Source of the DNA: Eledone cirrhosa
Lineage: Eukaryota
Length of the DNA stretch: 64,000 nt
Assembly (NCBI GenBank): GCA_964016885.1
Contig: OZ024751.1
Coordinates: 43,648,001-43,712,000 of the forward strand
Direction of reading: 5' to 3'
Positions within the stretch are counted from its first letter, which is position 1, and each line of letters opens with the position of its first letter. Below the pieces are notes generated by a model. The model had not been told where the DNA came from and ran no database searches. It saw only the letters and a program-made list of their open reading frames with translations. This document shows, piece by piece, positions 1-64,000 of the stretch. The position numbers were made by a program, and so were the translations under genes.

Positions 1-525
1 ACCCATCTCTCCCTCTCCACCTTTACTCTCATCTCCTCCCCTTTTTTCATCCTTTCCACCCCCCCCCCCCCTCTCTAAATAAAATATTTTTCCCAATATC
101 ACACATCAATCTAAAACTACTTTTCATATGTTGATTTAAAACTGCACTATCCACAAGTGTTTTTTAGCCTTCATATCATGTTCTCCTGTTTTATCTGATG
201 AAAACACAAATATTATTGCATGATGATGTTTGTTTTTGAAATGCGCATAATAAAATACATGGAACTCCTTTAACCATCTTTTGATCTTATATATTATATA
301 TATATATATATATATGTTTGTATGTAAAATGTAAACAGAAATAACAACACATTCGGTATATATATATATATATAACTGCTCTGTAGAACAACTGATGTTA
401 TTACATTGAGCTATTTATCTTACTGGTAATAAGGTAGTAATCAATTACTGACCTTCACTGTTTAGGGTTTAAAATATACATAACTATAAAAAGTTTTAGT
501 ATATACATAACCATAAATAGTATCC

Positions 526-561
<36 letters not shown>

Positions 562-565
<4 letters not shown>

Positions 566-761
566 AAGGAAATGTGGTAAGGAACCAGATGGACCATAAC
601 GCACCAGAGTACTCAATACTTAGGGTAGTAGAGTGGGAAATAGGAGAAAGTATGACCCCGATGGCAGAGCTCAAGCCATTTCGACGGCTATTTCTGGACT
701 ATTTAGTCCAGAAATAGCCCTCGAAACGGCTTGAGCTCTGCCATCGGGGTCATACTTTTTC
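562..761 (-). mobile_element. Penelope-like (PLE) terminal remnant, family P1, with 112-bp fold-back palindrome (647-758)
   Basis: Flanked by (TA)n on both sides. Arms 647-701 and 704-758 are reverse complements with 2 mismatches. Contains GAAA-stem-NUH hammerhead 3' half. Homologous to 43450-43563 and 45552-45757. Confidence 0.6.
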
Positions 762-1234
762 ATATATATATATATATATAACTGATGTGTTGGCTGGTTG
801 GCCCAATGTTACATTCAAGAACATAGAAAGAGAGGCAGGGTGGGGGGAAAAAAAGGGAGAATTAATATATGGATTGAAGGAGTAGTATAGTTACAGACCA
901 GAGAGGCAGGGATTAAGAAACATTATATTGAAACACACACACATGTATGTGTATATATATATATGTGTGTGTGTGTGTGGTATGTGTATGGGTATATGTA
1001 TATATGTGTGTATGAATCTATATGTATATATGTGCGTGTATATATATATATATATGTGTGTGAGTGTGTGTGTATTTATATGTATGTGTGCATATATATG
1101 TATATATATATATGTGTGTATGTATATATATATGTGTGTGTGTGTATATATATATATATACATACATACACATAATTAGGAAAGAATATGTGCAAAAGCA
1201 ACATGCTTCAAGAAGAGAGTGAGGAAAGAAAAGA

Positions 1235-1615
1235 GAGAAAGAGAGAGTGTGCGTGTGTGTGAATAAGAAAGAGAGAGTGTGTGTTTGTGTGTGAATAAGA
1301 GAGGGAGAGAGTGTGTGTTTGTGTGTGAATAAGAAAGGGAGAGAGTGTGTGTTTGTGTGTGAATAAGAAAGGGAGAGAGTGTGTGTTTGTGTATGAATAA
1401 GAGAGAGAGTGTGTGTGTGTGTGTGTTTGTGTATGAATAAGAGAGAGAGAGAGAGTGTGTGTGTTTGTGTGTGAATAAGAGAGAGAGAGTGTGTGTGTTG
1501 TTTGTGTGTGAATAAGAGAGAGAGAAAGTGTGTGTGTGTTTGTGTGTGAATAAGAGAGAGAGAGAGTGTTTGTGTGTGAAAAAGAGAGAGAGAGTGTGTG
1601 TGTGTTTGTGTGTAA
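1235..1615. repeat. Compound minisatellite (GTGTGAATAAGA-(GA)n-(GT)n-TT, ~35-40 bp, ~10 copies)
   Basis: Recurrent gtttgtgtgtgaataagagagag motif. Confidence 0.85.
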
Positions 1616-1837
1616 GAAGACAAACAGAATGTTTTGGCTTAATTCCAAAGAGAATTGGAAGAATACAGGTCTGAGACAGCTTGGCATCAAATGGTTGGCG
1701 TTGTACAGCAATAATTCCTCCATGTCTGGTAAATAATGGTCTATATATACTGCTGTGTTTGTAGTTACACTTATATCTGCTGCTGACTTATCTCAGACTC
1801 AAGCTTTTAGACATAACAAGGAAGATTAGTGGTGGTG

Positions 1838-2058
1838 GTTGTTGTTGTTGTTGTTGTTATTGTTGTTTTTTAGCCCTAGGCCTGCTCTAATAGAGAAGAT
1901 CGATAAAAATCCTCCCAGCCGTGGCCATCATGTATTATTTTTAGACAATATACATCGAATACTACATTGTCCAATGGATCTTTTGCCTTCTCAGATGGTA
2001 CAATATGACAGAGATTTGGCTGTTATTTCAAACAGGTCATGGAACCATATAGTGGACA
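1838..2058 (-). mobile_element. Probable degraded retroposon 3' portion with (AAC)n tail
   Basis: (GTT)n run directly followed by non-simple sequence tttagccctagg...gatttggctgttatttc, resembling an interspersed repeat tail. Single copy in the window. Confidence 0.35.
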
Positions 2059-2101
2059 CTTATTCAGCAAACTATCCCATATATATGTATATATATGTAT
2101 G

Positions 2102-2140
<39 letters not shown>

Positions 2141-2524
2141 CACCTCTGCCCTCAATTAGTTCCAGAAGTCAACACTTATGTTTAAAAACAATCAATGTCG
2201 AATTATCCCCTCCGCCCTATATAGCTTTCTATTTATTATTACTACTATATATATATATATATATATAACCATATATATTTTTATAAATTTTCAACCGTAT
2301 ATATTTTTATATATTTTTATATTTGTATATCTGTTTGACCCGAATTAGACGGTCGTTTTTTCGCTGTGCGGATGATTAGTTTAACCACCATCTCAGTGTG
2401 TTTGGCCTTTAGCGTAAGTTGTAGCTCTAATTCATATGAATTATTGAGCGCTTGCCACACAACTCGGAAGTGTTTTTCGTTAATTCCTGAGCTGAAATTT
2501 GATTCTCGCTAATTTTTACTTGTA

Positions 2525-2707
2525 TCATCATCATCATCATCAACGTTTAACGTCCGTGTTCCACGCATGGGTTTGGACGGGGGTATTCCCACTTGAGGCA
2601 AGAGTGATTGTCTTGCTCGCATAGGACTGTCTGGCAGGTTTTCTACAGTTGGATGCCCTTCCTAACACCAACCACATTTACAGTGTGGGTCTGGGAGGTT
2701 TTTACCA
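2525..2707 (-). mobile_element. 5'-truncated SINE 3' part (subfamily C) with (TGA)n tail
   Basis: Reverse complement of 45343-45523 (ggatgcccttcctaacaccaacc, aacgtccgtgttccacgc). Confidence 0.85.
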
Positions 2708-2954
2708 TGTTTATATGAGTGTATATATGTGTTTTAATGTATGCATATATGTATGTATATGTGTATGTGTATGTATTTATATTTATTTATATATATATAT
2801 ATATGTAGGAGGTGAGTTTTATTGTAGTACAATAAAGCAATGCAGATATCGGATAAGAAGCACTCTACAGTTTGTAGGACTGGATTATACATAATATATA
2901 AGAACAAGAGATGGTTAAAAGAGTTCCATGTATTTTATTATGCGCATTTGTTCT

Positions 2955-3002
<48 letters not shown>

Positions 3003-3147
3003 ATATACACACACATGGAGGTATGAATACCAAAACACTGGCATAATACTCACTAACTAACTATTTGTGTGCACTCTGTATTTTAAGATGCAGCTTATCA
3101 ATGGCAAGCTTATTACCTGATTGAGTGTGTGGGTCATGGCAGGAATC

Positions 3148-6100
3148 ACTGAAATAAATTTAGTGACTTTAGTATACTGTGTATATATATATATATAGTA
3201 ATAGCTAAAATAGGACTATTGCTGAATTAAATTTGGTGGCTTTAGTATACTGTATATATATATATATAGTAATAGCTAAAATAGGACTATTGTTGAATTA
3301 AATTTAGAGACTTTTGTATACTGTCATCATCATCATTTCATTTTACGTCCGCTTTTCCCTGCTTGCAAGGGTGGGACGGGAACTGATTCTGGCTTGGTTT
3401 CTACAGCTGGATGCCCTTCCTAACACCAACCTCATTTACAGTGAGTGCTGGGTGCTTTTTTGCCGTGGCACCTCCACGACCACTTTGCAGTGGAATGATA
3501 TGGACCCCAGTCCCTATCATCTCATTTCTACAGCTGAGTAAACTGGAGCAATGTGAAATAAAGTGTCTTGCTCAAGGAAACAACACATCACCCGGTCTGA
3601 GAATTGAACTCACAACCTTTCGATTGCAAGGCCAATGCTCTAACCACTAAGCCATGTGTATATATATATATAGTAATAGCTAAAATAGGACTATTGCTGA
3701 ATTAAATTTAGAGACTTTAGTATACTGTGTATATATATATATAGTAATAGCTAAAATAGGACTATTGCTGAATTAAATTTAGAGACTTTAGTATACTGTG
3801 TATATATATATATAGTAATAGCTAAAATAGGACTATTGCTGAATTAAATTTAGAAACTTTAGTATACTGTGTATATATATATATAGTAATAGCTAAAATA
3901 GGACTATTGCTGAATTAAATTTAGAAACTTTAGTATACTGTGTATATATATATATAGTAATAGCTAAAATAGGACTATTGCTGAATTAAATTTAGAAACT
4001 TTAGTATACTGTGTATATATATATATAGTAATAGCTAAAATAGGACTATTGCTGAATTAAATTTAGAAACTTTAGTATACTGTGTATATATATATATATA
4101 GTAATAGCTAAAATAGGACTATTGCTGAATTAAATTTAGTGACTTTAGTATACTGTGTATATATATATATAGTAATAGCTAAAATAGGACTATTGCTGAA
4201 TTAAATTTAGAAACTTTAGTATACTGTGTATATATATATATAGTAATAGCTAAAATAGGACTATTGCTGAATTAAATTTAGAAACTTTAGTATACTGTGT
4301 ATATATATATATATAGTAATAGCTAAAATAGGACTATTGCTGAATTAAATTTAGTGACTTTAGTATACTGTGTATATATATATATATAGTAATAGCTAAA
4401 ATAGGACTATTGCTGAATTAAATTTAGTGACTTTAGTATACTGTGTATATATATATATATATAGTTATAGCTAAAATAGGACTATTGCTGAATTAAATTT
4501 AGTGACTTTAGTATACTGTGTTATATATATATATAGTAATAGCTAAAATAGGACTATTGCTGAATTAAATTTAGTGACTTTAGTATACTGTGTATATATA
4601 TATATAGTAATAGCTAAAATAGGACTATTGTTGAATTAAATTTAGAAACTTTAGTATACTGTGTATATATATATATAGTAATAGCTAAAATAGGACTATT
4701 GTTGAATTAAATTTAGTGACTTTAGTATACTGTGTATATATATATATATAGTAATAGCTAAAATAGGACTATTGCTGAATTAAATTTAGTGACTTTAGTA
4801 TACTGTGTATATATATATATAGTAATAGCTAAAATAGGACTATTGTTGAATTAAATTTAGAAACTTTAGTATACTGTGTATATATATATATAGTAATAGC
4901 TAAAATAGGACTATTGTTGAATTAAATTTAGTGACTTTAGTATACTGTGTATATATATATATATAGTAATAGCTAAAATAGGACTATTGCTGAATTAAAT
5001 TTAGTGACTTTAGTATACTGTGTATATATATATATAGTAATAGCTAAAATAGGACTATTGCTGAATTAAATTTAGTGACTTTAGTATACTGTGTATATAT
5101 ATATATATAGTAATAGCTAAAATAGGACTATTGCTGAATTAAATTTAGTGACTTTAGTATACTGTGTATATATATATATATAGTTATAGCTAAAATAGGA
5201 CTATTGCTGAATTAAATTTAGTGACTTTAGTATACTGTGTATATATATATATATAGTAATAGCTAAAATAGGACTATTGCTGAATTAAATTTAGTGACTT
5301 TAGTATACTGTGTATATATATATATAGTAATAGCTAAAATAGGACTATTGCTGAATTAAATTTGGTGGCTTTTGTATACTGTGTATATATATATATATAT
5401 AGTAATAGCTAAAATAGGACTATTGCTGAATTAAATTTAGAGACTTTAGTATACTGTGTATATATATATATAGTAATAGCTAAAATAGGACTATTGCTGA
5501 ATTAAATTTGGTGGCTTTTGTATACTGTGTATATATATATATAGTAATAGCTAAAATAGGACTATTGTTGAATTAAATTTAGAGACTTTTGTATACTGTG
5601 TATATATATATATAGTAATAGCTAAAATAGGACTATTGCTGAATTAAATTTGGTGGCTTTTGTATACTGTGTATATATATATATAGTAATAGCTAAAATA
5701 GGACTATTGCTGAATTAAATTTAGAAACTTTAGTATACTGTGTATATATATATATAGTAATAGCTAAAATAGGACTATTGCTGAATTAAATTTAGTGACT
5801 TTAGTATACTGTGTATATATATAGTAATAGCTAAAATAGGACTATTGCTGAATTAAATTTAGAGACTTTAGTATACTGTGTATATATATATATAGTAATA
5901 GCTAAAATAGGACTATTGCTGAATTAAATTTAGAGACTTTAGTATACTGTGTATATATATATAGTAATAGCTAAAATAGGACTATTGCTGAATTAAATTT
6001 AGAGACTTTAGTATACTGTGTATATATATATATAGTAATAGCTAAAATAGGACTATTGCTGAATTAAATTTAGAGACTTTAGTATACTGTGTATATATAT

Positions 6101-6303
6101 ATATAGTAATAGCTAAAATAGGACTATTGCTGAATTAAATTTAGTGACTTTAGTATACTGTGTATATATATATATATATAGTAATAGCTAAAATAGGACT
6201 ATTGCTGAATTAAATTTAGAAACTTTAGTATACTGTGTATATATATATATAGTAATAGCTAAAATAGGACTATTGCTGAATTAAATTTAGAGACTTTAGT
6301 ATA

Positions 6304-6337
<34 letters not shown>
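3148..6337. repeat. Minisatellite, 57-bp core + (TA)5-9 (~71 bp), ~39 units, interrupted by a SINE
   Basis: Unit gtaatagctaaaataggactattgctgaattaaatttag(a/t)gactttagtatactgtg(ta)n. Two units lie left of 3324, the rest at 3654-6310. Confidence 0.97.
3324..3657 (-). mobile_element. tRNA-derived SINE (subfamily A), near full length
   Basis: On - strand: A box TGGCTTAGTGG, B box GTTCAATTC, CORE-like ccttgagcaagacacttt, RTE-type tail ending (TGA)n. Near-identical to 8146-8488. Confidence 0.9.
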
Positions 6338-6339
<2 letters not shown>

Positions 6340-7310
6340 CTGAATATCTTTTCTTGTTTCGGTCAAGAGAATGGAGTTTAGTTTCTTTCAGTCTCTTGTC
6401 CAGTGGTTCATCCTTTGTGTGTTTATATATCTACATACATAAATACATTGTTGTATATATATAGACATATAGTTTTATATAAATAGATACATGTATGTAT
6501 AAATACATATATATCGGATTCATGGTGTTGGACCAGGAACCAAATAGTATATACAAGGGTGTAGGTTGGGGGGGGGGGGTCACACAGGTTATCTAAGGAA
6601 TTCTATAGATAGCAGCTGAGCTGAAGATCAGAACCTATGTCTCAACAGTTTGAAAAGTGAGAGAGGGTCTGTGTGAGGTGGGGAGGGGGCTAAGAGTGGT
6701 GGGTGGTGGATTCTAGGAATGTCTGTAAGAGAAACAAACAGATCTTGTGTAAATAGTTGGTTTATTAGGATGGGGGATGGGGAGATAACTACCATGTGTA
6801 TGTGGGGGGGGGGGGCATGTTTATATGAGTGTATATATGTGTATATATGTGTTTTAATGTATGCATATATGTATGTATATGTGTATGTGTATGTATTTAT
6901 ATTTATTTATATGCGTGTGTGGATGCATCAGTCTTCCACTTTAGTTTCTGCATTTCACACTAACACAAATACTTGCAGGGAGAGAGATAGAGAGAGAGAG
7001 GAGAGAGAGGGGATAGGGAGGGAAAGAGATGAAGAAAGATAATGAAATGTGGTGGAACTAGGGTGACCTGGCTGTGGGTGTGATGGTATATATATCCCAA
7101 TAGAGCCACCCACCCTTACACCACCCGAGAAAGATTCTATGATATTCAACAAATGCTCCCAATGAACTAACAACTGAAGCTGGGATTGAATATTTTGGGG
7201 AAGTTCATAATTTAACCCCTTTTGATGGGGTTAAATCTGCCCTAAAACCACCTCTGCCTCATGTGTGTTACTTGTTTGTGGCGAGGTTTTGTCCTTATGG
7301 CTTTGTTGGT

Positions 7311-7555
7311 GGAGGCGTGTGGCCTAGTGGTAAGGGTGTTGGACTTAGGATCATAATGTCGTGGGTTCGATTTCTGCACTGGGTTGTGTGTTGTGTTCTT
7401 CATGTTGCTTCAGTACACTCAGCTGAAAAATGATGAGTACCAGCAGTAGGGTTAACCCTACGATGGACTGGTGTCCTGTCCCGGGAGAAGTCTTGTACTC
7501 TTAGTCACTTAACGCCAGAGAAACCAGGATAAGCACTGACCTTTTGAGCCTCAGA
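7311..7555 (+). mobile_element. tRNA-derived SINE, older relative with different 3' part
   Basis: ggaggcgtgtggcctagtgg (A box), gggttcgatt (B box), cactcagctgaaaaatgatgagtacc, cctacgatggactggtgtcctgtcc. Confidence 0.75.
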
Positions 7556-7894
7556 ATTTGATATAAGAACCTTTGATAATAGCATGTCATATATATTCAA
7601 ATATAACCTGACCCCTATTTTTTGTCTGAGAAATAGGCAACAATCCAAACCCCGTTTATAAGCTGGCTGAGACAGCTAATCAACACGTTATGTTTAGATG
7701 GTGTGTTTTTGAAATCTTCATGAGTGGAGGATATATTTATGAAGTTTTAATATTTTGATGCTTAAAATGTTTTAAGTATGATTTAGGCCCTAAATGATAC
7801 TTATTTTAGGGTATAGGGTATAGGGGTATTGTTTTTGTTTCACAACTCCATTACATAATGATTTCTTTTGTCACATATTTCTCAGCTTATAAAC

Positions 7895-7990
7895 AAGTAA
7901 GTAATTTTACTAATTCTTTCAAATTCTTCATTAATTAACTGAAATACAGTGTATTTCATTAGAAACATAAATATGGTTGTGAAAGAGTTA
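7895..7990 (-). mobile_element. MITE-like fragment (family M2)
   Basis: Reverse complement resembles 47902-48000 (taactctttc..accatattt). Confidence 0.4.
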
Positions 7991-8109
7991 GAACATATAT
8001 ACTATGTCTGAAATGTTAAAACCTTCTTCCTGCTATTTCAAGCGTTAACCTAATATATTCCTTCCATATACTGTACTGATTGTGTTGTTATTTCTGTTTA
8101 CCTTTTACA

Positions 8110-8145
<36 letters not shown>

Positions 8146-8146
<1 letters not shown>

Positions 8147-8488
8147 CATCATCATCATCATTTCATTTTACGTCCACTTTTCCCTGCTTGCAAGGGTGGG
8201 ACGGGAACTGATTTTGGCTTGATTTCTACAGCTGGATGCCCTTCCTAACACCAACCTCATTTACAGTGAGTGCTGGGTGCTTTTTTGCTGTGGCACCTCC
8301 ACGACCACTTTGCAGTGGAATGATAGGGACCCCAGTTCTTATCATCTCATTTCTACAGCTGAGTAAACTGGAGCAATGTGAAATAAAGTGTCTTGCTCAA
8401 GGAAACAACACATCACCCGGTCTGTGAATTGAACTCACAATCTTTCGATTGCAAGGCCAATGCTCTAACCACTAAGCCATGTGTCTCC
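8146..8488 (-). mobile_element. tRNA-derived SINE (subfamily A), full length, inserted in (TA)n
   Basis: Same A/B boxes, central motif and (TGA)n tail as 3324-3657. TA runs on both sides. Confidence 0.92.
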
Positions 8489-8592
8489 ATATATATATAT
8501 ATATATACACATATATACAAGCAAAATGTGTTTTCTCTCTTGTGCCATCCTAATGTGTGTATGTGTATATATATACATGTGTATATATATAC

Positions 8593-8637
<45 letters not shown>

Positions 8638-8680
8638 CATTCATTTACTATATCTAAATAATGAGTCTTGTTACTCTGGA

Positions 8681-8749
<69 letters not shown>

Positions 8750-8882
8750 CATATATAATGTATGTATATTTAAAAAGCAACTGGTCTCCATAAATTAGGC
8801 CCTTTCCAACTGGTTCCTGGGTGATTAGGTCAGTATTGATTTCATGGCTAAAACCTGTCTGGTCTTGTTCTCTTGTACACAA

Positions 8883-8927
<45 letters not shown>

Positions 8928-9129
8928 CTGACTGACCCATCCTATTTCAGGAAGTCTCTCTCTCTCCTTACTATCCCCCCCCCCCCTCTCTTCCTCTCTC
9001 AACAACAATGTTATCCTCTTTTTTCTGTTTCTGTCTGTTTCTGCCCCCCCCCCCCCGCACTTCATTATCCCCCTCCCCCTCCTGTTTTTTTTTTCTTTTT
9101 TCTTCTCTCTCTTGTTTCCTTTCTTCTTC

Positions 9130-9920
9130 ATTCAACCACCATCAATGTCACCATCTCCATCACCATCATCACCACCACTAACACCATCATTAGTATCTCC
9201 ACCACCATTACCACCGCCACTACCATCAATGTCACCATCTCCACTACTGTCACCATCAATGTCACCACTACTACTACTACCACCACCAACACTACTACTA
9301 CTACCATCAGACCACCACCACTACCACCACTACTACTACCACCACCACTACTACCACCACTACACCACCACCTCCACTACCACCACCACCACTACTACCA
9401 CCACAACTACCACCACTACCACCACCACCACCACTACTACCACCACAACACCACCACTACTACCACTACCACCACCACCACTACCACCACCTCCATTACC
9501 ACCACCACTACCACCACTACCACCACTACCACCACCTTCACTACAACCACCACCACCACCTCCTCCACTACCACCACCACCACCACTACCACCACCACCA
9601 CCACTACTACCACTACCACCACCACCACCACTACCACCACCTCCATTACCACCACCACTACCACCACTACCACCACCTTCACTACAACCACCACCACCTC
9701 CTCCACTACCACCACTACCACCACCACCACCACTACTACCACCACAACACCACCACTACTACCACTACCACCACCACCACTACCACCACCTCCATTACCA
9801 CCACCTATACCACCACTACCACCACTACCACCACCACCACCACTACCACCACCACCACCACCATTACCTCCACCACCACTACCACCACCACCACCACCTC
9901 CACCACTACTACCATTACAT
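9130..9920. repeat. (ACC/ACT)n degenerate trinucleotide repeat
   Basis: Nearly pure cac/tac triplets with an internal ~138-bp duplication. Confidence 0.95.
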
Positions 9921-10688
9921 CAATTTATATATTCAATATGCCAACCTTGAGAGGTTGGGATCTTTATCTAAGATGAGTTGTTCAATAGATGAAATGGTGA
10001 GGTTGCTAGCTTACATGTGTGTGTGTGTGTGTGTGTGTGTATATAAGTGTGTTTGTAAGTGTGTCTCCAGATGTGTGTATATGTGTATATCTCTGTGTTT
10101 GTTGTGTGTCTTAGTGTGTGTGTGTATCTTAATGTGTGTGTGTTTGTGTGTGTCTTAATGGGAGTGTGTTTGTGTAAATCTTAATGTGTTTGTGTATATT
10201 TATCTCTCTGCATGTGTATATAAGTGACTGTTTGTTGTAGTAGTAGTAGTAGTAGTAGTAGCAGCAGCAGTAGTAGTAGTGGCCCCTCTTAAATCCCTAT
10301 GGTCACAATCTAGCTGACAACTTTTGTAAATAATACTGATTGCTACCTTGTTTTTTCCCCCCTTTTCTTGTGTGCGTGTACATACATACACACACACACA
10401 CACACAGTCAGATACACACATACACTCTACTTATTATATATGTACTTGTCAGTCTGCCTGTCAATCTGTTGAGCTGCATCTATCATCAACTGCACAGCTC
10501 CAATACTATAGCTAGCATATACATACACACACATGCATATATATGTGTGTGCATGTATATATATATATATATATATATGTTTGAGGATATAGGTATTTGT
10601 ATATAAATATAAATGTGTATGTATTTTTATGTGTATGTATATATATATATACATATGTATATAATATGTATGCATGTGTGCGTGTACT

Positions 10689-10721
<33 letters not shown>

Positions 10722-10877
10722 CATGGAAAATAGATGTTAAACGGCAATGATGATGATATGTATATGTGTGTGTGTATATATATATATTTTCTCTATCCTG
10801 TAACTTTAGGGGGAGTTATAAGGGTGCTGCATTGATATATGGCATTTCTAGGGCATGTTTTAAAATCTTCTCTCCAG

Positions 10878-10926
10878 ATCTGAATACAACAAATTTCTTC
10901 CAAAGAAGCAAAGATATATAGACAAA
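10878..10926 (+). CDS. Candidate internal coding exon (SEYNKFLPKKQRYIDK), gene unknown
   Basis: Acceptor aaaatcttctctccag, one open frame, followed by donor-like AAA|GTGAGA. No homology recognised. Confidence 0.25.
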
Positions 10927-11609
10927 GTGAGAAAGATATATAGACAAGGTGAGAAAGATATATAGACAAGGTGAGAAAGATATATAGACAAGGTGAGAAA
11001 GATATATAGACAAGGTGAGAAAGATATATAGACAAGGTGAGAAAGATATATAGACAAAGTGAGAAAGATATATAGACAAGGTGAGAAAGATATATAGACA
11101 AAGTGAGAAAGATATATAGACAAGGTGAGAAAGATATATAGACAAGGTGAGAAAGATATATAGACAAGGTGAGAAAGATATATAGACAAAGTGAGAAAGA
11201 TATATAGACAAGGTGAGAAAGATATATAGACAAGGTGAGAAAGATATATAGACAAGGTGAGAAAGATATATAGACAAGGTGAGAAAGATATATAGACAAG
11301 GTGAGAAAGATATATAGACAAGGTGAGAAAGATATATAGACAAGGTGAGAAAGATATATAGACAAGGTGAGAAAGATATATAGACAAAGTGAGAAAGATA
11401 TATAGACAAGGTGAGAAAGATATATAGACAAGGTGAGAAAGATATATAGACAAGGTGAGAAAGATATATAGACAAGGTGAGAAAGATATATAGACAAAGT
11501 GAGAAAGATATATAGACAAGGTGAGAAAGATATATAGACAAGGTGAGAAAGATACATAGACAAAGTGAGAAAGATATATAGACAAGGTGAGAAAGATATA
11601 TAGACAAAG
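10910..11609. repeat. 22-bp minisatellite AAAGATATATAGACAA(G/A)GTGAG, ~32 copies
   Basis: Direct inspection. Near-perfect units. Confidence 0.98.
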
Positions 11610-11610
11610 A

Positions 11611-11772
11611 ATTAACCCCAGTACTAGACTGGTACTTCTTTTATTTTATTGACCTTGAAAAGATGAAAGGCAGAGTTGACCTCAGTGGGATTTGAACTCA
11701 AAGTGTAGAGAGTCAGTAGGAATACTGCAAGCTATTCTATCCAACGTTCTAACAACTCTGCCAATTCACCAC
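11611..11772 (-). mobile_element. tRNA-derived SINE family B (5' half)
   Basis: Reverse of ...gagttcaaatccc...gaggtcaactctgcctttcatc...aagtaccagt..tactggggtt. Homologous to 43897-44057 and 62680-63022. Confidence 0.8.
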
Positions 11773-11952
11773 CTCTATCTATCTATCTATCTATCTCTCT
11801 CTCTATATATAGACACAGAGACAGTGAGAGTCTGCTCTGCTAAGACCAGGGACCAGGGGCACCACTAATCATAGGAGTATTTAATGCATTGAGATATGCA
11901 GAGTGGGTCGGGATTTTACTTCTCTCTCACTCTCTATCTATCTATCTATCAC

Positions 11953-12017
<65 letters not shown>

Positions 12018-12491
12018 ATATATATGTGTATATATATATATAGCTATTAGTCACATGAGCCTACTATTGTAGTCTGTTATATCAATTACAATACATTAAT
12101 ATCTTCCTGATATAAAAATGGTGGGTCGTTTTTATCCTCGATTACTTCAATACTTTGTATTTCCTGAGTGATTTATATGAATTTTAGGAGAGGACAGTGC
12201 ATGATGGGTAATATTAGTCATACTGATTATGGTACTGATGATTCTGTCAAGTTATTTTTAGCATAATTATCTGCCATAAATTGGGCTATCGTTTGTCCAG
12301 CTGTTCATTATTATGTAAACAAGAAAATTAGCATAAATATTTAAATTTTAACTGGTTCTCTTAATGACAACATGTTGCCCCGATTGTAAATATTACAAAA
12401 CCTGTGTTGGGTCTGTAACACCCTGCCTAACCCATGCCAGCTTGGATAAACAGGTAAAATATAATGATGATGATAATTATGTATAAATAGT

Positions 12492-12635
12492 AGGAAGGCA
12501 TGTGGCTTAGTAGTTAGGGTTTTGGACTCATGATTGCAAGGCTGTGAGTTCAATTTCCATCAATGCATTGTCTTCTTTGGCAAGACACTTTATTTCATGT
12601 TGCTCCAGTCCACTCAACTGGCAAAAATGAGTTGT
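12492..12635 (+). mobile_element. tRNA-derived SINE head (family A-related), 3'-truncated
   Basis: tggcttagtagttag, gtgagttcaatt, ggcaagacactttatttcatgttgctccagtccactcaactggcaaaaatgag. Confidence 0.8.
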
Positions 12636-12870
12636 ATATAGTAGACACTACTGCCTTAATATTACTCTACTGAGGATACTGTGAAAAGCCATATTGTGTT
12701 CTCATAGGACTTATCAGTGACAAAAGATGCTGTTGTGTTCTCATAGGACTTATCAGTGACAAAAGAGGGTGTTCAGAAAGAAGTTGATTATGAAGAATTG
12801 AGAAGGTAGCATCTCAGTAAGACCATTGATCAGCAACAAAAAGATTCAATGCTGATTATATATAAGTAGT

Positions 12871-13137
12871 GTGCAGGAGAGGAGACTGCGTAGGTATGGA
12901 CATGTGTTACAGATGGATGGTGATTGCTGGCTGAAGAAGTGACAAGTAATCGCAGTAAAGGAAGACCAAGGAAGACCTGGAGGGAAGTGGTCAAGATCTG
13001 ATCTCAGATCGCTAAAGCTCACAGAGGAGATGAGAAAGGAACATGAAAAGTAGAGAGATGCTGTACTGAGAAGGACCCAGCCAACCCATGCAAGTGTAGA
13101 ACAGCTGATGTAAAACAATGATGATGATGATGATGAT
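12871..13137 (+). mobile_element. RTE-clade LINE 3' end (degenerate ORF C-terminus + 3' tail)
   Basis: Translates VQERRLRRYGHVLQMDGDCWLKK* then KGRPRKTWREVVK, matching the RL.W.GH / GRP..TW motifs of RTE ORF C-termini. Has stops/frameshifts. Ends aacccatgcaag...(TGA)n. Confidence 0.85.
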
Positions 13138-13667
13138 CATCATCATCATCATTTAATGTCCATTTTCCATGCTATATATATCATCATCACCACCACCACC
13201 ATTCTCCATCTATTTTCCATGTTTGCATGTATTAGACAGGTTGTCACGTTCTCACACTAGACAGATCACATGACAACATACATACATACACACGTCACTC
13301 TATAGATATATATATATATATATACACACACACACGCGTCACTGTATAGATATATATATACCCACACGTGTCACTGTATACACACACATACGCATGATGT
13401 GTGTGTAATGAGAACTAGAATCCCCAAACATCTGTTTAGAGAAAGTCAGCACTGTACAATGACTGCCTATGTCAATGTTTTATCTATTAAATTCACTAGT
13501 TTTGTGGAATTTGTTAAATGTGAGGAATGTGAAATTGTTGTGTGAACTTTGGCTACCATAGAAACAGGATGAAATTCTTGAGAAAATCTTGCTTTGGTTT
13601 TTGTAGGGTCAAAGGTGAATGAATTTCACATATTTTAGTGGTTCACTGGTTTCTGTCATTAGACTAT

Positions 13668-13961
13668 GACCGATTCTGATATCTATTGTCTAAAACAACT
13701 AGGCAAGGTGTAATTTTCGGTAAAGGGTTGGGTCCAGACTTGGCCCTGGCCCCAAACCCTATGAAATTTGACCAATTCTGATACCTATTGTCTATAACAG
13801 CTAAGTGGGCTGTCATTTTCAGTAAAAAGTGGGCCCAGGCCTGGCCCCAAACCCTATGAAATTTGACCGATTTGATACCTGTTGTCTATAACAACTTGGT
13901 GGGGTGTAATGTTCAGTAAAGGGTTGGCCCAGGCCTGGCCCCCAAACCCTATGAAATTTGA
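13668..13961. repeat. Diverged tandem triplication, ~95-100 bp unit
   Basis: cctggccccaaaccctatgaaatttga recurs at ~13746, ~13840, ~13935. Confidence 0.85.
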
Positions 13962-14316
13962 GAGACTCTTCTTTAGAAGATCTTTTAACTGGTTGACCAC
14001 TGTTGTGTAGTTGGGTCAACATTATAGCAACAATCTGATTGTAATACACTGCACTGATCTACAATATAGATGTTTACTGAACACTTACTGCCAACATCTT
14101 CTGTCACTAGGGCTACGGCAATGTGTGGATGTGTACATGTCTAAGTCTGTGTGTGTGTATATGTTGTTCCTAGCCTTATATGTATGTGTGTATATATATA
14201 TATATATGTGTGTGTGTGAGTGTGTATATATATATAGATATATATGTGTGTGTGTGTGTATATATGTTTGTGTGTGTATATATGTGTGTGTGTATATATA
14301 TATAAGTATGTGTGTG

Positions 14317-14351
<35 letters not shown>

Positions 14352-14618
14352 ACGTTGTCCCTAGCTCTGCAGCTATGTGCCCCTCTTATCACCTGTATGT
14401 CCTCTACTTACCTGTTGTCTACATTACAGTATTTCATTAGAGACAGGACATCATTGGTTCAGGTTACACACACACACACACATGTACACACACACACACA
14501 TGTACACACACACACACACACACATGTACACATACACACACTTCGAACAATACTTACAGATAATAATGCATATATATATATGTATCTGTATATATATATA
14601 TGTGTATATATATATATA

Positions 14619-14653
<35 letters not shown>

Positions 14654-14782
14654 GTGTGTAGATATATATATATATATATGTGTGTAGATATATATATATA
14701 CAATAATATATCTGGATAAAATCCTTCTCTTAATGCTTACCTGTGTTTTCTTTTTATACAATAATATATATATATATATTTA

Positions 14783-14861
<79 letters not shown>

Positions 14862-15299
14862 GTTTGTGTGTGTGTGTGTGTATATATATATATGTTTGTG
14901 TGTGTGTGTGTGTATATATATATACATATATATATATGTGTGTGTGTATATATAAACATATTGACAGAGAATCAGCTAGGTACCTCCCCACCTAGCTGAT
15001 AGTTATTTGCTGTTGTTAATGTTGTTGTTGCTAATGTTGTCACACTGTTGTTACTTTAAAGTATCAGTTGATCTGTTGTAGTCTTGTTAAGAACTGTTTT
15101 TGGTTGAAGAATTAAATAATCTCCATTTTCTTTTATCTTTAAAGTTTCTATATTTTCCTCAGTATATACTTGCTGTATCTTCAAGCTAGATTAAATTCAC
15201 TGTGGTGCCACACCTGGTGATTGCAGGTAAATGTTAAAAAGACACCCACCCATACATACACACACTTACACATATTATACAGCATCTTCTAATATATAT

Positions 15300-15360
15300 T
15301 TTTATTTTATTTGTTTCAGTCATTGGACTGAAGCTATGCTGGTACACTTCTTTAAAGGGC
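15300..15360 (-). mobile_element. SINE-type 3' tail abutting the 48-bp array
   Basis: - strand reads ...ccagcatagcttcagtccaatgactgaaacaaataaaataaaa, an A-rich retroposon-like terminus. Family recognition is from memory of octopus repeats. Confidence 0.5.
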
Positions 15361-15361
15361 A

Positions 15362-18300
15362 TGTGAAGTGTATTTGTCATGGCACCAGCACTGTCACTAC
15401 CACTTTACACAGTATATGAGGTGTATTTTGTCATGACACCAGCACTACCACTTTACACTTTATATGAGGTGTATTTTGTCATGACACTAGCACTACCACT
15501 TTACACAGTATATGAAGTGTATTTTGTCATGGCACTAGCACTACCACTTTACACAGTATTTGAGGTGTATTTTGTCATGACACTAGCACTACCACTTTAC
15601 ACAGTATATGAGGTGTATTTTGTCATGACACCAGCACTACCACTTTACACAGTATATGAGGTGTATTTTGTCATGACACTAGCACTACCACTTTACACAG
15701 TATATGAGGTGTATTTTGTCATGGCACTAGCTCTACCACTTTACACAGTATATGAGGTGTATTTTGTCATGACACTAGCACTACCACTTTACACAGTATA
15801 TGAGGTGTATTTTGTCATGACACCAGCACTACCACTTTACACAGTATATGAGGTGTATTTTGTCATGGCACTACCACTTTACACAGTATTTGAGGTGTAT
15901 TTTGTCATGATACTAGCACTACCACTTTACGCAGTATATGAAGTGTATTTTGTCATGGCACTAGCTCTACCACTTTACACAGTATATGAGGTGTATTTTG
16001 TCATGACACTAGCACTACCACTTTACGCAGTATATGAAGTGTATTTTGTCATGGCACTAGCACTACCACTTTACACAGTATTTGAGGTGTATTTTGTCAT
16101 GACACTAGCACTACCACTTTACACAGTATATGAGGTGTATTTTGTCATGACACCAGCACTACCACTTTACACAGTATATAAGGTGTATTTTGTCATGACA
16201 CCAACACTACCACTTTACACAGTATATGAGGTGTATTTTGTCATGACACCAGCACTACCACTTTACACAGTATATGAGGTGTATTTTGTCATGGCACTAG
16301 CACTACCACTTTACACAGTATTTGAGGTGTATTTTGTCATGACACTAGCACTACCACTTTACGCAGTATATGAAGTGTATTTTTTCATGGCACCAGCACT
16401 ACCACTTTACACAGTATTTGAGGTGTATTTTGTCATGACACTAGCACTACCACTTTACACAGTATATGAGGTGTATTTTGTCATGACACTAGCACTACCA
16501 CTTTACACAGCATTTGAGGTGTATTTTGTCATAACACTAGCACTACCACTTTACACAGTATATGAGGTGTATTTTGTCACTACACTAGCACTACCACTTT
16601 ACACAGTATTTGAGGTGTATTTTGTCATGGCACCAGCACTACCACTTTACACAGTATATGAGGTGTATTTTGTCATGACACTAGCACTACCACTTTACAC
16701 AGTATTTGAGGTGTATTTTGTCATGACACCAGCACTACCACTTTACACAGTATATGAGGTGTATTTTGTCATGGCACCAGCACTACCACTTTACACAGTA
16801 TATGAAGTGTATTTTGTCATGGCACTAGCACTACCACTTTACACAGTATTTGAGGTGTATTTTGTCATGACACTAGCACAACCACTTTACACAGTATTTG
16901 AGGTGTATTTTGTCATGACACCAGCACTACCACTTTACACAGTATATGAAGTGTATTTTGTCATGGCACTAGCACTACCACTTTACACAGTATTTGAGGT
17001 GTATTTTGTCATGACACCAGCACTACCACTTTACACAGTATATGAGGTGTATTTTGTCATGACACCAGCACTACCACTTTACACAGTATATGAGGTGTAT
17101 TTTGTCATGACACTAGCACTACCACTTTACACAGTATATGAGGTGTATTTTGTCATGGCACTAGCTCTACCACTTTACACAGTATATGAGGTGTATTTTG
17201 TCATGACACTAGCACTACCACTTTACACAGTATATGAGGTGTATTTTGTCATGACACCAGCACTACCACTTTACACAGTATATGAGGTGTATTTTGTCAT
17301 GGCACTACCACTTTACACAGTATTTGAGGTGTATTTTGTCATGATACTAGCACTACCACTTTACGCAGTATATGAAGTGTATTTTGTCATGACACTAGCA
17401 CTACCACTTTACACAGTATATGAGGTGTATTTTGTCATGACACTAGCACTACCACTTTACACAGTATATGAGGTGTATTTTGTCATGGCACTAGCACTAC
17501 CACTTTACACAGTATTTGAGGTGTATTTTGTCATGACACTAGCACTACCACTTTACGCAGTATATGAAGTGTATTTTGTCATGGCACTAGCACTACCACT
17601 TTACACAGTATTTGAGGTGTATTTTGTCATGACACTAGCACTACCACTTTACACAGTATATGAGGTGTATTTTGTCATGACACTAGCACTACCACTTTAC
17701 GCAGTATATGAAGTGTATTTTGTCATGGCACTAGCACTACCACTTTACACAGTATTTGAGGTGTATTTTGTCATGACACTAGCACTACCACTTTACACAG
17801 TATATGAGGTGTATTTTGTCATGACACTAGCACTACCACTTTACACAGTATATGAGGTGTATTTTGTCATGGCACTAGCACTACCACTTTACACAGTATT
17901 TGAGGTGTATTTTGTCATGACATTAGCACTACCACTTTATGCAGTATATGAAGTGTATTTTGTCATGGCACTAGCACTACCACTTTACACAGTATTTGAG
18001 GTGTATTTTGTCATGACACTAGCACTACCACTTTACACAGTATATGAGGTGTATTTTGTCATGACACTAGCACTACCACTTTACACAGTATTTGAGGTGT
18101 ATTTTGTCATGGCACCAGCACTACCACTTTACACAGTATATGAGGTGTATTTTGTCATGACACCAGCACTACCACTTTACACAGTATATGAGGTGTATTT
18201 TGTCATGACACCAGCACTACCACTTTACACAGTATATGAGGTGTATTTTGTCATGACACCAGCACTACCACTTTACACGGTATATGAGGTGTATTTTGTC

Positions 18301-21300
18301 ATGGCACTAGCACTACCACTTTACACAGTATATGAGGTGTATTTTGTCATGACACTAGCACTACCACTTTACACAGTATTTGAGGTGTATTTTGTGATGG
18401 CACCAGCACTACCACTTTACACAGTATATGAGGTGTATTTTGTCATGGCACCAGCACTACCACTTTACACAGTATATGAGGTGTATTTTGTCATGACACC
18501 AGCACTACCACTTTACACAGTATATGAAGTGTATTTTGTCATGACACTAGCACTACCACTTTACACAGTATATGAGGTGTATTTTGTCAAGACACTAGCA
18601 CTACCACTTTACACAGTATATGAGGTGTATTTTGTCATGGCACTAGCACTACCACTTTACACAGTATATGAGGTGTATTTTGTCATGGCACCAGCACTAC
18701 CACTTTACACAGTATATGAGGTGTATTTTGTCAAGACACTAGCACTACCACTTTACACAGTATATGAGGTGTATTTTGTCATGACACTAGCACTACCACT
18801 TTACACAGTATATGAAGTGTATTTTGTCATAACACTAGCACTACCACTTTACACAGTATATGAGGTGTATTTTGTCAAGACACTAGCACTACCACTTTAC
18901 ACAGTATATGAGGTGTATTTTGTCACTACACTAGCACTACCACTTTACACAGTATTTGAGGTGTATTTTGTCATGGCACCAGCACTACTACTTTACACAG
19001 TATATGAGGTGTATTTTGTCATGACACTAGCACCACCACTTTACACAGTATTTGAGGTGTATTTTGTCATGACACCAGCACTACCACTTTACACAGTATA
19101 TGAGGTGTATTTTGTCATGGCACCAGCACTACCACTTTACACAGTATATGAGGTGTATTTTGTCATGACACTAGCTCTACCACTTTACACAGTATATGAG
19201 GTGTATTTTGTCATGACACTAGCACTACCACTTTACACAGTATATGAGATGTATTTTGTCATGACACCAGCACTACCACTTTACACAGTATATGAGGTGT
19301 ATTTTGTCATGACACTAGCACTACCACTTTACGGAGTATATGAAGTGTATTTTGTCATGACACTAGCACTACCACTTTACACGGTATATGAGGTGTATTT
19401 TGTCATGACACCAGCACTACCACTTTACACAGTATATGAGGTGTATTTTGTCATGACACTAGCACTACCACTTTACACAGTATATGAGGTGTATTTTGTC
19501 ATGGCACCAGCACTACCACTTTACACAGTATATGAGGTGTATTTTGTCATGACACTAGCTCTACCACTTTACACAGTATATGAGGTGTATTTTGTCATGA
19601 CAATAGCACTACCACTTTACACAGTATATGAGGTGTATTTTGTCATGGCACCAGCACTACCACTTTACACAGTATATGAGGTGTATTTTGTCATGACACT
19701 AGCTCTACCACTTTACACAGTATATGAGATGTATTTTGTCATGACACCAGCACTACCACTTTACACAATATATGAGGTGTATTTTGTCATAACACTAGCA
19801 CTACCACTTTACGCAGTATATGAAGTGTATTTTGTCATGACACTAGCACTACCACTTTACACAGTATATGAGGTGTATTTTGTCATTACACTAGCACTAC
19901 CACTTTACACAGTATATGAGGTGTATTTTGTCATGACACTAGCACTACCACTTTACACAGTATTTGAGGTGTATTTTGTCATGGCACCAGCACTACCACT
20001 TTACACAGTATATGAGGTGTATTTTGTCATGACACCAGCACTACCACTTTACACAGTATATGAGGTGTATTTTGTCATGACACCAGCACTACCACTTTAC
20101 ACAGTATATGAGGTCTATTTTGTCATGGCACTAGCACTACCACTTTACACAGTATTTGAGGTGTATTTTGTCATGACACTAGCACTACCACTTTACGCAG
20201 TATATGAAGTGTATTTTTTCATGGCACCAGCACTACCACTTTACACAGTATTTGAGGTGTATTTTGTCATGACACTAGCACTACCACTTTACACAGTATA
20301 TGAGGTGTATTTTGTCATGACACTAGCACTACCACTTTACACAGTATTTGAGGTGTATTTTGTCATGGCACCAGCACTACCACTTTACACAGTATATGAG
20401 GTGTATTTTGTCATGGCACCAGCACTACCACTTTACACAGTATATGAGGTGTATTTTGTCATGACACTAGCACTAACCACTTTACACAGTATTTGAGGTG
20501 TATTTTGTCATGGCACCAGCACTACCACTTTACACATTATATGACGTGTATTTTGTCAAGACACTAGCACTACCACTTTACACAGTATATGAGGTGTATT
20601 ATGTCATGACACTAGCACTACCACTTTACACAGTATATGAAGTGTATTTTGTCATAACACTAGCACTACCACTTTACACAGTATATGAGGTGTATTTTGT
20701 CAAGACACTAGCACTACCACTTTACACAGTATATGAGGTGTATTTTGTCACTACACTAGCACTACCACTTTACACAGTATTTGAGGTGTATTTTGTCATG
20801 GCACCAGCACTACTACTTTACACAGTATATGAGGTGTATTTTGTCATGACACTAGCACCACCACTTTACACAGTATTTGAGGTGTATTTTGTCATGACAC
20901 CAGCACTACCACTTTACACAGTATATGAGGTGTATTTTGTCATGGCACCAGCACTACCACTTTACACAGTATATGAGGTGTATTTTGTCATGACACTAGC
21001 TCTACCACTTTACACAGTATATGAGGTGTATTTTGTCATGACACTAGCACTACCACTTTACACAGTATATGAGATGTATTTTGTCATGACACCAGCACTA
21101 CCACTTTACACAGTATATGAGGTGTATTTTGTCATGACACTAGCACTACCACTTTACGGAGTATATGAAGTGTATTTTGTCATGACACTAGCACTACCAC
21201 TTTACACGGTATATGAGGTGTATTTTGTCATGACACCAGCACTACCACTTTACACAGTATATGAGGTGTATTTTGTCATGACACTAGCACTACCACTTTA

Positions 21301-24300
21301 CACAGTATATGAGGTGTATTTTGTCATGACACTAGCACTACCACTTTACACAGTATATGAGGTGTATTTTGTCATGGCACCAGCACTACCACTTTACACA
21401 GTATATGAGGTGTATTTTGTCATGACACTAGCTCTACCACTTTACACAGTATATGAGATGTATTTTGTCATGACACCAGCACTACCACTTTACACAGTAT
21501 ATGAGGTGTATTTTGTCATAACACTAGCACTACCACTTTACGCAGTATATGAAGTGTATTTTGTCATGACACTAGCAGTACCACTTTACACAGTATATGA
21601 GGTGTATTTTGTCATGACACTAGCACTACCACTTTACACAGTATATGAGGTGTATTTTGTCATGACACTAGCACTACCACTTTACACAGTATATGAGATG
21701 TATTTTGTCATGACACCAGCACTACCACTTTACACAGTATATGAGGTGTATTTTGTCAAGACACTAGCACTACCACTTTACGCAGTATATGAAGTGTATT
21801 TTGTCATGACACTAGCACTACCACTTTACACAGTATATGAGGTGTATTTTGTCATGACACCAGCACTACCACTTTACACAGTATATGAGGTGTATTTTGT
21901 CATGACACTAGCACTACCACTTTACACAGTATATGAGGTGTATTTTGTCATGACACTAGCACTACCACTTTACACAGTATATGAGGTGTATTTTGTCATG
22001 ACACCAGCACTACCACTTTACACAGTATATGAGGTGTATTTTGTCATGACACTAGCACTACCACTTTACGCAGTATATGAAGTGTATTTTGTCATGACAC
22101 TAGCACTACCACTTTACACAGTATATGAGGTGTATTTTGTCATCACACTAGCACTACCACTTTACACAGTATATGAGGTGTATTTTGTCATGACACTAGC
22201 ACTACCACTTTACACAGTATATGAGATGTATTTTGTCATGACACCAGCACTACCACTTTACACAGCATATGAGGTGTATTATGTCAAGACACTAGCACTA
22301 CCACTTTACACAGTATATGAGGTGTATTTTGTCACTACACTAGCACTACCACTTTACACAGTATTTGAGGTGTATTTTGTCATGGCACCAGCACTACCAC
22401 TTTACACAGTATATGAGGTGTATTTTGTCATGACACTAGCACTACCACTTTACACAGTATATGAGGTGTATTTTGTCATGACACTAGCACTACCACTTTA
22501 CACAGTATATGAGGTGTATTTTGTCATGACACCAGCACTACCACTTTACACAGTATATGAGGTGTATTTTGTCAAGACACTAGCACTACCACTTTACACA
22601 GTATATGAAGTGTATTTTGTCATGACACTAGCACTACCACTTTACTCAGTATATGAGGTGTATTTTGTCATGGCACCAGCACTACCACTTTACACAGTAT
22701 ATGAGGTGTATTTTGTCATGACACCAGCACTACCACTTTACACAGTATATGAAGTGTATTTTGTCATGACACTAGCACTACCACTTTACACAGTATATGA
22801 GGTGTATTTTGTCATGACACTAGCACTACCACTTTACACAGTATATGAAGTGTATTTTGTCATGACACTAGCACTACCACTTTACACAGTATATGAGGTG
22901 TATTTTGTCATGACACTAGCACTACCACTTTACACAGTATATGAGGTGTATTTTGTAATGACACCAGCACTACCACTTTACACAGTATATGAGGTGTATT
23001 TTGTCATGGCACTAGCACTACCACTTTACACAGTATATGAAGTGTATTTTGTCATGACACTAGCACTACCACTTTACACAGTATATGAAGTGTATTTTGT
23101 CATGACACTAGCTCTACCACTTTACACAGTATATGAAGTGTATTTTGTCATGACACCAGCACTACCACTTTACACAGTACATGAGGTGTATTTTGTCATG
23201 ACACCAGCACTACCACTTTACACAGTATATGAAGTGTATTTTGTCATGACACTAGCTCTACCACTTTACACAGTATATGAAGTGTATTTTGTCATGACAC
23301 CAGCACTACCACTTTACACAGTATATGAGGTATATTTTGTCATGACACCAGCACTACCACTTTACACAGTATATAAGGTGTATTTTGTCATGACACTAGC
23401 TCTACCACTTTACACAGTATATGAGGTGTATTTTGTCATGACACTAGCACTACCACTTTACACAGTATATGAGGTGTATTTTGTCATGACACTAGCACTA
23501 CCACTTTACACAGTGTATGAGGTGTATTTTGTCATGACACTAGCACAACCACTTTACACAGTATGTGAGGTGTATTTTGTCATGGCACCAGCACTACCAC
23601 TTTACACAGTATATGAGGTGTATTTTGTCATGACACTAGCACAACCACTTTACACAGTATGTGAGGTGTATTTTGTCATGGCACCAGCACTACCACTTTA
23701 CACAGTATATGAGGTGTATTTTGTCATGACACTAGCACTACCACTTTACACAGTATATGAGGTGTATTTTGTCATGGCACCAGCACTACCACTTTACACA
23801 GTATATGAGGTGTATTTTGTCATGACACTAGCTCTACCACTTTACACAGTATATGAAGTGTATTTTGTCATGACACCAACACTACCACTTTACACAGTAT
23901 ATGAAGTGTATTTTGTCATGACACCAGCACTACCACTTTACACAGTATATGAGGTGTATTTTGTCATGACACTAGCTCTACCACTTTACACAGTATATGA
24001 AGTGTATTTTGTCATGACACCAGCACTACCACTTTACACAGTATATGAAGTGTATTTTGTCATGACACCAGCACTACCACTTTACACAGTATATGAGGTG
24101 TATTTTGTCATGACACTAGCTCTACCACTTTACACAGTATATGAGGTGTATTTTGTCATGACACTAGCACTACCACTTTACACAGTATATGAAGTGTATT
24201 TTGTCATGGCACCAGCACTACCACTTTACACAGTATATGAGGTGTATTTTGTCATGACACTAGCTCTACCACTGTACACAGTATATGAGGTGTATTTTGT

Positions 24301-27300
24301 CATGACACTAGCACTACCACTTTACACAGTATATGAAGTGTATTTTGTCATGACACCAGCACTACCACTTTACACAGTATATGAGGTGTATTTTGTCATG
24401 ACACTAGCTCTACCACTTTACACAGTATATGAGGTGTATTTTATCATGACACTAGCTCTACCACTTTACACAGTATATGAAGTGTATTTTGTCATGACAC
24501 CAGCACTACCACTTTACACAGTATATGAAGTGTATTTTGTCATGACACTAGCACTACCACTTTACACAGTATATGAGGTGTATTTTGTCATGACACTAGC
24601 ACTACCACTTTACACAGTATATGGAGTGTATTTTGTCATGACACCAGCACTACCACTTTACACAGTATATGAAGTGTATTTTGTCATGACACTAGCACTA
24701 CCACTTTACACAGTATATGAAGTGTATTTTGTCATGGCACTAGCACTACCACTTTACACAGTATATGAGGTGTATTTTGTCATGACACTAGCACTACCAC
24801 TTTACACAGTATATGAGGTGTATTTTGTCATGACACCAGCACTACCACTTTACACAGTATATGAGGTGTATTTTGTCATGGCACTAGCACTACCACTTTA
24901 CACAGTATATGAGGTGTATTTTCTCATGACACCAGCACTACCACTTTACACAGTATATGAGGTGTATTTTGTCATGACACTAGCACTACCACTTTACACA
25001 GTATATGAAGTGTATTTTGTCATGACACCAGCACTACCACTTTACACAGTATATGAGGTGTATTTTGTCATGGCACTAGCACTACCACTTTACACAGTAT
25101 ATGAAGTGTATTTTGTCATGACACCAGCTCTACCACTTTACACAGTATATGAGGTGTATTTTGTCATGACACTAACACTACCACTTTACACAGTATATGA
25201 GGTGTATTTTGTCATGACACCAGCACTACCACTTTACACAGTATATGAGGTGTATTTTGTCATGACACTAGCACTACCACTTTACACAGTATGTGAAGTG
25301 TATTTTGTCATGACACCAGCACTACCACTTTACACAGTATATGAGGTGTATTTTGTCATGGCACTAGCACTACCACTTTACACAGTATATGAAGTGTATT
25401 TTGTCATGACACCAGCACTACCACTTTACACAGTATATGAGGTGTATTTTGTCATGACACTAGCTCTACCACTTTACACAGTATATGAAGTATATTTTGT
25501 TATGACACCAGCACTACCACTTTACACAGTATATGAGGTGTATTTTGTCATGGCACCAGCACTACCACTTTACACAGTATATGAGGTGTATTTTGTCATG
25601 GCACTAGCACTACCACTTTACACAGTATATGAAGTGTATTTTGTCATGACACCAGCACTACCACTTTACACAGTATATGAGGTGTATTTTGTCATGACAC
25701 TAGCACTACCACTTTACACAGTATATGAAGTGTATTTTGTCATGGCACCAGCACTACCACTTTACACAGTATATGAGGTGTATTTTGTCATGACACTAGC
25801 TCTACCACTGTACACAGTATATGAGGTGTATTTTGTCATGACACTAGCACTACCACTTTACACAGTATATGAAGTGTATTTTGTCATGACACCAGCACTA
25901 CCACTTTACACAGTATATGAGGTGTATTTTGTCATGACACTAGCTCTACCACTTTACACAGTATATGAGGTGTATTTTATCATGACACTAGCTCTACCAC
26001 TTTACACAGTATATGAAGTGTATTTTGTCATGACACCAGCACTACCACTTTACACAGTATATGAAGTGTATTTTGTCATGACACTAGCACTACCACTTTA
26101 CACAGTATATGAGGTGTATTTTGTCATGACACTAGCACTACCACTTTACACAGTATATGGAGTGTATTTTGTCATGACACCAGCACTACCACTTTACACA
26201 GTATATGAGGTGTATTTTGTCATGACACTAGCTCTACCACTTTACACAGTATATGAAGTGTATTTTGTCATGACACCAGCACTACCACTTTACACAGTAT
26301 ATGAGGTGTATTTTGTCATGACACTAGCTCTACCACTTTACACAGTATATGAGGTGTATTTTGTCATGACACTAGCACTACCACTTTACACAGTATATGA
26401 AGTGTATTTTGTCATGGCACCAGCACTACCACTTTACACAGTATATGAGGTGTATTTTGTCATGACACTAGCTCTACCACTGTACACAGTATATGAGGTG
26501 TATTTTGTCATGACACTAGCACTACCACTTTACACAGTATATGAAGTGTATTTTGTCATGACACCAGCACTACCACTTTACACAGTATATGAGGTGTATT
26601 TTGTCATGACACTAGCTCTACCACTTTACACAGTATATGAGGTGTATTTTATCATGACACTAGCTCTACCACTTTACACAGTATATGAAGTGTATTTTGT
26701 CATGACACCAGCACTACCACTTTACACAGTATATGAAGTGTATTTTGTCATGACACTAGCACTACCACTTTACACAGTATATGAGGTGTATTTTGTCATG
26801 ACACTAGCACTACCACTTTACACAGTATATGAGGTGTATTTTGTCATGACACTAGCACTACCACTTTACGCAGTATATGAAGTGTATTTTGTCATGACAC
26901 TAGCACTACCACTTTACACAGTATATGAGGTGTATTTTGTCATCACACTAGCACTACCACTTTACACAGTATATGAGGTGTATTTTGTCATGACACTAGC
27001 ACTACCACTTTACACAGTATATGAGATGTATTTTGTCATGACACCAGCACTACCACTTTACACAGCATATGAGGTGTATTATGTCAAGACACTAGCACTA
27101 CCACTTTACACAGTATATGAGGTGTATTTTGTCACTACACTAGCACTACCACTTTACACAGTATTTGAGGTGTATTTTGTCATGGCACCAGCACTACCAC
27201 TTTACACAGTATATGAGGTGTATTTTGTCATGACACTAGCACTACCACTTTACACAGTATATGAGGTGTATTTTGTCATGACACTAGCACTACCACTTTA

Positions 27301-30300
27301 CACAGTATATGAGGTGTATTTTGTCATGACACCAGCACTACCACTTTACACAGTATATGAGGTGTATTTTGTCAAGACACTAGCACTACCACTTTACACA
27401 GTATATGAAGTGTATTTTGTCATGACACTAGCACTACCACTTTACTCAGTATATGAGGTGTATTTTGTCATGGCACCAGCACTACCACTTTACACAGTAT
27501 ATGAGGTGTATTTTGTCATGACACCAGCACTACCACTTTACACAGTATATGAAGTGTATTTTGTCATGACACTAGCACTACCACTTTACACAGTATATGA
27601 GGTGTATTTTGTCATGACACTAGCACTACCACTTTACACAGTATATGAAGTGTATTTTGTCATGACACTAGCACTACCACTTTACACAGTATATGAGGTG
27701 TATTTTGTCATGACACTAGCACTACCACTTTACACAGTATATGAGGTGTATTTTGTAATGACACCAGCACTACCACTTTACACAGTATATGAGGTGTATT
27801 TTGTCATGGCACTAGCACTACCACTTTACACAGTATATGAAGTGTATTTTGTCATGACACTAGCACTACCACTTTACACAGTATATGAAGTGTATTTTGT
27901 CATGACACTAGCTCTACCACTTTACACAGTATATGAAGTGTATTTTGTCATGACACCAGCACTACCACTTTACACAGTACATGAGGTGTATTTTGTCATG
28001 GCACCAGCACTACCACTTTACACAGTATATGAGGTGTATTTTGTCATGACACTAGCTCTACCACTTTACACAGTATATGAGATGTATTTTGTCATGACAC
28101 CAGCACTACCACTTTACACAGTATATGAGGTGTATTTTGTCATAACACTAGCACTACCACTTTACGCAGTATATGAAGTGTATTTTGTCATGACACTAGC
28201 AGTACCACTTTACACAGTATATGAGGTGTATTTTGTCATGACACTAGCACTACCACTTTACACAGTATATGAGGTGTATTTTGTCATGACACTAGCACTA
28301 CCACTTTACACAGTATATGAGATGTATTTTGTCATGACACCAGCACTACCACTTTACACAGTATATGAGGTGTATTTTGTCAAGACACTAGCACTACCAC
28401 TTTACGCAGTATATGAAGTGTATTTTGTCATGACACTAGCACTACCACTTTACACAGTATATGAGGTGTATTTTGTCATGACACCAGCACTACCACTTTA
28501 CACAGTATATGAGGTGTATTTTGTCATGACACTAGCACTACCACTTTACACAGTATATGAGGTGTATTTTGTCATGACACTAGCACTACCACTTTACACA
28601 GTATATGAGGTGTATTTTGTCATGACACCAGCACTACCACTTTACACAGTATATGAGGTGTATTTTGTCATGACACTAGCACTACCACTTTACGCAGTAT
28701 ATGAAGTGTATTTTGTCATGACACTAGCACTACCACTTTACACAGTATATGAGGTGTATTTTGTCATCACACTAGCACTACCACTTTACACAGTATATGA
28801 GGTGTATTTTGTCATGACACTAGCACTACCACTTTACACAGTATATGAGATGTATTTTGTCATGACACCAGCACTACCACTTTACACAGCATATGAGGTG
28901 TATTATGTCAAGACACTAGCACTACCACTTTACACAGTATATGAGGTGTATTTTGTCACTACACTAGCACTACCACTTTACACAGTATTTGAGGTGTATT
29001 TTGTCATGGCACCAGCACTACCACTTTACACAGTATATGAGGTGTATTTTGTCATGACACTAGCACTACCACTTTACACAGTATATGAGGTGTATTTTGT
29101 CATGACACTAGCACTACCACTTTACACAGTATATGAGGTGTATTTTGTCATGACACCAGCACTACCACTTTACACAGTATATGAGGTGTATTTTGTCAAG
29201 ACACTAGCACTACCACTTTACACAGTATATGAAGTGTATTTTGTCATGACACTAGCACTACCACTTTACTCAGTATATGAGGTGTATTTTGTCATGGCAC
29301 CAGCACTACCACTTTACACAGTATATGAGGTGTATTTTGTCATGACACCAGCACTACCACTTTACACAGTATATGAAGTGTATTTTGTCATGACACTAGC
29401 ACTACCACTTTACACAGTATATGAGGTGTATTTTGTCATGACACTAGCACTACCACTTTACACAGTATATGAAGTGTATTTTGTCATGACACTAGCACTA
29501 CCACTTTACACAGTATATGAGGTGTATTTTGTCATGACACTAGCACTACCACTTTACACAGTATATGAGGTGTATTTTGTAATGACACCAGCACTACCAC
29601 TTTACACAGTATATGAGGTGTATTTTGTCATGGCACTAGCACTACCACTTTACACAGTATATGAAGTGTATTTTGTCATGACACTAGCACTACCACTTTA
29701 CACAGTATATGAAGTGTATTTTGTCATGACACTAGCTCTACCACTTTACACAGTATATGAAGTGTATTTTGTCATGACACCAGCACTACCACTTTACACA
29801 GTACATGAGGTGTATTTTGTCATGACACCAGCACTACCACTTTACACAGTATATGAAGTGTATTTTGTCATGACACTAGCTCTACCACTTTACACAGTAT
29901 ATGAAGTGTATTTTGTCATGACACCAGCACTACCACTTTACACAGTATATGAGGTATATTTTGTCATGACACCAGCACTACCACTTTACACAGTATATAA
30001 GGTGTATTTTGTCATGACACTAGCTCTACCACTTTACACAGTATATGAGGTGTATTTTGTCATGACACTAGCACTACCACTTTACACAGTATATGAGGTG
30101 TATTTTGTCATGACACTAGCACTACCACTTTACACAGTGTATGAGGTGTATTTTGTCATGACACTAGCACAACCACTTTACACAGTATGTGAGGTGTATT
30201 TTGTCATGGCACCAGCACTACCACTTTACACAGTATATGAGGTGTATTTTGTCATGACACTAGCACAACCACTTTACACAGTATGTGAGGTGTATTTTGT

Positions 30301-33300
30301 CATGGCACCAGCACTACCACTTTACACAGTATATGAGGTGTATTTTGTCATGACACTAGCACTACCACTTTACACAGTATATGAGGTGTATTTTGTCATG
30401 GCACCAGCACTACCACTTTACACAGTATATGAGGTGTATTTTGTCATGACACTAGCTCTACCACTTTACACAGTATATGAAGTGTATTTTGTCATGACAC
30501 CAACACTACCACTTTACACAGTATATGAAGTGTATTTTGTCATGACACCAGCACTACCACTTTACACAGTATATGAGGTGTATTTTGTCATGACACTAGC
30601 TCTACCACTTTACACAGTATATGAAGTGTATTTTGTCATGACACCAGCACTACCACTTTACACAGTATATGAAGTGTATTTTGTCATGACACCAGCACTA
30701 CCACTTTACACAGTATATGAGGTGTATTTTGTCATGACACTAGCTCTACCACTTTACACAGTATATGAGGTGTATTTTGTCATGACACTAGCACTACCAC
30801 TTTACACAGTATATGAAGTGTATTTTGTCATGGCACCAGCACTACCACTTTACACAGTATATGAGGTGTATTTTGTCATGACACTAGCTCTACCACTGTA
30901 CACAGTATATGAGGTGTATTTTGTCATGACACTAGCACTACCACTTTACACAGTATATGAAGTGTATTTTGTCATGACACCAGCACTACCACTTTACACA
31001 GTATATGAGGTGTATTTTGTCATGACACTAGCTCTACCACTTTACACAGTATATGAGGTGTATTTTATCATGACACTAGCTCTACCACTTTACACAGTAT
31101 ATGAAGTGTATTTTGTCATGACACCAGCACTACCACTTTACACAGTATATGAAGTGTATTTTGTCATGACACTAGCACTACCACTTTACACAGTATATGA
31201 GGTGTATTTTGTCATGACACTAGCACTACCACTTTACACAGTATATGGAGTGTATTTTGTCATGACACCAGCACTACCACTTTACACAGTATATGAAGTG
31301 TATTTTGTCATGACACTAGCACTACCACTTTACACAGTATATGAAGTGTATTTTGTCATGGCACTAGCACTACCACTTTACACAGTATATGAGGTGTATT
31401 TTGTCATGACACTAGCACTACCACTTTACACAGTATATGAGGTGTATTTTGTCATGACACCAGCACTACCACTTTACACAGTATATGAGGTGTATTTTGT
31501 CATGGCACTAGCACTACCACTTTACACAGTATATGAGGTGTATTTTCTCATGACACCAGCACTACCACTTTACACAGTATATGAGGTGTATTTTGTCATG
31601 ACACTAGCACTACCACTTTACACAGTATATGAAGTGTATTTTGTCATGACACCAGCACTACCACTTTACACAGTATATGAGGTGTATTTTGTCATGGCAC
31701 TAGCACTACCACTTTACACAGTATATGAAGTGTATTTTGTCATGACACCAGCTCTACCACTTTACACAGTATATGAGGTGTATTTTGTCATGACACTAAC
31801 ACTACCACTTTACACAGTATATGAGGTGTATTTTGTCATGACACCAGCACTACCACTTTACACAGTATATGAGGTGTATTTTGTCATGACACTAGCACTA
31901 CCACTTTACACAGTATGTGAAGTGTATTTTGTCATGACACCAGCACTACCACTTTACACAGTATATGAGGTGTATTTTGTCATGGCACTAGCACTACCAC
32001 TTTACACAGTATATGAAGTGTATTTTGTCATGACACCAGCACTACCACTTTACACAGTATATGAGGTGTATTTTGTCATGACACTAGCTCTACCACTTTA
32101 CACAGTATATGAAGTATATTTTGTTATGACACCAGCACTACCACTTTACACAGTATATGAGGTGTATTTTGTCATGGCACCAGCACTACCACTTTACACA
32201 GTATATGAGGTGTATTTTGTCATGGCACTAGCACTACCACTTTACACAGTATATGAAGTGTATTTTGTCATGACACCAGCACTACCACTTTACACAGTAT
32301 ATGAGGTGTATTTTGTCATGACACTAGCACTACCACTTTACACAGTATATGAAGTGTATTTTGTCATGGCACCAGCACTACCACTTTACACAGTATATGA
32401 GGTGTATTTTGTCATGACACTAGCTCTACCACTGTACACAGTATATGAGGTGTATTTTGTCATGACACTAGCACTACCACTTTACACAGTATATGAAGTG
32501 TATTTTGTCATGACACCAGCACTACCACTTTACACAGTATATGAGGTGTATTTTGTCATGACACTAGCTCTACCACTTTACACAGTATATGAGGTGTATT
32601 TTATCATGACACTAGCTCTACCACTTTACACAGTATATGAAGTGTATTTTGTCATGACACCAGCACTACCACTTTACACAGTATATGAAGTGTATTTTGT
32701 CATGACACTAGCACTACCACTTTACACAGTATATGAGGTGTATTTTGTCATGACACTAGCACTACCACTTTACACAGTATATGGAGTGTATTTTGTCATG
32801 ACACCAGCACTACCACTTTACACAGTATATGAGGTGTATTTTGTCATGACACTAGCTCTACCACTTTACACAGTATATGAAGTGTATTTTGTCATGACAC
32901 CAGCACTACCACTTTACACAGTATATGAGGTGTATTTTGTCATGGCACCAGCACTACCACTTTACACAGTATATGAGGTGTATTTTGTCATGGCACTAGC
33001 ACTACCACTTTACACAGTATATGAAGTGTATTTTGTCATGACACCAGCACTACCACTTTACACAGTATTGAGGTGTATTTTGTCATGACACTAGCACTAC
33101 CACTTTACACAGTATATGAAGTGTATTTTGTCATGGCACCAGCACTACCACTTTACACAGTATATGAGGTGTATTTTGTCATGACACTAGCTCTACCACT
33201 GTACACAGTATATGAGGTGTATTTTGTCATGACACTAGCACTACGACTTTACACAGTATATGAAGTGTATTTTGTCATGACACCAGCACTACCACTTTAC

Positions 33301-36300
33301 ACAGTATATGAGGTGTATTTTGTCATGACACTAGCTCTACCACTTTACACAGTATATGAGGTGTATTTTATCATGACACTAGCTCTACCACTTTACACAG
33401 TATATGAAGTGTATTTTGTCATGACACCAGCACTACCACTTTACACAGTATATGAAGTGTATTTTGTCATGACACTAGCACTACCACTTTACACAGTATA
33501 TGAGGTGTATTTTGTCATGACACTAGCACTACCACTTTACACAGTATATGGAGTGTATTTTGTCATGACACCAGCACTACCACTTTACACAGTATATGAA
33601 GTGTATTTTGTCATGACACTAGCACTACCACTTTACACAGTATATGAAGTGTATTTTGTCATGGCACTAGCACTACCACTTTACACAGTATATGAGGTGT
33701 ATTTTGTCATGACACTAGCACTACCACTTTACACAGTATATGAGGTGTATTTTGTCATGACACCAGCACTACCACTTTACACAGTATATGAGGTGTATTT
33801 TGTCATGGCACTAGCACTACCACTTTACACAGTATATGAGGTGTATTTTCTCATGACACCAGCACTACCACTTTACACAGTATATGAGGTGTATTTTGTC
33901 ATGACACTAGCACTACCACTTTACACAGTATATGAAGTGTATTTTGTCATGACACCAGCACTACCACTTTACACAGTATATGAGGTGTATTTTGTCATGG
34001 CACTAGCACTACCACTTTACACAGTATATGAAGTGTATTTTGTCATGACACCAGCACTACCACTTTACACAGTATATGAGGTGTATTTTGTCATGGCACT
34101 AGCACTACCACTTTACACAGTATATGAAGTGTATTTTGTCATGACACCAGCTCTACCACTTTACACAGTATATGAGGTGTATTTTGTCATGACACTAGCA
34201 CTACCACTTTACACAGTATATGAGGTGTATTTTGTCATGACACCAGCACTACCACTTTACACAGTATATGAGGTGTATTTTGTCATGACACCAGCACTAC
34301 CACTTTACACAGTATATGAGGTGTATTTTGTCATGACACTAGCACTACCACTTTACACAGTATGTGAAGTGTATTTTGTCATGACACCAGCACTACCACT
34401 TTACACAGTATATGAGGTGTATTTTGTCATGGCACTAGCACTACCACTTTACACAGTATATGAAGTGTATTTTGTCATGACACCAGCACTACCACTTTAC
34501 ACAGTATATGAGGTGTATTTTGTCATGACACTAGCTCTACCACTTTACACAGTATATGAAGTGTATTTTGTCATGACACCAGCACTACCACTTTACACAG
34601 TATATGAGGTGTATTTTGTCATGGCACCAGCACTACCACTTTACACAGTATATGAGGTGTATTTTGTCATGACACTAGCACTACCACTTTACACAGTATA
34701 TGAGGTGTATTTTGTCATGACACCAGCACTACCACTTTACACAGTATATGAGGTGTATTTTGTCATGGCACTAGCACTACCACTTTACACAGTATATGAA
34801 GTGTATTTTGTCATGACACCAGCACTACCACTTTACACAGTATATGAGGTGTATTTTGTCATGGCACTAGCACTACCACTTTACACAGTATATGAAGTGT
34901 ATTTTGTCATGACACCAGCACTACCACTTTACACAGTATATGAGGTGTATTTTGTCATGACACCAGCACTACCACTTTACACAGTATATGAGGTGTATTT
35001 TGTCATGACACTAGCACTACCACTTTACACAGTATATGAAGTGTATTTTGTCATGACACTAGCACTACCACTTTACACAGTATATGAAGTGTATTTTGTC
35101 ATGACACTAGCACTACCACTTTACACAGTATATGAAGTGTATTTTGTCATGACACCAGCACTACCACTTTACACAGTATATGAGGTGTATTTTGTCATGA
35201 CACCAGCACTACCACTTTACACAGTATATGAGGTGTATTTTGTCATGGCACTAGCACTACCACTTTACACAGTATATGAAGTGTATTTTGTCATGACACC
35301 AGCACTACCACTTTACACAGTATATGAGGTGTATTTTGTCATGACACCAGCACTACCACTTTACACAGTATATGAGGTGTATTTTGTCATGACACCAGCA
35401 CTACCACTTTACACAGTATATGAGGTGTATTTTGTCATGACACCAGCTCTACCACTTTACACAGTATATGAGGTGTATTTTGTCATGACACTAGCACTAC
35501 CACTTTACACAGTATATGAGGTGTATTTTGTCATGACACCAGCACTACCACTTTACACAGTATATGAGGTGTATTTTGTCATGACACCAGCACTAACACT
35601 TTACACAGTATATGAGGTGTATTTTGTCATGACACTAGCACTACCACTTTACACAGTATATGAGGTGTATTTTGTCATGACACTAGCACTACCACTTTAC
35701 ACAGTATATGAAGTGTATTATGTCATGACACCAGCACTACCACTTTACACAGTATATGAGGTGTATTTTGTCATGACACTAGCACTACCACTTTACACAG
35801 TATATGAAGTGTATTATGTCATGACACCAGCACTACCACTTTACACAGTATATGAGGTGTATTTTGTCATGGCACTAGCACTACCACTTTACATAGTATA
35901 TGAAGTGTATTTTGTCATGACACCAGCACTACCACTTTACACAGTATATGAGGTGTATTTTGTCATGACAACAGCACTACCACTTTACACAGTATATGAG
36001 GTGTATTTTGTCATGACACCAGCTCTACCACTTTACACAGTATATGAGATGTATTTTGTCATGACACTAGCACTACCACTTTACACAGTATATGAGGTGT
36101 ATTTTGTCATGACACTAGCACTACCACTTTACACAGTATATGAGGTGTATTTTGTCATGACACCAGCACTACCACTTTACACAGTATATGAGGTGTATTT
36201 TGTCATGACACTTGCACTACCACTTTACACAGTATATGAAGTGTATTTTGTCATGACACCAGCACTACCACTTTACACAGTATATGAGGTGTATTTTGTC

Positions 36301-39300
36301 ATGACACCAGCACTACCACTTTACACAGTATATGAGGTGTATTTTGTCATGACACCAGCTCTACCACTTTACACAGTATATGAGGTGTATTTTGTCATGA
36401 CACTAGCACTACCACTTTACACAGTATATGAGGTGTATTTTGTCATGACACCAGCACTACCACTTTACACAGTATATGAGGTGTATTTTGTCATGACACC
36501 AGCACTACCACTTTACACAGTATATGAGGTGTATTTTGTCATGACACTAGCACTACCACTTTACACAGTATATGAGGTGTATTTTGTCATGACACTAGCA
36601 CTACCACTTTACACAGTATATGAAGTGTATTATGTCATGACACCAGCACTACCACTTTACACAGTATATGAGGTGTATTTTGTCATGACACTAGCACTAC
36701 CACTTTACACAGTATATGAAGTGTATTATGTCATGACACCAGCACTACCACTTTACACAGTATATGAGGTGTATTTTGTCATGGCACTAGCACTACCACT
36801 TTACACAGTATATGAAGTGTATTTTGTCATGACACCAGCACTACCACTTTACACAGTATATGAGGTGTATTTTGTCATGACAACAGCACTACCACTTTAC
36901 ACAGTATATGAGGTGTATTTTGTCATGACACCAGCTCTACCACTTTACACAGTATATGAGATGTATTTTGTCATGACACTAGCACTACCACTTTACACAG
37001 TATATGAGGTGTATTTTGTCATGACACTAGCACTACCACTTTACACAGTATATGAGGTGTATTTTGTCATGACACCAGCACTACCACTTTACACAGTATA
37101 TGAGGTGTATTTTGTCATGACACTTGCACTACCACTTTACACAGTATATGAAGTGTATTTTGTCATGACACCAGCACTACCACTTTACACAGTATATGAG
37201 GTGTATTTTGTCATGACACCAGCACTACCACTTTACACAGTATATGAGGTGTATTTTGTCATGGCACTAGCACTACCACTTTACACAGTATATGAAGTGT
37301 ATTTTGTCATGACACCAGCACTACCACTTTACACAGTATATGAAGTGTATTTTGTCATGGCACTAGCACTACCACTTTACACAGTATATGAAGTGTATTT
37401 TGTCATGACACCAGCACTACCACTTTACACAGTATATGAGGTGTATTTTGTCATGACACCAGCACTACCACTTTACACAGTATATGAGGTGTATTTTGTC
37501 ATGACACCAGCTCTACCACTTTACACAGTATATGAAGTGTATTTTGTCATGACACTAGCACTACCACTTTACACAGTATGTGAGGTGTATTTGTCATGAC
37601 ACCAGCACTACCACTTTACACAGTATATGAAGTGTATTTTGTCATGACACTAGCACTACCACTTTACACAGTATTTGAGGTGTATTTTGTCATGACACCA
37701 GCACTACCACTTTACACAGTATATGAGGTGTATTTTGTCATGACACTAGCTCTACCACTTTACACAGTATATGAGGTGTATTTTATCATGACACCAGCTC
37801 TACCACTTTACACAGTATATGAAGTGTATTTTGTCATGACACTAGCACTACCACTTTACACAGTATTTGAGGTGTATTTTGTCATGACACCAGCACTACC
37901 ACTTTACACAGTATGTGAGGTGTATTTGTCATGACACCATCACTACCACTTTACACAGTATATGAAGTGTATTTTGTCATGACACTAGCACTACCACTTT
38001 ACACAGTATATGAGGTGTATTTTGTCATGACACCAGTACTACCACTTTACACAGTATATGAGGTGTATTTTGTCATGACACTAGCTCTACCACTTTACAC
38101 AGTATATGAGGTGTATTTTGTCATGACACTAGCTCTACCACTTTACACAGTATATGAAGTGTATTTTGTCATGACACTAGCTCTACCACTTTACACAGTA
38201 TATGAGGTGTATTTTGTCATGACACCAGCACTACCACTTTACACAGTATATGAAGTGTATTTTGTCATGACACTAGCTCTACCACTTTACACAGTATATG
38301 AGGTGTATTTTGTCATGACACCAGCACTACCACTTTACACAGTATATGAAGTGTATTTTGTCATGACACTAGCACTACCACTTTACACAGTATTTGAGGT
38401 GTATTTTGTCATGACACCAGCACTACCACTTTACACAGTATGTGAGGTGTATTTTGTCATGACACTAGCTCTACCACTTTACACAGTATATGAAGTGTAT
38501 TTTGTCATGACACTAGCACTACCACTTTACACAGTATATGAGGTGTATTTTGTCATGACACCAGCACTACCACTTTACACAGTATATGAGGTGTATTTTG
38601 TCATGACACTAGCTCTACCACTTTACACAGTATATGAAGTGTATTTTGTCATGACACCAGCACTACCACTTTACACAGTATATTAGGTGTATTTTGTCAT
38701 GAAACTAGCTCTACCACTTTACACAGTATATGAAGTGTATTTTGTCATGACACCAGCTCTACCACTTTACACAGTATTTGAGGTGTATTTTGTCATGACA
38801 CTAGCACTACCACTTTACACAGTATATTAGGTGTATTTTGTCATGACACCAGCTCTACCACTTTACACAGTATATGAGGTGTATTTTGTCATGACACTAG
38901 CACTACCACTTTACACAGTATATGAGGTGTATTTTGTTATGACACCAGCTCTACCACTTTACACAGTATATGAGGTGTATTTTGTCATGACACCAGCTCT
39001 ACCACTTTACACAGTATATGAGGTGTATTTTGTCATGACACTAGCACTACCACTTTACACAGTATATGAGGTGTATTTTGTCATGACACTAGCACTACCA
39101 CTTTACACAGTATATGAGGTGTATTTTGTCATGACACCAGCACTACCACTTTACACAGTATGTGAGGTGTATTTGTCATGACACCAGCACTACCACTTTA
39201 CACAGTATATGAAGTGTATTTTGTCATGACACTAGCACTACCACTTTACACAGTATATGAGGTGTATTTTGTCATGACACCAGCACTACCACTTTACACA

Positions 39301-41345
39301 GTATATGAGGTGTATTTTGTCATGACACTAGCTCTACCACTTTACACAGTATATGAGGTGTATTTTGTCATGGCACCAGCACTACCACTTTACACAGTAT
39401 TTGAGGTGTATTTTGTCATGGCACTAGCACTACCACTTTACACAGTATATGAGGTGTATTTTGTCATGGCACTAGCACTACCACTTTACACAGTATATGA
39501 GGTGTATTTTGTCATGGCACTAGCACTACCACTTTACACAGTATATGAGGTGTATGTTGTCATGACACCAGCACTACCACTTTACACAGTATATGAAGTG
39601 TATTTTGTCATGGCACCAGCACTACCACTTTACACAGTATATGAGGTGTATTTTGTCATGACACCAGCACTACCACTTTACACAGTATATGAGGTGTATT
39701 TTGTCATGACACTAGCTCTACCACTTTACACAGTATATGAGGTGTATTTTGTCATGGCACCAGCACTACCACTTTACACAGTATTTGAGGTGTATTTTGT
39801 CATGGCACTAGCACTACCACTTTACACAGTATATGAGGTGTATTTTGTCATGGCACTAGCACTACCACTTTACACAGTATATGAGGTGTATTTTGTCATG
39901 GCACTAGCACTACCACTTTACACAGTATATGAGGTGTATGTTGTCATGACACCAGCACTACCACTTTACACAGTATATGAAGTGTATTTTGTCATGGCAC
40001 CAGCACTACCACTTTACACAGTATATGAGGTGTATTTTGTCATGACACCAGCACTACCACTTTACACAGTATATGAGGTGTATTTTGTCATGACACTAGC
40101 ACTACCACTTTACACAGTATATGAAGTGTATGTTGTCATGGCACTAGCACTACCACTTTACACAGTATTTGAGGTGTATTTTGTCATGACACTAGCACTA
40201 CCACTTTACACAGTATTTGAGGTGTATTTTGTCATGACACTAGCACTACCACTTTACACAGTATTTGAGGTGTATTTGTCATGGCACTAGCACTACCACT
40301 TTACACAGTATATGAGGTGTATTTTGTCATGACACCAGCACTACCACTTTACACAGTATATGAGGTGTATTTTGTCATGGCACTAGCACTACCACTTTAC
40401 ACAGTATATGAGGTGTATTTTGTCATGGCACTAGCACTACCACTTTACACAGTATTTGAGGTGTATTTTGTCATGACACTAGCACTACCACTTTACACAG
40501 TATTTGAGGTGTATTTTGTCATGACACTAGCACTACCAATTTACACAGTATTTGAGGTGTATTTGTCATGGCACTAGCACTACCACTTTACACAGTATAT
40601 GAAGTGTATTTTGTCATGGCACCAGCACTACCACTTTACACAGTATTTGAGGTGTATTTTGTCATGGCACTAGCACTACCACTTTACACAGTATATGAGG
40701 TGTATTTTGTCATGACACTAGCACTACCACTTTACACAGTATATGAGGTGTATTTTGTCATGACACTAGCACTACCACTTTACACAGTATATGAGGTGTA
40801 TTTTGTCATGACACTAGCACTACCACTTTACACAGTATATGAGGTGTATTTTGTCATGGCACTAGCACTACCACTTTACACAGTATATGAGGTGTATTTT
40901 GTCATGACACTAGCACTACCACTTTACACAGTATATGAAGTGTATTTTGTCATGGCACTAGCACTACCACTTTACACAGTATATGAGGTGTATTTTGTCA
41001 TGGCACTAGCACTACCACTTTACACAGTATATGAGGTGTATTTTGTCATGGCACTAGCACTACCACTTTACACAGTATATGAAGTGTATTTTGTCATGGC
41101 ACTAGCACTACCACTTTACACAGTATATGAGGTGTATTTTGTCATGGCACTAGCACTACCACTTTACACAGTATATGAAGTGTATTTTGTCATGGCACTA
41201 GCACTACCACTTTACACAGTATATGAAGTGTATTTTGTCATGGCACTAGCACTATCACTTTACAGAATGTACTTGGTACAAATTATTGTGACACCAGCAC
41301 TATCACTTTATAGAGTATAAGTACATTTTATTATTGTACCAGCAT
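15362..41345. repeat. ~26-kb tandem array of a 48-bp unit (~540 copies), SINE-module derived
   Basis: Consensus GTGTATTTTGTCATG(A/G)CAC(T/C)AGCACTACCACTTTACACAGTATATGA(G/A). Degenerate terminal units at both edges. Rare 42-, 47- and 49-bp variants. Confidence 0.99.
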
Positions 41346-41754
41346 TCTATGTGTGTATATGCATGTAATAACACCAGATGGTGTGGCAGTCTTCATGCTG
41401 TTGTTAGACTACTTAGCTAAATTGTCTACATTCTGTGTGAGAGAGAGTAGAAATCATTTACATTAAATTACACACACACACATACATATATATATATACG
41501 CACACACATATATATATATACATACACATATACACATAGATGTGTGGGTGTAGGTATGCATAATTACAATTAAAAAGCAGTTATGTATTTGCACATATAT
41601 GTATATTTGTATACTTGTATAAGTGAATGAGTGTTTGCATAAATATGTATGTGTGCATGTATGTATGTCAGTTTACACATACACACTCAGCATGCACATA
41701 TATCTATATACACACACAGATATACATCTATATACACCCTTATCTCTCTCTCTA

Positions 41755-41797
<43 letters not shown>

Positions 41798-42892
41798 GCC
41801 ATTATATTCTACTTCTGTCATAGCAAAGATTTAAGGTTGTCTAGAAATTGATTTCTTTGAATGAATACAATTATTTTGTTGTGTCTTTATTGTTGTTACT
41901 GTTGTTGCTATCCCTGTTGTTGCTGTTGTTGTTGATGTCACCACTATTGCTATTATTGTTGTTGATGTCACCATTATTGCTATTATTGTTGTTGATGTCT
42001 GCTCTATCAGTAAAGTGTTCAAACCTAGATCTAATTCACTACACCAGCTCATCTCACATACACTTATACACACACCAACCTATGCCTATCCATATCCCCC
42101 CCCCCCACACACACACACACCAACCCCTATCCGTCTATTGCCTTCACCCACCCACGTATCCCTCCCCCACACACCTATTAAAAAAATTGGTATTTACTAA
42201 CCTGACATAATTGTGATTGCTTTACACTTAACCTCCCCTTACACTTACCTCCACCTTGCACTTACCTTATTCCTTACACTTCATCTCCCCCCTTTCACAT
42301 CACCTCCACCTTACATATCACCCTCTCCCCTTTACACTTCACCCTCCTCTTACATAGAAGCTCCTCATTCAATTATGTTCTCCTCCTGTGTTGTTGCCTT
42401 AGACCATATCAATCATTTCGACACACAACTCTCCTTATCCCTGTTTGGATCATTCTAAGATTCCTTTACGCTTTCTTTTCCCAGAGTCTCCCAATGTCCT
42501 CCCTCAAAGTACACACCACTTCATTTTTGTGTATTTGATCAGTAGGATGGAAGGCAATGGACATCTGTCACTTTCAACAGTGAGTGTTTCCAGTTGTTTG
42601 ATCAATATATGACTGGGGGGCCCCCTATCATTAAAACACCCTAGAAACCTCTTATGAGATACAACCTACATAGGTATGAGCTGTAATAATATGTTTTACA
42701 CACCACATGTAAAACATGTTCCACAGAACTTTTTCCATCCTTTCTATTTTTTTTCTATTTTTTTTTTCCTCTTTTGATGATAAAGAACAAGCCATCGCAA
42801 ATGTAAGCAACAATTTCTCCATCCTTCGCTTCACCATGAAACTAATATTGCAGCTATGTGTTTTTATTGTTGTTCATTTATTTGAGGTTGTT

Positions 42893-43122
42893 CTTAAAAT
42901 ATTTTGTTGGGCTAAACAACAGAACAACAACAACAGCTACAACAGTTCTAAAGTGGTTCTGAAGAACAGTGGCCTCCACCCATCAACCCACTTACCTTGA
43001 CAAAATATTTTGTTGAGCTAAACAACACAGTAACCACAATAACAGCTTCTTCAAAGTGATTCTGAAAAACAGAAGCCTCACCTACCTATCCACCAACCAA
43101 CTTATGCACCTACCTTGACAAA
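42893..43122. repeat. Diverged ~106-bp tandem duplication
   Basis: aaaatattttgttg.gctaaacaaca ... aaagtg.ttctgaa.aacag ... taccttgacaaaa occurs twice. Confidence 0.75.
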
Positions 43123-43449
43123 AGTATCACAATTTGTTAAAACAGAGAGAGACAGACAGACAGAGAGACAGACAAATAGACAGACATACAGACAGACAGA
43201 TAGACAGAGAAAGAGAGATAGACAAATAGACAGACATACAGACATACAGACAGACTGCTGGTATGGAATGGTTTTTCAGTCTGAAAACAATCTGAGAAGC
43301 TGAGTTGTTTGAAGTCAACATTGCTTATGTGATTAACCAATATTCCTGGGGTGTCAGCTTTAGCAATGCTGTGTCTGCAGAGTAAAAGACAGCAATACCA
43401 AAACAGGGTTCTTTAAATATGACCCACTAATATATATATATATATATAT

Positions 43450-43563
43450 AACGAAGGAAATGTGGTAAGGAATCAGGTGGACCATAACGCACCAAAGTAC
43501 TCAATACTTAGGGTAGTAGAGTGGGTAATAGGAAAAAGTATGACCCCAACGGCAGAGCTCAAG
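43450..43563 (-). mobile_element. PLE-like family P1 fragment lacking the hairpin
   Basis: Homologous to 562-675 and 45552-45665, with the same boundary against (TA)n. Confidence 0.65.
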
Positions 43564-43641
43564 TTGTGTCAAAGACGTACCAACCTCCCTAGTGCTGGTG
43601 CCATGATAAAATGCACTCAGTAAAGTGACGAGTAGGACCCC

Positions 43642-43673
<32 letters not shown>

Positions 43674-43676
43674 AAC

Positions 43677-43742
43677 CCAGAATCAGTTCCCGTCCCACCC
43701 TTGCAAGCAGGAAAAAGCGGACGTAAAATGATGATGATGATA
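43677..43742 (+). mobile_element. SINE A tail fragment
   Basis: ccagaatcagttcccgtcccacccttgcaagcagg.aaaagcggacgtaaaatgatgat matches 46991-47050. Confidence 0.85.
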
Positions 43743-43896
43743 TATATCTATATATATATATATGTATGTATGGTCTCGTAACTCCTGATAGAGTCGTAGG
43801 GGCACCATATTGACATAGGGCATTTTGGGGGCATTTTAAGCCTAGCAGAGCCCATCTCCCAGAGAAAGATAGAAAGTGAAAGAAATATAGAGGAAG

Positions 43897-44057
43897 AATC
43901 AGCCCCAGTATTTGACTGGTACTTTTTTTTTATCGACCTCGAAAGGATGAAAAGCAAAGTTGACCTCGGCTGGATTTGAACTCAGAGAGGAGAGGGCTGG
44001 AATGAATACCATAAAGCATTCTATCTGTTGTTCTAACAACTCTGCCAACTCCCCACC
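43897..44057 (-). mobile_element. tRNA-derived SINE family B (5' half)
   Basis: ccccagtatttgactggtact...atcgacctcgaaaggatgaaaagcaaagttgacctcggctggatttgaactcag...tctgccaactc. Confidence 0.85.
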
Positions 44058-44276
44058 TATATATATATATAGTTAGGCCATTCTTACAGCTTCACAACTC
44101 TACTGCTTTACCAAAATCACTGAAGCAGTCCTTCGTCTATATCTAGATTGGCCATGTCTGTAAATACTGCCCCAAATATCTCTCTCTCTCACACTTACAC
44201 ACTCTCACTTTCATTTGCTCTCTCTCTCTCACTCTCTCTTTCTCACTCTGGCACTGTCACTCTCACTCACTCTCTG

Positions 44277-44337
<61 letters not shown>

Positions 44338-45073
44338 GTGTGTGTGTGTACATTAATCTGTGTGTGTATATGTTCTGTATGTAATAATAGATACAAACAG
44401 CAGGTATTGTGGGTTGATTTGGAATAAAAAAACAAACAATAGCCAGAAAAAAGCTGCTAAATATAACTGAATGTTGTCATTTTGGGGGAGAATTTGGCAG
44501 TTTTGGGCTGGAAATTGTTGATTTTACTAACTACTTTCAGAGATCACTACACACACACCATCACACCAACATTGCCACTGCCACCATCACCACCTCTGTC
44601 ACTACACACCATTACAACCACTACACACCTCCACTACCACCACCTCACACCACCACCACCACCACCATCATCAGGAAGTTAGCCAAATATTAAAAGAGAA
44701 CTTTTGCTATGTTAAACATTTTACGCTGATTGCTGTGGCTAAAAGTATTTCTGGAGCTATGACTTCTTCTAATCAATACACACCTGCAAATACTTACATA
44801 TACATACACACACACACACACACACATACACCTGTACATACATATACTCACACACAGCTGTTCATACATGCACGCACATCTGCACATGCATATACAAACA
44901 CATACACATGCACATACTTATACACACACTTACAAATGCACATACATATACACACATACCTGTTTATATACACATACACACACCTGCACATACATATACA
45001 CACACATACACATGCACATACATATGTACACTTATACACACACAATGTGTGCATATATATGTGTATATATAAT

Positions 45074-45104
<31 letters not shown>

Positions 45105-45278
45105 TCAGTAACAGAGAAGACCCGCCTTACCTAAATATATAGTAAAACCTACTCCAGCCAGTAGGCATCTCTAACAAAATACACCCCGTCCCACCACCCC
45201 CACCCCCACCCGATCCACACCACCCCGTTCTATGTAAAGTTATGTTGGTGCCGCGCCTTCGAGGCCGAAACAAATGAG

Positions 45279-45539
45279 ATCGTGTAGGTGTCACGACAAA
45301 AAAACACACAGTCCACGCTGTAATGTGGCCGTGTAGGCAACACGGTAAAAACCTCCCAGACCCACACTGTAAATGTGGTTGGTGTTAGGAAGGGCATCCA
45401 ACTGTAGAAAACCTGCCAGACAGTCCTATGCGAGCAAGACAATCACTCTTGCCTCAAGTGGGACTACCCCCGTCCAAACCCATGCAAGCGTGGAACACGG
45501 ACGTTAAACGTTGATGATGATGATGATGATGATGATGAT
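45279..45539 (+). mobile_element. SINE 3' part (subfamily C) with two copies of the ~48-bp module
   Basis: cgtgtagg...cacgctgtaatgtggc / cgtgtagg...cacactgtaaatgtgg, then ggtgttaggaagggcatcc and (TGA)n tail. Confidence 0.88.
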
Positions 45540-45551
45540 ATATATATATAT

Positions 45552-45757
45552 AACGGAGGAAATGTGGTAAGGAACCAGGTGGACCATAACGCACCAAAGT
45601 ACTCAATACTAAGGGTAGTAGAGCGGGTAATAGGAACAAGTAGGACCCCAACGGCTGAGCCCAAGCCGTTTCGACGGCTAATTTTGGACTAAATTTAGTC
45701 CAGAATTAGCCGTCGAAACGGCTTGAGCTCAGCCGTCGGGGTCCTACTCGTTCCTAT
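45552..45757 (-). mobile_element. PLE-like family P1 remnant with 128-bp fold-back palindrome (45630-45757)
   Basis: Axis ggactaaa|tttagtcc at 45693/45694, 4 mismatches. GAAACGGCT-loop-AGCCGTC hammerhead-like stem III. TA runs on both sides. Confidence 0.65.
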
Positions 45758-45761
45758 ATAT

Positions 45762-45802
<41 letters not shown>

Positions 45803-46058
45803 TTTACGTCCGCTTTTCCCTGCTTGCAAGGGTGGGATATATATATATATCATCATCATCATCACCGTTTACTGTTTATTTTTCTATGCTTGCATGAGTT
45901 AGAGGGGTTACAAATCTGGCCAGCTAACCACTCAGTACCTTGTTCAAATGGAACTGTAGTTTGGCTGGGATTTTTATAGCTGGCCCTTCCCAATACTAAC
46001 CATGTTTATATATATATTCTTCACTCTTTCACTACTATATATATATATATATATATAT

Positions 46059-46303
46059 ATCGTGTAGGTGTCACGACAAAAAAACACACAGTCCACGCTG
46101 TAATGTGGCCGTGTAGGCAACACGGTAAAAACCTCCCAGACCCACACTGTAAATGTGGTTGGTGTTAGGAAGGGCATCCAACTGTAGAAAACCTGCCAGA
46201 CAGTCCTATGCGAGCAAGACAATCACTCTTGCCTCAAGTGGGACTACCCCCGTCCAAACCCATGCAAGCGTGGAACACGGACGTTAAACGTTGATGATGA
46301 TGA
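46059..46303 (+). mobile_element. SINE 3' part (subfamily C), identical copy of 45279-45523
   Basis: Base-for-base match at 780-bp offset. Embedded in (TA)n. Confidence 0.9.
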
Positions 46304-46327
46304 TATATATATATATATATATATATA

Positions 46328-46635
46328 TAGTAGTGAAAGATTGAAGAATAACATGGTCGGCTGTACAAAAAGGGTTTTATTTACAGTATTAACAATTGTT
46401 TCATTGATCAGGTTAGTCTAAAGACCGCTGATCATTCGAAGTTGCGTCACTCGACCTTATTCTTCACTCTTTCACTGCTATTACTCCAAGAATGACCCGC
46501 ATGGGAACTCTTGAAAACTCGCTACCTAACTAAGGAAACCTCTTGTTGAGTCAAACAACGCCGTACGTTAAAACTATCCATAGTACAGAGTACTCACAAC
46601 CTCTAACTGGATTACCTAAAACGATAATTTGTTAT

Positions 46636-46637
<2 letters not shown>
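46328..46637. mobile_element. PLE-like remnant family P2 with inverted repeat (46328-46359 / 46452-46480)
   Basis: tagtagtgaaagattgaagaataa vs ttattcttcactctttcactgcta. The enclosed segment on - strand has TGATCAG..CTGATCA hairpin, GAAAC-AATT-GTT and AATAAA. Confidence 0.45.
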
Positions 46638-46682
<45 letters not shown>

Positions 46683-47050
46683 GAGGCACATGGCATAGTG
46701 GTTAGAGCATTGGCCTTGCAATCAAAAGGTTGTGAGTTCAATTCTCAGACCGGCTGATGTGTTGTTTCCTTGAGCAAGACACTTTATTTCACATTACTCC
46801 AGTTTACTCAGCTGTAGAAATGAGATGATAGGACTGGGGTCCCTATCATTCCACTGCAAAGGTGCCACGGCAAAAAAGCACCCAGCCCACACTGTAAAGT
46901 GGACGTGTAGGGGTCACAGAAAAAAAAGCACCCAGCACTCACTGTAAATGAGATTGGTGTTAGAAAGGGCATCCAGCTGTAGAAATCAAGCCAGAATCAG
47001 TTCCCGTCCCACCCTTGCAAGCAGGGAAAAGCGGACGTAAAAATGATGAT
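46683..47050 (+). mobile_element. tRNA-derived SINE (subfamily A), full length, with duplicated internal module
   Basis: A box tggcatagtgg, B box gttcaattc. aaaaaagcacccagc.c.cactgtaaa occurs twice (46872, 46922). (TGA)n tail. Confidence 0.92.
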
Positions 47051-47087
47051 ATATACACATACAGAGAGAGAGAGAGGTGAGGCAGAA

Positions 47088-47236
47088 CCAACCCAAGTAC
47101 TTGCCTGGTACTTTATCAACCTTGAGAGGATGAAATACAAAATTGACCAGATTTGAACTCAAGAATGAAATGAGCCAGAAGCAAATAAGGGGGGTATCTT
47201 TCCATCCAACGCCCTCGCAACTTTGCTAATTCACAG
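47088..47236 (-). mobile_element. Degraded SINE family B
   Basis: ctggtactttatcaaccttgagaggatgaaatacaaattgacc..atttgaactca. Confidence 0.6.
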
Positions 47237-47322
47237 CCATTGAAGTTTTGAAGTATACACAGTTTATACTCACTGTATGAAATGTGTGCAATATATCCGG
47301 TGTTTTGGGGGGGGGGTGTTAG

Positions 47323-47401
47323 GCAGCACCTAACTCCACCCCGGCCTCACCTGTGTCTGATGTTACATCTGAAGATGAAGAGAAGACGACAGAGGGATAT
47401 G
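47323..47401 (+). CDS. Candidate internal coding exon (AAPNSTPASPVSDVTSEDEEKTTEGY), gene unknown
   Basis: Non-repetitive, higher GC, open frame between ttag| and G|GTAACA. Acceptor lacks a good pyrimidine tract. No homology recognised. Confidence 0.3.
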
Positions 47402-47649
47402 GTAACATCATCTGTTTAAACAAGCAAGTGAACAGCTGACAGAACTCAGGAGTTAATCTCGATCTTAATAAGGTCTTTTGATAGAAACATTAAAAGAAGT
47501 GTGATACTTTTGAAACAAGATGTCTGCAAAGACTGATTGATAATTACATAGTTATCGCTGCAGTGCAGTGCTGGTGCCATGGTAATCACCATCATCGTCA
47601 TCATCACCACCATTATCCTCCTCCTCATCATCATCATCATCATCATCGT

Positions 47650-47839
47650 GTCTAGCCAGAATTCTCTCACCTCTTTCTGTTCAAACCGGCCCTAACCAGC
47701 TCCTCATACTGATGTTAAGGTATTGTTCTAAAATAAATAATATCAAAATCTCATTGATTCAATATTATGTAAGATAAATCCTTTACTGTGAAAATACAAT
47801 AGTATAATATATAGCGTAATGTAAATGCTAAAGGGTTAA
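47650..47839 (+). mobile_element. MITE family M1, right part with TIR aaatgctaaagggttaa
   Basis: Body matches 49250-49378. Terminus is the reverse complement of ttaacccgttagcattt at 49224. TTAA-CCC ends are piggyBac-like. Confidence 0.7.
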
Positions 47840-47901
47840 CCAGTTAACCAAAGTCTTCTACACACAGCAAATACTCTGGCAAGTCAATAAAAAAGTGTTA
47901 T

Positions 47902-48070
47902 TTAACTCTTTCATTACCATATTTCTAATGAAAGACACTTCTTAAGATTTTCAAATAATTTTAAAATAATCAAAAATGTTTAGGTTTTTAGTAATATAAG
48001 CTTCTTTTTTTAAAGTTTTTGTTTGGAATATAAAGGTTCTCACATAAAATTTAGATGGAAGGTTTTCATG
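47902..48070 (+). mobile_element. MITE family M2 fragment
   Basis: Starts ttaactctttcattaccatatttct, also seen at 49060. Ends gatggaaggtttt, also seen at 49671. Confidence 0.55.
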
Positions 48071-48106
48071 AAAGACACTGCCTACGATTTTTTTCTGCTA
48101 TGTTTT

Positions 48107-48230
48107 GCCAGCTGAGTGAAATAGATCAACGTGAGAAAGTGTCTTGTTCAAGGATAAAATGCATCAGCAGGAATCACAAACTCACGGCCTTTTCATCATG
48201 AGCTGAACACTGTAACCATAACCATACAAC
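48107..48230 (-). mobile_element. Degraded SINE head (family A-related)
   Basis: gccagctgagtg..atag..caacgtga.aaagtgtcttgttcaagga. Confidence 0.55.
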
Positions 48231-49223
48231 TTCAGTCACTCACTTCACTTGATATCTAACTATAAAGCAAAATGATAACGAACTGAACACTATAACCATT
48301 GAGCCATACAGCTCACTCAGTCACTTCACTTGATATCTGACTATAAAGCAAAACATAAATTAAATATTAAATTTCTAGCAATTCCTTATATAGCTTTTTT
48401 TCTCAAAAGCTTTGATTTAGGAATTTGTGTATATAAACATATTCTTCGGTATTAGTAATATTTATATTCCTTTTCAAAATAGTTCTGCACTATTTTTTTT
48501 TTTTTTTTTTGCCCCCAAAACCTCTGCATTGACCTGCAGCATATGTTAGAAATTTTCTTTGGTAGCATCAACAAAAATTCTGTTATTTGATAGGGTTTGA
48601 ATATGTTCAGTGAAATTTACTCCATTTATCAATATATTCCTCCCATTTCTTCTTTAATAGGGAATAATTTTGGTTTCAATTAGGTCTCTCTCTCTCTCTC
48701 TCTTGCAATATGAACTGTTTAGATTATTAGCCTGGCTCGTATACATCACACACACACAAACAAAAAGAAAAATGAGGTTAAATAAATAACAATATTATTC
48801 TGTAAAGCATGCATGCAGTACTTGTTGGGTTTTTTAAAACTGCAAGAAAGAATGTGGCAGCAGCGATGGGGAGAATCTGTAGACCAACTGAATAGAAGAG
48901 GTACCACATGCTTCAAGTTAAGATTTTAAAGCAAGCAATTCTTGAGGGATAGGTCAATTAGTCTTTTAAAGGTTATGACATTTGGTGGTCTGGATGCTTC
49001 AATGTTATTGTACAACCTCTAGCAGCAGTAATATCGTAATATTCCAAATGGAAATGGTATTAACTCTTTTGTTACCATATTTCTGTTGAAATACATCGTT
49101 GTCAACCATTGTCATTTAATGTCTGTTTTTCTGTTAACAAGAGTTGGACAGGTCATCACCAGCCAACTCAGTATACAAGTAAAATTACTGACCTCTCTGA
49201 TGGGTCAGAGGCCTGCATCTCAC

Positions 49224-49380
49224 TTAACCCGTTAGCATTTCAATTGCCATATCTGGCCAGAATTCTCTTACCTCTTTCTGTCCAGACTGGTCGTAACTGG
49301 CCACTCATACTGACGTTGAGGTATTGTTCTCAAAATAAATAACATCAAAATCTCGTAGATTCAATATTATGTGAGATAAC
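49224..49380 (+). mobile_element. MITE family M1, left part with TIR ttaacccgttagcattt
   Basis: Homologous to 47650-47778. Confidence 0.7.
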
Positions 49381-49389
49381 ATACATTTC

Positions 49390-49548
49390 CACACTTTACT
49401 GAGTGCATTTTATCATGGCACCAGCACTAGGGAGGTTGGTACGACTTTGACACAACTGAAGAATCCTCCCAATCTTTTATTTGACAGGTTTTCTATGACT
49501 GGATGCTCTTCCTAACAGCAACCAAGTTAATGAGTGTACTGGGTACCA
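49390..49548 (-). mobile_element. SINE internal/tail fragments containing the 48-bp-type module
   Basis: cactttactgagtgcattttatcatggcaccagcacta, then ggatgctcttcctaacagcaacc. Confidence 0.65.
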
Positions 49549-50142
49549 TTTGCCAATGTATATTTTAACGAGTGGAAATCAAGAATTTGGAATGATTTAG
49601 TAAAATAATTAACTTTGTCATTATTAAGCTCCTATTTGAAATGTAATGATATTTTCTTAGAGAAAATTATGATGGAAGGTTTTTAGAAAAATGCAAACAT
49701 GTTAAAACAGTTTTGCATTGCATGCGTCCCCCCCCCCTTCCCCCAGGTCTGTCTGGGAGGTCAGTAGCCCCCCCCCCCCCCCCACTTCAATACTGACTTG
49801 GTCATTGTAGAGCCATCCAACCCTTGCTAGCAGGTAAAGCATACATTAAAATGACAATGATTATGATGATGGTTATTGGGTGAGTGATATGACTATTGCC
49901 AGGGGGGGGGGGGGGGGGGGGCTTGTTGAGGTTTTCTGTATCAGCAACAGTAACAGTTTCACCAGTAACAACAACAACAGATACAGTTACACCAATAACA
50001 GTAACACAAGCAACAATAACAACAATAACAACAGTAACAACAGCAGCAACAACAATAATAACTAACAAGCAACCAGAGGAGAATAAAGGAGAAAACTAAA
50101 ACAGAAAATTAAGTAGGGGGGATTGTGGAATCTTGTTAATAT

Positions 50143-50885
50143 TTGTGTAGTGCATGTGTACTGTGTGGTGTGTGTATGTGTGTACTGTGTGGTGTGTGTA
50201 CTGTGTGGTGTGTGTATGTGTGTACTGTGTGGTGTGTGTACTGTGTGGTGTGTGTATGTGTGTACTGTGTGGTGTGTGTATGTGTGTACTGTGTGGTGTG
50301 TGTACTGTGTGGTGTGTGTATGTGTGGTGTGTGTATGTGTGTACTGTGTGGTGTGTGTATGTGTGTACTGTGTGGTGTGTGTATGTGTGTGGTGTGTGTG
50401 TGTACTGTGTGGTGTGTGTATGTGTGTACTGTGTGGTGTGTGTATGTGTGTACTGTGTGGTGTGTGTATGTGTGTACTGTGTGGTGTGTGTATGTGTGTG
50501 GTGTGTGTGTGTACTATGTGGTGTGTGTATGTGTGTACTGTGTGGTGTGTGTATGTGTGTACTGTGTGGTGTGTGTATGTGTGTACTGTGTGGTGTGTGT
50601 ATGTGTGTACTGTGTGGTGTGTGTATGTGTGTGGTGTGTGTGTGTACTGTGTGGTGTGTGTATGTGTGTACTGTGTGGTGTGTGTGGTGTGTGTATGTGT
50701 GTACTGTGTGGTGTGTGTATGTGTGTACTGTGTGGTGTGTGTATGTGTGTACTGTGTGGTGTGTGTACTGTGTGGTGTGTGTATGTGTGTACTGTGTGGT
50801 GTGTGTATGTGTGTACTGTGTACTGTGTGGTGTGTGTATGTGTGTATGTGTGGTGTGTGTACTGTATGTATGTGTACTCTGTGTG
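50143..50885. repeat. GT-rich minisatellite (GTACTGTGTGGTGTGTGTATGTGT, ~24 bp)
   Basis: Direct inspection. Confidence 0.95.
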
Positions 50886-50989
50886 TATGTGTACAGTGTG
50901 TGTGTCTGTATGCCTGTGCCACATGTATGTGTATATGCAGGATGCAGTGTGTGTGTATATGTATGTGTGAGTATATATACAGTGTTCAG

Positions 50990-51376
50990 TATGTATGTAT
51001 ATATGTAGGGTGCAGTATGTGTGTATATATGCAGGGTGCAGTATGTATATATGCAGGGTGCAGTATATGTATGTATATATGCAGGGTGCAGTATATGTAT
51101 GTATATATGCAGGGTGCAGTATGTGTGTATATATATGCAGGGTGCAGTATATGTATGTATATATGCAGGGTGCAGTATGTGTGTATATATATGCAGGGTG
51201 CAGTATATGTATATGTACAGGGTGCTGTATGTATGTATATATGTAGGGTGCAGTATGTATATATATATGCAGGGTGCAGTATGTATGTATATATGTAGGG
51301 TGCAGTATATGTATATGTACAGGGTGCAGTATGTATATATGCAGGGTGCAGTATGTATATATGTAGGGTGCAGTAT
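50990..51376. repeat. Minisatellite ATG(C/T)AGGGTGCAGTAT + (TA/TG)n, ~24-28 bp
   Basis: ~14 copies of agggtgcagtat. Confidence 0.92.
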
Positions 51377-51569
51377 GAAATGTTTATTGTATTTCTCTCC
51401 TATTTCAGTCTGTAGTCAAGCGCCACCCAAACCTACTTCCTCCCCACCCTCATCTATCTAGCCTTACACCTCCCCCACACTACTCCACCACCACCACCAC
51501 CACCACCACATACATTCCTTATTTATTTTTATTATTTTCTACCTTCCCCAACATCATCACTTCCTCTTG

Positions 51570-53790
51570 CCACCACCACCACCATCCTGCATACAATACC
51601 ACCATACCTACACCACACTACACCACTACCATACTACCACCACCACACCACCATTTTTACTAGCACACACCACATTACAAAACTCCAATACCAAACCACC
51701 AATATCACCTCAACACCACACCACCCTCCAATATCACCGCACACTGCTATCACCCCAACAACACACCATCACTCCAACATCACCCCACACCACCATCACC
51801 TCAACACCACACCACCGCCCACCATCACCCCAACATCACCCCACACCACCATCACCTCAACACCACACCACCGCCCACCATCACCCCAACATCACCCCAC
51901 ACCACCATCACCTCAACACCACACCACCGCCCACCATCACCCCAACACCACACCACCACCATACCACCAAAATCCCTTTCACACCACCACCATACCACCA
52001 CATCACCTCCAACACCACCACACTACCACCAACACCACCACCACACTACCACCAACACCACCACCACATCACCTCCAACACACCATACTACTACCACCAC
52101 CACCACCACCAACACCACCACAACACCACCACAGCACCACCACACTACCACCAACACACTACCACCATACTACCACCAACACCACCACTACCACCTACAC
52201 CACCACTACCACCTACACCACCACCACACTACCACCAACACCACCACCACCACACTACCACCAACACCACCACCACACTATCACCAACACCACCACCACA
52301 CTACCACCATACTACCACCAGCACCACACGAACACCACCACCACACTACCACCAACACCACCACCATACTACCACCAACACCACCACCACCACACTACCA
52401 CCAACACCACCACCACACTACCACCAACACCACCACCACACTACCACCAACACCACCACCACACTACCACCATACTACCACCAACACCGCCACCACCACA
52501 CTACCACCAACACCACCACCACACTACCACCAACACCACCACCACACTACCACCATACTACCACCAACACCGCCACCACCACACTACCACCAACACCACC
52601 ACCACACTACCACCAACACCACCACCACACTACCACAATACTACCACCAACACCGCCACCACCACACTACCACCAACACCACCACCACACTACCACCAAC
52701 ACCACCACCACACTACCACCAACACCACCACCACACTACCACCATACTACCACCAACACCGCCACCACCACACTACCACCAACACCACCACCACACTACC
52801 ACCAACACCACCACCACACTACCACCAACACCACCACCACACTACCACCATACTACCACCAACACCGCCACCACCACACTACCACCAACACCACCACCAC
52901 ACTACCACCAACACCACCACCACACTACCACCATACTACCACCAACACCGCCACCACCACACTACCACCAACACCACCACCACACTACCACCAACACCAC
53001 CACCACACTACCACCAACACCACCACCACACTACCACCATACTACCACCAACACCGCCACCACCACACTACCACCAACACCACCACCACACTACCACCAT
53101 ACTACCACCAACACCGCCACCACCACACTACCACCAACACCACCACCACACTACCACCAACACCACCACCACACTACCACCAACACCACCACCACACTAC
53201 CACCATACTACCACCAACACCGCCACCACCACACTACCACCAACACCACCACCACACTACCACCAACACCACCACCACACTACCACCAACACCACCACCA
53301 CACTACCACCAACACCGCCACCACCACACTACCACCAACACCACCACCACACTTCCACCAACACCACCACCACACTACCACCAACACCACCACCACACTA
53401 CCACCAACACCGCCACCACACTTCCACCAACACCACCACCACACTACCACCAACACCACCACCACACTACCACCAACACCACCACCACACTACCACCAAC
53501 ACCGCCACCACCACACTACCACCAACACCACCACCACACTACCACCACCACACTACCACCAACACCGCCACCACCACACTACCACCAACACCACCACCAC
53601 ACTTCCACCAACACCACCACCACACTACCACCAACACCACCACCATACTACCACCAACACCGCCACCACCACACTACCACCACACTACCACCAACACCAC
53701 CACCACACTACCACCAACACCACCACCACACTACCACCAACACCACCACACCACCACCACCACACTACTACCAACACCACCACAATACTA
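51570..53790. repeat. ACC-rich array (ACCACCACACTACCACCAAC-type ~20-23 bp units)
   Basis: Almost G-free strand with recurrent ctaccaccaacaccaccaccaca. Confidence 0.95.
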
Positions 53791-54160
53791 TTCATCTCTT
53801 AGAAATAACAGCCAAATCTCCCTCAGAATACATGAGATATGGGCACAACTCCTTCCTTCATGTTCCTCTCACTTCCCCCTCCCCACCACCATACCACCCT
53901 CCTCCTCCTCCTCTTCATACCTCCCCTTCCCTATGCTTCTCCTACATTCTGTCCCCTGTTCTCCATTCTCCTCCCTCTACTTCTCTTCTCCTCTTGTACA
54001 TTCTGCCTCCTTCTCCCTCTCCTCCCTTCCTGTCCATCTACCCCCTCCCCCTCCAGCTTCCTCTCCTCCCCCTCCAGCTTCCTCTCCTCCCCTCCTGTCC
54101 ATCACCACTCTACCATTTCTAATCTCTAATTCAACCATTATCTCCACCCACACCCCACCA

Positions 54161-54196
<36 letters not shown>

Positions 54197-55935
54197 ACAC
54201 TGGCGTTTTAGCCAGGGGCCACATACATATAGACATGCAGGCACACACACCTAAATATGCATATTCACCTATATACACAAGCACACTCACACACATACAA
54301 ATACACACACCTATATACACAAGCACACTCACACACATACAGGTACTCACACTTATGTACACATTCAACTACACACACCTATCTATACATGCAAGCTTAC
54401 ACACATACACATACAAATATGCATGCTCATATATATATATACAAGCACACTCACACAAATACAAATACACACATCTTTATACACATGCACACTCACACAT
54501 ACAACTACACCTTTATAGGCATACACACATACAAATACACATACTTATATCCACAAGCACACAGAAATTTACACAAACATATCCACAAGCACACACATTT
54601 AACCACCACCCCTCATATTGATGGTATAAATATGTCCTTATGATATACTACACCCCATACCCGCACCTAGCTTGAAAGATATTCTTTTGGGGGCTGCTTT
54701 CACCAGATTCCCTCCATTCACAATGACAGGGGTGAGTGAAGACATTCAAGGGGTGAGGAGAGGAGACCTCTGGTGTATAATTATGAGTTATGAGAAGTAT
54801 GAAGAGAACAAAGGCTGAGATTCTTTAGCTGTAGGAGATGGTAAGGAAATTACTAGAATTAGGGTCCTGGTAATAAAGGGGCAGCAACAGGGAGTTTGTG
54901 CCATGGCCAGGTCCTTATCAATATATAACAGGAAGACTAAAAGGAGACTTGGATGGAGGATGTTTGTTGGGATCAAGCCTGGCTTGGCTTGGCCCATGTG
55001 AGACCAGTGGACACAAACACATGGAGTGGGACACTAAGGAGTGCTGTCAGACAGGACCCAGCCCTACTTAGGGATTAATTGTGTCCTGCATAATTAAAAA
55101 AAAAAAGGATGATGATGATGAACAGGGAGGTTGTGATATGGCCAGGCCCATAGCAGTATGGTACATCATTAATATGTGGAGGGCTGATCTATCATCCCCC
55201 ACCATCTTTGAGGTTTGAAAGATGACAGGGCTATCTTCAATGTGCCTGTTGCATGTGCATGTGTTTCTGTGTGTGTCTGTGTCTCTGTGTGTGTGTGTGT
55301 GGGCACACACATGTATGTGTGTATGTTGTCTATTGAGATTCAGGTATCTTGTTTACACACACACACACTTGTTTAGGTTTTCATTGAAGACATGAATGAT
55401 ATATCTTTAAAGCTGTTAAAGGTGGGTGTATATACTAATGTATATAGTTACAAAGCTGTGTAGAAGGGTGTATATAGTAGTGTAAATAGTTACAAAGCTG
55501 GGTAGAGGGTGGGTATATATTATACTAGATGTATTACAAAGTTATGGTAAACTGGGTGTATATAGTATTAGATGTATTACAAGGCTATGGTAGACTGCAT
55601 ATATATATATAGCTCTGTATATATTTCCAAAGCCATTTCTTAGTTTACACAATTAACACAACCACAGTCTTCTATTAGCATTGGACTCTAATTTCACTAT
55701 TTCTGAAATCTCTAATTACTAAAAATTAATTTACTAATTAATTTTTTAATTTACTATAAATGCAGTCATTTTTTTTTTCTATGTAATCACAAAAAATATT
55801 TAATATAATTATCATTTTTTAAATAAAATTCTTCTTCTATTATAAATAAACAAACACAAATTATACAGGAAATAGTACTACTATGTACTATATATTTATT
55901 ATATAGAGTACCCCAGGATTTACAAATATATATAT

Positions 55936-56612
55936 ACTGTAAAGTGGTTATGTAGGTATCATAGCCAAAGGTACCCAGTCCACACTGTAAAGTGGTCATG
56001 TAGGTATCACAGCCAAAGGTACCCAGTCCACACTGTAAAGTGGTCATGTAGGTATCACAGCCAAAAGTACCCAGTCCACACTGTAAAGTGGTCATGTAGG
56101 TATCACAGCCAAAAGTACCCAGTCCACACTGTAAAGTGGTCATGTAGGTATCACAGCCAAAAGTACCCAGTCCACACTGTAAAGTGGTCATGTATGTATC
56201 ACAGCCAAAGGTACCCAGTCCACACTGTAAAGTGGTCATGTAGGTATCACAGCCAAAGGTACCCAGTCCACACTGTAAAGTGGTCATGTAGGTATCACGG
56301 CCAAAGGTACCCAGTCCACACTGTAAAGTGGTTATGTAGGTATCACAGCCAAAGGTACCCAGTCCACACTGTAAAGTGGTCATGTAGGTATCACAGCCAA
56401 AGGTACCCAGTCCACACTGTAAAGTGGTCATGTAGGTATCACAGCCAAAAGTACCCAGTCCACACTGTAAAGTGGTCATGCAGGTGTCACGGCCAAAAGT
56501 TCCCATCACTGACTGTAAATGAGGTTGGTGCTAGGGAGGGCATCCAGCTGTAGAAACCAAGCTAAAATCGGTTCTGCTAGCGTGGAAAATGGACATTAAA
56601 CAATGATGATGA
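55936..56612 (+). mobile_element. 5'-truncated SINE whose 48-bp internal module is expanded to 12 tandem copies
   Basis: Unit actgtaaagtggtcatgtaggtatcacagccaaaggtacccagtccac x12 (55936-56511) runs directly into actgtaaatgaggttggtgctagggagggcatccagctgtagaaa...(TGA)n. Confidence 0.92.
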
Positions 56613-57077
56613 TATATTTGGATCCTTATCAATGCTGGCATGGTTTTGATAGGACTTTTGGGGCAGTGTTTTATCATCATTGACTGCCCTTTGTGATGCT
56701 AATCCCTTTAATTCCTTGGATATACACACATACACACACATATGTGTGTGTTCAGATGGATGTGTAATCTATGAATGTGTGTTTGTGTTCAATATATATA
56801 TATATAACCCATGCAAGCGTGGAAAATGGACATTAAACGATGATGATGATATATGTATATGTATGTATTTGTGTATATATATATATACATACATACGCAC
56901 ACATCTGTTCAAATCTATGTTTATATGGAAGTGTTTATTTTTGTGTTATTGATTTAAGACAGCAATCCATATTGATTTCTTGTTATGCCGCTCTACCAAT
57001 AATTTCCTCGCTTCTCCGACATCCCCTCCCCTGGAACCGGTGCAATATATAATTAGTTTCACAGTTTTCCCACCTAG

Positions 57078-57562
57078 ATGGCTGTTGTTGTTGATGGTGT
57101 TGTTGTTGTTGTTGTTGTTGTTGATGGTGTTGTTGTTGATATTGCTGCCGTTGCTGATGGTTATGTTCTTGTTGATGCTGTTATTGGTGTTGTTTGTGTT
57201 GCTGATGGTTATGTTGTTGTTGGTGTTGATGCTGTTGTTTGTGTTGCTGATGGTTATGTTGTTGGTGTTGTTGTTGTTGCTGTTGTTATTGTTGTTCGTG
57301 TTGCTGATGGTTATGTTGTTGGTGTTGTTGATGTTGATGTTGATGCTGTTGTTATTGGTGTTGTTCGTGTTGCTGATGGTTATGTTGTTGTTGGTGTTGA
57401 TGTTGATGCTGTTGTTATTGGTGTTGTTCGTGCTGCTGATGGTTATGTTGTTGTTGTTGATGCTGTTGTTATTGGTGTTGTTTGTGTTGCTAATGGTTAT
57501 GTTGTTGTTGGTATTGATTATTATTATGTTGTTGTTGTTGTTAGTGCTGCTGTTGTTATGTT
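57078..57562. repeat. (GTT/GAT/GCT)n degenerate trinucleotide repeat with higher-order units
   Basis: gtgttgctgatggttatgttgttg recurs. Confidence 0.9.
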
Positions 57563-57719
57563 TTTGAGGTTGTTTGTGCTGCCATTTTTGTTGTTAAGGT
57601 GTTGGTTGTTCTTGGTCTATTGAATTAATAGGACACTATGTTATAAATAAAGTCTTTGTTGTTGTACTTAGCTTATTATACTAGAGGTACCCCCAAGACT
57701 AAATAGTACCAGCTCCTTC

Positions 57720-57850
57720 AATGGGCTTCCACACAGTCTCTCACTACTAAATTTCATTCACATTCAAGGTTATGTGAAATAAAACACTTACAAAAAGTGC
57801 CACGCAGTGTGATCGAACACCAAAGGGTATAGTTGTGAGTCAACCACACC
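57720..57850 (-). mobile_element. Degraded tRNA-SINE head adjacent to the 37-bp array
   Basis: - strand contains B-box-like gtgttcgatcacactgcgtggcact...gtaagtgtt. Confidence 0.5.
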
Positions 57851-57851
57851 A

Positions 57852-60324
57852 TGACATTGTCATGGGAATGAGGTCTCCCCTCATTGTTTGACATTGTCAT
57901 AGGAATGAGGTCTCCCCTCATTGTTTGACATTGTCATAGGAATGAGGTCTCCCCTCATTGTTTGACATTGTCATAGGAATGAGGTCTTCCCTCATTGTTT
58001 GACATAGTCATAGGAATGAGGTCTTCCCTCATTGTTTGACATTGTCATAGGAATGAGGTCTTCCCTCATTGTTTGACATTGTCATAGGAATGAGGTCTCC
58101 CCTCATTGTTTGACATTGTCATAGGAATGAGGTCTTCCCTCATTGTTTGACATTGTCATAGGAATGAGGTCTTCCCTCATTGTTTGACATAGTCATAGGA
58201 ATGAGGTCTCCACTCATTGTTTGACATTGTCATAGGAATGAGGTCTCCCCTCATTGTTTGACATTGTCATAGGAATGAGGTCTCCCCTCATTGTTTGACA
58301 TTGTCATAGGAATGAGGTCTCCCCTCATTGTTTGACATTGTCATAGGAATGAGGTCTCCCCTCATTGTTTGACATTGTCATAGGAATGAGGTCTTCCCTC
58401 ATTGTTTGACATAGTCATAGGAATGAGGTCTCCCCTCATTGTTTGACATTGTCATAGGAATGAGGTCTCCCCTCATTGTTTGACATTGTCATAGGAATGA
58501 GGTCTCCCCTCATTGTTTGACATTGTCATAGGAATGAGGTCTCCCCTCATTGTTTGACATTGTCATAGGAATGAAGTCACCCCTCATTGTTTGACATAGT
58601 CATAGGAATGAGGTCTCCCCTCATTGTTTGACATTGTCACAGGAATGAGGTCTCCCCTCATTGTTTGACATTGTCATAGGAATGAGGTCTCCCCTCATTG
58701 TTTGACATTGTCATAGGAATGAGGTCACCCCTCATTGTTTGACATAGTCATAGGAATGAGGTCTCCCCTCATTGTTTGACATTGTCATAGGAATGAGGTC
58801 TCCCCTCATTGTTTGACATTGTCATAGGAATGAGGTCTCCCCTCATTGTTTGACATTGTCATAGGAATGAGGTGTCCCCTCATTGTTTGACATTGTCATA
58901 GGAATGAGGTCTCCCCTCATTGTTTGACATTGTCATAGGAATGAGGTCTCCCCTCATTGTTTGACATAGTCATAGGAATGAGGTCTCCCCTCATTGTTTG
59001 ACATTGTCATAGGAATGAGGTCTCCCCTCATTGTTTGACATTGTCATAGGAATGAGGTCTCCCCTCATTGTTTGACATTGTCATAGGAATGAGGTCTCCC
59101 CTCATTGTTTGACATTGTCATAGGAATGAGGTCTCCCCTCATTGTTTGACATTGTCATAGGAATGAGGTCTCCCCTCATTGTTTGACATAGTCATAGGAA
59201 TGAGGTCTCCCCTCATTGTTTGACATTGTCATAGGAATGAGGTCTCCCCTCATTGTTTGACATTGTCATAGGAATGAGGCCTCCCCTCATTGTTTGACAT
59301 TGTCATGGGAATGAGGTCTCCCCTCATTGTTTGACATTGTCATGGGAATGAGGTCTCCCCTCATTGTTTGACATTGTCATGGGAATGAGGTCTCCCCTCA
59401 TTGTTTGACATTGTCATGGGAATGAGGTCTCCCCTCATTGTTTGACATTGTCATGGGAATGAGGTCTCCCCTCATTGTTTGACATTGTCATGGGAATGAG
59501 GTCTCCCCTCATTGTTTGACATAGTCATAGGAATGAGGTCTCCCCTCAGTGTTTGACATTGTCATAGGAATGAGGTCTCCCCTCATTGTTTGACATAGTC
59601 ATAGGAATGAGGTCTCCCCACATTGTTTGACATTGTCATAGGAATGAGGTCTCCCCTCATTGTTTGACATTGTCATAGGAATGAGGTCTCCACTCATTGT
59701 TTGACATTGTCATAGGAATGAGGTCTCCCCTCATTGTTTGACATTGTCATAGTAATGAGGTCTCCCCTCATTGTTTGACATTGTCATAGGAATGAGGTCT
59801 CCCCTCATTGTTTGACATTGTCATAGGAATGAGGTCTCCCCTCATTGTTTGACATTGTCATAGGAATGAGGTCTCCCCTCATTGTTTGACATAGTCATAG
59901 GAATGAGGTCTCCCCTCATTGTTTGACATTGTGATAGGAATGAGGTCTCCCCTCATTGTTTGACATTGTCATAGGAATGAGGTCTCCACTCATTGTTTGA
60001 CATTGTCATAGGAATGAGGTCTCCCCTCATTGTTTGACATTGTCATAGGAATGAGGTCTCCCCTCATTGTTTGACATTGTCATAGGTAGAGGTCTCCCCT
60101 CATTGTTTGACAGTCATAGGTAGAGGTCTCCCCTCATTTGACATTGTCATAGGTAGAGGTCTCCCCTCATTGTTTGACATTGTCATAGGAATGAGGTCTC
60201 CCCTCATTGTTTGACATTGTCATAAGAATGAGGTCTCCACTCATTGTTTGACATTGTCATAGGAATGAGGTCTCCCCTCATTGTTTGACATTGTCATATG
60301 AATGAGGTCTCCCCTCATTGTCAT
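57852..60324. repeat. 37-bp minisatellite GACATTGTCATAGGAATGAGGTCTCCCCTCATTGTTT, ~67 copies
   Basis: Direct inspection. The unit holds two internal inverted repeats. Confidence 0.98.
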
Positions 60325-60747
60325 AATTTCATTTTGTTCAATTGAGGTCATTTCTGAGCTGTTTCTACAAAATTTATTATTATCCATGTCTGGTTTATGT
60401 ATGGTTGTTAAACATTACTTACACACACACACTCACACATTTGTATGAGTGTGCAAATGTATTGCTTGTTGTGTATGAACTAATGTATTATTCTTGTTAG
60501 CCTTCTACCGAATGTTGCCCCACCCAAAATACCTGCCGCTTAAATAAGTATATGTTTTCATATCCTTTAAATAGCATATTGCTGTTTTCAGCTGGTGTTG
60601 TGGTGAAGTGAGGTGAGGTGAAGTGTGGTGAGGTGTGGTAGTTACGTCACCTTAAAGATTTAGCTTAGATAGAAGAAATTCAAGAGTTGAATAAAAGAGA
60701 TAAAAGAGATAAATCACGCAAAGAATAATAGTAAGGAAGGGAGAAAG

Positions 60748-60798
<51 letters not shown>

Positions 60799-60809
60799 TT
60801 ATTATTAGA

Positions 60810-61199
60810 GAAGGCGCATGGCTTAGTGGTTAGAGCATTGGGCTTGCAATCGGAAGGTTGTGAGTTCAATATTTATAGACCGGGTGATGTGTTGTTTCCT
60901 TGAGCAAGACACTTTATTTCACATTGCTCTAGTTTACTCAGTTGTAGAAATGAGATGATAGGACTGGGGTCCCTATCATTCCACTACAAAGTGGTCGTGG
61001 AGGTGCCACGGAAAAAAGCACCCAGCACTCACTGTAAATGAGGTTGGTGTTAGGAAGGCCATCCAACTGTAGAAATCAAGCCAGAATCAGTTCCTGTATA
61101 AGCAAGACAAGGTCATCCGACCGAACACTGCCCACAACAGAACAACCCGTCTAACCCATGCTAGCGTGGAAGAATGGACGTAAAACGGTGATGATAATG
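60810..61199 (+). mobile_element. tRNA-derived SINE (subfamily A) with alternative RTE-type tail
   Basis: ggcgcatggcttagtggttagagc, gttcaat, same body as 46683. Tail aacccatgctagcgtggaagaatggacgtaaaac(g)gtgatgat. Confidence 0.9.
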
Positions 61200-61651
<452 letters not shown>

Positions 61652-61976
61652 CACACACAATCATATATGTGTGTGTATATACATTAGTAGAGTGTAAACA
61701 TCAAGTTTAATATAGAAATGGCCTCCACAGAACGTGAACTGTTTCATTCAAAAGAAATCATCTGATTTATGGGCCCCATGACAACTTAATTATATTCATC
61801 ATGGGGTAATATTTTTAGGCAATGTTTTATAGTCAGATGCCCTTCCTGTTAGTCACTTTTTTTTGTTGCATCTTACAACACAACACAGGGATGTGATGTA
61901 CGTATGCTAAACCAGGCTGTCTTCTTGTTGACAATGTTTTTAGCTGCTTGCAAAGTCTATACACACACATACACAT

Positions 61977-62039
<63 letters not shown>

Positions 62040-62349
62040 TGTGTTTGCATGAGATATTTTATCTAGATTGTCAAAAATTAACCAGCTGTGACCGGACTGA
62101 TTTTTATCTTTTCTTGTTGTTACTGTGCATTCTCATCTCATTGTCATGTGATCTAACCAGTGTCATGTGATCTAACCAGTGTTATGTGTGTGTGTGTGTT
62201 TGTTTGATCATCATCATCATCATCACTGTTTAATATCCACTTTTGCACATGTTTAACATTTCAGAACCTTTAAAAGACATCCTCCTCCTTCTTACTCCCA
62301 CACTTCATTCAACTGTGACATGACAGTTACTGCTTTCACCAGCCCCTTG

Positions 62350-62563
62350 CAAAGTTAACAGTAGGCCCAGGCTAGATCTTAATGTTGACCCTGCCACCTC
62401 CTATTAAAGCTGATACTAAGCCTAGACCAGATCTAAAATGTAGACCTACAGTCACTCACCATCACCAAAAGCTGGTAATTTGCCTGGGCCAGATGTAAAA
62501 TCTGGACTACCCTCTCCTCCCTAAAGCTAGTAATAGAACCAGGCCCAATGTAAAATGTCAACC
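62350..62563. repeat. Old degenerate tandem repeat, ~56-62 bp x4
   Basis: aaagct..ta....gcc..g.ccagat.taaaat...gac recurs. Confidence 0.55.
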
Positions 62564-62569
62564 ATTAAT

Positions 62570-63022
62570 ACACTGGAGTTGATTTAATTGACTATCCCCT
62601 CCCCCTTCAAATTACTGGCCTTGTGCCTCAATCAGAAGCCATTATTAACACAGTGTATTGATTGTAATCAGTAGAGCATTGGTCAACATACTTCGCGGCA
62701 TATAGCTACTTTTGTTTACATTCTGAGTTTGAATCCCACCAAGGTGAGCTTTGCCTTTCATCCTTTCTGGGTAGATAAAATAAAATACCAGTAACACACT
62801 GGGGTTGATTTTATCAGCTTTCCTCTGCCCTTCAAATTGCTGGCCTTGTACGAAATGTAGAAACCATGGCCCTTTACGGTCTGAGTTCAAATCCCGCCGA
62901 GGTTAACTTTGCCTTTCATCTTTGTGTGGTCAATAAAAGAAAGTACCAGTAATGCACTGGGGTCGATTTAATCGACTTTTCCTTCTCCCCAAATTGCTGG
63001 CCTTGTGCCTATAGTAGAAATC
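62570..63022 (+). mobile_element. Cluster of three partial family B SINEs in tandem
   Basis: ctgagtt..aatccc.cc.aggt...tttgcctttcatc...taccagtaa..cactgggt.gattt...aaattgctggccttgt is repeated. Confidence 0.8.
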
Positions 63023-63551
63023 ATTATTATTATTATTATTATTATTATTAAGGTGATTATGAGGATGAGAATGGTGCGAGTGGTGTGAAACTCAACATAC
63101 CAATGCAAATAAAACTGTGTGCATTGTCAAAACATTAGACATGTGCAGCTGCTTCATATTAATGGATGTAATGCCGTGTGTGCAGCTGTTGAACTTTAGC
63201 AGCAATGCTACTTAGCACTTGCAGCTGTTGCACATTACCATCAGCAGCAGCATTTAATGTCTGTTGACTTGGGAAACATTGTATTAGGAAAAAATGACAC
63301 TGGAGAGGATCAATTCCTTCCAGATGTTTCTCACCAATTTTTCCCCTCCCCAGGAATACTTTACCTAATTTTCTCAATTATTATTTATAGTAATTAACTA
63401 TTATTATGGTCATTTTCGTCAGGATGTCCACATTTCATATATATATATATCTATATATATATATATATGGGAATCAATCGACTTTTTTGTCAACTTGGAC
63501 TGAGGAAACAATGTTCCATTGGTCTTTCCAATTGCTAATACTATCTATCAG

Positions 63552-63670
63552 TGGCAGCGTGAAATAAAGTGTCTTGTTCAAGGACATAACGCATCGCCCG
63601 GTCCAGGAATCGAACTGAAAATCTCACAATTGCGAATCCAGTTCTCTAACCAATCAGCCATGCGCCTTCA
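63552..63670 (-). mobile_element. tRNA-derived SINE head (family A-related)
   Basis: - strand gaaggcgcatggctgattggttagag...gttcgattcctggaccgggcgatgcg...ccttgaacaagacactttatttcacg. Confidence 0.85.
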
Positions 63671-63678
63671 CACACACG

Positions 63679-63741
<63 letters not shown>

Positions 63742-63782
63742 AATGTTATCTCCCCCATGCGCCTCAAGAGATCTCACATTAT

Positions 63783-63927
63783 CCCAGTGCATTACTGGTA
63801 CTTTATTTTAGCGACCCTTGTAAGAATGAAAGGCAAAACTAACCTCACCGGTATTTGAAACTCAGAATGTAAAGAACCTAACTCTATGCTGCAAAGCATG
63901 TTGTCCAACAACATACTGACACTGCCC
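63783..63927 (-). mobile_element. SINE family B (5' half)
   Basis: cccagtgcattactggtacttt...gaatgaaaggcaaaactaacctcaccggtatttgaaactcagaa. Confidence 0.75.
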
Positions 63928-64000
63928 TGATGATGATGATGATGATGTGGAATTTTCTGATATGTCATCAATTTAATTAATTTTCTCTATTTTTTAAATT

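What the first reader, a model, noticed from the sequence alone, without database searches (positions are those of the whole stretch)
15362..41345. 26-kb satellite grown from an internal module of a SINE
Seen: the reverse complement of the unit (gtgctggtg(t/c)catgacaaaatacacctcatatactgtgtaaagtggta) aligns to the SINE module in this window: ggtgccacggcaaaaaagcacccagcccacactgtaaagtgg at 46861, and more closely tagtgctggtgccatgataaaatgcactca-gtaaagtg at 43590 and 49390. On the - strand the array runs into an A-rich retroposon-like tail at 15300-15360. Inference: this is one SINE whose internal VNTR expanded ~540-fold into a macro-array. TE-derived satellites are known in general, but a graded series within one locus is unusual.
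Basis: partly seen in the sequence, partly recalled or inferred. Interest (0 to 1): 0.75.

Follow-up and report, generated by a model that had tools for sequence, protein, structure and literature searches.

The report
Satellite grown from a LINE tail repeat
This 26-kb block of repeated 48-letter DNA is real and most likely grew from a short repeat in the tail of an old jumping gene (a LINE, not one SINE); it is one of several such blocks in this genome, some far larger, so it is an ordinary new example of a known way satellite DNA arises.

Summary
The array is real (48 bp x 539, 15395-41264) and derives from a retroposon module, but the 'one SINE with a 540-fold internal VNTR' model fails. 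The unit matches best (40-42 of 48) a module in the 3' UTR of an old LINE family (RTE-like), whose dispersed copies already carry one to several modules. The SINE at 46683 is only a distant relative (32 matches; marginal against shuffles) and took its modules from a younger LINE of the same group. The tail at 15299-15359 is a retroposon tail, but of a different, module-free family; no cognate head, UTR or tail flanks the array. The locus is not unique: arrays of module variants span 87 kb (C3), 73 kb (C27) and at least 114 kb (C1), and this array holds 374 of 27,185 genome-wide hits of a long-array pattern. The window's 'graded series' mixes several lineages. Exact internal block duplications (up to 4,964 bp) fit growth by unequal exchange. 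This matches known retrotransposon-derived satellites, and the scan already noted a 48-bp satellite from an RTE/SINE 3' UTR elsewhere in this genome (e1-9585604). Low interest.

The parts
15395..41264 (-). 48-bp tandem array, about 539 copies, mean 2.9% from consensus, 4.6% pairwise; retroposon sense is the minus strand
41265..41345 (-). two degenerate modules at the 5' edge (element sense), likely relics of the multi-module seed copy
   Evidence: TRF row 41240-41334; 'relic' is inference
15362..15394 (-). last, truncated unit at the 3' edge
15299..15359 (-). about 60-bp 3' end of an unrelated, module-free interspersed family (family B); not the tail of the module-bearing element
   Evidence: junction with the array bridged without differences by contigs of 3 runs of one sample
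21357..26320 (.). 4,964-bp block identical to 27981-32944 (lag 138 units)
27981..32944 (.). second copy of the 4,964-bp block
46683..47056 (+). full-length young SINE (family A): tRNA-like head, two divergent modules, (ATG)n tail; its 3' half is near-identical to the 3' UTR of an intact 1040-aa LINE
43562..43627 (+). single truncated module with upstream sequence from another (ATG)n-tailed lineage; 98% identical over 66 bp to the copy at 49392-49457 (-)
49392..49457 (-). second copy of that single-module fragment
45110..45540 (+). 5'-truncated copy of a young LINE 3' UTR with two modules (part of it repeated at about 46061-46303)
   Evidence: read by eye: against the L288 3' UTR
55936..56505 (+). 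separate 12-copy array of a young-lineage module variant that runs into its own (ATG)n tail; 28 of 48 identical to the 26-kb unit

Best explanation
The array is a 48-bp satellite whose unit matches a tandem module in the 3' untranslated tail of an old LINE retrotransposon family, and it likely grew on the spot from a short multi-module remnant of such a LINE copy by slippage and unequal exchange. Shown: dispersed copies of the old LINE read ORF end, UTR, one to several modules, (ATG)n tail; the unit is 40-42 of 48 identical to that module; the array holds exact internal block duplications; the same module family has grown into much larger arrays at other loci. Inferred: a 5'-truncated LINE copy seeded this locus; its own tail was lost or replaced, leaving the array abutting a fragment of an unrelated repeat; growth was by DNA-level duplication, not retrotransposition; the array has no function.
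For: Unit against a consensus built from 29 loci picked by the LINE tail: score 80, 0 of 2000 shuffles reach it (max 48). 21 of 24 loci picked by the old ORF end plus UTR carry the module and 17 of 24 the tail; 14 control loci of another LINE score at background. An intact relative has one 1040-aa ORF with endonuclease and RT domains and modules in its 3' UTR. Module counts before the tail in the 29 loci run 0-6, one 31; 33 related arrays run 2-54 copies, 10 of 33 ending in the LINE tail. The 87-kb C3 array runs straight into the LINE tail. Exact blocks of 4,964, 1,195 and 810 bp and shifting variant frequencies along the array.
Against: At this locus neither the LINE tail (score 15) nor the upstream UTR (score 17) is present; the best match of ORF end plus UTR in 2 kb upstream scored 33 against 22-28 in 10 shuffles and lies in a low-complexity stretch. 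So the seed element is inferred from the unit alone. Only 1 of 33 related arrays keeps the upstream UTR and 23 of 33 lack the tail, so some arrays may have spread as tail-less pieces. An older SINE sharing the old module cannot be excluded: only the family A head was tested (1 of 29 and 2 of 33 hits, background 4 of 156).
Confidence: 0.8

Rival explanations
1. One reading: one SINE, whose internal VNTR expanded about 540-fold, with the 15300-15360 tail as its own 3' end.
For: SINE family A carries two related modules; the tail is a real retroposon tail and abuts the last unit.
Against: The tail is family B: 0 of 19 fetched copies have a module within 60 bp upstream, family B against the unit scores 15, and 0 of 33 related arrays end in it. 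No family A head upstream (score 15). The unit is 32 matches from SINE A module 1 but 40 from the old LINE module. No target-site duplication beyond a 6-bp shared word.
Confidence: 0.05
2. The array was seeded by a piece moved from another array of the old module (gene conversion, circle reinsertion or transduction), not by a LINE copy that inserted here.
For: No LINE flanks at this locus. The 26-kb and C3 units share two derived positions and are 41 of 48 identical.
Against: No other scored locus exceeds 88% identity to the unit trimer (39 of 1074 candidates scored). Degenerate old modules at the 5' edge look like a seed that aged in place. The C3 unit is closer to the old module (43) than to this unit (41).
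Confidence: 0.12
3. The length is partly an assembly artefact (a falsely duplicated block).
For: A 4,964-bp block occurs twice without a single difference.
Against: Contig depth of array words over flank depth is about 293, 134 and 64 in run X2 against 276, 117 and 59 copies of those words in the window; run X3 gives about 158 and 41. This is rough (the tool says depth is no copy number) and probably the assembly's own sample. It supports hundreds of copies but cannot settle one 6.6-kb step.
Confidence: 0.1

Closest known systems
Satellites expanded from short tandem arrays inside retrotransposons (Lathyrus sativus, PMC7004042, abstract and outline read; pea PisTR-A from Ogre and Macas et al. 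2009 on 3' UTRs, seen only as a table row and reference in PMC6947457 passages)
   Same: Short arrays travel inside dispersed retrotransposons and occasionally expand into long arrays; here too the repeat sits in the 3' UTR.
   Different: The host is a non-LTR LINE in an animal; large arrays lie at scattered chromosome positions; no link to centromeres was tested.
SINE-derived satellites (sSat) of squamates (PMC10702118, parts 1, 3, 4 of 5 read)
   Same: A spectrum from elements with internal duplications to loci of up to 1000 units; independent origins at many loci; long arrays are homogeneous.
   Different: Unit 48 bp versus 70-290 nt; closest source is a LINE 3' UTR that a SINE also borrowed; no extended terminal unit of the parent at this locus; no clear subtelomeric position.
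LINE-derived SINE 3' parts (PMC5786205, passages read; supplement text searched for four motifs, no hit)
   Same: The SINE's 3' half is taken from a partner LINE.
   Different: That paper describes no tandem module (0 occurrences of 'tandem') and no octopus element.

Membership tests
SINE-derived satellite (sSat) | Repeat unit is part of a SINE | tested here: inconclusive
   Homologous to SINE A modules but marginal (score 29, 2 of 1000 shuffles); much closer to a LINE 3' UTR module.
SINE-derived satellite (sSat) | Terminal unit extends into the parent SINE up to its 5' or 3' end (major variants) | tested here: not met
   No family A head, no cognate tail; the tail present is from another family.
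SINE-derived satellite (sSat) | At least four homogeneous middle monomers | tested here: met
   539 copies, 94%.
SINE-derived satellite (sSat) | Subtelomeric preference | tested here: inconclusive
   This array lies about 10 Mb from the end of a 53.9-Mb contig; the others at 2.3 of 443 Mb, 24 of 379 Mb and 12 of 22 Mb.
Satellite from a retrotransposon-borne tandem repeat | Short arrays of the unit inside dispersed retrotransposon copies | tested here: met
Satellite from a retrotransposon-borne tandem repeat | Occasional expansion into long arrays | tested here: met
   26 kb here; 87 kb, 73 kb, at least 114 kb elsewhere.
Satellite from a retrotransposon-borne tandem repeat | Long array still joined to parent sequence | tested here: inconclusive
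   Met for the C3 array, not at this locus.
Satellite from a retrotransposon-borne tandem repeat | Expansion at (peri)centromeres, as in Lathyrus | not testable with these tools
   No centromere map or FISH.
RTE-clade LINE (the parent) | Single ORF with AP-type endonuclease and reverse transcriptase | tested here: met
   L286: 1040 aa, PF03372 and PF00078 above cut-off; this is a younger relative (the query's best hits were 44-56% identical), the old family itself is decayed.
RTE-clade LINE (the parent) | Microsatellite 3' tail | tested here: met
   (ATG)n; PMC9115989 passage calls microsatellites a common RTE feature.
RTE-clade LINE (the parent) | RT phylogeny places it in RTE | not tested
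   No reference RTs at hand; the name RTE rests on architecture, recalled motifs and earlier scan notes.
tRNA-derived SINE (family A at 46683) | tRNA-like head | tested here: inconclusive
   Rfam tRNA 21.9 bits, E 0.041, below the gathering score 29.
tRNA-derived SINE (family A at 46683) | Short, multi-copy, 3' end shared with a LINE | tested here: met
   40 full-length hits at 92-94% from 4874 candidates (self included); 3' half near-identical to the L286 and L289 UTRs.

The most novel reading that the evidence does not exclude
One 48-bp module, kept in the 3' UTR of several old and young LINE lineages and passed to a SINE, is an intrinsic satellite seed: it has grown independently into at least four arrays of 26 to over 114 kb and makes up well over a megabase of this genome. 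That would be a replicated natural experiment on satellite birth, with every stage from two copies to thousands present and datable by parent lineage.
Probability: 0.3. Interest if true: 0.5.

Novelty: new member of a known kind. Interest (0 to 1): 0.2.

Why it matters
Little for this locus alone: it is one of many satellites in a satellite-rich genome and shows no sign of a function. The family as a whole is a usable model of how a LINE-borne tandem module seeds satellites repeatedly, and it warns repeat annotators that these arrays will be mislabelled as SINE or LINE.

Tried and rejected
Family B tail as the array's own tail: rejected. SINE A as direct parent: rejected on identity. L143, where another LINE's ORF abuts a module, looked like a second parent; its relatives end before the module, so it was dropped as a chance neighbour and its family used as control. 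Target-site duplication around array plus tail: longest shared word 6 bp, no control run. Unusual folding of the module: RNA z-scores between -1.4 and +0.3 for 6 variants, nothing; DNA folding not run. Rfam on 15200-16200: 0 hits. Pfam on decayed copies read with X at stops: 1 weak RT hit (E 0.064) in 3 frames of L143, none in 3 frames of L231. Kojima 2018 supplement text: none of 4 motifs found (figures held as pictures would not be seen). No RNA holder listed. RAD-seq run X4 does not cover the flank, so length polymorphism was not tested. No related genomes are held for G000, so the orthologous site was not tested. The first lag scan missed the 4,964-bp block through a filter of mine; one search replaces it. 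The middle's output was cut; counts on those loci come. L023 and L044 were left out of the 33 arrays (both inside the C3 array), L243 out of the 24 LINE loci, L123 out of the 29 tail loci, L066 out of the family B consensus, L164 out; one of 40 arbitrary stretches was not returned. Five paper searches listed no description of this satellite; Repbase and Dfam were not searchable.

Full report
Observation. TRF finds a 48-bp array at 15395-41264, 539.3 copies, 94% matches. Split on an anchor, 511 of 529 intervals are exactly 48 bp, with five common variable positions; units lie 2.9% from consensus and 4.6% apart. Two degenerate units extend the high-coordinate edge to about 41345 and a truncated unit ends near 15362. 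The window is G000:C11:43648001-43712000 in a 3.0-Gb assembly; 'octopus-like' is my recall and the wording of earlier scan notes, not a test.

Is the unit a SINE module? The element at 46683-47056 is a young SINE family (40 full-length hits at 92-94% among the 40 scored of 4874 candidates; weak tRNA match) with two modules. The unit aligns to it only marginally: score 29 to the family consensus, reached by 2 of 1000 shuffles; 24 to the window copy, reached by 20 of 1000. It aligns better to the fragments at 43590 and 49390 (35 and 41; 0 of 1000). Those belong to another (ATG)n-tailed lineage and are 98% identical to each other over 66 bp.

The closer source. A search with three units found related short arrays on many chromosomes at 74-88%. 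Many run into a shared (ATG)n tail. Searching with that tail gave 29 further loci whose consensus, 79% alike, includes the module; the unit scores 80 against it, 0 of 2000 shuffles reach that, and single units match 37-42 of 48. These loci carry 0-6 modules before the tail, one 31. An earlier scan note (e1-9585604) suggested an RTE 3' UTR, so I looked upstream: three loci showed the same decayed LINE ORF end, and 8 of 29 carry the upstream UTR against 0 of 156 background pieces. Of 24 loci picked by that ORF end plus UTR, 21 have the module and 17 the tail, while 14 loci of an unrelated LINE score at background. A protein search led to intact relatives: L286 has one 1040-aa ORF with endonuclease and RT domains, and its 3' UTR is near-identical to the 3' half of SINE A. 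So the module is a LINE 3' UTR repeat present in several lineages, and the SINE borrowed it. The clade name RTE is inferred from architecture; no tree was made.

The tail. 15299-15359 matches many dispersed copies of a family whose upstream sequence is unrelated to the module; tail score 77, family against the unit 15. 0 of 19 fetched copies have a module within 60 bp upstream and 0 of 33 related arrays end in this tail. The cognate LINE or SINE A tail is absent from 1 kb downstream (scores 18 and 21, shuffle maxima 33 and 27); no SINE A head or LINE UTR lies in 500 bp upstream. The junction is real in the reads: contigs of three runs of one sample bridge it with no differences.

Not unique. 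C3:24177406-24264772 is an 87-kb array of 1820 copies of an old-type unit (43 of 48 to the old module, 41 to this unit) that runs directly into the LINE tail. One of 39 arbitrary 10-kb stretches lay wholly in a young-type array, which spans C27:11970896-12043468, 1513 copies; another held 22 copies. C1 has an array from about 2295331 to beyond 2409000 (the part before 2349001 is known only from pattern hits). A pattern needing eleven in-phase units has 27,185 hits genome-wide (control 1), of which this array gives 374. The pattern undercounts (265 hits for 1820 units on C3), so such arrays exceed 1.3 Mb. Unit identities split into an old group (this array, C3) and a young group (C27, C1, window 55936, SINE A), 28-33 matches between groups: the window's 'series' is a mixture. 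The genome is rich in other satellites too: two more of the 39 stretches lay wholly in unrelated 34- and 41-bp arrays, so a special tendency of this module is not shown.

Mechanism. Shown: modules are already tandem in dispersed LINE copies; arrays of 2-54 copies are common (loci chosen by a three-unit query, so biased to arrays); this array has exact internal duplications of 4,964, 1,195, 810 and 727 bp and variant frequencies that shift along it; C3 has similar blocks. Inferred from general knowledge of tandem repeats: slippage lengthens the short array, then unequal exchange duplicates blocks. Inferred: the LINE's tail was lost or replaced by a family B fragment, order unknown. Rough depth ratios fit hundreds of copies but come from what is probably the assembly's own sample. 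No unusual folding and no Rfam match; nothing points to a function.

Comparison. It works like the Lathyrus satellites that expand from short arrays inside retrotransposons (PMC7004042, abstract) and like squamate sSats, which reach up to 1000 units and cover the range from internal duplication to satellite (PMC10702118, parts 1, 3, 4). It is not filed as an sSat, since the parent is closer to a LINE and no SINE terminus is attached. TE-derived mini- and macrosatellites are tabulated in PMC6947457 (passages). Five searches listed no paper on this repeat; part 1 of 3 of an octopus repeat annotation (PMC13282606) does not mention it; repeat libraries could not be searched. Verdict: real, retroposon-derived, a new member of a known kind, one of many in this genome; interest 0.2.

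Noticed in passing
G000:C3:24177406-24264772; C27:11970896-12043468; C1:2295331 to beyond 2409000: Three larger arrays (87 kb, 73 kb, at least 114 kb) of variants of the same module; the C3 array keeps the LINE tail and is a better example of a LINE-attached satellite than this locus.
   Followed up: partly
window 43460-43645 and 45555-45760: Two copies of an element ending in a long palindrome (intact at about 45640-45755). In the 43460 copy the palindrome core is replaced by the 66-bp fragment that is 98% identical to 49392-49457, which looks like a local templated insertion.
   Followed up: no
L065 and L066 (G000:C28 near 92.31 Mb): The family B tail itself forms a tandem array of about 47-bp units.
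   Followed up: no
L286:1557-4676: Intact 1040-aa LINE ORF with a PHD-like Cys-rich stretch after the RT domain (PF00628, 23.5 bits, just under the cut-off of 24), inserted in a simple-repeat array.
   Followed up: no
window 3655-6322, 10910-11607, 57852-60321, 51789-53790: Other homogeneous tandem arrays (71 bp x 37, 22 bp x 32, 37 bp x 67, 23 bp x 87); origin not examined.
   Followed up: no
L212-L225 (G000:C27:11.94-12.07 Mb): Several 112-bp and 137-bp tandems made of module plus part of the LINE tail, 49-bp arrays of the SINE A module, and a 56-copy 48-bp array near the 73-kb array.
   Followed up: no
L191, L208, L185: Arbitrary 10-kb stretches lying wholly or almost wholly in unrelated satellites (34, 41 and about 277 bp).
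   Followed up: no

What the first reader, a model, noticed from the sequence alone, without database searches (positions are those of the whole stretch)
55936..56612. Second, independent 48-bp expansion of the same SINE module (series 1 -> 2 -> 12 -> ~540 copies)
Seen: 12 units of exactly 48 bp continue seamlessly into a SINE tail. They share ggt.tca...c.aa...acc...tgtaaagtggt with the large array but differ at many positions and lie in the opposite orientation, so they are not a piece of it. SINEs at 3324, 8146 and 60810 carry one module; those at 46683, 45279 and 46059 carry two. Inference: the module is an intrinsically expansion-prone 'satellite seed' spread by retrotransposition.
Basis: partly seen in the sequence, partly recalled or inferred. 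Interest (0 to 1): 0.7.

Follow-up and report, generated by a model that had tools for sequence, protein, structure and literature searches.

The report
Minisatellite grown from a LINE tail
A 12-copy repeat of 48 letters sits in the tail of a small jumping element whose six sister copies carry only one to three units, so it likely grew where it lies; it is one of likely thousands of such arrays in this genome and a clean new example of a known way in which satellite DNA is born.

Summary
The array is real: 11 near-identical 48-bp units, one terminal unit and a retroposon tail. It is not a piece of the 540-copy array: 28/48 identity, no shared units, separate clades. The module is not a SINE invention. 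It lies in the 3' UTR of a reverse-transcriptase LINE lineage and is shared by the tRNA SINEs. This array belongs to a seven-copy mosaic element; its six sisters hold 1, 1, 1, 2, 2 and 3 modules, and its unit variant occurs nowhere else in 3.0 Gb, so growth was likely local. In 1.38 Mb of preset samples, 5 of 102 module loci are 48/49-bp arrays of five or more units, about 6-9 times background, but 97 of 103 arrays come from other DNA. Against full independence: one unit variant is shared by many arrays (7,832 exact hits). The 540-copy array comes from a different, older module type. Known kind (SINE/LINE-derived satellites); this scan noted the same 48-bp family on other DNA (e1-9585604).

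The parts
55863..55935 (+). 5' piece of the mosaic host element: one fragment of a 74-bp AT-rich repeat unit followed by (TA)n
   Evidence: same junction at 7 places in the genome, 90-96% identical to six sisters; repeat depth starts at 55863
55936..56463 (+). array B, 11 interior 48-bp units of a non-terminal LINE 3'-UTR module with three array-specific substitutions
56464..56511 (+). unit 12, terminal-type module
   Evidence: groups with terminal modules of sisters, LINEs and SINEs
56512..56612 (+). LINE-type 3' tail (older subfamily), about 64 bp deleted, ending in (ATG)n
15395..41264 (-). array A, about 540 x 48 bp, different (A-type) module; private variant; no LINE tail at its end
3324..3659 (-). 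tRNA-headed SINE, one module (3431-3479), inserted in a 71-bp array
8146..8485 (-). tRNA-headed SINE, one module (8256-8304)
45110..45539 (+). 3' end of the young LINE subfamily, two fixed modules
46061..46303 (+). 5'-cut copy of the same LINE end, two modules, starts at (TA)n
46683..47049 (+). tRNA-headed SINE, two modules (46854-46952)
60810..61200 (+). tRNA-headed SINE, one module (60995-61042), bounded by a direct repeat of about 12 bp
43590..43637 (+). single partial A-type module in a fragment of an older element
49382..49429 (-). single partial A-type module in an older element; same upstream context as A-type arrays L021, L048, L097

Best explanation
The 12-copy array lies in the LINE-derived tail of a small mosaic element whose six sister copies carry one to three modules, and it likely grew in place from a two-module copy by slippage or unequal exchange. 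Shown: the module sits in the 3' UTR of reverse-transcriptase LINEs as a short tandem of 2 (young subfamily) or 3-4 (older subfamily) units, and tRNA SINEs and mosaic elements carry the same end with 1-3 units. Inferred: LINE machinery scatters roughly 190,000 such seeds; the pre-existing tandem (or the ~12-bp direct repeat around a single module) lets strands misalign in a fixed 48-bp register; about 1 locus in 20 becomes an array and is homogenised locally, the terminal unit staying distinct. Array A arose the same way from a different, older module type. No function is implied.
For: Seven copies of B's 5' junction in 3.0 Gb (control 0) with 1, 1, 1, 2, 2, 3 and 12 modules and the same tail type. 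B's 30-mer variant: 8 hits, all in B; A's 32-mer: 377 hits, all in A. Tree of 136 units: A one clade (98/85), B's six interior variants one clade (99/92), on opposite sides of a 97/90 split; A+B as one clade rejected, p-AU 0.036. LINE origin: RVT_1 + PHD ORF directly upstream of the modules in the young (L157, L161, L295) and RVT_1 in the older subfamily (L297). 24 of B's 29 closest tail relatives are of the older LINE type, 5 are tRNA SINEs; 24 of 29 hold 1-4 modules, 5 hold 11 or more. In the random sample L127 has 23 units matching the second module of its own intact LINE end, L102 has alternating units, L084 A-type units. 22 of 31 arrays compared have only or nearly only private units (21 wholly private, L127 21 of 23).
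Against: B's interior unit is 3 changes from the widely shared unit but 6 from a sister's first module, and the tree puts a shared-family variant next to B (99/84, one column); descent from the sisters' modules is not rejected (p-AU 0.18) but not shown. Sisters are only 86-96% alike, so the copy number at insertion is not observed. Enrichment rests on 5 arrays. 48 columns resolve few forks (31 of 122 branches starred). No target-site duplication was identified.
Confidence: 0.72

Rival explanations
1. B's interior units were imported: an existing array of the widely shared subfamily recombined (gene conversion or template switching) into the homologous module of the resident element, then mutated and was homogenised locally.
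For: One 33-mer unit variant has 7,832 exact hits on many contigs; all 28 pairs among 8 such arrays share identical units; the 96-unit array on C27 starts with the two own modules of a young LINE end (29 siblings 97-99% alike, none with more than 2 modules), then switches to the shared unit, which differs from both; a derived variant occurs in 4 arrays on C25, C27, C1132 and in 0 of 137 dispersed modules and 0 of 54 sibling loci. B is 3 changes from that unit.
Against: B shares no unit with any of 30 other arrays; its terminal unit shares two central changes with the interior units, and unit 8 is intermediate; the shared unit is close to a CpG-decayed form of the older LINE module (inference), so closeness may be ancestry. 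The 8 arrays were found with B as query, a biased set.
Confidence: 0.18
2. B is a 5'-truncated retrocopy or segmental copy of a longer, pre-formed array, not an expansion in place.
For: B begins abruptly at (TA)n with no SINE head; long arrays followed by the LINE tail exist.
Against: The same 5' junction is present in six sisters with 1-3 modules; B's variant has no donor elsewhere in the assembly.
Confidence: 0.04
3. The module is not special: arrays arise anywhere in this repeat-rich genome and the module is merely abundant.
For: 103 arrays (period 15 or more, 4 or more copies) in 1.38 Mb, only 6 module-derived; sister copies of B's own element expanded other parts (about 17-bp array in L197, about 21-bp array in L200); no unusual single-strand fold (z 0.92, 0.78, -0.04, 0.38, -1.14).
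Against: 5 arrays from 102 loci against 0.54-0.83 expected (Poisson P 0.0002-0.002), and 0 from 18.2 kb of SINE head and tail sequence against 1.5 expected.
Confidence: 0.25

Closest known systems
SINE-derived satellites (sSat1-3) of squamates, Vassetzky et al. 2023, PMC10702118 (abstract, background, passages of results, whole discussion read)
   Same: Tandem arrays of part of a retroposon with the parent's end still attached at one side, distinct terminal monomers, a few to hundreds of units, alternating variants, many loci, longer arrays more uniform, bias to chromosome ends.
   Different: Units there are about 70-290 nt and come from SINEs; here 48 bp from a LINE 3' UTR that is already tandem in the master and is shared by LINEs, SINEs and mosaic elements; matched sister copies are available here.
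Satellites from short tandem arrays inside Ogre LTR retrotransposons, Vondrak et al. 2020, PMC7004042 (abstract only); Macas et al. 2009 on 3' UTR repeats (title seen in a reference list)
   Same: A short tandem array carried by a dispersed retroelement occasionally expands into a long array.
   Different: Plant LTR elements and pericentromeric growth there; non-LTR element here, and the shared subfamily leans to chromosome ends.
Alu/B1/MaLR-derived minisatellites and the Haber-Louis short-direct-repeat model, as reviewed in PMC6947457 and PMC3389668 (passages read)
   Same: First duplication between short direct repeats flanking the unit, later growth by slippage, conversion or unequal crossing-over; hotspots within an element, and tandems pre-existing in the master (LTR12).
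   Different: Much larger arrays (to 26 kb) and an estimated thousands of loci from one module.
RTE-clade LINEs with partner tRNA/CORE SINEs (octopus OR1 named as CORE-SINE in PMC4824008, passages read; RTE label recalled from the protein's look, not tested by a tree)
   Same: SINE and LINE share the 3' end; simple-repeat terminus.
   Different: Whether these SINEs are OR1 or the LINE is a described family was not testable (no repeat library).

Membership tests
Retroposon-derived satellite (sSat-like) | Repeat unit homologous to part of a dispersed retroposon | tested here: met
Retroposon-derived satellite (sSat-like) | At least four middle monomers, with a terminal unit continuing into the parent's end | tested here: met
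   11 interior units, terminal unit and tail
Retroposon-derived satellite (sSat-like) | Many loci, independent origins | tested here: met
   1776 and 1647 first-look candidates; 21 of 31 arrays wholly private; one subfamily shared
Retroposon-derived satellite (sSat-like) | Bias to chromosome ends | tested here: inconclusive
   shared variant: 19 of 27 loci listed on C1-C7 lie in the outer 5% at either end (counted by hand from the first 100 listed hits, module density not controlled); B itself lies at 43.7 of 53.9 Mb
SINE-derived (strict) | Parent of array B is a tRNA-headed SINE | tested here: not met
   no head upstream; tail of the older LINE type; host is a mosaic element
LINE 3'-UTR origin | Module lies downstream of a reverse-transcriptase ORF | tested here: met
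   PF00078 E 4e-32 (L161), 2e-24 (L297); modules follow the ORF end
RTE clade | AP endonuclease + RT in one ORF and placement in the RTE clade on an RT tree | not tested
   copies fetched were 5'-cut; only RVT_1 and PHD seen; clade name recalled
tRNA-derived SINE (3324, 8146, 46683, 60810) | tRNA-related head | tested here: inconclusive
   Rfam tRNA at 60819-60876, 22.8 bits, E 0.029, below the gathering score of 29; ARAGORN none
CORE-SINE (OR1) | CORE central domain | not testable with these tools
   no SINE library; resemblance recalled only

The most novel reading that the evidence does not exclude
The LINE 3'-UTR module acts both as a seed and as a landing pad: besides thousands of private expansions, one satellite subfamily colonises new sites by recombining into freshly inserted LINE tails, so that retrotransposition and ectopic recombination together spread a satellite, and matched sister copies let birth, growth and transfer rates of satellites be measured directly in one genome.
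Probability: 0.3. Interest if true: 0.6.

Novelty: new member of a known kind. Interest (0 to 1): 0.33.

Why it matters
The process is known, but the system is unusually well controlled: an estimated 190,000 seeds, several thousand arrays, datable LINE subfamilies and sister copies with 1-3 units next to expanded ones. It could put numbers on the first steps of satellite birth and test whether arrays jump between homologous retrocopies. It explains part of the tandem-repeat load of what is likely an octopus genome (organism inferred from recalled repeat features and earlier notes, not from a call).

Tried and rejected
B as a piece of A: rejected. B as a truncated copy of a longer array: no donor, six short sisters. 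Hairpin-driven instability: no fold beyond shuffles in 5 of 5 strands tested. tRNA gene scan: none. The profile was trained on array units only and missed the young LINE's second module in 14 of 62 'single' loci, so counts were corrected to 48 single and 42 double. The script stopped at L195; L195 and L196 were read. Two planned samples on C16 did not exist. Whether B's interior unit descends from the sisters' modules or from the shared subfamily was not resolved. Literature searches listed no paper on this 48-bp family by title or abstract; subscription papers (Ohshima and Okada 1994, Jurka and Gentles 2006, Macas 2009), repeat libraries and the later parts and supplements of PMC13282606 (part 1 of 3 read) were not seen and may hold it. 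A look-up of earlier findings by sequence gave nothing.

Full report
Observation. The window holds 12 units of exactly 48 bp at 55936-56511 that continue into a retroposon tail ending in (ATG)n at 56612. Eleven units differ by 0-3 letters; unit 12 is a different, terminal-type module. The large array A (15395-41264, minus strand) has the same period (530 of 541 spacings). Modal units of A and B match at 28 of 48 places without gaps, above all 5000 shuffles (mean 20.0, max 26), and no A unit is closer than 16 changes to a B unit.

What the module is. The window is C11:43,648,001-43,712,000 of a 3.0-Gb genome. The elements at 45279 and 46059 are not tRNA SINEs: their 5' part is the end of a LINE. 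Searching with the piece upstream of one array gave 30 loci, 29 of them siblings 97-99% alike, with open frames of up to about 500 aa that hit RVT_1 (E 4e-32) and PHD. In these siblings the profile counted 2 modules in 15, 1 in 13 (a second is visible by eye in most) and 0 in 1; none had more than 2. An older subfamily, about 60% alike in protein over 282 aa, has 3-4 modules after its RT frame. The tRNA-headed SINEs carry the same end with one or two modules; the single module is bounded by a direct repeat of about 12 bp. So the seed is a LINE 3'-UTR tandem that SINEs share. The label RTE is recalled, not tested.

B's own family. Of the 29 closest relatives of B's last unit plus tail (87-90%), 24 are of the older LINE type and 5 are tRNA SINEs; 24 hold 1-4 modules and 5 hold 11 or more. 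One had the same 5' junction as B. A pattern for that junction has 7 hits in the genome, control 0: module numbers 1, 1, 1, 2, 2, 3 and 12. They are copies of a mosaic non-coding element; in two sisters other parts have expanded instead (about 17-bp and 21-bp arrays). B's unit variant has 8 exact hits, all in B. B's interior units are of the non-terminal type and unit 12 of the terminal type, so the parent likely had two modules and the first was amplified (inference).

Array A. Its variant has 377 exact hits, all in A. It groups with another module type (97/90 split) found in arrays on many contigs, five of which (L024, L025, L039, L048, L050) end in a decayed LINE-type tail, and as single partial copies at 43590 and 49382 in an older element. 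A itself ends in a different sequence. A and B as one clade is rejected (p-AU 0.036). The series 1-2-12-540 therefore mixes lineages, but each step is a real state of homologous modules.

Genome-wide frequency. 138 preset 10-kb stretches (1.38 Mb) gave 222 modules (0 in reversed sequence) at 102 loci: 62 single, 28 double, 6 with 3-4, 2 with 5-9 (one of them a 111-bp unit), 4 with 10 or more; 14 singles have a missed neighbour. Five loci are 48/49-bp arrays of 6-23 units, none on the four largest chromosomes (0 in 53 stretches). Scaled by chromosome class: about 190,000 loci and about 7,000 arrays, uncertain by a factor of 2-3. But the genome is full of arrays: 103 in the sample, 6 from the module. 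Against that background the module gave 5 where 0.54-0.83 were expected (P 0.0002-0.002); 18.2 kb of SINE head and tail gave 0 where 1.5 were expected. Element age is not controlled. No strand folds better than shuffles, so the likely cause is the ready-made tandem, as in the short-direct-repeat model (PMC6947457, PMC3389668, passages).

Results against full independence. Of 31 arrays compared, 21 have only private units, but 8 arrays on C8, C25, C27 and C1132 share identical units in all 28 pairs (found with B as query, so a biased set) and intermix in the tree. Their unit has 7,832 exact hits; of 27 loci listed on C1-C7, 19 lie in the outer 5% of a chromosome (hand count). The 96-unit array on C27 begins with the two own modules of a young LINE end and then switches to this shared unit, and a derived variant occurs in 4 of these arrays but in 0 of 137 dispersed modules and 0 of 54 sibling loci. 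This suggests transfer of arrays into homologous LINE tails (inference); ancestry from a CpG-decayed older module is the alternative. B is 3 changes from this unit, and the data do not decide between the two sources.

Comparison. It works like the squamate SINE-derived satellites (PMC10702118) and the Ogre-derived satellites of legumes (PMC7004042, abstract). It meets the tests for a retroposon-derived satellite and fails the strict one of descent from a tRNA SINE. Nine paper searches listed no description of this family; repeat libraries and subscription papers were not available. The scan had noted a 30-kb array of a 48-bp unit with the same reading on another piece of this genome.

Verdict. 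Real, well explained, a new member of a known kind; its value lies in the matched sisters and the hint of array transfer. Interest 0.33.

Noticed in passing
L052, L087, L125, L127 (random sample): Tandem units of 111-112 bp made of the young LINE's second module plus the start of the tail, recurring at four loci; a second register set by another short direct repeat.
   Followed up: partly
L296 (C27:16.857-16.862 Mb): 96-unit array inside a young LINE end whose units are not the LINE's own modules; candidate for array transfer by recombination.
   Followed up: partly
window 61230-61296 and about 45655-45760: Long near-perfect palindromes with almost no loop, flanked by TA-rich sequence; MITE-like or fold-back insertions.
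   Followed up: no
window 43660-43745, 45820-45840, 46061, 56810-56850: Many retroposon fragments begin or end exactly at (TA)n runs, and 46061-46303 is nearly identical to the 3' part of the 45279 copy 780 bp away; suggests (TA)n-mediated copying or deletion.
   Followed up: no
window 3149-6322: The 71-bp array is interrupted by the SINE at 3324-3659, in register on both sides.
   Followed up: no
L197, L199, L200, L204, L205, L213; C12:19.03 Mb, C13, C15: A mosaic non-coding element (short-repeat region, antisense SINE piece, CA-rich minisatellite, 74-bp unit, LINE tail); its 74-bp unit forms long arrays elsewhere (167 pattern hits).
   Followed up: partly
L126 276-1000 and upstream of L009: An 80-bp array that looks derived from the coding end of the same LINE, so coding parts expand too (by eye).
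   Followed up: no
L157, L161, L295: The LINE carries a PHD finger downstream of the RT domain within the same frame.
   Followed up: partly
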